This document shows positions 1-64,000 of a DNA stretch of 64,000 nucleotides, piece by piece. A model generated the notes under the pieces. It made no database searches. It saw only the letters and a program-made list of their open reading frames with translations, and was not told where the DNA came from. The stretch spans positions 145,700,001-145,764,000 of the forward strand of contig NC_091984.1 in NCBI RefSeq assembly GCF_044704955.1. Direction: 5' to 3'. The stretch is from Pristiophorus japonicus (taxonomy: Eukaryota). Positions within the stretch are counted from its first letter, which is position 1. Every line of letters begins with the position of its first letter. Made by a program: the position numbers and the translations under genes.

Positions 1-300
1 CAGGGGACATAGTCTGAGGATAAGAGGTGAGCCATTTTGCACTGAGATGAGGAGAAACTTCTTCACTCAGAGATTTGTTAACCTGTGGAATTCCCTGCCG
101 CAGAGAGTTGTTGATGTCAGTTCATGGATATGTTCAAGAGGGAGTTAGATTTGGTCCTTACGGCTAAATGGATCAAGGGGTATGGAGAGAAAGCAGGAAA
201 GGGGTACTGAGGGAATGATTCGTTATAATCTTATTGAATGGCGGTGCAGGCTCGAAGGGCCGAATGGCCTGCTCCTGCACATATTTTCTGTGTTTCTATT
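1..300 (+). mobile_element. CR1-type LINE, 3' end (ORF2 C-terminus and 3' UTR)
   Basis: MRRNFFTQR..NLWNSLPQRVV coding; ends GGCTCGAAGGGCCGAATGGCC...TTCTGTGTTTCTAT, like the other CR1 tails in the window. Confidence 0.85.
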
Positions 301-2930
301 TTTCTTTGTAATTAATTGGTCTATCCCTTTCTCCCTTTTTAAAAAAAGGTGCAACATTAGCTATCCTCCAGTCCTCTGGCACCACACCTGTATCCCGAGA
401 ATTGGAAAATGATGGTCAGAGCCTCTGCTATTTCCTTTTTGCTTCTCTTAATAGCCTGGGATACATTTCATCAAGGCCTGGGGATTTATCCACTGTCAAA
501 TCTCGGAAACCCCTTAATACTTCCTCTCTCACTATCTTTATTTCATCTAATATTTCACACTTCTCTTCCCTGATTGCAATATCTGCATCGACCCTCTCTT
601 TTGTGAAAACAGACACAAAGTATTCATTAAGAACCATACCGACATCTTACATCTCCACACACAGATTACCTTTATGGTCTTTAATAGGCACTACTCTTTC
701 TGTAATTATCCTCTTGCTCTTAATGTATTTACAAAACATCTTTGGGTTTTCCTTGATTTTACTTGCCAAGATGTTTTCATGCTCTCTCTTTGCTTTCCTA
801 ATTTCCTTTTTAATTGCAGCCCTGCACTTTCTATACTCCTCAAAAGTTCCTGCAGTATTGAGCCCTCGGTGTCTGTAATAAGCCTCCCTTTTTTACTTTA
901 TCCTACACTGTATTTCCCTTGACATTCAGGACCTCTAGATTTGTTAGCCCCACCCTTTTTCTTTCAGGGAACAGACTTACTCTGAAACCACAGGATTTCC
1001 TCCTTGAATGCCTCCCACTGCTCTGACACTGATTTACCTTCAAGTAGCCGTTTCCAGTCCACTTTGGCTAAATCTCATCTCAGCTCAGCAAAATTGGCTT
1101 TTCCCCAATTGAGAACGTTTATTGCTGGTCTATATTTGTCCTTTTCTATAACTATTCGACATCTAACTGAATTATGATCACTGGCACCAAAATGCTCTCC
1201 CACTGATACCTCTTCCACCTGCCCCTCTTCATTCCCCAAAACCAAGTCCAGAACCGTCCCCTCCCTTTTTGGGCTTGTTACAAACTGGCTAAAAAAAGTT
1301 CTGCTGAAAGCATTTTAGGAATTCCACACCCTCTATACCTTTCACACTAATTTTATCCCAGTTAATTTTAGGGTAGTTGAAATCCCCTCCTATTACTGCC
1401 CTATAGTTTTTGCACTTGTCAGAAATGTGCCCACATATTTGCTCTTCTCTCTCCCTCTGACTGTTTGGGGGTCTATAGTACACTCCCAGCAGTGTGATTA
1501 CCCCTTTTTCGTTCTTCAATTCGACCTATATGGCCTCATTTGATGATCCTTCCGACATATCATCCCTCCTCACAGCTGTAATTGTTTCTTTCAATTGTTT
1601 CACAACTGCGACCCCCTCCTTTTTTATCCCCCTCTCTATCCCGTCTGAAAACCCTGTAACCACGAATGTTGAGCTGCCATACCTGCCCTTCTTTCAGCCA
1701 TGTCTCAGTAATAGCTATAATATCGTACTCCCAAGTGTCTATCTGTGCTCTCAGCTCATCTGCCTTATTCCCGAGACTCCATGCATTGAAGGATATACCA
1801 TATAGCACTGCCAAACTGCCTTGCTGTCTATTTTCTAAGCTTTGTTTCCTCTGTCTCCCAAATTCACTTTCTACTTTTCTGCTTTCTAATTCCAGCTTTG
1901 CTTCTCGCCCGACTGAATCTATTCTCTGGTTCCCATCCCCCTGCCAAGCTAGTTTAAACCCTCCCCAACCACACTAGCAAATGCTGCCGTGAGGATTTTG
2001 GTCCCAGCTCTGTTGAGGTGCAACCCATTCGGCTTGTACAGATCCCACCTCCCCCAGAAACGGTCCCAGAGCCTCAGGAAACTAAAGCTCTGCCTCAGGA
2101 AACTAAAGCTCTACCTCCTGCACCATCTCTCCAGCCATGACACCGGGAGTAACCCAGAGTTTACTACCTTTGAGGTCTTGCTTTTTAATCTCGCTCCTAG
2201 CTCCCAAAACTCTGCCTGTAGGACCTCATCCCTCTTTCTACCTATGTCATTGGTACCGATTTGGACCACAACCTCTGGCTGTTCACCCTCCCCCCTCAGA
2301 ATGTACTGCAGCCACTCAGTGTCATCCTTGAACCTGGCACCAGGCAGGCAACATACCATCCTAGAGTCACGTCTGCGGCCGCAGAAATGCCTGTCTGTTC
2401 CCCTAACTATCGAATCCCCTACCACTATTGCTCTTCCACTCTTCTTCCTCCTCCCTGTGCAACTGAGCCACCCGTGGTGCCGTGGATTTGCCTCTGGCTG
2501 CACTTCCTAGAGGCACCAGTACTCAGAACACCATACTGGTTGGAGAGCGAGATGGACTCAGGGGACTCCTGCACTACCTGCCTGGACCTCCTCTTCTGTC
2601 TGGTGGTCACCCATTCCCTCTCTGCCTGCACACTCTTAAGCTGCGGGGTGACCACCTCTAGAAACGTGCTATCCACGAAGTTCTCAGCCTCGCGGATGCA
2701 CCGCAGTGACTCCAGCCGCCGCTCAATCTCCGAAACGCGGAGCTCGAGTTGCTGTAGCTGGTGACACTTCCTGCACATGTGGTCGTCCAGGCCACGAGAA
2801 GTGTCCAGGACTTCTCACATGGCACAGGATGTGCTCTCCACGGGACAGAACTGCCCTGCCATGCCTCTATTTAATAGACTGAGAACTGATAGAGCAGAAA
2901 TAAAATTAAAACTATAAAAAAGCAGAAAAT
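301..2930 (-). mobile_element. Decayed CR1 LINE, 5' portion (ORF1 Zn-finger/SGNH esterase, APE endonuclease, start of RT region)
   Basis: ORFs CRKCHQLQQLELRV, VVGDSIVRG..VCCLPGAR..IGTNDIG, FNAWSL..IAITETWL, GVYYRPP..GDFNYP, KSPGLDEMYPRLLRE; frameshifts and deletions. Confidence 0.9.
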
Positions 2931-3034
2931 AGCCTGGCCGACATCAATCAGGCCATAATTTTTTCACCCCATCTTTCCTCATCTTTCCTGAGAGCTAAAA
3001 TTTTCCAGTCCAGGCAACTTCTTCCTGTGTGCAA

Positions 3035-3100
3035 TTGGTTGTAAAGCACTTTGGGACGTCCTGAGGTTGTGAAAAGTGCTCTATAAATTCAAGGCTTTAT
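3035..3100 (+). mobile_element. 3' tail fragment of Deu-type SINE or partner LINE
   Basis: TTGGTTGTAAAGCACTTTGGGACGTCCTGAGGTTGTGAAAAGTGCTCTATAAAT matches the tails at ~3960 and ~25600. Confidence 0.6.
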
Positions 3101-3565
3101 TTCATTGAAGTGGGAGGGCTCTCATCCTGACCTTCGCCAATTGTCTGCGCACTCTGACCTTCCAGGAGGTCATGGGATCATTGGGAGCAGTGACCCTGCC
3201 TGACCCCGGTACACTGATGCTGATTGTAGCCTCACCTTTGACCTCTGGGCAGCAAGCTTTTAAATACAATCTAGAAGCTTCTGCACCGACACCCAACATG
3301 AAGCCTTGCTGAAGTGTGTTTATACAAGTGTGCCGCAATGTTCCCGGATAAAGTTCTCCCGATCTGTGTGTGATCTGAGCTTTCTCACTGCTGAGCCTGT
3401 TTCCCCTGTATCCACCCATCGACAGTTCGAGCTTCCTGCCAGTGAACAGCGTCTTAACGGGACACTCAGTCTTTACCGACTCTTACTGTTAACCATTTCA
3501 GTGCTGAATGGGTGCCAACCCTGCACTGCAGATGTTTATACAACAGTCCAATATGATTTTGAGTA

Positions 3566-3989
3566 TCAGCCGTAGCTCAGTGCGTTGCACTCTCGCCTCT
3601 GAGTCAGAAGGTTGTGGATTCAAGTCTCAATCCAGGGACTTGAGCACAAAAATCTAGGCTGACACTGCAGTGCAGTGCTGATGGAGCACTGCACTGTCGG
3701 AGGTGCCGTCTTTTGGATGAGACTTTAAACCAAGGCCCGGTCTGCCCTCTCAGGTGGTTGTAATAGATCCCATGCCACTATTTCGAAGAAGAGCAGGGGA
3801 GTTCTCCCCGGTGTCCTGGTCAATATTTATCCCTCAACCAACATGACAAAAGAACAGATTATCAGGTCGTTATCACATCGTTGTTTGTGGGAGCTTGCTG
3901 TGCACAGATTGGTGGCTGTGTTTCCCACATTACAACAGTGACTACACTCCAAAAGTACTTCATTGGCTGTAAAGCGCTTTGAGATGTCC
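3566..3989 (+). mobile_element. tRNA-derived Deu-domain SINE (SacSINE1/AmnSINE1-like)
   Basis: tRNA-like head with A box (TAGCTCAGTGCG) and B box (GATTCAAGTCT), Deu-like core (..GATCCCATGCCACTATTTCGAAGAAGAGCAGGGGAGTTCTCCCCGGTGTCCTGG..) and tail AAGTACTTCATTGGCTGTAAAGCGCTTTG. Confidence 0.8.
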
Positions 3990-4197
3990 ACCTTACAATC
4001 AAACGCATTTCTATTCAGACTAAACTTATCAAACGAGGCAAAGAAGATTAAGAATTAGTGTTGCTAGCCTCTAATGATTAAACACCAGCCAGGAGTTCAT
4101 TAACCCAGCTCTCCGTTATCAGATGTGATTATCCACATACGGAGACACACACAAACATTAATATACACCTGTTAAACATCCTTCTCCTCCCTTTCAG

Positions 4198-4526
4198 GCC
4201 AAGAGAAGACACCACCCACGCTGACCCTGCTGCCCCCCTCCCTGGAGGAGGTCACGACCAAGGGCACTGCCACCCTGGTGTGCCTCGCCGATCACTTCTA
4301 CCCCGATGCGGTGGAGGTGGAGTGGAAGAAGGACGGGGAGACCATTTCGGCCGGGGTCCAGACCAGCGACTACCTGCGAGCTTCGGACAACACCTACAGT
4401 GTCAGCAGCCTGCTGACCCTCTCTGGCTCCGACTGGGAGTCCAACGCCAGCTTCGCCTGCAGCCTCACCCACGAGAGCCTCTCCTCTCCCCTCAGCAAGG
4501 GCATCAGGAGAGCAGAATGTGCGTAG
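4198..4526 (+). CDS. IGKC: Immunoglobulin light-chain constant exon (C1-set domain), most like shark kappa (type III)
   Basis: Acceptor CTTCTCCTCCCTTTCAG (AG 4196-4197), phase 1. Reads QEKTPPTLTLLPPSLEEVTTKGTATLVCLADHFYPDAVEVEWKKDG...YSVSSLLTLSGSDWESNASFACSLTHESLSSPLSKGIRRAECA*, with both domain Cys, the core Trp and the penultimate interchain Cys. Light-chain C call is firm; kappa isotype is from recalled shark sequences. Confidence 0.88.
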
Positions 4527-4616
4527 TGTGTCAGAGACAGTTCGGGGGAGACACAACTTTAAATAGAACAGGGGGTGAGCCGGGAGGCCAAAGGTCATTG
4601 TCAGCACTGCATTTGG

Positions 4617-4788
4617 AAACTGCTGCAGTACAGAGGGACCTGGGTGTCCTTGTGCATGAAACAGAAAAAGTTAGTATGCAGGTACAGCAAGTGATCAGGA
4701 AGGTCAATAGAATGTTGGCCATTATTGCAAGGGGGATGGAGTATAAAAGCAGGGAAGTCCTGCTACATCTGTACAGGGTATTGGTGAG
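4617..4788 (+). mobile_element. CR1 ORF2 fragment
   Basis: VQRDLGVLVH..QVQQVIRK..GMEYKSREVLLHLYRVLVR. Confidence 0.85.
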
Positions 4789-5572
4789 ACACTCTGAGAA
4801 CCCCCCCGATCACCCTGGTCCCCACCGTTCCACACAAGGTCAGCCCTCGATCACCCCCCCGGTCTCCCACCCCTCACCTGTCCCTCTCTACTAACCACCC
4901 ACCCCCCCAACGGGGATAATAATGGTATGCCCCCACCCCGCCCGGGACAATAACAATAATGGTATGCCCCCCACCCCCACCTCCCACCAGGACAGTAATG
5001 TTCAACCAAGCACCACGACAGATGCGAGACTGGTGGAAGAACTTCCTTCTGACTTCGGAAACATCTTCTCCTCCAGCCACTGAGGAGATTCTGCCGACTC
5101 CCCTCCCCCCCTCAACAGCAGCAGGCCTTGAGATCCCCTGCTGCAAGACATCTTGGTCCCATTACTCGGGGAGTTAAATGGGGTGTTACTACAAGGGGGT
5201 GTCAAGGTGCAGGAGGGAAGCATGGCCGCAGGTAGGGAGGGGGAGGGGTGGTGCAATATAGTCCTTAGTTCTTGTTAAAAATACATTTTTTGTTGAATGT
5301 TCACAGTTGGGGATGGTGGGAGGGTGTTATGTTATTGTACGTTACAAATGTTGACGCTTCGGGGTTGAGGTGGTGGGGTTATATATGTTTGTACAAAACA
5401 TTTTCACTTTCTTCTTTAATTATTAAACACATTAATTTAACTTTACAATTGTCCTGAAGTGTCTTCTTATAACATCAGTACAAAGGTTGGGAACAATGGC
5501 CAGGCCAGCCCAGGCCAGACAAGGATGAAACGTAACTGTCACCAATATAAGTTCACGCAAAACGTTCATTTA

Positions 5573-6590
5573 TTAGCTGCTGACACAAGAGGTTTGCAGC
5601 TGCGTAACTTCCACGGGGCTTTTCCAGTGTTGTGGGGGGCGGCGTGGGGGCATGGGTTCATCGCCAGGTTGATTGTCCTCATCCTCCTCCTCGTCCTCCT
5701 CCTCCTCGTCCTTCTCTTCAGCCTCTCCTCTCTCCTGAGGTGGACCGGCGGTCACATCTGGCAATTGTTGTCCTCCTCTTATAGCTAGGTTATGCAACAT
5801 GCAGCACACCACAATAAACTCAGTGACCTGCTCATGGTGGTATTGTAGGCTGCCACCTGAATGGTCCAGGCATCTGAAGCGTTGCTTAAGCATCCCAATT
5901 GTCTTTTCGATGATATTGCGTGATTACCTGTCGCAATATGGCTTTCATTGAAGCGCTTCTCGGCTTCTCTCTGGGGATTACGCAAGGGGCTCATGAGCCA
6001 GCTGGCAAGGCCACATCCTTTATCCCCCAGCATCCAACCGTGACCTTGTGGCTGACTCTTAAACAGGTCAGAGACAGTGTTCTCACACAAGAAATGCACA
6101 TCATATATGCTCCCTGGAAAATTAGCATTTTCTGCCAGAATTATTTGTTTGTGGTGGACAACGAGCTGCACATTCAGGGAGTGGAATCCCTTTCGGTTTT
6201 AAACAGCTCTTCATTCTGTAAAGTTGCTCTCAGGGCGATGTGCGTACAGTCTATTGCTCCCTGCACCTTGGGGAAGTTTGCTATTCTCGAGAACTCCAAA
6301 GCCCTCTCAGTCTGTGCCTCCCTGGTCATAGGGAAGCTTATAAAGTCACCTGTCGAATGCAACAATGTGTGGCATGCTAAGAGATACCGCAAATGTCGCC
6401 AGCAGAGGCCTGAAAGGAGCCCAATGCGTCGAAGGAAAGTGCCGCAGTAACCTTAACCTCAACAGGCAGTGCAGTCCTGATGGTGCTGGTAGGCTGCAGA
6501 TCTCCCTTAATTAACTGGCATATCTCACTGATGACCTCCTTTCAGAAGCACAGCCTCCCAATGCACGTGTAATTGGACAGAGCCGGGTAC
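5573..6590 (-). pseudogene. Harbinger DDE transposase, frameshifted
   Basis: ORFs 6174-6392, 5785-6171 and 5573-5893 join into a DDE_Tnp_4-like protein. Confidence 0.85.
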
Positions 6591-6629
6591 GATCGCTTAT
6601 CAGTGTATATGCATTGGGTATAACATCTC

Positions 6630-7020
6630 CTCCGGTTAGTCTGACATCAGTAGAGGGGAAAATGTTGAAGTCAATTATTAAGGATAAAATAGCAGTGCAT
6701 TTGAAGAGCAGTGACAGGATCGGTCCAAGTCAGCATGGATTTGTGAAAGGGAAATCATGCTTGACTAATCTTCTGGAATTTTTTGAGGATGTAACTAGTA
6801 GAGTGGACAAGGGAGAACCAGTGGATGTGGTGAATTTCGACTTTCAAGAGGCATTTAACTAGTCCCACATAAGAGATTGGTGTGCAAAATCAAAGCGCAT
6901 GGTATTGGGGGTAATGTACTGGCGTGGATGGAGAATTGGTTGGCAGACAGGAAGCATTGGTTGCCGAGTCGGGATAAACGGGTCCTTTTCGGAATGGGAG
7001 GCAGTGACTAGTGGAGTGCC
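6630..7020 (+). mobile_element. CR1 RT fragment inside the Harbinger element
   Basis: PVSLTSV..QHGFVKGKSCLTNLLEFFE..DF. Confidence 0.85.
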
Positions 7021-7429
7021 ACAAATTCACAAATTGATTCTCCTCACAAGTACCTGAAGCAGCCTTTCAGTACAGATCCTCCGAGTCACAAAATGACGTC
7101 CATAGTGCCGAGTACTGCCGACTAGTGCCGACTTTAGGTCAGGTGAGTGCAGCTTTTCTTCAGTGACTTTTTTGGCCAGCAATCATTTCGGCGACGTATG
7201 GGCGAAATGCCGAAAGTTGCGGTCGGCGATAATCTGAGCGATAATCTGGCGCAAGTTTCCATTTTCAGCCCAATTTTTGGCCTTGCATGCAGATGATGTA
7301 ATTTTTTTTTTAAATTAGGCCGGGCGATGCAGCACATTCATGTGTGCCAAAAGTTGGACCAGCAACAAATGGGCGATAATTGGGCGCTAGTTTCAACTTT
7401 TTAGCAAATATGGGCGATAGCCTGAATCT

Positions 7430-7810
7430 TTGCGCTTATATGGACGATTAATGGTCGCCAAATGGGCGATCAATGGGCGACAAATGAGCGATCAATGGTC
7501 AATAAATTGCCGATCAATGATCGATAAATGGGCAATCAATGGGCGATAAATGGGCGATCAGTGGGCGATAAATGAGTGATAACTGGGTGATAACTGGTCG
7601 ATCAATGGGCAATAAATGGCCAATAAATGAGCGATAACTAGGCGATAACTGGGCGCTCAATGGGCGATCAATGGGCGATAACTGGGCAATAAATGGGCGA
7701 TCAATGGGCGATCAATGGGTGATCAATGGGCGATAACTGGGCGATCAATGGGCGATCAATGGGTGATCAATGGGCGATCAATGGGCGATCAATGGGCGAT
7801 CAATGGGCCA
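7430..7810. repeat. 11-bp tandem array (TGGGCGATCAA / TGGGCGATAAC), Harbinger subterminal
   Basis: About 30 visible units, becoming more homogeneous toward 7810. Confidence 0.9.
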
Positions 7811-7839
7811 TGATGTGCTGAACGTCTAGCCCATAGAGT

Positions 7840-8040
7840 CTTTAACGTAGTAAAACATCCCAAGGCACTTCATAGGGGTGTTATAAGACAAAAAATATGA
7901 ATTTATGGCAGATGACAAAAAGCTTGCTCAAAGAGGTAGGTTTTAAGGCATGTTTTAAAGGAGGAGGAGAGAGATAGAGAGGTGGAGAGGTTTAAGGAGG
8001 GAGTTCTAGAGCTTGGCGCCGAAGCAGCTGGAGGCACATA
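7840..8040 (-). mobile_element. L2/CR1-clade LINE 3' end fragment
   Basis: LSLSSSFKTCLKTYLFEQAF C-terminus and tail AAGTGCCTTGGGATGTTTTACTACGTTAAA. Confidence 0.6.
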
Positions 8041-8049
8041 GATCAAGAA

Positions 8050-11000
8050 CCCCACAGATTCCTCGATACTGCACCATTCTGTAATCTCTCTCCATTTCAA
8101 GAATTTGCTTTTAATTTTTCCTCCCAAAGTGGATAACCTCACATTTTCCCACAATATACTTCATCAGCCAAATTTTTGCCCACTCACTTAGCCTATTTAC
8201 ATAACAACATAAGAAATAGGAGCAGGAGTAGGCCATACGGCCCCTCGAGCCTGCTCCGCCATTTAATAAGGTCATGGCTGATCCGATCATGGACTCAGGT
8301 CCACTTCCCTGCCCACTTCACATAACCCCTTTGTTGTGTATGAATAAGGAGTCTGACTGGATACTGTGAGCTCAAAGTAAAGTGCGACCTTAGTCTTTTA
8401 TTGCAGGTCTCCAGAGTGTCTCTCCAGCCTGTGAGGCCTCCTTAAATACCTGTGCTCCCAAGGGATTGTGTGATGAGCTCTCTGGTGGTTACACAAGGTA
8501 TATACAGGTTTACATATATAACACCCTTATTCCCTTATCAGTTAAGTAACTGTCTATCTCTTTCTTAAATTTATTCAATGACCAGCATCCACAGCTCTCT
8601 GAGGCAGCGAATTCCGCAGATTTACAACCCTCATTGTGATTGTGATTGTGATTGTGTTAAGTTCGTCCCAACCATCCACTATCCACTGTTGGGATATTAT
8701 TTGTGTCCACTACCGTAAAGACTGACACAAAATATTTGTTCAGAGTTTCTGCCATCTCCATGTTCCCCATCATTAATTCCCCGGTCTCTTCCTCTCAGGG
8801 ACCAACATTTATTTTAGCCACTCTTTTCCTTTTTATATACGTATAGAAACTCTTGCTATCTGTTTTTATATTTCGTGCTAGTTTACTTTCATCAACTATG
8901 TTCACTTTCTTAATCATTTTTTAAGTCATTCTTTGTTGGCTTTTAAAAGCTTCCCAATCTTCTGTCCTCCCACTAGTTTTGGTCCCCTTGTATGCCCTTG
9001 TTTTTAATTGGATACCATCCTTTATTTCTTTAGTTAGCTATGGATGGCTATCTTTTTTTTTCACCCTTTACAATCACTGGAAAATATTTTTCTTGAGAGT
9101 TATTAAAATATCTCCTTAAATGTACGTCACTGTTCATCAACCGTCCTAAACTTTAATCTATTTTCCCAGTCCACTTTAGCCAACTCTGCCCTCATACCTT
9201 TGTCGTCTCCTTTATTTAAGCTTTGTACGCTGGCTTGAGATTCAACTTTCTTGCCCTCCATCTGAATTTGAAATTCAATCATGCTATGATCACTCAGTCC
9301 AAGGGGATCCTTTACTAGGAGATTGTTTATTAATACTGTCTCATTATACAGGACCAGATCTAAGATAGCCTGCCCCCTGGTTGGTTCCTTTACATACTGC
9401 TCAAGGAACCCATTCCTTATGCACTCTACGAACTCCTCCTCAAGTCTATCCTGACCATTTTGATTTGTTCAATCAATGTGGAGGTTAAAATCACCCATAA
9501 TTATTGTTGTTCCCTTTTTACAAACCCTCACTATTTCTTGGTTTATACTCTGACCATCAGAGTTGCTACTGTTCGGGGGCCTATAGACTATGCCCACCAG
9601 TGACTTTTCCCCCTTATTATTCCTTATCTCCACACAAACTGTTTAAACATCCTGATCATTTGAGCCAATATCATTTCTCACTATTGCAGTGATTCCATCC
9701 TTTATCAACAGAGGTACCCCACCTGCTTTTACTTTCTGCCTGTCCTTCTGAATTGTCAAGTACCCCTGAATGTTTAGTTCCAAGTTTTGGTCACCTTGCA
9801 ACCACGTCGCTGTTGTGGCTATCAGATCATACCCATTTGTAACTATTTGTGCTGACAGCTCATCTGTTTTGTTACGAATGCTGTGTGTTTCAGATAAAGA
9901 GCTTTTAAATGTGTTTTCATATCATTTTCTCCTCCTATGGTCCCAGTTTCTGATACACTCTTTTGTTTCTATATTCTGTCCCTTCCTGTCACGCACTGGT
10001 TTTTGTTTCTCCCAATGCTACCCTGCTCTATTGCCTTGTTCTTTGAGCTTTTAGGTTTCTGCTCACCTGAACCCTCCCCGCTATGTATAGCCCTTTGCAG
10101 ATTCTTTGCGTCCTCCTCACAAATTGCTTTCCCAACTATCTTTGTATCATCAGCAAATTTCGCTACATAACACTTAGTCCCTTCATCCAAGTCATTAATA
10201 TAGATTGTAAATAGTTGAGGCCCCAGCATCAATCCCTGTGGCAGCCCACTAGTTACCATTTTCCAACCTGAAAATGGCCCATTTATCCCGATTCTCAGTT
10301 ATCTGTTAGTTAGCCAATCCTCTATCGATGCTAATATATCACCCCCAACCCCGTGTGTTCTTATCTTGTGCAGTAATCTTTTATGTGGCACGTTAACGAA
10401 TGCCTTCTGGAAATCCAAATACACAACATCTACTGGTTCCCCTTTATCCACCCTGCTCGTTACATCCTCAAAGAACTCCAGCAAATGTGTCAAACATGAT
10501 TACCGTTTCATAAAACCATGCTGACTCTGATTGACTGTATTATGATTTTCTAAATGTCCTGCTACTACTTCCTTAATAATGGACTCCAGCATTTTCCCCA
10601 ATGACAGATGTTACGCTAACTGGTCTATAGTTTCCTGCTTTCTGTCTCCCTCCTTTCTTAAATAGGGGCGTTACATTTGCCATTTTCTAATCCGCTGGGA
10701 CCTCTCCAGAATCCAGGGAATTTTAGTAGATTACAACCAAGGCATCCACTATCTCTGCAGTTACTTCTTTAAAGACCCTAGGGATGCCATCAGGTCAAGG
10801 GGACTTGTCCATCTTTAGTCCCATTTGTTTGCCGAGTACTTTTTCTCCAGTGACAGTGATTGTTTTAAGAACATATGAACATAAGAAATAGGATTAGGAT
10901 TAGTCCATTTGGCCCCTCGAGTCTGCTCCACCATTGAATAAGATCATGGCTGATCTGATCATGGACGCTCCCCATAACCTTTTATTCCCTTATCGCTCAA

Positions 11001-12150
11001 AAATCTGTCTGTTTCCGCCTTAAATATATTCAATGACCCAGCCTCCACAGCTCTCTGCGGCAGAGAATTCCACAGATTTGCAACCCTCTGTGAGAAGAAA
11101 TTTCTCCACATCTCAGTTTTAAATGGGCAGCTCCTTATTCTAAGACTATGTCCCCTAGTTTTAGTTTCCCCTTTGAGTGAAAATATCTTCTCTGCATCCA
11201 CCTTGTCGAGTCCCCTCATTATTTTATATGTTTCAATAAGAATCCTCTCATTCTTCTGAACTCCAATGAGTATCGGCCCAACTTACTCAACCTATCTTCA
11301 TGTCAACCCCCTCATCTCTGGAATCAACCTAGTGAACCTTCTCTGAAATGCCTGCAATGCAAGTATGTCCTTCCTTAAATACAGAGACCAAAACTGCATG
11401 CAGTATTCGAGGTGTGGTCTCACAGTTGTAGCACAACTTTTCTGCTTTTATACTCTATCCCCCTTGCAATGATTTGCCTTCCTGATTAAGTTCGCCCCTC
11501 TCAAAAGCCCCTTGATTATCAATTATTCGGATGTTTCTAGTGTTTTCTATCATGAAGACCAAGACAAAATATTTGTTGAAAGTTTCTGCAATTTCCCTGT
11601 TCCCCATTATTAATTCCTCAGTCTCATCCTTGAAAGGACCAACGTTTACTTTAACTACTCTCTTCCTTTTTATATACCTGTATAAGTTCTTATTGTCTGT
11701 TTTTATATTTCTTGCTAGTTTACTCTCATAAACTGTCTTCTCTCTATTATTTTTTTTGTTGTCCTTTGCTGGTTTCAAAAAATTTTCCAATCCTCTGGCT
11801 TTCCATTATTCTTCGCAACATTGCATGCTTTTGTTTTTAATTTGACACCATCCTTTCCTTCCTGAGTTAGCCATGGATGGTTCATCCTTCTCTTAGAGTC
11901 TTTCTTTCTCACTGGAATATATCTTTGCTGAGAGTTATGAAATATCTCCTTAAATATTTGCCAGTGCTTCTTTACTGTCTTACACTTCAGTATATTTTCC
12001 CAGTCCACTTTAGCCAACTCTGCCTTCATACCTTTGTAATTCCCTTTATTTAAGTTCAGGACCCTAGTTTGAGACTAAGGTTTCTCACCCTCAAAATGAA
12101 TTTGAAATTCTACCATGCTATGATCACTCTTCCCAAGAGGATCCTTTACT
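8050..12150 (-). mobile_element. Cluster of nested or abutting antisense CR1 fragments
   Basis: 3' tails at ~8200 and ~10868; APE region 9300-9900; RT (PQGLMLGP, KFADD, YLDFQKAF) 10080-10860; linker 11490-12150. Confidence 0.85.
8332..8523 (-). mobile_element. Solo LTR (Gypsy-type) in a CR1 3' UTR
   Basis: TGTTG...TAACA termini; 5-bp TSD CCCTT at 8327-8331 and 8524-8528; shares blocks with the LTR at 30709-30931. Confidence 0.85.
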
Positions 12151-13119
12151 TTGCCTTCTCCTCCTTCTTAAGCAGTCCTTCGGTGTTGAGGATGACTTGC
12201 TTCCACAATAATATGTGTTCTCAGGTGACTGATGAGTCCAGTGTGGGACCAACAGTCTTTGTCACAAGTGGGGCAGATGGTGGTTAAAGGGATGGGTGGG
12301 GCGGGTGCTTGGGTTGTCATGCACTCCTTCTGCTGTTAGCGCTTGGCTTCCGTTTGCTCCCAGCGAAGAAACTCGAGGTGTTCGGTGCCTTCCCGAATGT
12401 CTCCTCCACTTTGAGCAGTCTTGGGACCGAGATTTCCAAATGTCGGTGGGGATGTTACAACATTTCAAGGAGGCTTTGAGGGTGTCCTTGAAGCATATTT
12501 TCTGCTCACCTGGGGTTTGCTTGCCATGTTGGAGATCTGAGTAGAGTGCTTGTTTTGGGCGTCTAGTGTCAGGCATGCGGACGATGTGGCCCAACCATCG
12601 GAGCTGATTGAGCGTGGACAGTGCTTCGATGCTGGGGATGTTGACCTGAGTGAAAACACTAATGTCGATGCGCCTATCCTGCCAATGGATTTGCAGGATC
12701 TTGCGGAGGCAGCGTTGGTGGTACTTCTCCAGTGGTTTGAGGTGCTTGCTGTATATAGTCCATGTATCTGAAGCATATAGGAGAGCGGGATCACTACTGC
12801 CCTGTAGACCATGAGCTTGGTTCCGGCTATGAGGTCCTGGTCTTCAAACATTCCCTTCCTCAGGAGACCGAAGGCTGCACTGGCACATTGAAGGCGGTGT
12901 TAGACTTCATCATCGTCGTTTGCCCTTGTTGACAGTAGGTTCCCGAGGTATGGAACATGGTCCACATTGTCCAAAGCCTCATCATGGATTTCGATAATCG
13001 GGGAGCAGTACTGTATGGCGGGGGCAGGTTGGTAGAGGACCTTAATCTTACGGATGTTTAATGTAAGACCCATACTCTCGTACACTTCGGTGAAAGTGTT
13101 GCTGATGGCTTGAAGTTCA
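12151..13119 (-). mobile_element. RTE-clade LINE, 5'-truncated, inserted in CR1
   Basis: MGLTLNIRKIKVLYQPAP, TKLMVYRAVV, GHIVRMPDTRRPKQALYSDL..FKDTLKASLK; purine-rich tail; CR1 sequence resumes on both sides. Confidence 0.8.
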
Positions 13120-15589
13120 ACTATGATATAATTAATTAATCCAGTCTCATTACACAGTACCAGATCTAAAATAGCCTGATCCCTGATTGGTTCCACAATG
13201 CATTGTTCTAAAAAACCATCCCGAATACACTCGATGAATTCTTCTTCAAGGCTCCCTTTGCCAATTTGATTTGTCCAATCAATATGAAGATTGAAATCAC
13301 CGATGATTGTTGCTGTACCTTTCTTACAAGCCTCCATTAATTCTTGATTTATGCTTGGTGCTACAGTGTACTACTGTTAGGGAGCCTATAGACTACTCCC
13401 ACCAGTTACTTTTTCCCTTTAATTTTTTATCCCTACCCAAACTGACTCTACATCTTGATCTTCTGAGCCAATATCATTTCTCACTACTGCACTGATCTCA
13501 TCCTTTATTAACCCCACCTCCTTTTCCTTTCTGCTTATCCTTCCGAAATGGCAAATAACCCTGAATATTCAGTTCCCAGCTTTGGTCACCTTGCAACCAC
13601 GTCTCTGTAATGGCTATCAGATGTATCCCCATGTATTTCTATTTGTGCCGTCAACTCATCTATTTTGTTATGCATGCTGCATGCATTCAGATAAAGAGCT
13701 TTTAATTTTGTCTTTTTACCATTTTCCCTACTCTGATCCAACTTTCTGATGCACTTATGTTTATATGCTCTGTCCCTTCCTGTCAAGCTTTGGTTATCAT
13801 TCTCCCTTCAGGTATTTATCCAATTCCCTTTTGGAGGTTACTATTGAATCCGTTTCCACCACCCGATTGGGCAATGTTCCCGTTAAGCTGCGTGGCCATG
13901 GTCCGGTCTGGAGGTCCCGCCCAGGCTGCTTGCTGGCTTTTAAATGGAAAAACTGCGCATGCGAGATTATTTGGGCCGCAACCCAGAAAAATGTTAGCTG
14001 GAACATTGCTATCAGGCAGTGCTTTCCAAATCCCAACCACTCGGTGCGTAAAAAAAGTTTTCCCTCATATCGCCTCTGGTTCTTTTGCCAGTTAACTTAA
14101 ATCTGTGCCCTCTGGTTATCAACCCTTCCACCATTGCAAACAGTTTCTCTTTATTTACTTCATCGAAGCCCTTCATGTTTTAACCAATCTTCTCATAGCC
14201 TTCTCTGCTCTGAGGAGAACAACCCCAACTTCTCCAGTCTATCCCCGTAACTGTAATCCCTCATCCCTGGAACCATTGTAGTAAATCTCTTCTGTACCCT
14301 CTCCAATACCATCACTTCCTTCCTAAGGTGTGGTGCCCAGAATTGGACACAATACTCCAGCTGTGTCCATGTTGCTCCTGACCCCTTTATCCCATCAGCT
14401 TCAATTTTGTTAACTTGCCTAATATGTGGTACTTTATCAAATGTTTGAAAGTCCAAAAACACATTGTAAGAACATCAGAAATAGGAGCAGGAGTAGGCCA
14501 TACAGCCCCTCGAGCCTGCTCCGCCATTTAATACAATCATGGCTGATCCGATCATGGATTCAGCTCCACTTCTCTGCCCGTTCTCCATAACCCCTTATCC
14601 CCTTATCTTTTCAGAAACTGTCTATTTCTGTCTGAAATTTATTCAATGTCCCAGCTTCCACAGCTTTCTGAGGCAGTGAATTCCACAGATTTACAACCTT
14701 CTGAGAGAAAAAATTTCTCCTCATCTCAGTTTAAAATTGGCGGCCCCTTATTCTAATTCGCTCTCTCGTTCTAGTCTCCCCCATGAGTGGAAACATGCTC
14801 TCTGCATCCACCTTGTCGAGCCCCCTCATAACCTTGTACGTTTCGATAAGATCACCTCTCATTCTTTTGAATTTCAATGACTAGAGGCCCAACGTACTCA
14901 ACCTTTCCTCATAAATCAACTTCCTCATCTCTGGAATCAATCTAGTGAACCTTCTCTGAACTGCCTCCAAAGCAAGTATATCTTTTCGTAAATATGGAAA
15001 CCAAAACTGCACACAGTATTCCAGGCCTCACCAATACCCTGTAAAACTTTAGCAAGACTTCCCTGCTTTTGTACTCCATTGCCTTTGCATTAAAGGCCAA
15101 GATTCCATTGGCCTTCCTGATCACTTGCTGTACCTGCATACTATCATTTTGTGTTTCATGCATAAGTATCCCCAGGTCCCGCTGTATTGCAGCACTATGC
15201 AATCTTTCTCCATTTAAATAATAACTTGCTCTTTGATTTTTTTCAGCCAAAGTGCATGATCTCACATTTTCCAACATTATTCTTCATCTGCCAAATTTTT
15301 GCCCACTCACTTAGCCTGTCTATGTTCTTTTGCAGATTTCTGTGTCCTCCTCACACATTTCTTTTCCTCCCATCTTTGTATTGTCAGCAAACTGGCTATG
15401 TTACACTCAGTCCCTTCTTCCAAGTCGTTAATATGGATTGTAAATAGTTGGGGTCCCAGCACTGATCCCTGCGGCACCCCACTAGTTACTGATTGCCAAT
15501 CCGAGAATTAACCATTTATCCCAACCCTCTGTTTTTTTTTAGTTAGCCAATCCTCTAACCATGCTAATACATTACTTCCAACCCCGTGA
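13120..15589 (-). mobile_element. Antisense CR1 fragments (APE region 13120-13790; 3' regions 13800-14460 and 14466-15589)
   Basis: IIGDFNLHIDW, LYLNACSM, LEYCVQFW; CR1 tail at 14466. Confidence 0.85.
13872..14008. mobile_element. Short hAT-like MITE
   Basis: TIRs CAATGTTCC / GGAACATTG; degenerate 8-bp flanks CGATTGGG / CTATCAGG; interrupts CR1 sequence. Confidence 0.65.
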
Positions 15590-17070
15590 AACATAGAAAC
15601 ATAGAAACATAGAAAATAGGTGCAGGAGTAGGCCATTCGGCCCTTCGAGCCTGCACTGCCATTCAATAAGATCATGGCTGATCATTCCCTCAGTACCTCT
15701 TTTCTTCTTTCTCTCCATCCCCCTTGATCCCCTTAGCCGTAAGGGCCATATCTAACTCCATCTTGAATATATCCAATGAACTGGCATCAACAACTCTCTG
15801 CGGCAGGGAATTCCATAGATTAACAACTCTCTGAGTGAAGAAGTTTCTTCTCATCTCAGACCTAAATGGCCTACCCCTTATCCTAAGACTATGTCCCCTG
15901 ATTCTAGACTTCCCCAACATCGGGAACATTCTTCCCGCATCTAACCTGTCCAGTCCCGTTAGAATTTTATACGTTTCTATGAGATACCCTCTCATCCTTC
16001 TAAATTCCAGTGAATAAAGGCCTAGTTGATCCAGTCTCTCCTGATATGACAGTCCAGCCATCCTTGGAATCAGTTTGGTGAACCTTCGCTGCACTCCCTC
16101 AATAGCAAGAACGTCCTTCCTCAGATTAGGAGATCAAAACTGAACACAATATTTCAGGTGTGGCCTCACTAAGGACCTGTACAACTGCAGTAAGACCTCC
16201 CTGCTCCTATACTCAAATCCCCTAGCTATGAATGCCAACATACCATTTGCCTTCTTTACCGCCTGCTGTACCTACATGCCCACTTTCAGTGACTGATGAA
16301 CTATGACACCCAGGTCTCGTTGCACCTCCCCTTTTCTTAATCTGACGCCATTCCGGTAATATTCTGCCTTTGTGATTTTGCCCCCAAAATGGATAACCTC
16401 ACATTTATCCACATTATACTGCATCTGCCATGCATTTGTCCACTTACCTAACCTGTCCAAGTCACCCTGCAGCCTCTTAGCGTCTTCCTCACAGCTCACA
16501 CAACCACCCAGTTTAGTGTTATCCGCAAACTTGGAGATATTACACTCAATTTCTTCATCTAAATCGTTAATGCATATTGTAAAGAGCTGAGGTCCCAGCA
16601 CTGAACCCTGTGGCACTCCACTAGTCACTGCCTGCCATTCTGAAAAGGACCCGTTTATCCCGACGCTCTGCTTCCTGTCTGCCAACCAGTTCTCTATCCA
16701 CGTCAGTACATTATCCCCAATACCATGCCCTTTGATTTTGCACACCAATCTCTTGTGCGGAACCTTGTCAATAGCCTTTTGAATGTCCAAATACACCACA
16801 TCCACTGGTTCTCCCTTGTCCACTCTGCTAGTTACATCCGCAAAAAATTTCAGAAGATTTGTCAAGCATGATTTCCCTTTCACAAATCCATGCTGACTTG
16901 GTCTGATCCTGTCATTGCTTTCCAACTGCTTTGCTCTTTCATCCTTAATGATTGATTCCAACATTTACCCGACCACTGATGTCAGGCTAACCAGTCGATA
17001 ATTACCCGTTTTCTCTCTCCCTCCTTTTGTAAAAAGTGGTGTTACATTAGCTACCCTCCAGTCCATAGGA
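15590..17070 (-). mobile_element. CR1 LINE 3' part (RT to tail)
   Basis: ORFs 16272-16964 ([13 protein letters not shown]) and 15690-16094; (ACATAGAA)n tail at 15590. Confidence 0.92.
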
Positions 17071-17109
17071 ATCTTGTGCAGTAACCTTTTATGTGGCAGC
17101 TCATGGGCT

Positions 17110-18225
17110 CACATTAAAGCACATGGTATTGGGGGTAATGTAATGACGTGGATACAGAACTGGTTGGCAGACAGGAAGCAGAGAGTCGGGATTAACGGGT
17201 CCTTTTCAGAATGGCAGGCAGTGACTAGTAGAGTGCCGCAGGGCTCAGTGCTGGGACCCCAGCTCTTTACAATATATATTAATGATTTAGATGATGGAAT
17301 TGAGTGTAATATGTCCAAGTTTGCAGATGACACTAAACTGGGTGGCGGTATGTGCTGTGAGGAGGGCACTAAGAGTGATTTGGACAGGTTAGGCGAGTGG
17401 GCAAATACATGGCAGATGCAGTATAATGTGGATAAATGTGAGGTTATCCATTTTGGGGACAAAAACACAAAGGCAGAATATTATCTGAATGGTGGCAGAT
17501 TAGGAAAAGGGGAGGTGCAATGAGACCTGGGTGTCATGGTTCATCAGTCATTGACGGTTGGCAGGCAGGTACAGCAGGCGGTGAAGAAGGCAAATGGTAT
17601 GTTGGCCTTCATAGCAAGGGGATTTGAGTACAAGAGCAGGGAAGTCTTATTGCAGTTGTACAGGGCCTTGGTGAGGCCTCACCTGGAATATTGTGTTCAG
17701 TTTTGGTCTCCATATCTGAGGAAGGACGTTCTTGCTATTGAGGGAGTGCAGCGAAGGTTCACCAGACTGATTCCAGGGATGGCTGGACTGACATATGAGG
17801 AGAGATTGGATCAACTGAGCCTTTGTACACTGGAGTTTAGAAGGATGAGAGGGGAGCTCAGAGAAACATACAAGATTCTGACTGAACTGTACAGATTAGA
17901 TGCAGGAAAAGTGTTTCCACTGTTGGGGAAGTCCAGATCCAGGGAACACAGTCTTAGGATAAGGGGCAGGCCATTTCGGACGGAGGTGAGGAGAAACTTC
18001 TTCACTCAGAGAGTTGTTAACCTGTGGAATTCCCTGCCACAGAGAGTTGTTGTTCATTGGATATGTTCAAGAGGGAGTTAGATATGGCCCTTGCAACTAA
18101 AGGGATCAAGGGGTATGGAGAGAAAGCAGGAAAGGGGTACTGAAAAAATGATCAGCCATGTTCTTATTGAATGGTGGTGCGGGCTCGAAGGGCCTATTCC
18201 TGCACCTATTTTCAATGTTTCTATG
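17110..18225 (+). mobile_element. CR1 LINE 3' part (RT to tail)
   Basis: ORFs 17074-17523 and 17536-18081; TTTCTATGTTTCTAT tail. Confidence 0.92.
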
Positions 18226-18229
18226 TTTC

Positions 18230-18815
18230 TATCCTCATCCACCCTCTGTTACCTCATCAAAAAATGCAATCAAGTTAGTCACATGATTTGCCCGTAACCA
18301 CTAGGTGCTGCCTCTCCGTTATTGGTCCATGCTTATCCACATGGCTGCTCATTTTCTCGCGGATTATTGACCTTGAAGCTCCCTCACCATAATGTTAAAC
18401 TGACCGGCCTGTCATTGGCAGCTTTATCCCTCTCCCCTTTTTTGAACAAGGGTGTAATATTTACAATCCTCAGTCCCCTGGCCCCTGTATCTAATGAGGA
18501 TTGGACGATTGTGGTCCGCCACTCTGCACTTTCTACCTTTCCCTCAGTATCCGAGGATGGCTCCTGTCCGCACCGGGTCACTTATCCACTTTAATTATTT
18601 CCATCCTTTCCAGTACCTCCTCTTTATCTACTTTTATCATCCAGTATCCCAACAGCCTCCTCGTTTACTGTAGTTTGGACAAAGTCCCCTTCCTTGGTAA
18701 ACACTGGTGCACAGCGTCATTCAGTACCTCAGCGATACCTTCTGCCTCCACCAATCGATCTGTATTGTGCTCCCTAATCGGCCCCACTGCACCTCTGACA
18801 ACCCTTTTACTGTTA
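18230..18815 (-). mobile_element. Old, decayed CR1 fragment
   Basis: IVNITPLFKKGERDKAANDRPVSLT; GAVGPIRE..AEVLN. Confidence 0.7.
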
Positions 18816-18819
18816 ATAT

Positions 18820-21306
18820 GCCGATCGCCGTCCCGTCCTTTGTTCTCCAAAAGGAACGCTGAGGTGCTGCCCCAGGGTAGTGGCAGGGGCTACATGGAGC
18901 AAGAACATGTGTCTTCTCTCAGGCTGTGAGCATTCGTCCTGCCCCCACTCCCCTCCCTCCACTGCCACTCCCCCACTGCCACTCCCCCCACTCTCCCTCC
19001 CCCCACTGCCACTCCCCCCCACTCTCCCTCCCCCCACTCTCACTCCCCTCCCCCCGCTGTCACTCCCCCCTGACCCCACTTCCCTGCCCCCACTGCCACT
19101 CCCCCTCCTCTACTGCCACTCCCCCTCCCCCCACTGCCACTCCCCCCCACCACTGCCACTCCCCCCACTGCCACCTCCCCCTCCCCTGCCACCACTCCCC
19201 TCCCCCCACTGCCACTCCTCTCCCTCCACTCCCCCTCCCCCCACTGCCACTCCCCTCCCTCCACTGCCACTCCCCCACTGCCACTCCACCTCCCCCACTG
19301 CCACTGCCCCAACCCCCACAGCCACTCCCCTCCTCCCACTGCCACTCCCCTCCCCCCACTGCCACTCCCCCTCCCCCCACTGCGAACCCCCTCTCCCCAC
19401 TGCCACTCCACACCACCCACTGCCATTCCCCCACTGCCACTCCCCCTCCCCCACTGCCGCTGCCCCAACCCCCACTCCCATTCCCCTACCCCCACCACCA
19501 CTCCCCCTCCCCACACTGCCACACCCCCTCCCCCCACTGCCACTCCCCTCTCCCCACTGCTACTCCCCCTCCCCCCACTGCCACTCCCCCAGCCTCCACT
19601 GCCACTCCCCTCCCACACTGCCACAACCCCTCCCCCCACTGCCACTCCCGCAACTGCCACTCTCCCTTCCCCACTACCACACCCCTCCCCCACTTCCCCC
19701 ACTTCCCCCACTCCCCTACCCCCTCCCCCACTGCCACTCCCCCTCCCCCCATGTCACCCCCCCAACTTCCAACTCGCCTCCCCCTCCCCTCATGCCACTC
19801 CCCCTCCCCCCAATGCCACTCCCCCTCCCCCACTGCCACTCCCCCTACCTCCACTGCCCCTCCCCCACTGCCACTTCCCCTTCCCCCACTGCCCCTCCCA
19901 CTCCCCCCACTGCCACTCCCCCTCCCCCCACTGCCACTCACCCACTCCCCACTGCCCCTCCCCGGCCTGCCACTTCCCCTTCCCCCACTCCCCCTCCCTC
20001 CATGCCACTTCCACTCCCCCCACTGCCACTCCCCTCCCCCCACTGCCACACCCCCTCCCCCCACTGCCACTTCCGCTACTGCCACTCCCCCCTTCCCCAC
20101 TACCACACCCCTCCCCCACTTCCCCCACTCCCCTCCCCTCGCCTCATGCCGCTCCCCCTCCCCCCACTGTCCCTCCCCCCACTGCCACTCCCCCTACCCC
20201 CACTGCCACTCCCCCCACTGCCACTTCCCCTTCCCCCACTGCCCCTCCCCTTCCCCCCACTGCCACTCCCCCTCCCCCCACTGCCACTTCCCCTTCCGCC
20301 ACTCCCCCTCCCCCCAATGCCACTCCCTCCTCCCCCACTGCCACTCCCCCCTCCCCCACTGCCACTCCCCCTCCCCCCACTGCCTTTCCCCGCTCCCCCC
20401 ACTGCCACTCCACTGCCGCCCCAGGCCGAGATCGGGCAGTCTACAGCCGGGCCATCTAGGCCCAGAGCTGCTCGAGATGGTCCAGCAAGGCCATCCGCAG
20501 CCTCCCCCACTGAAAGTCAGCAGCCTTCCACCATCCATGCTGCAGCCCCTGGGGTAGCACTGTACAGGAGCACTCACTGGGACAGCCAAAGATACACGCA
20601 AGGCATCCACTGAGGGTATTCACAACGGGGTTAGTTGAGTTTGTGATGTAATATTGGATGGATTGTTATATAACGTTGGGTTGGAATGTTTGTGTTGGGG
20701 GGCCTTTATTGTGGCTGTGGGGCCAAGTGCTGGGTGTGATGGTCAGTTAGAGAGGGACAGCAAAGTGTGGGACTATTGGTCAATGGGGAGTGGAGGTTGG
20801 GTTCACTGGTACCACACTCGGAGGATTCGATCACGGACAGCCCGGGCAGAAAGGGGCTGTCTGGGTCACTACTCCCTTCCACTTCATCCTCCTCTTCCTT
20901 TTCCTCCTCCCCAGCTGCTCACTGTACACCTGGTGACAAGGACAGTGCCCTCCTGATGGTCGAGGTTTTGGGGCACTCAGCGGGCCACGGCCAATCAGGA
21001 CACATGTTCTGGTGAGTACAGCAGCACTCCTCCAGAGCGGCCCAGGCCGTGGAAGCATTGTTTCAGGACACCAATATTCTGCTCCATCAGATTGTGTGTG
21101 GCAGCATGCCTCTCATTGTCCTCATGCTGCCCACGTGTGGTTGGGTTGTGGAGCAGAGTCATGGAGCCCATGGTCAGTGGATAGCCCTTGTCGCCCAGTA
21201 GCCAGCCTCTGGTTTGTCTCGGTGGCTCAAAGACTGAGGGGGCAGCGGCCTGGTGCAGAATAAAAGCATTGTGACTGCTGCCAGGATACCGGGCATTCAG
21301 CATCAT
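18820..21306. mobile_element. Internal Harbinger remnant: transposase 3' half (-) convergent with a probable accessory (Myb/SANT) ORF 3' end (+)
   Basis: 20995-21306(-) NARYPGSSHNAFIL..GWLLGDKGYPL..IGVLKQCF. The + strand low-complexity ORF end AGPSRPRAAR..* at 20613 is assigned as accessory by position only. Confidence 0.72.
18942..20420. repeat. C-rich minisatellite, core CCACTGCCACTCCCCCTCCCC
   Basis: Directly visible ~1.5 kb array with extreme C/G strand skew. Confidence 0.95.
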
Positions 21307-21645
21307 GATACGGATAGAATGGACCCATTTCCCTCAGCAGAGGGGTCAACAACCAGGGGGCATAGATTTAAAGTAATTGGTGGAAGGTTTAGAGGAGAGA
21401 TCAGGAAACAATTCTTCACCCAGAGGGTGGTGGGGGTCTGGAACTCACTGCCTGAAAGGGTGGGAGAGGCAGAAACCCTCACCACATTTAAAAAGTACTT
21501 GGAAATGCCCTTAAAGCGCCGTAACCCACAGGGCTACGGACCCAGAGCTGGAAAGTAGGATAAGGCTGGGTGGCTCTTTGTTGGCCAGTGCGGACATGAT
21601 GGGTCGAAATGGCCTCCTTCCGTGCTGTAATTTTCTGTGATTCTA
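21307..21645 (+). mobile_element. CR1 3' end
   Basis: TRGHRFKV..FFTQRVVGVWNSLPE; tail TTCTGTGATTCTATG. Confidence 0.85.
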
Positions 21646-21753
21646 TGATCGTGCTGGTGGTGTTGACCACTTTAAAAGTCGCAGCATACATTTTATTGAA
21701 GCTATTTCCGTCCCCGGTTTCCCCGCTGCCAATAATTGGATCAATCGATGTTG

Positions 21754-21769
21754 TAGCGCCCCCTTGTGG
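21754..21769 (-). promoter_or_regulatory. Candidate CTCF site
   Basis: Minus strand CCACAAGGGGGCGCTA vs consensus CCACCAGGGGGCGCTA; lies in a short non-repeat island. Confidence 0.6.
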
Positions 21770-21929
21770 TACATCTATATGGGCTCCACACAAACCCCTG
21801 CTTTCAATCCTTGAACCCACATTGCCTACGCTAGCTGGAGCCCCGCTCCTTAGTCACTGCATCTCACAACACAGAGGGAGGCCATTTGTCCCGTCAAACC
21901 TGTGCTGGCTCTTTGAAAGAGCTATGAAC

Positions 21930-22083
21930 TACTATGGCCTGGACCAATGATCCAGAGACACGAGTTCAAATCCCACCATGGCAGCTGGGGAATTTAAATT
22001 CAGTTCATTAAATAAATCTGGAATAAAAAGCTAGCGTCAGTAATGGTGACCATGAAACTGCCGGATTGTCGTAAAAACCCATC
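21930..22083 (+). mobile_element. tRNA-derived SINE 5' fragment
   Basis: B box GAGTTCAAATCC followed by CACCATGGCAGCTGGGGAATTTAAATTC..GTAAAAACCCATCT. Confidence 0.6.
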
Positions 22084-24930
22084 TACCTGGCCTGCTACCT
22101 TCAGGGATCTGTGGACATGCAAACCAAGGTCCCTTTGTTCCTCTACACCTTTCAGTGTCCTGCCATTTAATGTGTATTCCCTTGCCTCGTTAGCCCAAAT
22201 GCATGATCTCACACTTCTCCGGATTAAATTCCATTTGCCATTGTTCTGCCCACCTGAACATTTCATTGATATATTCCTGCAGTCTACAGCTTTCTTCTTC
22301 ATTATCAACCACACGGCCGATTTTACTATCATCGAACAAAATTCTTAATCATACCCCCTCCATTCAAGTCTAAATCCTCGATATACACCACAAAAAGCAA
22401 TGGACCTTGTACTGAGCCCTGCGGAATTCCAGGGGAAACAGCCTTCCAGTCACAAAAACACCCATCAACCATTACACTTTGCTTCCTGCCTCTGAGACAA
22501 TTTTGGATCTAACTTGCCACTTTGCCCTGGATCCCATGGGCTTTTACTTTCGATACCAGTCTGAAAAGTGGGACCTTCTCAAAAGTCTTGCTAAAATCCA
22601 TATACACTACATCAAACGCACAGCCCTCATCGACCCTCCACACACAGATTACCTTTATGGTCTCAAATAGGCCAATCTCTTTCTTTAATTATCCTCCTGC
22701 TCTTAATGTATTTATAAAACATCTTTGTGTTTTCCTTGATTTTACTTGCCAAAATGTTTTCATGCTCTCTCTTTGCTTTCCTAATTTCCTTTCCAATTGC
22801 ACCCCTGCACTTTCTATACTCCTCTAAAGTTCCTGCAGTATTGAGCCCTCGGTATCTGTCACAAGCCTCCCTTTTTTACTTTATCCTACACTGTATTTCA
22901 CTTGACATCCAGGGGCCTCTAGATTTGTTAGTCCCACCCTTTTTCTTTAAGGGAACAGACTTACTCTGAAACCACAGGATTTCCTCCTTGAATGCCTCCC
23001 ACTGCTCAGATATTGATTTACCTTCAAGTAGCCGTTTCCAGTACACTTTGGCCAAATCTCATCTCAGCTCAGCAAAATTGGCTTTTCCCCAACTGAGAAC
23101 TTTTATTCCTGGTCTATCTTTGTCCTTTTCCATAACTACCTTAAATCTAACTGAATTATGATCACTAGCACCAAAATGCTCTCCCACTGATACCCCTTCC
23201 ACCTGCCCCTTTTCATTCCCCAAAACCAAGTCCAGAACCGTCCCCTCCCTTGTCGGGCTTGATACATACTGGCTAAAAAAGTTCTCCTAAATGCATTTTA
23301 AGGAATTCCGCACCCTCTATACCTTTCACACTAATTTTAATATTAGGGTAGTTGAAATCCCCTACTCTTACTGCCTTATAGTTTTTGCAATTGTCAGAAA
23401 TGTGCCCACATATTTGCTCTTCTCTCTCCCTCTGACTGTTTGGGGGTCTATAGTACACTCCCAGCAGTGTGATTACTCCTTTTTTGTTCTTCAATTCGAC
23501 CTATATGGCCTCATTTGATGATCCTTCCGACATATCATCCCTCCTCACAGCTGTAATTGTTTCTTTCAATTGTTTCACAACTGCGACCCCCTCCTTTTGA
23601 TCCCCCTCTCTATCCCGTCTGAAAACCCTTAACCAGGAATGTTGAGCTGCCATACCTGCCCTTCCTTCAGCCATGTCTCTGTAATAGCTATAATATCGTA
23701 CTCCCAAATGTCTATCTGTGCTCTCAGCTCATCTGCCTTATTCCCTATACTCCTTGCAATGAAGTATATACCATTTAGCACTGCCAAACTACCTTGTTGT
23801 CTATTTTCTAGGTTTGTTTCCTCTGTCTTCCAAATTCACTTTCTGCTTTTCTGCTTTCCAATTCCAGCTTTGCTTCTCTCCCAACTGTATCTATTCTCCG
23901 TGACCCATCCCCTGCCAAGTTAGTTTAAACCCTCCCCAACAGCACTAGCAAAGCCCCCGCGAGGATATTGGTCCCAGCTCCGTTGAGGTGCAACCCGTCC
24001 GGCTTGTATAGGTCCCACCTCCCATAGAAACAGTCCCAATGCCTCAGGAAACTAAAGCCCTCCCTCCTGCATCATCTCTCCAGCCACGCATTCATCTGCT
24101 CTATCCTCCTATTTCTGTACTCACTAGCACGTGGCACCGGGAGTAATCCGGAGATTACTACCTTTGAGGTCTTGCTTTTTAATCTCTCTCCAAGCTCCCA
24201 AAACACTGCCTGTAGGACCTCATCCCTCTTTCTACCTATGTCATTGGTACCGATATGGACCACAACCTCTGGCTGTTCACCCTCCCCCTCAGAATGTACT
24301 GCAGCCACTCAGTGACATACTTGACCCTGGCACCAGGCAGGCAACATACCATCCTGGAGTCACGTCTGCGGTCGCAGAAATGCCTGTCTGTTCCCCTAAC
24401 TATCGAATCCCCTACCACTATTGCTCTTCCACTCTTCTTCCTCCCCCCTGTGCAGCTGAGCCACCCGTGGTGCCGTGGACTTGGCTCTGGCTGCACTTCC
24501 TAGAGGCATAATCGCCCCCACCAGTACTCAGAACACAATACTGGTTGGAGAGCGAGATGGACTCAGGGGTCTCCTGCACTACCTGCCTGGACCTCCTCTT
24601 CTGTCTGGTGGTCACCCATTCCCTCTCTGCCTGCACACTCTTAAGCTGCGGGGTGGCCACCTCTAGAAACGTGCTATCCACGAAGTTCTCAGCCTCGCGG
24701 ATGCACCGCAGTGACTCCAGCCGCCGCTCAATCTCCGAAATGCGGAGCTCGAGTTGCTGTAACTGGTGACACTTCCTGCACATGTGGTCGTCAAGGCCAC
24801 GAGAAGTGTCCAGGACTTCCCACATGCCACAGGATGTGCTCTCCACGGGACAGAACTGCCCTGCCATGCCTCTATTTAAAAGACTGAGAACTAACTTCGC
24901 AGAAATAAACTTAAAACGAAAAAAAATCAA
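22084..24930 (-). mobile_element. Decayed CR1 LINE with ORF1, APE and an internally deleted RT
   Basis: MAGQFCPVE..CRKCHQL, GDSIVRG, HIGTNDIG, GVYYRPP; deletion junction at ~22637. Confidence 0.9.
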
Positions 24931-25037
24931 ATAACGACCTGGCTCTCATCATTCAGGCCATAATTTCGGGATTTGTTCACCCCACTGAGGACAAACACCG
25001 TCGATGGGCCATTAATGGGCCTTAAGTTTTCAGCTCA

Positions 25038-25670
25038 GTCAGCTGTGGCTCAATGGGCAGCACACTCACCTCTGAGTCTGAAAGTTGTGGGTTCACGTCC
25101 CACTCCAGAGACGTGAAACGGATAGCACCCAGTGAGTCGTGTCCGCCTCCTTGGAGCCGTGACCATGAGCGGTGTACGTGAGCTGTGTCTGTGCTGGGCC
25201 TGTGGATCATTAACCGGGCCGCACTTCACTCGCGGGGTGAAATTTACCGGGAGGTGCGTGCTGTCGCACCCCGTCATTTGTTTTTGACGACTTACCGGTC
25301 GGGCCTTTCTGTGCCGATGTGGTGGGGTCGATGCCGCGATGGTGCAGCCCGAAACTCGGTGCTGAGCCCACCCCCAGGGGAAGTGCAGCGCGCCACATTG
25401 CGCTCCATTTCCTGTCAGGTGTCGTGACCCCAATTCCGCTTCCAGGGCGGGATTTCGACGTGGGAAACGTTACCGCCCCAACCGGGGCAATACGCAATTT
25501 GGGCCCATTATCTGGTCATAGCCACATGTGGGAGCTTGCTGTGCACAAACTGTCTGTCATGTCTTCTCCATTACCGCAGTGACTATACTTCAAAAGTACT
25601 TCATTGGCTGTAAAGCGTTTTGGGACATCCTGAGGTGGTGAAAGGCACTATATAAATGCAAGTCTTTCTT
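25038..25670 (+). mobile_element. Deu-type SINE head and tail with the core replaced by a CpG-rich segment
   Basis: Head 25038-25117 and tail 25507-25670 match the SINE at 3566-3989; 25118-25506 is unrelated and ends in GGGCCC. Confidence 0.7.
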
Positions 25671-26100
25671 TCCAATTCAGCTCTACATCTTTGAAACCCA
25701 AACCCGCGGACAGTGACGGACAGGTAAAGACCCTGTGGTCCATCCAGCCCGTCCCACACAATTTCAATACCTTGTGTATCACAGTATCGACTCTCCACCC
25801 CACCCAAAACTACCTGATCTCCTAGGAGAGGCGGAAAACCAGGGAAAAAACCCATTGGGGGGGAAATAAATCTGGGAAACTCCTCTCTGACCTCTGCGCC
25901 CGCCCCCCCACTCCCCCCCGCCTGCAGGCGATGGAAACTACTCCAGGAGGTCACTGTGGCCCTGAATTCCATGCAGTAACTACCTTCTGTAAGTGGTGAT
26001 CTCCACACCGGCCACAAACAGGTCCTGCTCTCACTTATGTACAGCTCATGGATTTAAAATTACAAGCTTTCCCCACAGTGTCAAGTGCTGCAAATACGTG

Positions 26101-26492
26101 TTACATAGAAACATAGAAAATAGGTGCAGGAGTAGGCCATTCGGCCCTTCGAGCCTGCACCGTCATTCAATAAGATCATGGCTGATCATTCACTCAGTGC
26201 CCCTTTCATGCTTTCTCGCCATACCCCTTGACCCCTTAGCCATAAGGGCCATATCTAACTCCCTCTTGAATATATCCAATGAACTGGCATCAACAACTCT
26301 CTGCGGTAGGGAATTCCACAGGTTAACAACTCTCTGTCTGAAGAAGTTTCTTCTCATCTCAGGCCTCAATGGCCTACCCCTTATCCTGAGACTCTGTCCC
26401 CTGGTTCCGGACTTCCCCAACATCGGGAACATTCTTCCCGCACCTAACCTGTCCCTTCCCGTCAGAATCTTATACATTTCAATGAGATCCCC
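26101..26492 (-). mobile_element. CR1 3' end (continues at 29049-29900)
   Basis: ACATAGAAACATAGAAAATAGG tail; MRRNFFRQRVVNLWNSLPQ. Confidence 0.88.
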
Positions 26493-29048
26493 TTTGTTGG
26501 GGAGGGCATCAAACTGGAAATTAGGGGTGCATGCAATAAAGGTGCAGCAGTTATCATGAGTGACTTTAATATGCATATAGATTGGGCTAACCAAACTGGA
26601 AACAATACGGTGGAGTAGGATTTCCTGGAGCACATAAGTGATGGTTTTCTAGACTAATAAGTCGAGGAACCAACCAGGGGGGAGGCCATCTTAGACTGGG
26701 TGTTGTGTAATGAGAGAGGATTAATTAGCAATTTCGTTGTGCGAGGCCCCTTGGGGATGAGTGACCATAATATGGTGGAATTCTACATTAGGATGGAGAA
26801 TGAAACAGTTAATTTAGAGACCATGGTCCAGAACTTAAAGAAGGGTAACTTTGAAGGTATGAGACGTGAATTGGCTAGGATAGATTGGCGAATGATACTT
26901 AAGGGGTTGACTGTGGATGGGCAATGGCAGACATTTAGAGACCGCATGGATGAACTATAACAATTGTACATCCCTGTCTGGCGTAAAAAATAAAAAAGGG
27001 AAGGTGGCTCAACCGTGGCTATCAAGAGAAATCAGGGATAGTATTAAAGCCAAGGAAGTGACATACAAATTGGCCAGAAAGAGCAGCGAACCCAGGGACT
27101 GGGAGAAATTTAGAACTCAGCAGAGGAGGACAAAGGGTTTGATTCGGGCAGGGAAAATAGAGTACAAGAGGAAGCTTACAGGTATCATTAAGACAGATTG
27201 CAAAAGCTTCTGTAGATATGTAAAGAGAAAAAGGTTAGTAAATACAAATGTAGGTCCCCTGCAGTCAGAATCAGGGGAAGTCAGAACTGGGAACAAATAA
27301 ATGGCAGACTAATTGAAAAAGTACTTTGGTTCGCTATTCACTAAGGAGGACACAAACAACCTTCCGGATATAAAAGGGGTCAGAGGGTCTAGTAAGAAGG
27401 AGAAACTGAGGGAAATCCTTATTAGTCAGGAAATTGTGTTGGGGAAATTGATGGGATTGAAGGCGGATAAATCCCCAGGGCCTGATGGTCTGCATCCCAG
27501 AGTACTTAAGGAGGTAGCCTTGGAAATAGCGGATGCATTGACAGTCATTTTCCAACATTCCATTGACTCTGGATCAGTTCCTATCGAGTGGAGGGTAGCC
27601 AATGTAACCCCACTTTAAAAAAAATTAGGGAGAGAGATAACAGGGAATTATAGACCGGTCAGCCTGACATCGGTAGTGGGTAAAATGATGGAATCAATAA
27701 TTAAGGATGTCAAAGCAGTGCATTTGGAAAGAGGTGACATGATAGGTCCAAGTCAGCATGGATTTGTGAAAGGGAAATCATGCTTGACAAATCTTCTGGA
27801 ATTTTTTGAGGATGTTTCCAGTAGAGTGGACAAGGGAGAACCAGTTGATGTGGTGTATTTGGACTTTCAGAAGGCTTTCAACAAGGTCCCACACAAGAGA
27901 TTAATGTGCAAAGTTAAAGCACATGGGATTGGGGGTAGGGTGCTGATGTGGATTGAGAACTGGTTGGCAGACAGGAAGGAAAGAGTAGGAGTAAATGGGT
28001 ACTTTTCAGAATGGCAGGCAGTGACTAGTGGGGTACCGCAAGGTTCTGTGCTGGGGCCCCAGCTGTTTACATTGTACATTAATGATTTAGATGAGGGGAT
28101 TAAATGTAGTATCTCCAAATTTGCGGATGACACTAAGTTGGGTGGCAGTGTGAGCTGCGAGGAGGATGCTATGAGGTTGCAGAGTGACTTGGATAGGTTA
28201 GGTGAGTGGGCAAATGCGTGGCAGATGAAGTATAATGTGGATAAATGTGAGGTTATCCACTTTGGTGGTAAAAACAGAGAGACAGACTATTATCTGAATG
28301 GTGACAGATTAGGAAAAGGGGTGGTGCAACGAGACCTGGGTGTCATGGTACATCAGTCATTGAAGGTTGGCATGCAGGTACAGCAGGCGGTTCAGAAAGC
28401 AAATGGCATGTTGGCCTTCATAGCGAGGGGATTTGAGTACAGGGGCAGGGAGGTGTTACTACAGTTGTACAGGGCCTTGGTGAGGCCACACCTGGAGTAT
28501 TGTGTACAGTTTTGGTCTCCTAACTTGAGGAAAGACATTCTTGCTTTTGAGGGAGTGCAGCGAAGGTTCATCAGACTGATTCCCGGGATGGCGGGACTGA
28601 CATATCAAGAAAGACTGGATCAACTGGGCTTGTATTCACTGGAGTTCAGAAGAATGAGAGGGAATCTCAAAGAAACGTTTAAAATTCTGACAGTTAGACA
28701 GGTTAGATGCAGGAAGAATGTTCCCAATGTTGGGGAAGTCCAGAACCAGGGGTCACAGCCTAAGGTGTAAGCCATTTAGGACCGAGATGAGGAGAAGCTT
28801 CTTCACCCAGAAGTGGTGAACCTGTGGAATTCTCTGCCACAGAAAGTTGTTGAGGCCAATTCACTAAATATATTCAAAAAGGAGTTAGATGTAGTCCTTG
28901 CTACTAGGGGGATCAAGGGGTGTGGCGAGAAAGCAGGAATGGGGTACTGAAGTTGTATGTTCAGCCATGAACTCATTGAATGGCGGTGCAGGCTCGAAGG
29001 GCCGAATGGCTTACTCCTGCACCTATTTTCTATGTTTCGATGTTTCTA
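26493..29048 (+). mobile_element. CR1 LINE (late APE to 3' tail) inserted into an antisense CR1
   Basis: SDHNMVEF, KSPGPDGLHPRVLKE, 364-aa RT ORF 27676-28770, tail; host CR1 resumes at 29049. Confidence 0.92.
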
Positions 29049-29900
29049 TCCTTCTAAACTCCAGTGAATAAAGGCCCAGTTGATCCAGTCTCTCCTCATA
29101 TAATAGTCCAGCCATCCCTGGAATTAGTCTGGTGAACCTTCGCTGCACTCCCTCAATAGCAAGAACGTCCTTCCTCAGATTAGGAGACCAAAACTGAACT
29201 CACTATTCCAGGTGAGGCCTCACTAAGGCCTTGTACAACTGCAGTCAGACCCCACTGCTCCTATACTCACATCCCCTAGCTAAGAAGGCCAACAAACCAT
29301 TTGCCTTCTTCCCCCCCTGCTGTACCTGCACGCCGACCTTCAAAGACTGATGAACCATGACACCTAGGTCTCACTGCACCTCCCCTTTTCCTAATCTGCC
29401 GCCATTCAGATAATATTCTGCCTTCATGTTTTTGCCCCCAAAGTGGATAACCTCACATTTATCCACATTATACTCCATCTGCCATGCATTTGTCCACTCA
29501 CCTAACCTGTCCAAGTCACCCTGCAGCCTCTTAGCGTCCCCCTCACAGCTCACACCGCCACCCAGTTTAGTGTCATCTGCAAACTTGGAGATATTACACT
29601 CAATTCCTTCATCCAAATCGTTAATGTATATTGTAAAGAGCTGGAGTCCCAGCACTGAGCCCTGCGGCACTCCACTAGTCACTGTCTGCCATTCTGAAAA
29701 GTGCCCATTTATCCCAACACTCTGCTTCCAACCAGTTCTCTATCCACGTCAGTACATTACCCCCAATACCATGCTTTGATTTTGCATAGCAATCTCTTGT
29801 GCGGGAACTTGTCAAAAAGCCTTTTGAAAGTCCAAATATAACACATCCACTGGTTCTCCCTTGTCCACTCTACAAGTAACATTCTCAAAAAATTCCAGAA
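29049..29900 (-). mobile_element. CR1 RT fragment
   Basis: [19 protein letters not shown]. Confidence 0.9.
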
Positions 29901-29959
29901 TTTTTTATTATCAGGATTATATTATCAGGGTTATATTCTCACTGTCTGTCATTGTCACA

Positions 29960-30265
29960 ACACTCGCTATATAAATGCAAGTTGTTGTTGTGTTCAGGGC
30001 CGCTGTATCTGGCTCAGGCTTCTTATCCATTCCCCTTTCCCTTCCCCCTCTATTGGGGGCCGTGCCTTCAGCTGCCTGGGCCCTAACTCCCTGCTCCCTA
30101 AACCTCTCTGCCACTCCACCCCTCTCCTCTTTTAAGACCTCCCTTCAAACCCAATCTGTGACTGAGGGTTTTGATCACCCTCCCAGCCCCTCCCCCTTTG
30201 GCTCAGCACCACTTTGACCAGATTACGCCTCTGTCAGCTGCCTTGGGATGTTGTTCTAATGTTCC
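29960..30265 (+). mobile_element. L2-like 3' fragments
   Basis: CTATATAAATGCAAGTTGTTG tail; LSSFKTSLQTQ C-terminus; GCCTTGGGATGTT. Confidence 0.5.
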
Positions 30266-30708
30266 AGTTTCTATAGCATTGTCGGTTGTACCTGGCAACA
30301 GAACGTCTCTGTGTGGATATACCCCATGCACCGAGCTCCACGGTGAGGACTCCCACAGTGGAATGGCCTGCCGATGCTCGCTGCAGTGCAGAGTGGCTGC
30401 TGAACTGCCAATCAGTCTGAGACACCGCCTCACGAGCGGACGAGGAGATACATGCTGAGATCCACCATCAAATGACACGTGGGGAACTGGAAATGATTCT
30501 GCAAATCTGACTGGAGGTTTGGTCCAAACGGGTTTTACAAACCAATCAATTGAGTGACACAGAAATTGTCCAAAAATTTGTTTTTTTCAGAACCAACATC
30601 GCCCCCTTTTGGTATGAAGACAGCACTGTCAATTTCCCTCACAATTTGACTGAGCTTCAATTTTCAATGTCTCCTCACGTGGCTCGTTGTCAATCTTTAT
30701 TTTATAAC

Positions 30709-33700
30709 TGTTATGCTCATAATAAAAGGTGAGACCGAGTACTGAGTGTAATGAGCAAGTGTGACCTTAGCTCCTTTATTGTAGTTCCAGAGTGCAGGTA
30801 CTTCGTGGGTGGCCTGCTTATCGACTGCACTCCCAAGGGATGCTGGGATCCCTTGGAACTCCAACAGGTCGGCACTCTGGTGGACAGGTCTGATGCAGGT
30901 TACAAGGTTACAAGGGGTTAAATACATGACATCACTCCCCTGTGAAGTCAACAATACAATTACATGGTGAGACGATCTGGGTCTCTGCGCTCCCTTGTCA
31001 ATCGTCTCAGTACAAATGTTGATATGATTGGGTTGGTCAGTTCTTCATTGGACTGTTGGGCAGCCGGCCTTGCCGAGCTGCTGGTGATGATGAGTTCTGT
31101 TTCCTGGTCAACTGTGATGTCAGTTGCCACTTGTGTGTGTGTTGGAAGGTCAAAGTTGGTGGTGTCCTCCTGAGGTTGTCCGCAGCTGTTGGTGAACCGC
31201 AGTTTAAAATGGTCCAAGTGTTTTCTGTGCATTTGTCCATTGGTCATTTTGACCTCAAACACCCTACTCCCCTCTTTGGATGTGATCGTGTCAGAAAGCC
31301 ATTTGGGACCATGTCCAAAATTGAGCATAAACGCAGAATCATTGATCTCAATATCGCGTGACATGTTTGCGCAGTCATGTACACACTCTGTTGATGCCGC
31401 TTATCCTCCACGTGATCATGTAGATCAGGGTGGACCAGAGAGAGCATTGTTTTAAGTGCCCTTTTCATGAGCAGCTCGGCTGGGGGAATCCCTGTGAGTG
31501 AGTGGGGTCTGGTGCGGTAGCTGAGTAGTACACGGGATGACCGGTTCGGCAGGGAGCCTTCCGACACGCGTTTCAAGCTTTGCTTGATGGTCTGAACTGC
31601 CCGTTCTGCCTGGCCGTTGGATGCAGGCTTCAACAGCGGAGATGTGACATGTTTGATCCTGTTGCGGGTCATGAATTCTTTGAATTCCGTACTAGTGAAG
31701 CATGGCCCATTGTCGCTGACTAGGACATTGGGCAGGCCTTGCATGGCAAACATAGCTCTTAGACTTTCAATGGTGGCCGTGGACGTGCTTCCAGACATTA
31801 CTGCACATTCAATCCATTTTGTGTCAGCATCCACTGTCATATATGCAACCTTCATGTAACTGTAACCTTCATGTAATAACACTGCATACTGTATATTCCT
31901 AAGAAATGCACACCTTGACCACAGGGGGTGAACTTTTGGGAGACACTGCTCATCTGGTCTTCCAGGTATATAAAGGGAGGTCCCATGCAGGGTCATCAAT
32001 TCTTAAAGGTTCAGGTCACAGACTGACCTTGTCTGCAGAATGTGCCTCGTGTGAATTTATAGTAGGGTGTAAGGACATTACATTTGGCGACGAGAAACGG
32101 GAATCAACGACTCACGAGAATGGCCACCGGTAGCACAGAGGAACGGTACTATGTTGGTGAGGACTGGGACGATTTCGTTGAGAGGCTCCAGCAGAGCTTT
32201 TTCATGAAGGTCTGGCTGGGAGATGCAGCGGCTGACAAGCGAAGGGCGCATCTACTGACCAGCTGTGGACCTTAGATGTACGCGCTGATGAAAGACTTGC
32301 TCGCACCCGAGAAGCCGGCGGACAAAACCTTTGAAGAGCTCAGCAAACTGATCGGTGAGCACCTCAAACCGGCGAGCAGTATACACCGACATCAATTCGA
32401 TACACACTGACGTCGGGAAGGACAGAGCATACCGGACTTCGTTGCGGACCTTCGGTGCTCGGCCAGCCTCAGTAAGTTCACAGACGCCTGCAGTGGTGAC
32501 ATGTTAAGGGATTTCTTTATTGAGGGCATTGGTCAGGTCGGGATTTTCAGACAGCTAATTGAGACCAAGGACTTGACCTTGGAAGCGGTGGCGTTCATGG
32601 CTCAGACCTTCATGGCGGGGGAGGAGGAAACCAAGAAAACTCTGCTTCCAATGTGGCAATGGATCAGGGAGTTAACATTGTAAACGCGACTCAGAATCCC
32701 GCAGGCAGGCAAGGGCAATTCAACACCACTCAGGCAGCAACAGACTCTAGAGTGGGTCCTCAACAGAGAGAATGGCAGGTTGAATGGACATTTACGCCAT
32801 CACGGTGGACAGTGCATCGCGAGATGGGGCCATTGACACCCACTAAAAGAGTGCTCAAGAGTAATCAAAGAGACAATCAGAGAGAAATGCCTGGTAACAG
32901 CCCTTTTGTTCACAACAATCTCAGCTCATGCTGGAGGTGCAGGGGCAGACTTGCTGCAAAAACCTGTAGGTTTTAATAATTTATCTGTAGAAATTGTAAC
33001 TTCAGTGGACATTTAGCCAGAATATGCAGGAAGCCTGCAGCGAGGCTAATTTACGAGGCAGATGAACCAGAAGAGGGGTCTGCAAGGCAGGTTGATGCTT
33101 GGGACAAAGCTCATACACCAAAACGCCATCCATAATGATGAAAGTCCTATTAAACAGCATCCCGGTACGCATGGAGCAGGACACAGGGGCCAGCCAGCCA
33201 CTTAGGAGTGTCCAACAATTCGAGAAGTTATGGTCACTCCGAGCTAGCAGACCCAAACTAGAACGCATTGACACGCAATTACGGATGTACACCAAAGAGA
33301 TCATCCCAGTGCGAGGCAGTGCAATGTTGCTGGTCACACATAATGGATCAGAGAACCAGCTGCCACTCTGGAAAATGGTCCCGTGCTATTGCGGAGGAGC
33401 TGGCTAGCCGAGATGAACTGGAAATGGGGGGATGTGCACACCATTTCATCCGTGGAGTGAAGTTCATGCTCACAGGTCCTACAGAACTTTGAGTCATTAT
33501 TTCAACCCGGTGTCGGGACTTTCAAGGGTACCAAAGTAGTGATACGCATCACCCCAGACGCCAGACCAGTGCACCACAAAGCCAGAGCTGTGCCGGATGT
33601 GATGCGTTAGAAAATTGAGAGCGAGTTGTACAGGTTGCTAAGAGAGGGCATAATTATGCCCGTTGAATTCAGTGACTGGGCAAGCCCCATCGTCCCTGTC

Positions 33701-36700
33701 CTAAAAAAGGATGGCTCGGTCAGGATCTGTGGTGACTATAAGGCCACTATCAACCGAGTGGTTCTACAAGACCAATACCCGCTTCCGAGAGCGGAGGAAC
33801 ATTTTGCCATTCTGGCAGGCAGCAAGCTGTTCACCAAGTTGGACCTCACTTCGGCCTACATGACCTCGGAACTGGCCAAACAATCCAAGCTACTGACAAC
33901 CATCACCACGCACAAGGGGCTGTTTGTCTACAATAGGTGTCCATTTGGCATTCAATCAGCAGCCGCTATCTTTCAAAGGAACATGGAGAGCCTGCTCAAA
34001 TCCATCCCTGGAACAATCGTATTTCATGACGACATCCTTATCACGAGTCGAGACACCGAGGAACACCTCCACAACCTGGAGGAGGTGCTACGCCGACTGG
34101 ACCGAGTAGGCCTGGGACTAAAGAAGTCCAAGTGTGTGTTTTTGGTCCCAGAGGTCGAATTTTTGGGCAGGATAGTTGCTGCAGACTGGATCCGGCCTAC
34201 CGAAACCAAAGCGGAGGCAATTCGTCGTGCGCCCAGGCCCGGCAACACATCGGAGTTGTGTGCACTTCTGGGACACTTGGACAATTTCGGGAACTTACTG
34301 TCGAACTTCAGCACATTGTTGGAGCTGCTACACATGCTCCTGTGTAAGGGTTGCGATTGGTTTTGGGGGTCTGTCAGGAACAGGCTTTCAATCGGGCGTG
34401 GAACCTGCTTTGTTCTAATAAGCTGTTGACCCTGTACAAACCCTGTAAGAAATTGGTTTTGACATGTGATGCACCATCCTATGGGGTTGGGTGCGTGTTG
34501 CAGCAGAGTAATGATGAGGGCCAACTCCAAGCTGTGGCTTACGCCTCCAGGTCGCTCTCCCAAGCAGAACGGGGATATGGGATGGTTGAAAAGGAAGCAC
34601 TCGCACGTGTCTACGGGGTGAAAAAGATGCACCAGTACCTTTTTGGCAGAAGGTTTGAGTTAGAAGCGGACCACAAGCCATTAACATCCCTGTTGTCAGA
34701 CAACAAAGCTGTCAATGCCAATGTGTCAGCTCGCATACAGCGATGGGCTCTCACGCTGGCTGCGCATGACTACACCATACGGCACCGGCCAGACACCGAA
34801 AATTGCGCTGACGCGCTCTGCAGGCTTCCACTGGCCACCACAGAAGGGGCAGCCGAGCAAAGTGCTGAGATAGTCATGGCCATTGATGCCTTTGACAGCG
34901 CAGGCTCCCCCATCACAGCCCGCCTGATCAAAATCTGGACCAACAGAGACCCCCTCCTATCCTTGATTAAGAAATGTGTCCTGCCTGGGGATTTGTCGCC
35001 CGCACATGGAGCATGACCCGAGGAGGTCAGACCGTTTCACAGACAGATGGATGAACTCTCCATCCAAGCCGACTGCCTACTATGGGGCAGCCGGGTAGTC
35101 ATGCCCCAGAGGGGCAGGGAAGCATTCATCAGGGAACGCCACAGCGACCACCCAGGCATCGTGCCAATGAAGGCCATTGCCCTGTCACACATATGGTGGC
35201 CGGGAATTGACTCGGACCTGGAACACTGTGTTCACAGGTGCACGACGTATACCCAGCTGGGCAATGCCCCCAGCGAGGCCCCACTCAGCCCGTGGCCCTT
35301 GCCCACCAGGCCATGGTCACGTATTAACCTAGACTACGCGGGCTCATTCATGGAAAAAATGTTCCTCATTGTTGTTCCTCAATGGATCGAGTGCATCATA
35401 TTGAATTTGTGTACGACATCCACCACTGTGGAGAGCCGGCATGTGGTCTTAGCGATCCACGGCTTGCCGTACATTCTGGTTAGCGACAATGGCCCGTGTT
35501 TCACTCACTATGAATTCTGGGAATTCATGTCGCGTAATGACATCAAACATGTCAGGACAGCACCGTTCAAGCCGGCTTCCAATGGCCAGGCAGAACGTGA
35601 GGTCCAAATCATAAAACAAGGCATGCTCCAGATTCAAGGACCCTCTCTTCAATGCCGCCTATCGTGCCTCCTGCTGGCCTATAAGTCCCGACCGCATTCG
35701 CTCACGGGAGTCCCGCCCATGGAACTACTCATGAAACGTACACTTAAAACTCGGCTGTCCTTCATTCATCCAGTCCTGTCAGACATTGTTGAGGGCAAGC
35801 GCCAGTCCCAAAATGAGTGCCATGACCGTAACTCAAAGGGGAGATGTATAGAAATCGATGACCCTGTATTTGTTCTTCATCACGCTTTGGGGCCCAAGTG
35901 GCTTGAGGGTACTGTAATTGGTAAAGAGGGGAATAGGGTCATAGTGGTCAGACTTAGAAATGGACAGATATGCCACAAGCATGTGGACCAAGTAAAACAA
36001 AGGTTCAGCATGGACACTGAGGAACCTGTGGAAGATCATGAGATGTTGCCCACACCACTGCCAGTGAACGAGCAGCAAGAACATTCAGCAGCATGCACAG
36101 TTCCTGTGGCCAGCCCGGACAAGCCGGAATCACCACAGGTGACAGACGCAAATCAAAGGCTCAACAACCAGAACCCCAACTGCGGCGCTCCACGAGAGAA
36201 TGTCGGCCGCCTGAAATATTTAATCTTTAACCCCATAAGACGTTGGGGTGAATGTCATGTATGTAACCTTCATGTAACTGTGACCTTCATGTAATAACAC
36301 TGCATACCATATACACCAAAGAAATGCACACCTTGACCACAGCGGGTGAACTTGTGGGAAACACTCCTCACCTGGTCATCCAGGTATATAAAGGGAGGTC
36401 CCACGCAGGGTCATCACTTCTTTGTCCTGTGAATAAAGGTTCAGGTCACAGAGTGACCTTGTCTGCAGAATGTGCCTCATGTGAATATAAATAATAGTGT
36501 GTAAGGACATTACATCCACGACAACCAAAAACATTTTGCCGAAGAATGGGCCTGCACAGTCTACATGGATCCTCGACCACAGTTTGGATAGCCAGGACCA
36601 TAAACTTAGTGGTGCCTCTCTGGGTGCATTGCTCAACTGAGAGCAAGCACTGGCGTACACAAGACTCTAAATCTGAGTCGATGCCTGGCCATCACACGTG

Positions 36701-38175
36701 GGATCTGGCTATGGCTTTCATCATTATGATGCCTGAGTGGGTGCTGTGTAGTTCCCCAATAAATGTGTCTCTGCTTTTCTTGGGCAATACCACAGGATTG
36801 CCCCACAAGAGACAGTCCGTCTGCAGGGACAGCTCATCTGTGCGTCTATGGAATGGCTTAATCGCTTCCTGCATCTCCACTGGGACACTGGACCAGTTCC
36901 CATGGAGGACACAGTTTTTTACCAGGGCCAGTAAAGGATCCTGGCTGGTCCAGGTCCTGATCTGGCGGGCCGTAATGGGGGATTTCTCATTCTCAAATGC
37001 CTCCATGACCATAAGCAAGTCCGCTGGCTGTGCCATTTCCATCCCAGTGGTGGGCAACGGTAGCCGAATGAGAGCATCTGTGCAGTTCTCTGTGCCCGGT
37101 CTGTGGCGAATTACATAGTTGTATGCCAACAGCATGAGCGCCCATCTTTGGATGCAGGCAGAGGCATTGGTATTGATCCTTTGCTCTCTGAGAATAGCGA
37201 TATGAGCAGCTTGTGGTCTGTTTCAAGTTTGAACGTCAGGCCAAGCAAGTACTGGTGCATTTTATTTACCCTGTAAACACCTGCCAGAGCCTCTTTTTCA
37301 ATCATGCTGTAGGCCCCTTCGGCCTTGGACAAACTCCTAAATGCATATGGAACCGGTTGCAAAATCCCCAATTCATTAGCCTGTTGTTGCACACACCCGA
37401 CCCTGTATGACGACGCATCGCAAGCTAACACTAGTCGTTTACTTGGGTTATACAGGACAAGCAGTTTGTTAGAACACAGTAAATTTCTGGCTTTCTTAAA
37501 AGCAGCCTCTTGTGAATTCCCCCATACCCAGTCGTCTCCCCTGCGCAGTAGCGCATGCAAGGGTTCTAGTAGGGTGCTTAACCCAGGTAGGAAATTACCG
37601 AAGTATTTAAGGAGTCCCAGAAACGACCACAGTTCCATCCCGTTCTGTGGTCACAGCGTGTTCTTGATGGCCTCCGTCTTGGCGTCGGTCGGTCTGATGC
37701 CATCTGCTGCGATCCTTCTTCCGAAGGATTCGACCTCCTGTGCCAGGAATACACACTGCAAGCGTTTCAACCTGAGCCCCACGCGATCCAACCGACTAAG
37801 AACCTCATCCATAGTGCTCCATAGTGTCCCGACCTGTAACCAATATGTTGTCCTGGAAGACCAGTGTACAAGGAACCGCCTTTAGCAGGCTTTCCATGTT
37901 TTGCTGGAAGATTGCTGCAGACGACCGAATCCCGAACGGGCACCGGTTGTAAATAAATAGACCTTTGTGCGAGTTGATGCAGGTGGGGCCTTTTGTAGAC
38001 TCCTCCAGCTCCTGCGCCATGTAGGCTGAGGTCAGGTCCAGCTTGTGAACGTCTTCCCTCCAGCAAGGTCGCAAATAGGGCGTCTGCCTTGGGTAGAGAA
38101 AAACAGTTAATTGTTACTTTATAGTCACCGCAAATTCTAACTGTACTATGCTCCTTGAGTATCGGAACAATCGGA
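30709..38175 (-). mobile_element. Outer Gypsy LTR retrotransposon (3' LTR, PPT, integrase, RNase H, part of RT), 5'-truncated at the duplication junction
   Basis: LTR 30709-30931 (TG..CA); PPT GGGGAGTGA; IN VSDNGPCFTS..SNGQAERAV; RH LACDASS..IEKEALA; RT KLDLTSAY..CPFG..FQD. Confidence 0.9.
31835..36514 (+). mobile_element. Full-length decayed inner Gypsy element inserted in the integrase of the outer element
   Basis: LTRs 31835-32082 and 36253-36514; TSD TCCAC (31830-31834, 36515-36519); PBS TGGCGACGAG (tRNA-Ser-like); gag with CWRC knuckles, DTGA protease, RT 33626-34429, RH, IN 35047-36294. Confidence 0.95.
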
Positions 38176-39892
38176 ACTAGTAGAGTGCCGCAGGGCTCAG
38201 TGCTGGGACCCCAGCTCTTTACAATATATATTAATGATTTAGATGATGGAATTGAGTGTAATATGTCCAAGTTTGCAGATGACACTAAACTGGGTGGCGG
38301 TATGTGCTGTGAGGAGGACGCTAGGAGTGATTTGAACAGGTTAGGCGAGTGGGCAAACACATGGCAGATGCAGTATAATGTGGATAAATGTGAGGTTATC
38401 CATTTTGGGGACAAAAACACAAAGGCAGAATATTATCTGAATGGCGGCAGATTACGAAAAGGGGAGGTGCAATGAGACCTGGGTGTCATGGTTCATCAGT
38501 CATTGACGGATGGCAGGCACGTACAGCAGGCGGTGAAGAAGGCAAATGGTATGTTGGCCTTCATAGCAAGGGGATTTGAGTATAAGAGCAGGGAAGTCTT
38601 ACTGCAGTTGTACAGGGCCTTGGTGAGGCCTCACCTGGAGTATTGTGTTCAGTTTTGGTCTCCTAATCTGAGGAAGGACGTTCTTGCTATTGAGGGAGTG
38701 CAGCGAAGGTTCACCAGACTGATTCCAGGGATGGCTGGACTGAAATATGAGGAGAGATTGGATCAACTGAGCCTTTATACACTGGAGTTTAGAAGGATGA
38801 GAGGGGATCTCATAGAAACATACAAGATTCTGACTGAACTGTACAGGTTAGATGCAGGAAGTGTGTTTCCACTGTTGGGGAAGTCCAGATCCAGGGAACA
38901 CAGTCTTAGGATAAGGGGCAGGCCATTTCGGAAGGAGGTGAGGAGAAACTTCTTCACTCAGAGAGTTGTTAACCTGTGGAATTCCCTGCCACAGAGAGTT
39001 GTTGTTCATTGGATATGTTCAAGAGGAAGTTAGATATGGCCCTTGCAGTTAAAGGGATCAAGGGGTATGGAGAGAAAGCAGGAAAGGGGTACTGAAAAAA
39101 TGATCAGCCATGTTCTTATTGAATGGTGGTGCAGGCTCGAAGGGCCTATTCCTGCACCTATTTTCAATGTTTCTATGTTTCTATCCTCATCCACCCTCTG
39201 TTACCTCATCAAAAAATGCAATCAAGTTAGTCACATGATTTGCCCGTAACCACTCGGTGCTGCCTCTCCGTTATTGGTCCGTGCTTATCCACATGGCTGC
39301 TCATTTTCTCGCGGATTATTGTCCTTGAAGCTCCCTCATCATAATGTTAAACTGACCGGCCTGTCATTAGCAGCTTTATCCCTCTCCCCTTTTTTGAACA
39401 AGGGTGTAATATTTACAATCCTCAGTCCCCTGGCCCCTGTATCTAATGAGGATTGGACGATTGTGGTCCGCCCCTCTGCACTTTCTACCTTTCCCTCAGT
39501 ATCCGAGGATGGCTCCTGTCCGCACCGGGTCACTTATCCACTTTAATTATTTCCATCCTTTCCAGTACCTCCTCTTTATCTACTTTTATCATCCAGTATC
39601 CCAACAGCCTCCTCGTTTACTGTAGTTTGGACAAAGCCCCCTTCCTTGGTAAACACTGGTGCACAGCGTCATTCAGTACCTCAGCGATACCTTCTGCCTC
39701 CACCAATCGATCTGTATTGTGCTCCCTAATCGGCCCCACTGCACCTCTGACAAACCTTTTACTGTTAATATGCCGATCGCCGTCCCGTCCTTTGTTCTCC
39801 AAAAGGAACGCTGAGGTGCTGCCCCAGGGTAGTGGCAGGGGCTACATGGAGCAAGAACATGTGTCTTCTCTCAGGCTGTGAGCATTCGTCCT

Positions 39893-41297
39893 GCCCCCAC
39901 TCCCCTCCCCCCACTGCCACTCCCCTCCCCCCACTGTCCCCACTGCCACTCCCCTCCCTCCACTGCCACTCCCCTCCCCCCACTGCCACTCCCCCCACTG
40001 CCACTGCCCCAGTGTCACTCTCCCCCCCGCACTGCCACTCCTCCACTGCCACTCCCCCTCCCCCCGCTGTCACTCCCCCCTCACCCCACTTCCCTGCCCC
40101 CACTGCCACTCCCCCTCCCCAAACTGCCACTCCCCCTCCATCCACTGCCACTCCCCTCCCCCCACTGCCACTCCCTCTACTGCCACCTCCCCCTCCCCTG
40201 CCACCACTCCCCTCCCCCCACTGCCACACCCCTCCCTCCACTCCCCATCCCCCCACTGCCACTCCCCTCCCCACACTGCCGCTCCCCCACCCCCCACAGC
40301 CACTACCCCTCCTCCCACTGCCACTCCCACTCCCCCACTGCCGCTGCCCCAACCCCCACAGCCACTCCCCTCCTCCCACTGATTCCCCCCACTGCCACTC
40401 CCCTCCACCCACTGCCACTCCCCCACTGCCACTCTCCCCCCCCCACTGCCACTCCCCCTCCCCCACTGCCACTCCTCCTACCCCCACTGCCCCTCCCCCA
40501 CTGCCACTTCCCCTTCCCCCACTGCCACTCCCCCTCCCCCCACTGCCACTCACCCACCCCCCACTGCCCCACCCCAGCCTGCCACTTCCCCTTCCCCCAC
40601 TGCCCCTCCCCCTCCCCACACTGCCACTCCCCTCCCCCCACTGCCACACCCTCTCCCCCCACTGCCACTCCCGCTACTGCCACTCCCCCCTTCCCCACTA
40701 CCACACCCCTCCCCCACTTCCCCCACTCCCCTCCCCCTCCCCTCATGCCGCTCCCCCTCCCACTCCCCCCACTGTCCCTCCCCCTCCCCCCACTGCCACT
40801 CCCCGGCCTGCCACTTCCCCTTCCCCCACTCCCCCTCCCTCCATGCCACTCCCGCTCCCCCCACTGCCACTCCCCTCGCCCCACTGCCATACCCTCTCCC
40901 CCCCACTGCCACTCCCGCTACTGCCACTCCCCCCTTCCCCACTACCACACCCCTCCCCCACTTCCCCCACTCTCCTCCCCCTCCCCTCATGCCGCTCCCC
41001 CTCCCCCCACTGTCCCTCCCTTTCCCCCCACTGCCACTCCCCCTACCCCCACTGCCACTTCCCCTTCCCCCACTGCCCCTCCCCCTCCCCCCACTGCCAC
41101 TCCCCCTCCCCCCACTGCCACTCCCCCTCCCCCCACTGCCAGTCCCCCTCCCCCCACTGCCCCTCCCCCCATTGCCACTTCCCCTTCCCCCACTGCCCCT
41201 CCCCCTCCCCCCACTGCCACTCCCCCTCCCCCCACTGCCACTCCCCCTCCCCCCACTGCCTTTCCCCGCTCCCCCCACTGCCACTCCACTGCCGCCC
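39893..41297. repeat. C-rich minisatellite, copy 2
   Basis: Same core as 18942-20420, with different length and unit order. Confidence 0.95.
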
Positions 41298-42630
41298 CAG
41301 GCCGAGATGGGGCAGTCTACAGCCGGGCCATCTAGGCCCAGAGCTGCTCGAGATGGTCCGGCAAGGCCATTCGCAGCCTCCCCCACTAAAAGTCAGCAGC
41401 CTTCCACCATCCATGCTGCAGCCCCTGGGGTAGCACTGTACAGGAGCACTCACTCGGACAGCCAAAGATACACGCAAGGCACCCACTGAGGGTATTCACA
41501 ACGGGGTTAGTTGAGTTTGTGATGTAATATTGGATGGATTGTTATATAACGTTGGGTTGGAATGTTTGTGTTGGGGGGGCCTTTATTGTGGCTGTGGGGC
41601 CAAGTGCTGGGTGTGATGGTCAGTTAGAGAGGGACAGCAAAGTGTGGGACTATTGGTCAATGGGGAGTGGGGGTTGGGTTCACTGGTACCACACTCGGAG
41701 GATTCGATCATGGACAGCCCGGGCAGAAAGGGGCTGTCTGGGTCACTACTCCCTTCCACTTCATCCTCCTCTTCCTTTTCCTCCTCCCCAGCTGCTCACT
41801 GTACACCTGGTGACAAGGACAGTGCCCTCCTGATGGTCGAGGTTGTGGGGCACGCAGCGGGCCACGACCAATCAGGACACATGTTCTGGTGAGTACAGCA
41901 GCACTCCTCCAGAGCGGCCCAGGCCGTGGAAGCATTGTTTCAGGACACCAATGTTCTGCTCCATCAGATTGTGTGTGGCAGCATGGCTCTCATTGTCCTC
42001 ATGCTGCCCACGTGTGGTTGGGTTGTGGAGCAGAGTCATGGAGCCCATGGTCAGTGGATAGCCCTTGTCGCCCAGTAGCCAGCCTCTGGTTTGTCTCGGT
42101 GGCTCAAAGACTGAGGGGGCAGCGGCCTGGTGCAGAATAAAAGCATTGTGACTGCTGCCAGGATACCGGGCATTCAGCATCATGATACGGATAGAATGGA
42201 CCCATTTCCCTCAGCAGAGGGGTCAACAACCAGGGGGCATAGATTTAAAGTAATTGGTGGCAGGTTTAGAGGGGAGATGAGGAAACAATTCTTCACCCAG
42301 AGGGTGCTGGGGGTCTGGAACTCATTGCCTGAAAGGGTGGGAGAGGCAGAAACCCTCACCACATTTAAAAAGTACTTGGATGTGCCCTTAAAGCGCCGTA
42401 ACCCACAGGGCTACGGACCCAGAGCTGGAAAGTGGGATTAGGCTGGGTAGCTCTTTGTTGGCCGGCGCGGACATGATGGGTCGAAATGGCCTCCTTCCGT
42501 GCTGTAATTTTCTGTGATTCTATGATCGTGCTGGTGGTGTTGACCACTTTAAAAATCGCAGCATACATTTTATTGAAGCTATTTCCGTCCCCAGTTTCCC
42601 CGCTGCCAATAATTGGATCAATCGATGTTG

Positions 42631-42646
42631 TAGCGCCCCCTTGTGG
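42631..42646 (-). promoter_or_regulatory. Candidate CTCF site (duplicate)
   Basis: Identical CCACAAGGGGGCGCTA on the minus strand. Confidence 0.6.
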
Positions 42647-45600
42647 TACATCTAAATGGGCTCCACACAAACCCCTGCTTTCAACCCTTGAACCCACATT
42701 GCCTACGCTAGCTGGAGCCCTGCTCCTTCGTCACAGCATCTCACAGCATAGAGGGAGGCTATTTGTCCCGTCAAACCTGTGCTGGCTCTTTGAAAGAGCT
42801 ATGGACTACTATGGCCTGGACCAATGATCCAGAGACACGAGTTCAAATCCCACCATGGCAGCTGGGGAATTTAAATTCAGTTCATTAAATAAATCTGGAA
42901 TACAAAGCTAGCGTCAGTAATGGTGACCATGAAACTGCCGGATTGTCGTAAAAACCCATCTACCTGGCCTGCTACCTTCAGGGATCTGTGGACATGCAAA
43001 CCAAGGTCCCTTTGTTCCTCTACACCTTTCAGTGTCCTGCCATTTAATGTGGATTCCCTTGCCTCGTTAGCCCAAATGCATGATCTCACACTTCTCTGGA
43101 TTAAATTCCATTTGCCATTGTTCTGCCCACCTGAACATTTCATTGATATATTCCTGCAGTCTACAGCTTTCTTCTTCATTATCAACCACACGGCTAATTT
43201 TACTATCATCGAACAAAATTCTTAATCATACCCCCTACATTCAAATCTAAATCCTCGATAGACACCACAAAAAGCAAGGGACCTTGTACTGAGCCCTGCG
43301 GAATCCCACGGGAAACAGCCTTCCAGTCACAAAAACACCCATCAACCATTACACTTTGCTTCCTGCCTCTGAGACAATTTTGGATCTAGCTTGCCACTTT
43401 GCCCTGGATCTCATGGGCTTTTACTTTCGATACCAGTCTGAAAAGTGGGACCTTCTCAAAAGTCTTGCTAAAATCCATAGACACTACATCAAACGCACAG
43501 CCCTCATCGACCCTCCACACACAGATTACCTTTATGGTCTCAATTAGGCCAATCTCTTTCTTTAATTATCCTCCTGCTCTTAATGTATTTATTAAACATC
43601 TTTGTGTTTTCCTTGATTTTACTTGCCAAAATGTTTTCATTCTCTCTCTTTCCTAATTTTCTTTTTAATTGCACCCCTGCACTTTCTATACTCCTCTAAA
43701 GTTCCTGCAGTATTGAGCCCTCGGTATCTGTCACAAGCCTCCCTTTTTTACTTTATCCTACACTGTATTTCACTTGACATCCAGGGGCCTCTAGATTTGT
43801 TAGTCCCACACTTTTTCTTTAAGGGAACAGACTTACTCTGAAACCACAGGATTTCCTCCTTGAATGCCTCCCACTGCTGAGATACTGATTTACCTTCAAG
43901 TAGCCGTTTCCAGTACACTTTGGCCAAATCTCATCTCAGCTCAGCAAAATTGGCTTTTCCCCAACTGAGTACTTTTATTCCTGGTCTATATTTGTCCTTT
44001 TCCATAACTACCTTAAATCTAACTGAATTATGATCATTAGCACCAAAATGCTCTCCCACTGATACCCCTTCCATCTGCCCCTTTTCATTCCCCAAAACCA
44101 AGTCCAGAACCGTCCCCTCCCTTGTCGGGCTTGATACATACTGGCTAAAAAAGTTCTCCTAAATGCATTTTAAGGAATTCCGCACCCTCTGTACCTTTCA
44201 CACTAATTTTAATATTAGGGTAGTTGAAATCCCCTACTCTTACTGCCTTATAGTTTTTTGCACTTGTCAGAAATGTGCCCACATATTTGCTCTTCTATCT
44301 CCCTCTGACTGTTTGGGGGTCTATAATACACTCCCAGCAGTGTGATTACTCCTTTTTTGTTCTTCAATTCGACCTATATAGCCTCATTTGATGATCCTTC
44401 CGACATATCATCCCTCCTCACAGCTGTAATTGTTTCTTTCAATTGTTTCACAACTGCGACCCCCTCCTTTTTTATCCCCCTCTCTATCCCGTCTGAAATC
44501 CTGTAACCAGGAATGTTGAGCTGCCATACCTGCCCTTCTTTCAGCCATGTCTCAGTAATAGCTATAATATCGTACTCCCAAATGTCTATCTGTGCTCTCA
44601 GCTCATCTGCCTTATTCCCTATACTCCTTGCAATGAAGTATATACCATTTAGCACTGCCAAACTGCCTTGTTGTCTATTTTCTAGGTTTGTTTCCTCTGT
44701 CTTCCAAATTCACTTTCTACTTTTCTGCTTTCAAATTCCAGCTTTGCTTCTCTCCCAACTGTATCTATTCTCCGTGACCCATCCCCTGCCAAGTTAGTTT
44801 AAACCCTCCCCAACAGCACTAGCAAAGCCCCCGCGAGAATATTGGTCCCAGTTCCGTTGAGGTGCAACCCGTCCGGCTTGTATAGGTCCCACCTCCCGCA
44901 GAAACGGTCCCAATGCCTCAGGAAACTAAAGCCCTCCCTCCTGCATCATCTTTCCAGCCACGCATTCATCTGCTCTATCCTCCTATTTCTGTACTCACTA
45001 GCACGTGGCACCGGGAGTAATCCGGAGATTACTACCTTTGAGGTTTTGCTTTTTAATCTCTCTCCAAGCTCCCAAAACTCTGCCTGTAGGACCTCATCCC
45101 TCTTTCTACCTATGTCATTGGTACCGATATGGACCACAACCTCTGGCTGTTCACCCTCCCCCTCAGAATGTACTGCAGCCACTCAGTGACATACTTGACC
45201 CTGGCACCATGCAGGCAACATACCATCCTGGAGCCACGTCTGCGGCCGCAGAAATGCCTGTCTGTTCCCCTAACTATCGAATCCCCTACCACTATTGCTC
45301 TTCCACTCTTCTTCCTCCCCGCTGTGCAGCTGAGCCACCCGTGGTGCCATGGACTTGGCTCTGGCTGCACTTCCTAGAGGCACCATCGCCCCCACCAGTT
45401 CTCAGAACACAATACTGGTTGGAGAGCGAGATGGACTCAGGGGACTCCTGCACTACCTGCCTGGACCTCCTCTTCTGTCTGGTGGTCACCCATTCCCTCT
45501 CTGCCTGCACACTCTTAAGCTGCGGGGTGGCCACCTCTAGAAACGTGCTATCCACGAAGTTCTCAGCCTCGCGGATGCACCGCAGTGACTCCAGCCGCCG

Positions 45601-47356
45601 CTCAATCTCCGAAACGCGGAGCTCGAGTTGCTGTAGCTGACACTTTCTGCACATGTGGTCGTCTAGGCCACGAGAAGTGTCCAGGACTTCCCACATGCCA
45701 CAGGATGTGCTCTCCATGGGACAGAACTGCCCTGCCATGCCTCTATTTAAAAGACTGAGAACTAACTTCGCAGAAATAAACTTAAAACGAAGAAAAAACA
45801 AATAACAACCCTGCCCTCATCATTCAGGCCATAATTTCGGGATTTGTTCACCCCACTGAGGACAAACACCGTCGATGGGCCATTAATGGGCCTTAAGATT
45901 TCAGCTCAGTCAGCTGTGGCTCAATGGGCAGCACACTCACCTCTGAGTCTGAAAGTTGTGGGTTCACGTCCCACTCCAGAGACGTGAAACGGATAGCACC
46001 CAGTGAGTCGTGTCCACCTCCTGTGAGCCGTGTCCATGAATGGTGTACGTGAGCCGTGTCCATGCTGGGCCTGCGGATCATTAACTGGGCCGCACTTCAC
46101 TTGCGGGGTGAAATTTATCGGGAGGTGCGTGCTGTCGCACCCCGTCATTAGTTTTTGACGATTTACCGGTCGGGCCTTTCTGTGCCGATGTGGTGGGGTC
46201 GATGCCGCGATGGTGCAGCCCGAAACTCGGCGCTGAGCCCACCCCCAGGGGAAGTGCAGCGCGCCACATTGCGCTCCATTTCCTGTCAGGTGTCGTGACC
46301 CCAATTCCGCTTCCAGGGCGGGATTTCGACGTGGGAAAAGTTACCGCCCCAACCGGGGCAATACGCAATTTGGGCCCATTATCTGGTCATAGCCACATGT
46401 GGGAGCTTGCTGTGCACAAACTGTCTGTCATGTCTTCTCTATTACCGCAGTGACTATACTTCAAAAGTACTTCATTGGCTGTAAAGCGTTTTGGGACATC
46501 CTGAGGTGGTGAAAGGCGCTATATAAATGCAAGTCTTTCTTTCCAATTCAGCTCGACATCTATGAAACCCAAACTCGCGGACAGTGACGGACAGGTAAAG
46601 ACCCTGTGGTCCATCCAGCCCGTCCCACACAATTGCAATACCTTGTATATCACAGTATCGACTCTCCACCCCACCCAAAACTACCTGATCTCCTGGGAGA
46701 GGCGAAAAACTAGGTAAAAAGCCCATTGAGGGGAAATAAATCTGGGAAACTCCTCTCTGACCTCTGCGCCCGCGCCCCCCCCTCCCCCCCGCCTGCAGGC
46801 GATGGAAACTACTCCAGGAGGTGACTGTGGCCCTGAATTCCCTGCAGTAACTACCTTCTGTAAGTGGTGATCTCCGCACCGGCCACAAACAGGTCCTGCT
46901 CTCGCTTATGTACAGCTCATGGATTTAAAATTACAAGCTTTCCCCACAGTGTCAAGTGCTGCAAATACGTGTTACATAGAAACATAGAAAATAGGTGCAG
47001 TAGCAGGCCATTCGGCCCTTCGAGCCTGCACCGCCATTCAATAAGATCATGGCTGATCATTCACTCAGTGCCCCTTTTATGCTTTCTCGCCATACCCCTT
47101 GACCCCTTAGCCATATCTAACTCCCTCTTGAATATATCCAATGAACTGGCATCAACAACTCTCTGCGGTAGGGAATTCCACAGGTTAACAACTCTCTGAG
47201 TGAAGAAGTTTCTTCTCATCTCAGGCCTCAATGGCCTACCCCTTATCCTGAGACTATGTCCCCTGGTTCCGGACTTCCCCAACATCGGGAACATTCTTCC
47301 CGCACCTAACCTGTCCCTTCCCGTCAGAATCTTATACATTTCAATGAGATCCCCTT

Positions 47357-49863
47357 TGTTGGGGAGGGCATCAAACTGGAAATTAGGGGTGCATGTAATA
47401 AAGGTGCAGCAGTTATCATGAGTTACTTTAATATGCATATAGATTGGGCTACCCAAACTGGAAACAATACGGTGGAGGAGGATTTCCTGGAGTGCATAAG
47501 GGATGGTTTTCTAGACCAATAAGTTGAGGAACCAACCAGGGGGGAGGCCATCTTAGACTGGGTGTTGTGTAATGAGAGAGGATTAATTAGCAATTTCGTT
47601 GTGCGAGGCCCCTTGGGGATGAGTGACCATAATATGGTGGAATTCTACATTAGGATGGAGAATGAAACAGTTAATTTAGAGACCATGGTCCAGAACTTAA
47701 AGAAGGGTAACTTTGAAGGTATGAGACGTGAATTGGCTAGGATAGATTGGCGAATGATACTTAAGGGGTTGACAGTGGATGGGCAATGGCAGACATTTAG
47801 AGACCGCATGGATGAACTATAACAATTGTACATCCCTGTCTGGCGTAAAAAATAAAAAAGGGAAGGTGGCTCAACCGTGGCTATCAAGAGAAATCAGGGA
47901 TAGTATTAAAGCCAAGGAAGTGACATACAAATTGGCCAGAAATAGCAGTGAACCTAGGGACTGGGAGAAATTTAGAACTCAGCAGAGGAGGACAAAGGGT
48001 TTGATTAGGGCAGGGAAAATAGAGTACAAGAGGAAGCTTACAGGGATCATTAAGACAGATTGCAAAAGCGTCTATAGCTATGTAAAGAGAAAAAGGTTAG
48101 TAAATACAAATCTAGGTCCCCTGCAGTCAGAATCAGGGGAAGTAAGAACTGGGAACAAATAAATGGCAGACTAATTGAAAAAATACTTTGGTTCGCTATT
48201 CACTAAGGAGGACACAAACAACCTTCCGGATATAAAAGGGGTCAGAGGGTCTAGTAAGAAGGAGGAACTGAGGGAAATCCTTATTAGTCAGGAAATTGTG
48301 TTGGGGAAATTGATGGGATTGAAGGCGGATAAATCCCCAGGGCCTGATGGTCTGCATCCCAGAGTACTTAAGGAGGTAGCCTTGGAAATAGCGGATGCAT
48401 TGACAGTCATTTTCCAACATTCTATTGACTCTGGATCAGTTCCTATCGAGTGGAGGGTAGCCAATGTAACCCCACTTTTAAAAAAATTAGGGAGAGAGAT
48501 AACAGGGAATTATAGACCGGTCAGCCTGACATCGGTAGTGGGTAAAATGATGCAATCAATAATTAAGGATGTCAAAGCAGTGCATTTGGAAAGAGGTGAC
48601 ATGATAGGTCCAAGTCAGCATGGATTTGTGAAAGGGAAATCATGCTTGACAAATCTTCTGGAATTTTTTGAGGATGTTTCCAGTAGAGTGGACAAGGGAG
48701 AACCAGTTGATGTGGTGTATTTGGACTTTCAGAAGGCTTTTGACAAGGTCCCACACAAGAGATTAATGTGCAAAGTTAAAGCACATGGGATTGGGGGTAG
48801 TGTGCTGATGTGGATTGAGAACTGGTTGGCAGACAGGAAGCAAAGAGTAGGAGTAAATGGGTACTTTTCAGAATGGCAGGCAGTGACTAGAGGGGTACCG
48901 CAAGGTTCTGTGCTGGGGCCCCAGCTGTTTACATTGTACATTAATGATTTAGACGAGGGGATTAAATGTAGTATCTCCAAATTTGCGGATGACACTAAGT
49001 TGGGTGGCAGTGTGAGCTGCGAGGAGGATGCTATGAGGTTGCAGAGTGACTTGGATAGGTTAGGTGAGTGGGCAAATGCGTGGCAGATGAAGTATAATGT
49101 GGATAAATGTGAGGTTATCCACTTTGGTGGTAAAAACAGAGAGACAGACTATTATCTGAATGGTGACAGATTAGGAAAAGGGGAGGTGCAAGAGACCTGG
49201 GTGTCATGGTACATCAGTCATTGAAGGTTGGCATGCAGGTACAGCAGGCGGTTCAGAAAGCAAATGGCATGTTGGCCTTCATAGCGAGGGGATTTGAGTA
49301 CAGGGGCAGGGAGTATTGTGTACAGTTTTGGTCTCCTAACTTGAGGAAAGACATTCTTGCTTTTGAGGGAGTGCAGCGAAGGTTCACCAGACTGATTCCC
49401 GGGATGGCGGGACTGACATATCAAGAAAGACTGGATCAACTGGGCTTGTATTCACTGGAGTTCAGAAGAATGAGAGGGAATCTCAAAGAAACGTTTAAAA
49501 TTCTGACGGTTAGACAGGTTAGATGCAGGAAGAATGTTCCCAATGTTGGGGAAGTCCAGAACCAGGGGTCACAGCCTAAGGGGTAAGCCATTTAGGACCG
49601 AGATGAGGAGAAGCTTCTTCACCCAGAAGTGGTGAAACTGTGGAATTCTCTGCCACAGAAAGTTGTTGAGGCCAATTCACTAAATATATTCAAAAAGGAG
49701 TTAGATGTAGTCCTTGCTACTAGGGGGATCAAGGGGTGTGGCGAGAAAGCAGGAATGGGGTACTGAAGTTGTATGTTCAGCCATGAACTCATTGAATGGC
49801 GGTGCAGGCTCGAAGGGCCGAATGGCTTACTCCTGCACCTATTTTCTATGTTTCTATGTTTCT
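47357..49863 (+). mobile_element. CR1 LINE, duplicate of 26493-29048
   Basis: 349-aa RT ORF 48175-49224; 45-bp deletion at ~49311 relative to copy 1. Confidence 0.92.
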
Positions 49864-51523
49864 ATCCTTCTAAACTCCAGTGAATAAAGGCCCAGTTGAT
49901 CCAGTCTCTCCTCATATAACAGTCCAGCCATCCCTGGAATTAGTCTGGTGAACCTTCGCTGCACTCCCTCAATAGCAAGAACGTCCTTCCTCAGATTAGG
50001 AGACCAAAACTGAACTCAATATTCCAGGTGAGGCCTCACTAAGGCCTTGTACAACTGCAGTCAGACCCCACTGCTCCTATACTCACATCCCCTAGCTAAG
50101 AAGGCCAACAAACCATTTGCCTTCTTCCCCCCCTGCTGTACCTGCACGCCGACTTTCAAAGACTGATGAACCATGACACCTAGGTCTCACTGCACCTCCC
50201 CTTTTCCTAATCTGCCGCCATTCAGACAATATTCTGCCTTCATGTTTTTGCCCCCAAAGTGGATAACCTCACATTTATCCACATTATACTGCATCTGCCA
50301 TGCATTTGCCCACTCACCTAACCTGTCCAATTCACTCTGCAGCCTCGTAGCATCCCTCCCACAGCTCACACTGCCACCCAGTTTAGTGTCATCTGCAAAC
50401 TTGGAGATATTACACTCAATTCCTTCATCCAAATCGTTAATGTATATTGTAAAGAGCTGGAGTCCCAGCACTGAGCCCTGCGGCACTCCACTAGTCACTG
50501 TCTGCCATTCTGAAAAGTGCCCATTTATCCCAACACTCTGCTTCCAACCAGTTCTCTATCCACGTCAGTACATTACCCCCAATACCATGCTTTGATTTTG
50601 CATAGCAATCTCTTGTGCGGGAACTTGTCAAAAAGCATTTTGAAAATCCAAATATACCACATCCACTGGTTCTCCCTTGTCCACTCTACAAGTAACATTC
50701 TCAAAAATTCCAGAATTTTTTATTATCAGGATTATATTATCAGGGTTATATTCTCACTGTCTGTCATTGTCACAACACTCGCTATATAAATGCAAGTTGT
50801 TGTTGTGTTCAGGGCCGCTGTATCTGGCTCAGGCTTCTTATCCATCCCCACTTCCCTTCCCCCTCTATTGGGGGCCGTGCCTTCAGCTGCCTGGGCCCTA
50901 ACTCCCTGCTCCCTAAACCTCTCTGCCACTCCACCCCTCTCCTCTTTTAAGACCTCCCTTCAAACCCAATCTGTGACTGAGGGTTTTGATCACCCTCCCA
51001 GCCCCTCCCCCTTTGGCTCAGCACCACTTTGACCAGATTACGCCTCTGTCAGCTGCCTTGGGATGTTGTTCTAATGTTCCAGTTTCTATAGCATTGTCGG
51101 TTGTACCTGGCAACAGAACGTCTCTGTGTGGATATACCCGATGCACCAAGCTCCACGGTGAGGCCTCCCACATTGGAATGGCCAGCCGATCCGCGCTGCA
51201 TTGTGGAGTGGCTGCTGACTTGCCAATCAGTCTGAGACACCGCCTCACGAGCGGACGAGGAGATACACGCTGAGATCCACCATCAAATGACATGTGGGGA
51301 ACTGGAAATGATTCTGCAAATCTGACTGGAGGTTTGGTCCAAACAGGTTTTACAAACCAATCAATTGAGTGACACAGAAATTGTCAAAAAATGTGGTCTT
51401 TTCAGAACCAACATCGCCCCCTTTTGGTATGAAGACAGCACTGTCAATTTCCCTCACAATTTGACTGAGCTGCAATTTTCAATGTCTCCTCACGTGGCTC
51501 GCTGTCAATCTTTATTTTATAAC

Positions 51524-52649
51524 TGTTATGCTCGTAATAAAAGGTGAGACCGAGTACTGTGTGTAATGAGCAAGTGTGACCTTAGCTCCTTTATTGTAGT
51601 TCCAGAGTGCAGGTACTTCGTGGGTGGCCTGCTTATAGACTGTACTCCCAAGGGATGCTGGGATCCCTTGGAACTCCAACAGGTCGGCACTCTGGTGGAC
51701 AGGTCTGATGCAGGTTACAAGGTTACAAGGGGTTAAATACATGACATCACTCCCCCGTGAAGTCAACAATACAATTACATGGTGAGACGATCTGGGTCTC
51801 TGCACTCCCTTGTCAATCGTCTCGGTACAAATGTTGATATGATTGGGTTGGTCAGTTCTTCATTGGACTGTTGGGCAGCCGGCCTTGCCGAGCTGCTGGT
51901 GATGACGAGTTCTGTTTCCTGGTCAACTGTGATGTCAGTTGCCACTTGTGTGTGTGTTGAAAGGTCAAAGTTGGTGGTGTCCTCCTGAGGTTGTCCGCAG
52001 CTGTTGGTGAATCGCAGTTTAATTTGGTCCAAGTGTTTTCTGTGCATTTGTCCATTGGTCATTTTGACCTCAAACACCCTACTCCCCTCTTTGGCTGTGA
52101 TCGTGCCAGCAAGCCATTTGGGACCATGTCCAAAATTGAGCATAAACGCAGAATCATTGATCTCAATATCGCGTGACATGTTTGCGCAGTCATGTACACA
52201 CTCTGTTGATGCCGCTTATCCTCCACATGATCATGCAGATCAGGGTGGGCCAGAGAGAGCATTGTTTTAAGCGCCCTTTTCATGAGCAGCTCGGCTGGGG
52301 GAATCCCTGTGAGTGAGTGGGGTCTGGTGCGGTAGCTGAGTAGTACTCGGGATAACCGATTCGGCAGGGAGCCTTCCGACACGCGTTTCAAGCTTTGCTT
52401 GATGGTCTGAACTGCCCGTTCTGCCTGGCCGTTGGATGCAGGCTTCAACAGCGGAGATGTGACATGTTTGATCCTGTTGCGGGTCATGAATTCTTTGAAT
52501 TCCGCACTAGTGAAGCATGGCCCATCGTCGCTGACTAGGACATTGGGAAGGCTGTGCGTGGCAAACATAGCTCTTAGACTTTCAATGGTGGCTGTGGACG
52601 TGCTTCCAGACATTACTGCACATTCAATCCATTTTGTGTCAGCATCCAC
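51524..52649 (-). mobile_element. Outer Gypsy 3' LTR and integrase remainder (copy 2)
   Basis: LTR 51524-51746; IN core within ORF 52059-52814. Confidence 0.9.
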
Positions 52650-55600
52650 TGTCATATATGCAACCTTCATGTAACTGTAACCTTCATGTAATAACACTGC
52701 ATACTGTATATTCCTAAGAAATGCACACCTTGACCACAGGGGGTAAACTTTTGGGAGACACTGCTCATCTGGTCTTCCAGGTATATAAAGGGAGGTCCCA
52801 TGCAGGGTCATCACTTCTTAAAGGTTCAGGTCACAGACTGACCTTCTCTGCAGAATGTGCCTCGTGTGAATTTATAGTAGGGTGTAAGGACATTACATTT
52901 GGCGACGAGAAACGGGAATCAACGACTCACGAGAATGGCCACCGGTAGCACAGAGGAACGGTACTATGTTGGTGAGGACTGGGACGATTTCGTTGAGAGG
53001 CTCCAGCAGAGCTTTTTCATGAAGGTCTGGCTGAGAGATGCAGCGGCTGACAAGCGAAGGGCGCATCTACTGACCAGCTGTGGACCTTAGACGTACGCGC
53101 TGATGAAAGACTTGCTCGCACCCGAGAAGCCGGTGGACAAAACCTTTGAAGAGCTCAGCAAACTGATCGGTGAGCACCTCAAACCGGCGAGCAGTATACA
53201 CCGACACCAATTCGATACACACTGACGTCGGGAAGGACAGAGCATACCGGACTTCGTTGCGGACCTTCGGCGCTCGGCCAGCCACAGTAAGTTCACAGAC
53301 GCCTGCAGTGGTGACATGTTAAGGGATTTCTTTATTGAGGGCATTGGTCAGGTCGGGATTTTCAGACAGCTAATTGAGACCAAGGACTTGACCTTGGAAG
53401 CGGTGGCGTTCATGGCTCAGACCTTCATGGCGGGGGAGGAGGAAACCAAGACAACTCTGCTTCCAATGAGGCAATGGATCAGGGAGTTAACATTGTAAAC
53501 GCGACTCAGAATCCCGCAGGCAGGCAAGGGCAATTCAACACCACTCAGGCAGCAACAGACTCGAGAGTGGGTCCTCAACAGAGAGAATGGCAGGTTGAAT
53601 GGACATTTACGCCATCACGGTGGACAATGCATCGCGAGATGGGGCCATTGACACCCACTAAAAGAGTGCTCAAGAGTAATCAAAGAGACAATCAGAGAGG
53701 AATGCCTGGTAACAGCCCTTTTGTTCACAACAATCTCAGCTCATGCTGGAGGTGCGGGGGCAGACTTGCTGCAAACACCTGTAGGTTTCAATAATTTATC
53801 TGTAGAAATTGTAACTTCAGTGGACATTTAGCCAGAATATGCAGGAAGCCTGCAGCGAGACTAATTTACGAGGCAGATGAACCAGAAGAGGGGTCTGCAA
53901 GGCAGGTTGATGCTTGGGACAAAGCTCATATACCAAAACGCCACCCATAATGATGAAAGTCCTATTAAACAGCATCCCCGGTACACATGGAGCAGGACAG
54001 AGGGGCCAGCCAGCCACTTAGGAGTGTCCAACAATTCGAGAAGTTATGGCCACTCCGAGCTAGCAGACCCAAACTAGAACGCATTGACACGCAATTACGG
54101 ATGTACACCAAAGAGATCATCCCAGTGCGAGGCAGTGCAATGTTGCTGGTCACACATAATGGATCAGAGAACCAGCTGCCACTCTGGAAAATGGTCCCGT
54201 GCTATTGCGGAGGAGCTGGCTAGCCGAGATGAACTGGAAATGGGGGGATGTGCACACCATTTCATCCGTGGAGTGAAGTTCATGCTCACAGGTCCTACAG
54301 AATTTTGAGTCACGATTTCAACCCGATGTCGGGACTTTCAAGGGTACCAAAGTAGTGATACGCATCACCCCAGACGCCAAACCAGTGCACCACAAAGCCA
54401 GAGCTGTGCCAGATGTGATGCGTTAGAAAATTGAGAGCGAGTTGTACAGGTTGCTAAGAGAGGGCATATTTATGCCCGTTGAATTCAGTGACTGGGCAAG
54501 CCCCATCGTCCCTGTCCTAAAAAAGGATGGCTCAGTCAGGATCTGTGGTGACTATAAGGCCACTATCAAACGAGTGGTTCTACAAGACCAATACCCGCTT
54601 CCGAGAGCGGAGGAACGTTTTGCCATTCTGGCAGGCAGCAAGCTGTTCACCAAGTTGGACCTCACTTCAGCCTACATGACCTAGGAACTTGCCAAACAAT
54701 CCAAGCTACTGACAACCATCACCACGCACAAGGGGCTGTTTGTCTACAATAGGTGTCCATTTGGCATTCAATCAGCAGCCACTATCTTTCAAAGGAACAT
54801 GGAAAGCCTGCTCAAATCCATCCCTGGAACAATCGTATTTCATGACGACATCCTTATCACGAGTCGAGACACCGAGGAACACCTCCACAACCTGGAGGAG
54901 GTGCTACGCCGACTGGACCGAGTAGGCCTGGGACTAAAGAAGTCCAAGTGTGTGTTTTTGGTCCCAGAGGTCGAGTTTTTGGGCAGGATAGTTGCTGCAG
55001 ACTGGATCCGGCCTTCCGAAACCAAAGCGGAGGCAATTCGTCGTGCGCCCAGGCCCGGCAACACATCGGAGTTGCGTGCACTTCTGGGACTCTTGAACTA
55101 TTTCGGGAACTTACTGTCGAACTTCAGCACATTGTTGGAGCTGCTACACATGCTCCTGTGTCAGGGTTCCGATTGGTTTTGGGGGTCTGTCAGGAACGGG
55201 CTTTCAATCGGGCGCGGAACCTGCTTTGTTCAAATAAGCTGTTGACCCTGTACAAACCCTGTAAGAAATTGGTTTTGACATGTGATGCACCATCCTATGG
55301 GGTTGGGTGCGTGTTACAGCAGAATAATGATGAGGGCCAACTCCAAGTTGTGGCTTATGCCTCCAGGTCGCTCTCCCAAGCAGAATGCGGATATGGGATG
55401 GTTGAAAAGGAAGCACTTGCATGTGTCTACGGGGTGAAAAAGATGCACCAGTACCTTTTTGGCAGAAGGTTTGAGTTAGAAGCGGACCACAAGCCGTTAA
55501 CATCCCTGTTGTCAGACAACAAAGCTGTCAATGCCAATGTGTCAGCTCGCATACAGTGATGGGCTCTCACACTGGCTGCGTATGACTACACCATACGGCA

Positions 55601-55723
55601 CCGGCCAGACACCGAAAATTGTGCTGACGCGCTCTGCAGGCTTCCACTGGCCACCACAGAGGGGGCAGCGGAGCAAAGTGCTGAGATAGTCATGGCCATT
55701 GATGCCTTTGACAGCGCAGGCTC
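52650..55723 (+). mobile_element. Inner Gypsy (copy 2), truncated after RNase H
   Basis: 5' LTR 52650-52897, PBS, gag, PR, RT, RH; identity to copy 1 stops at ..GCAGGCTC 55723. Confidence 0.92.
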
Positions 55724-56633
55724 GCTGTTCTTTAACAGTTCAGTCAAATGTTTGGGTAATGGTGGGATATAGTATCCAACACGCGATATGTATCCCTCGA
55801 GGTTCGTAACATATCATTGACTGTAATATAGATATGTTTGTGGTCTGAGATAGGAATTACCCTTTCTTGTGCTAACTGTGCCTCTACCTGGGGTTTGAAA
55901 CAAAAGGAAGAATCTGTCAGCATTTTAGGGAGAGGTTTTAATCTGCTTGCGATCAGTTCGGTCGCATTTACTGCCTTTGATCAAGGTCACACAGGAATCA
56001 AAACCCTGCGTCCAATTCATTCCTGACCTGAAATCCTGTCATTGTCATTTAAAAACAATCCCCACACCTCCCCTGCACTTGTGGCTAGATCCAACCACAC
56101 AGACATAAATCCCTTGTTCCGCCATCCACCACTTTTCCCAACACAATTTCACCCCTTCTCTTGTTCCTGTGCTCCACCTGTTTGAGTTATTACCCAGTTT
56201 CTCCCATTCTGTGGATGCATTAACTTTTCCCCTGACTGTTTTCTGTAACCACCACCACCCTCCCATGGGGGTAATCCCTTTACATTCCAGACAAACTCGT
56301 CTCCCCTCTCTCACCCGTACATTCCTGGTCGTGATGTTTACCCTGGGGCAGGACACTGACACCTCCCCAAGTTTACCCTCGGTTTGTCTGGAGTACTTGG
56401 TCGAATTTGACCCTAACCACCCTGGCCAGCTCCCAGTGTGAGCAGAGGTGTTTGTGCCCTTGTTGCTCCGTATGGCTCCCCCTTGAGTTACAGTGGGGCC
56501 AGTTCCTCCCATACACCCGTGTGTAAGGAATGTCTCGGTGTCTCCCCGATCTCCCAATCCTTTAATAATAATGGCCATCCACAGGCCTATCCACAACGTC
56601 CACCTCCTCTCGTACCCTTGGCTCGATTCGCTC
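55724..56633 (-). pseudogene. Env-position ORF, N-terminal part with signal-like segment and Ig-like motif; truncated
   Basis: Acceptor TATTTCTTTCATTTTTGTCTTTATAG (AG 56635-56634); RRWTLWIGLWMAIIIKGLG; N-glycosylation sequons NTS, NST, NIT, NAS, NNS; ORF 56045-56596. Confidence 0.6.
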
Positions 56634-56899
56634 CTATAAAGACAAAAATGAAAGAAATACCTTTGCTCTGTGGGGCCTCCCCCTCACAGGTCCTCCTTCA
56701 GTTATTCACAGATGTACATAATTCCTTTTTACAATCACTGCTTCCCTCTCCTTTTATCCCGATGCTTGGGCTTACAGAGGCTCGGGGGTGGAGATGGAGG
56801 AGGTGTCCAGGGCACCCTAGGTCACAGTACCTGACCACTCCACCTTACTGCTCCGTCCCTTACTTCTCCATCCTCATCATCTCACAGTATTGGTGGGAG

Positions 56900-59800
56900 G
56901 CTTACACTGATCAAACTCATTATTGTTCCTGGGGCCTTCGCCCGCTTTTTACTTTTCTCTCCAGGGTTGTACAGCTTACACTGGTTTATATGGAACCATT
57001 TTATATGTTTTGGCAGCTGGATCGCGTACACCATAGGGCTTGCCTTGTCTACAATGCTATATGGTCCTTTGTACAATGGTTCAAATGCCCCTATTCTGGT
57101 ATAATTCCTGACCATTACCTGATCCCCTACCCTCCATTCCTGTGTAACTCGGGGTTCCAGCAGCAGTTTATTCTGCTGGTGCTGCCTGCCCATATTGTGA
57201 GCTGCTTCCCAATGCAGCCCCTTCAGAGTACCATACAGATCTGACAAACCTGTCCCATGTGATCTCTTTAACCTGCGTTTCAGTCAGGACTGGTGCTAGG
57301 ATATGGGTCGGGGTCATCATTAGTCTCCCTGTCATCATGGCATGTGGGGAGTGTCCCGTTCTCTTAGAGAGACTGGCTCGGTGGCTCATCAGTATTCGGG
57401 GTAGGGTCTCACCCCATTTCTTCGGGGTATCTCCTATCTCCTTCCTAAGCCTCTCTTTTAAGGTCCGGTTTGTCCTCTACTGGATCTAACGATTGGGGAT
57501 TATACGTCACATGCCATTTCCCCTGTATCCCTAACAGCTTTAGGGTGGCCTGCATTACTGCTCCGGTGAAATGACTCCCTTGATCTGATTCCACTATCAG
57601 GGGCAGTCCCCATTGAGAAAATACTTCTCGCACCAGAACCTTTGCTGTGACTATCGCGGTGGCCGCCCGACATGGAAAAGCTTCAACCCATTTTGTAAAG
57701 AGATGTATTAACACCAAGCAATATTTATTGCCTCTGCCTGAGGTGGACAGTGGCCCAATTAAATCTATCTGTATAGACTGCCATGGCCCCTCTACCCTCC
57801 TCGTGTGTCCCAACGGAACCTTCCTCGGTGAGGGTGTGGATTGTTTGTGGCACATACCAGACAATTCTGGCAATAATCCCTGACATCACTTCTAAGCCCG
57901 GGCCACCATCCCATGACTTCTAATTTATTCCACATTGTTTCTGGCCCTGGATGTCCAGCTCCTGGACCCACATGCACCAGCTGCAAGAATTCTTCCCTGC
58001 ACTGCCCTGGCACGATCCAACTATCTCCCTTGAACAACATTCCTTGCTTTACTGCTATGTCTGCAGCTCCCAAAGGTCCCAATGCAGACTTCCCGTCTAT
58101 TTTGTCCCTAATCGCTGCTCTAAGGTCAGCATCCCGTAGCTGAGCCTGTTTTAAATCAGGCGGCAATGGTACTTCTTTGGGCCCCTCTCTGCCTGTTACA
58201 GCCATGATCTGTCCACAGTGACATGGGTCCCAAGGTGTCCCTTCTCCTGCCCCTGATTTAGCCAGTGTGTCTGCTTTCTCATTGCCTTCCCACTTGGGCT
58301 ATATCTTAGATTGTGCTTTGACCTTTTGGATGTAGTAACCCTTCTGGTCCGTACCCGTGACATCCAAAATGACTTTTAACAATGGAACCATCACCAACCA
58401 TTTTCCATCTGAGGACTTAAACCCTCGCTTCGCCAATATGGCTAAATACTCTGTACAGGAGTTAGAAATGAACATGGAGTCTGAACATATCGTACAGGGA
58501 GTTGGGAATTCGTTCGGGTGTGTGACTACATACGCTACTGCTGCTAGCTCGGCCTGCTGCGTACTTAAAGTGTTGGGGATTTTATGGCTTTCTCTATCCC
58601 TGTCTAAGGATCGTAAATCCCTCAGCCTGTCTTTCTCTCTCTGTTTATTACTGAACTAGACCCATCTACATAGACGTCCCTGCCTGTCAGGTGTTCCCCT
58701 GCTCAGAATCCCACATCTACATCCCACTCTCCTTCCACTGAACACACATGAGCTGCCCCCAGATAAACCAGGCTCGGGGCGAGCTTTGGTTCTCCTGACC
58801 TCTCGACCTTCAGGTCTAACTGAGTCAGCAACAATGTCCAGCGGGCAATCCTGTTACTGCTCACTGTCCCATCTTTCATTCTACCATCCAGTAACATTTG
58901 TGTCGTGGTGTGACAGGTCAGTAAAGTTACTGTAGCTAACCCTGTGAGCGACCGAAAATGCTTCACTGCCCAACATATTACTAACAGATGTCGTTCGCAA
59001 TTCGAAAAGCTCTTTTCTACTTCTTTAAGAACTCGGGAGACGTAGGCCACCGGTCTCAGCTTGCTGTGTCGCTCCTGGAGTAACACTGCACTCAAACTGT
59101 CCCCAGTCATTGCTACCTCCAGACTAAAGTCCTGGTCCCCATTTACTGCTCCCGACGCTGGTGCTGTCTGTAACACCTCTTTTAACCGCATGAAAGTTTC
59201 CTGACAACTCTCACTCCATTCCCACTCTACTCCTTTCCTAAGAAGTCTCAACAAAGGAGCTGCCATAGTTGTATATCCCTCTATGAATTCCCTGCAGTAA
59301 CCCGTTATTCCCAGGAAAGACCTTACTCCAGACACGTCCTTAGGAACAGGTAGTTCCTGGACTGTCTTTCTCTTAGCTCCATCTATGGCCCTTTCTCCTG
59401 CCCCAATGGTCAAACCTAGAAACTGCACCTCCTCTTTGCCTATTTGAGCTTTCTGGAGATTTACTTTAAAACCTGCTTCTTTCAACAAATGCAGTAACTC
59501 ACTGAATAATGGCCCGTGGTCCTCCGCACTTTCGGAGAATAACAACAGGTCATCCACGTGTTGGACCAACCGATCTGGCTGACTAAAACCGTTTAATGCC
59601 TCGGTCATACTCTGGTGAAAGATCGAGGGACTGTTGTGAAACCCTTGTGGAAGACATGTCCACATATACTGCTGACCTTTAAAGGTAAAGGTAGATTTAT
59701 ACTGGTCCTCCCGTCTCAGGGGAATGGACCAAAACCCGTTTGAAATGTCCAGCACTGTGAAAGTTGTTGTGGCCGCAGGGATACTCCCGATCAAATCCGC

Positions 59801-60627
59801 TACCACTGCTACCGTGGGCGCACAGGCTGGAATATTTTTATTCAGGATTCGGTCATCTACCGTGGCCCTCCATGAGTTATCGGGCTTCTTTACTGGTCAT
59901 AGGGGTGAATTTACATGTGTGGCTATGGTCCTCAGCACACCTTGATCCACCAGGGAATTTATAGCAGTTTCCAAATCCCTTTCTGCTTCCTGGGGAAAAT
60001 TATACTGTTTCTGGGGTCATGTCATCCAATCCCCATCTATCTTCACCTCTACCCTAGATACTATCCTGCAATCGGGCTTGTGCATTGCAAACGCATCCAT
60101 ATTCTCCCGTACATACCTTGATGCCGGGCCGGAATGTTATCGACTAATCGTTCTCAGTCATAACTCTCTTTCGGCTTCATCGTGCAGGTGCTGCCTTTGT
60201 CTGCACTGTCCCTGGGAATCACTACGATCTCTCCCATCTTATCTGCATCAACTGCCCCCCATAGACAATTGTTTTCCATATCCACTGTGGTGTGGTGTGC
60301 CAACATGTAGTCGGCCCCGAGAACTCCCGAACCGGGCTGTTCCCACTTCATTAAAATGCCCTCCCATTTCATTATGTTCGGTCCTAACTCTACGGTTCAG
60401 GGTTTCCACACTGCCACAGCCTGCTCATTACCCGTAAAACCCACCAGTGTAAATGGTACTCTGCTCGACCACGGGGAAGTGGTCGGATTCTGTGAGTGGA
60501 CAACCGTGCTAAAGGCTCCTGTATCTACTAGATCCCTTCCCCTAACTGTTTCCACCTTCACATCCACACATGGCCTGCCCCACCCATCATATATGAGCAG
60601 ACACAGGTATTCTGGCTGGGCACACCG
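56900..60627 (-). pseudogene. pol: pro-pol (protease, RT, RNase H tether, RNase H, integrase)
   Basis: LVDTGA (60517-60525); LDISNGFW, LPQGFHNSP, HVDDLL; tether FSLEVA..PVAYVSRVL..RIARW; RH YVDGSS..QQAELAA..SDS..GNEKADTLAK (~58250-58680); IN HHCC, QIDLIGPL, SDQGSHFT, GPY. Confidence 0.9.
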
Positions 60628-62229
60628 TCACAGTGGGGGTGCCGACACATTGGGTCCCTTTTCTCCCACTGCTGCGTCCAGCTTTCCTCCACCCGTGCCC
60701 ATAACCTGCTGTAATGCGGCCACTAAAACCTGCACTGGGTCGTCGGCTACCTTCTTCTGGCCTTTTCCTGCCTCAGCACCTCGTACCCTGGCTTCCCTCC
60801 TTTAGAGAGCCTACAATCCTTGCTCCAGTGTCCCAACTTCCCACAGTTAAAACATTCACCTTTCGATCGACCCGCATTACCTCCCTCTTGTCTCCTTTCT
60901 TTCTATGGCCTAACCTCTCCTTTTACTTTGTGTACCTTCCCGTTTAGTTTCTCCTCCTCCCCTTGCCTGGACTTAAAGCGAGAGTTAATCTTCTCAGGAC
61001 CCCTGCCTCTGTATTCTGGAGATGGTCTGGGTCAAACCATGCTTCAACCTTTGCTCTGAGCCGTGGCAAACTGTTACCATTACGGTTCTCAGCCAATGGT
61101 CCCTGGGTTCCCCTATTAAATCTGCCCGCACCAGATTTCCTCCAGCAGCCCTAAAATAAATCGCCCACAGTCTGTCTGCAAACGTATCGGGCGATTCGTT
61201 TACTTGCTGCCTAGTCTGTTCTACCTGCCAGAACGGACTACCCTGACTGTACCCGAGCACTGCCATCATTTGCTCCTTTAAGCCCTGTGGGGTTCCTGCA
61301 CCTAACTTGGTGGCTGTCGACAAGCTCTGATAAAGCTTCCCCTCCAGCGAGAGCAGTGTTAGCTTCACTTTCTCCTCCTCGCTGCAGTTATTGATACCCC
61401 CTATCTGCTCTATATTAGTAAAATGAACGGAGGCATCTCCTCCTTGCTTTAACTGTACCACACCCGTCAGCATCTCCTGCAGCTGAAGCGGTGTGTATGG
61501 GATCACTAGTCGCTCTGTAATGGTGCCGGACCACCATTTGGTGGGGGTGGGCCGAATTTCTGCTGCCTCAAAGGACACATAGGTTTCGGGGGTCCCGGTG
61601 CCTCGGGAGCCGGCCGATGCTCGCTATACTCGGGCCCATCGTCTGACTCTTTCCCCTCTGGATCCCAATCTTCCTCACCTGTTCCGGGTGCCCTGAGACA
61701 AACCATCCCTTTGGTCCTGTCTAACTCTGCCGTTAATTGGTGCATCTTTTCCTTACAAGGTCCGTGATCTGCTCTCACATAACCCTGTTTCTGAGCTACC
61801 TGATAGGCTATCGACTCTCCTGAGCTGGTCCTCTGCCTCTTTGGCTCTTTCTAAATGCCTTTCACTTTGTTCAATGTGGGTCTGCTGCTGCTTTTTGCAC
61901 TCGGTCACCTGGCATTGTAAATACTCAAAGTGATTCCGTGCCATTTCTTCATTCCTACCCTGGTTCTGCCTTTCCTTCTCCAAACTGCCTACCTCGCCCT
62001 TTAACCCTTTATTCTCCTCCTCCAGCTTTCCTACCCTTTCTCTTAACAGTTGTGTCTGCTTCTGCAGGCACATGAGCCAAACCGCCTTCTCTTTTGACCC
62101 TTTGTGGTTACTACTGACTGTCCACTCTGCCGCTTTTTCCTGCGGATCCCCAGAGTGCAGCATTTCCCGTGCCCATGGCTCTGAAATGTCCAATTTGTTG
62201 CCTATATATCCAGCTACCTTAGCCTCCAT
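60628..62229 (-). pseudogene. gag: gag (N-terminal coiled coil, capsid-like region, CCHC knuckle), frameshifted
   Basis: ATG at 62229; ORFs 61753-62229, 61506-61778, 60994-61578 (Q..NESPDTFADRL, MHR-like); CFNCGKLGHWSKDC at ~60813-60855; ends VSAPPL*. Confidence 0.8.
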
Positions 62230-62324
62230 GGACTACCTACGACTGCTCTAGCCACGGGCTCTACCGCGTTTTGCTGCGGTGAGTCCATTTCCAGTGCCTC
62301 TGGCTGAGAAATTCTCCCTGACTA

Positions 62325-62965
62325 CCTTGGTGTCCCCTGAGACCACCTCGCAGTGACCTGCGGTTCCTGTTACTCTGGCTTCTCTCTGTGGCTACCCTAG
62401 TCGACCCGAGACTACTCCGGCCTGTCAGAGACTTTCTCTCCTGGTCCTCTAGTCGCCCTTGAGATCACCCTTGGCCTCCCTGAGACTATCAGCGACTACT
62501 ATTGGCTTTTCTCTGTGACCACCCCAGTCAACCGAGATTACTCCAGACTATCCGAGACTGTTTCTCTCCTCAGGCTGCCCTGGCCGCCTGTGAGATTATC
62601 CCTGGCCTCCCTGACACCCCTGCGCAGACTACCTGCGATTACTTCTCCCAGTGGCTGCCCTAGTCAGCTGGAGCTCTTCGGCTACCCTGGTCCCCCTTGA
62701 GATTCCCTTGGTCTCCCTGAGACCCCTTCGCAGACTACCTGCGGCTTTCTCGGTGGCTACTTTAGTCAACCCGGGATTACTCCAGCCTAGCCAAGACTGT
62801 TCCTTCCTCTGCTGGCTGCCCTAGCTGTCCTTGAGAGTACAATGGTCTCCCTCAGACCACTGAGCAACTACCTGAGACTTCTTTTCTCAGTGGCTACCCT
62901 AATCGACGGAGACGACTCAAGCCTATCAGACCCTGTTACTCTTCTGGTCACCCTAGCTGCCCTTG
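62325..62965. repeat. Degenerate tandem repeats (~105-145 bp, ~5 units) in the proviral leader
   Basis: Recurring TCCCTGAGAC, GACTACCTGCG and GGCTACCCTAGTC blocks. Confidence 0.75.
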
Positions 62966-63067
62966 AGAAGATCCTTTTCGACTACCTTATCCGACCTTAG
63001 ACATATCCAAGCCTCCCTTAGGGTTTTTGCCCTGGTATGTGTCCGTGATACTATTCCCAAAGCCGAG

Positions 63068-63085
63068 GTCCTGCCGCGGTCACCA
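63068..63085 (-). promoter_or_regulatory. Primer-binding site, tRNA-Arg(TCG)-like
   Basis: TGGTGACCGCGGCAGGAC; its complement GTCCTGCCGCGGTCACCA matches 17/18 to the recalled vertebrate tRNA-Arg(TCG) 3' end GTCCTGCCGCGGTCGCCA. Confidence 0.8.
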
Positions 63086-63090
63086 ATTTC

Positions 63091-63747
63091 TGTAGGTAGT
63101 TTGTTTTTCACTCTACTCTGATTCTTAGACCTGGGAACTTGTAGTGGGAAAGGACAACATGTGGCACAATATTTAGGCTTCACCCAGTGTCAGTTTTTTG
63201 TGCACAAAACCGTCAAAAACTACAGGACTAGACTTCTGAGAGAAATCAACTGAAACCATACAATTGCCCTTCCTGGCTGTAGCTATTGTAGGTTTGTGGT
63301 CATTGGTTCCGTGACCGGTTGGTTCTTCTTCTGGCCATTCTCTGCAGTGCTGTTCCTTCTGTGTACGTTCCGTACAACATGTCTTTCCGTCCGTTTGTTT
63401 GTTTGTTCTTTCGACCTGTGTCCATCTGTACATGTGTCCTTCTACTTCTCCTGTGTGCTTCTTCTTCCGTCTGTTCCTGTCCTTGTTCCATCTCCTGCTG
63501 AGCTGCTTCTAGCTCACATATTTATATCCAGGTTATGACAGATCTCCCACCACTGCGCTTTCTGATAAAGTGTTTGCATCAATACATTGTTTTGTGGTCC
63601 CCTTGGTTGATTGATTACAATAATGAACTCGTCTGTTTTCCCATTTGCACACTGAGTCTGCAAGGCTCAAGTTGATTTCTCATCTTAACACCTCATCCTA
63701 AAAAATGTGCAACTGTTGTGGTTCCTTTGTTGTCAGGTCCTTTTACA
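63091..63747 (-). repeat. Putative 5' LTR (~657 bp)
   Basis: Minus strand TGTAAA...CCTACA termini; ends 5 nt before the PBS; TATAAA at 63526-63521. The far boundary is inferred because there is no second LTR. Confidence 0.65.
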
Positions 63748-63752
63748 GACCT

Positions 63753-64000
63753 GGGGCTAGAACCTCCTCTTTTATTGCCTGTTTAATGCCCACTTAACAC
63801 CCATTTTACCACTGAAATGACATATAACGCCCAGATATCACCCATTTTGGCACAAAATGGAAACTGACGGGCTTTTTTAGGAGACTTGTTGCCGAGCGTT
63901 ACTTTCCCAATGGGCTTAACGCAGAGAATAAATATTATCGCCCACCTACTTTTTTGGGGCGGAATCAGCAGAATGGGCAAATTCAGCGCCCATATTATCA
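63753..64000. mobile_element. Terminus of a Harbinger-like DNA element
   Basis: Starts GGGGCTAGAA (inverse of TCTAGCCC at 7832); contains TATCGCCCA-type motifs, the reverse complement of the 7430-7810 unit. Confidence 0.6.

Follow-up and report, generated by a model that had tools for sequence, protein, structure and literature searches.

The window analysed here is a stretch of 64,000 nucleotides from Pristiophorus japonicus (contig NC_091984.1, positions 145,700,001 to 145,764,000). It carries a decayed copy of a high-copy endogenous retrovirus with the layout LTR-gag-pro-pol-env-LTR, and the open reading frame behind the integrase is the broken 5′ end of its env gene. The following features were assigned:

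63090..63289, minus strand: LTR-like remnant, 72% identical over 202 nt to the region 3′ of env in a sister copy
60997..62232, minus strand: Gag fragments with an N-terminal coiled coil (coiled-coil Pfam matches) and a likely capsid (from position and conservation in LTR-paired copies)
60400..60627, minus strand: aspartic protease fragment (Pfam RVP)
58706..59896, minus strand: reverse transcriptase and RNase H-like tether (Pfam RVT_1, RT_RNaseH)
58302..58655, minus strand: second RNase H domain (Pfam RNase_H, E 7.7e-5)
56885..58298, minus strand: integrase with zinc-binding, core and C-terminal parts, with stops and frameshifts (Pfam Integrase_H2C2, rve, SH3_Tf2-1)
56048..56683, minus strand: 5′ part of env, 212 codons, with start methionine absent and a premature stop past which the frame reads on in other copies
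56634..56660, minus strand: polypyrimidine tract and AG, by sequence the likely env splice acceptor; the exon would start at 56633
56561..56602, minus strand: signal-peptide-like hydrophobic stretch, residues 28-41 (hydropathy)
56375..56551, minus strand: conserved pre-Ig segment of about 59 aa (conservation between subfamilies)
56051..56374, minus strand: Ig V/I-set-like domain (the head), residues 104-211 (motif, profile and structure searches, purifying selection)
55910..56047, minus strand: stop codon and remnant of the linker from the Ig-like head to the F-like part (sequence and copy comparison)
55910..55919, minus strand: internal-deletion junction, about 1.15 kb missing (comparison with dispersed loci)
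55721..55910, minus strand: C-terminal env ectodomain remnant, ending at a junction to Gypsy-type pol on the opposite strand

In the window copy, gag, pro, reverse transcriptase (RT), tether, RNase H and integrase are all broken. A long 5′ leader (62401-62960, minus strand) lies between the LTR remnant and gag and contains diverged direct repeats about 131 nt apart, with a possible role in packaging or splicing. In the 5.9-Gb genome, a search yielded at least 150 copies (150 of 8618 candidates were scored and all 150 matched). Near-identical array copies (94-100%), 24 in number, are located on contig C8 at 143-149 Mb and on three small contigs. Dispersed copies show 66-94% identity, and additional subfamilies at about 55-60% were found with the fusion part as query. 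The complete order LTR-gag-pro-RT-RH-IN-env-LTR was observed in two subfamily B loci with LTR pairs of 1410 nt (92.9% identity) and 1604 nt (94.8%); six regions were examined for such pairs and the other four gave partial or no pairs.

The frame of 212 open codons (56048-56683) is closed by a stop codon at 56045-56047. Its pyrimidine tract (56660-56636) is followed by AG at 56635-56634. A matching tract with AG was present in most subfamily A copies, and a tract with YAG preceded the env ATG in all five subfamily B copies inspected. The hydrophobic stretch reaches a Kyte-Doolittle maximum of 2.46 (averaged over 11 residues), and three of the five N-glycosylation sequons of the frame lie within the head. 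The pre-Ig segment is 48% identical between subfamilies, with pN (0.36) below pS (0.67), and has a pLDDT below 30 in the structure model. Key residues of the head are Cys134 in strand B, Trp143-145 and Leu180-x8-Glu189-x-Gly191-x-Tyr193-x-Cys195; further cysteines are found at 112, 181 and 203. A first-pass annotation of this DNA had described the open reading frame, the acceptor sequence, the signal-peptide-like stretch, the sequons and the Ig-like motif, and all of them were confirmed in the sequence. The pattern of its motif was recovered as well, but eight residues and not seven separate Cys134 from the first Trp, and the acid of the tyrosine corner is Glu in place of the canonical Asp.

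The env-start methionine of the dispersed copies is absent from the window copy and from all 24 array copies. Among the dispersed subfamily A loci, 18 distinct ones had a readable acceptor and 16 of these carried it; five locus entries without acceptor match were excluded from this count. The fusion part had been thought to be lost at 55724. There is indeed a break (at 55721), but it is a second one, and most of the fusion part disappeared at the internal deletion near 55915. This deletion removed the F2-like segment, the furin site, the fusion peptide, heptad repeat 1 and most of the Cys-rich region. Dispersed loci with both flanks contained 1109-1189 additional bases at the junction in 14 of 15 cases and 2061 in one, and the deletion is common to 17 of the 24 array copies. 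Heptad repeat 2, the transmembrane stretch (TM) and the 3′ LTR are missing from the window copy, which is probably a dead repeat. The junction to Gypsy-type pol at 55721 is also present in the loci L002-L004. A decayed Gypsy-type LTR retrotransposon occupies 51775-55723 on the plus strand, and several of the dispersed retrovirus copies are likewise interrupted by such an element. The segments 19069-34907 and 39890-55723 form a direct duplication of 15.9 kb with 96% identity, the second copy of which stops at the junction that cuts env.

The window sits within a large multi-cluster Ig light-chain array; clustered light-chain organisation is associated with cartilaginous fish. An intact Ig light-chain constant exon lies at 4176-4526 (plus strand), and fragments at 5573-6452 (minus strand) resemble a transposase, presumably of the Harbinger type. 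The constant (C) exon occurs in at least 93 copies with 85-100% identity (mostly 90-97%), nearly all of them on C8 at 143-149 Mb and on four small contigs, and the array copies of env are interspersed among them. This neighbourhood, and the fact that the matched 191 codons are stop-free in 17 of 24 array copies, would suit a truncated frame of the window type that was co-opted by the host as a secreted Ig-like protein and retained in the array. Such a co-option is nevertheless highly improbable: not one of the 24 array copies has the start methionine of the dispersed copies, seven contain stops, and the head showed no similarity to the neighbouring light-chain C exon (HHalign probability <1%). 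Because the identity of the array copies (94-98%) fits that of the array duplications, as seen in the C exons, the most plausible reading is a single insertion that was passively multiplied together with the light-chain array.

In the natural frames of other copies, a signal peptide, the pre-Ig segment, the Ig-like head, a Pro/Thr-rich linker and an F2-like segment are followed by an R-x-[K/R]-R-G site, a fusion peptide, a heptad repeat, a Cys-rich region, a second repeat and a TM. The longest natural frame (locus L051, 748 codons) comprises signal peptide, head, furin site and fusion ectodomain and exits the env frame before the TM. Another one spans the end of the head through the TM, and a subfamily A frame of 476 codons unites head, furin site and heptad repeat. 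The furin-type site was present in four out of four natural frames, and a TM stretch in L053. The Env identity of the window frame had been considered positional only, which no longer applies, as the head stands in one frame with furin site, fusion peptide, heptad repeat and Cys-rich region in less damaged copies. Furin site, TM and F-like region, which were to be looked for in other copies, were all found downstream of the head, and with the head in frame with the fusion protein there, the earlier reading as an accessory protein is not needed.

For the ectodomain, the top ESM Atlas clusters were Baculo_F/Gypsy Env (0.92-0.94) and Fusion_gly (0.92) with 189-204 shared features, and 47% of the members of the cluster matched at 0.92 were PF00523. 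With hmmscan, the fusion part gave no match to Pfam Fusion_gly or Baculo_F, and no F protein was among the PDB matches of env in phmmer and profile searches. The CX6CC motif of gamma-type Envs is absent from all four frames, including one that extends from HR1 to the TM. Nor is there a conserved CXXC as in the SU of those Envs, the single one of the subfamily A head not being conserved in subfamily B. Judged by Atlas and layout, the fusion part is likely, but not proven, to be an F-type class I protein like those of baculoviruses (F), errantiviruses and paramyxoviruses. It shares with baculovirus F, errantivirus Env and paramyxovirus F the Atlas features, the furin site followed by a Gly-started fusion peptide, the Cys-rich region and the HR2-TM arrangement, but the Env of the window family has about 240 extra N-terminal residues including the Ig-like domain.

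The head probably has an Ig fold. In Ig V/I-set domains, the cysteines of strands B and F are about 55-75 residues apart and the tyrosine corner reads D-x-G-x-Y-x-C. Cys134 and Cys195 are separated by 61 residues, within this range, and may form a disulfide. The strand-B cysteine is kept in 24/24 array copies, 24/25 dispersed subfamily A loci and 10/13 subfamily B/C loci, the strand-F cysteine in 24/24, 23/24 and 14/14, respectively, and the core strand-C Trp144 in 24/24, 25/25 and 12/13. In the tyrosine corner of the B/C loci, Gly and Cys are retained in 14/14 and Tyr in 12/14, with Glu in place of Asp. Retention of these key residues is well above the mean identity of the B/C loci (50%). The Ig proposal of the first-pass annotation is borne out in this respect: the Cys, Trp and G-x-Y-x-C positions are conserved among copies and the segment is present in other copies. 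A six-frame search of the window gave a single occurrence of the spacing pattern, compared with none in 100 base shuffles, a weak control as the pattern was set after seeing the sequence.

In the ESM Atlas, the head matched at 0.91-0.93; the ten best named matches all belonged to one family or clan, those listed being V-set, I-set or ig, and shuffles reach 0.9 in 4-10% of cases in a calibration that does not cover protein parts. The Pfam check proposed earlier found Ig_3 at E ≤ 1 (best 2.5e-4) for 14 of the 18 copies in the alignment, though none of the listed scores attained the gathering threshold (12.6-17 bits for the whole frame against a cut-off of 30 bits). Among the PDB profile matches at E ≤ 10, 33 of 36 were Ig-superfamily chains by name, for example CD8-alpha, CD79b and basigin. 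The best PDB profile match was an ArfGAP zinc finger (E 0.0022). A zinc-finger reading was rejected because the first Cys of the C-x-x-C is not conserved in subfamily B. A model from a 38-row alignment of the head has seven strands and no helix, and strands 1, 2 and 6 bear the Cys, the Trp and G-x-Y-x-C. The proposed structural check thus gave an all-β model, but its confidence is low: mean pLDDT was 35 (single-sequence, uninformative) and 42, with 50-60 over the head. With Foldseek, 45 of the 47 listed rows were, to judge from titles and lengths, antibody or VNAR chains, but the best E was 0.029 (to antibody V domains) and none reached E ≤ 0.001, in a PDB that is rich in antibody chains. With VIA-align, Ig domains gave Z 4.1-4.5 (rmsd 3.0-3.9 over 68-82 residues) and jelly-roll and pilin sandwiches Z 5.0-5.5, so that Ig is not separated from other sandwiches, which score as high or higher.

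This lack of separation, the sub-threshold level of all Ig scores and the relatives of the whole Env would agree with a viral β-sandwich that merely resembles Ig, ancient or convergent, and does not stem from a host Ig-superfamily gene. An env profile built from 42 natural fragments matched 48 proteins at E ≤ 0.001 (20 of these were looked up), and no cellular Ig protein was among the 48. Still, a mere lookalike is quite improbable in view of the canonical Cys-Trp-Tyr-Cys spacing, the convergence of four kinds of search on V/I-set and a weak V-set match (E 0.045) in the same slot of the distant relative P0049. Of the captured Ig-superfamily domain that had been proposed, the V/I-set likeness is upheld by several methods, but not the capture from a host gene, as no host donor gene for the head was found.

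The head is under purifying selection with a dN/dS of about 0.15-0.3. Compared with L051, it was 0.15 for L053 (82 codons), 0.16 for L067 (107 codons), 0.18 for L058 (107 codons, near saturation) and 0.31 for L055 (88 codons); the fusion part of L053 gave 0.07-0.24. Between the window copy and L051, the head had a pN of 0.33 and a pS of 0.79. The dN/dS values therefore mark the head as a constrained part of a replicating virus.

The named close protein relatives come from shark and skate. Skate proteins carry the same head with about 42% identity, and the head is probably an old acquisition common to shark and skate elements. Distant Envs have the fusion part in common and differ in the N-terminal region. 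By motif reading, Ig-like heads are present in Chiloscyllium P0025 (with an Ig-like name in UniRef), the frogs Pelodytes (P0037) and Mantella (P0055), and P0049. A Cys-rich head is found in Mustelus P0023 and Pristiophorus P0034, and P0058 and Latimeria P0059 are headless, which could be due to truncated gene models. In a tree of the fusion part (16 rows with four long branches, midpoint-rooted, remaining matches excluded as fragments), the Cys-rich group and the group of the window element fell on one supported side, and the headless P0058 was sister to the V-set-bearing P0049 (99/97).

Profile comparison of the head by HHalign gave probabilities <1% against P0025, P0049 and the frog Envs. 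With hmmsearch, the Pelodytes head reached 9.8 bits compared with 5.8 for the best shuffle (173 of 200 shuffles were reported), and the other tested heads scored no better than shuffles. Word-based protein searches, as weak evidence, returned no longer relatives of the head or of a 320-aa env piece, and phmmer of P0049 against the PDB gave 0 matches. The N-terminal slot is labile and swappable, and the Ig heads reflect either several gains or one gain followed by loss or replacement.

Among the relatives, the P0055 cluster of Mantella aurantiaca comprises at least 12 full-length F-like Envs of 677 aa with an Ig-like head on different contigs, which suggests a recent burst in a frog. P0049/P0063 (749 aa) is an F-like Env whose V-set-matching head apparently has no B-F cysteines, the pattern of CD2 and CEACAM N-domains; it is the best candidate for a separate, younger capture. 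In the predicted protein P0020, the env head is combined with eight or nine C2H2 zinc fingers, through either an error of the gene model or exonisation of an env fragment.

Concerning the virus lineage, the RT of L051 agreed with snakehead retrovirus (SnRV) at about 70 of 138 positions (about 51%) and with Loki-Xla at about 46 of 138 (about 33%), as counted by hand on the supplement alignment of PMC7947760 for these two references alone and outside any tree. In the PDB ranking, gammaretroviral and foamy RTs stood above Ty3. The closest named RT matches came from cartilaginous fish, coelacanth and amphibians, the hosts from which the SnRV clade is known; labels such as 'NYNRIN-like' on RT relatives in databases are automatic names and do not speak for the integrase sister to CGIN1 that marks lokiretroviruses. 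No RT relatives were found in a viral contig collection. A lokiretrovirus had been the first reading. The Env has the layout given for lokiretroviruses in the available text of PMC7947760, namely signal peptide, R-x-K-R-type site, fusion peptide, coiled coil and TM, with a likely similarity to paramyxo/pneumovirus F. The pol likewise has their dual RNase H (tether and RH), which is common to all retroviruses and hence non-discriminating. In contrast, that text mentions no Ig domain, the word 'immunoglobulin' is absent from the searched part of its supplement, and lokiretroviruses are reported there in 0 of 6 chondrichthyan genomes. The lokiretrovirus identity was set aside on the RT hand count, which leans against it; RT motifs and identity lean towards membership in the SnRV clade. 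SnRV-like endogenous retroviruses are described from elephant shark (CmiERV lineage I) in the accessible parts of PMC4422223 and PMC4977317. No description of an F-type Env or an Ig head in the SnRV clade was found, nor was the Env type of SnRV in the accessible parts of PMC12193657 and PMC3758190.

Ig domains had been taken by the first-pass annotation as not described from retroviral Env, which is contradicted by two precedents. In the available text of Hotzel (bioRxiv 10.1101/2024.03.17.585361), the RBD-C of gamma-type Envs (MLV RBD) is IgV-like, functional and swapped between lineages, a SIRP IgV domain was captured in ERV-S.1-Dbi, and newly captured domains are proposed to act as adhesins at first. 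As in the window family, the IgV-like domain is N-terminal, right behind the signal peptide, and the SIRP-like RBD class retains the B-F disulfide, the Cys pair of which is also present in the window head. However, the Env of the window element has no CX6CC and looks F-type, and the SIRP donor is obvious by BLAST, whereas the window head has no recognisable donor. The second precedent is nectin3 in place of env in CrocERV31 (Chong et al., available text of PMC4299795), again an Ig-superfamily sequence at the env position of a non-class-I/II endogenous retrovirus under purifying selection. In CrocERV31, env gave way to an entire host mRNA with three Ig domains; the window family keeps its fusion protein and adds one domain to it in the same frame.

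Env proteins with an Ig domain are thus not new, but for an Ig head on an F-type Env no precedent was found in print. The terms 'immunoglobulin' and 'Ig-like' gave 0 matches in the accessible text of the errantivirus survey 10.1101/2023.10.26.564294, and no Ig head on an F-type Env was found in the accessible parts of this survey or of 10.1101/2024.03.25.586437, PMC8922424, PMC13709493, PMC12440569, PMC2717909 and PMC4131045. Literature searches over openly accessible papers likewise listed no Ig domain on F-type or shark retroviral Envs.

Altogether, a likely Ig V/I-set domain encoded at the 5′ end of env fairly probably served, in the ancestral virus, as the attachment (receptor-binding) head of what is predicted to be an F-type class I fusion protein. 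The proposed function draws on position, selection, modularity and the analogy to the N-terminal IgV-like RBDs of gamma-type Envs. Splicing to the acceptor at 56634 would yield the env mRNA, and the Env precursor would be cleaved at R-x-[K/R]-R. After cleavage, the Ig-like head would remain on the N-terminal subunit with the Pro/Thr-rich linker as tether, and by binding a cell-surface protein it would bring the fusion subunit to the membrane. Paramyxovirus F depends on a separate attachment protein, the job of which the head may take over.

The head could also be an Ig domain with an accessory task, an adhesin or immune decoy, with the F-like part binding the entry receptor itself; it might then engage an inhibitory or adhesion receptor or shield the trimer with glycans. 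The headless P0058 and P0059, in which the fusion part apparently stands alone, the three of five sequons inside the head and the proposal of fresh captures as initial adhesins in the available text of Hotzel (10.1101/2024.03.17.585361) point in this direction. A purely accessory head is rather unlikely, however, as it is kept and under purifying selection in all examined subfamilies and a skate element, and the headless relatives may be truncated gene models.

A broader proposal can tentatively be made, which seems possible rather than probable: shark and skate retroviruses with SnRV-like Pol would use an F-type fusogen, and F-type Envs of aquatic vertebrates would repeatedly and independently have taken host Ig domains as N-terminal attachment heads. 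Such a repeated plug-in of Ig domains would be a parallel to the RBD capture of gamma-type Envs on an unrelated fusion scaffold, with a fusogen otherwise known among vertebrate retroelements from lokiretroviruses alone. Should the RT placement hold, an F-type env would lie within Retroviridae proper, which would bear on the four scenarios of env origin in the available text of Wang and Han (PMC7947760). A discrete, selected and swappable Ig-like head also offers a testable answer to how a retrovirus that has only one Env, of the F-type, could find its target cell.
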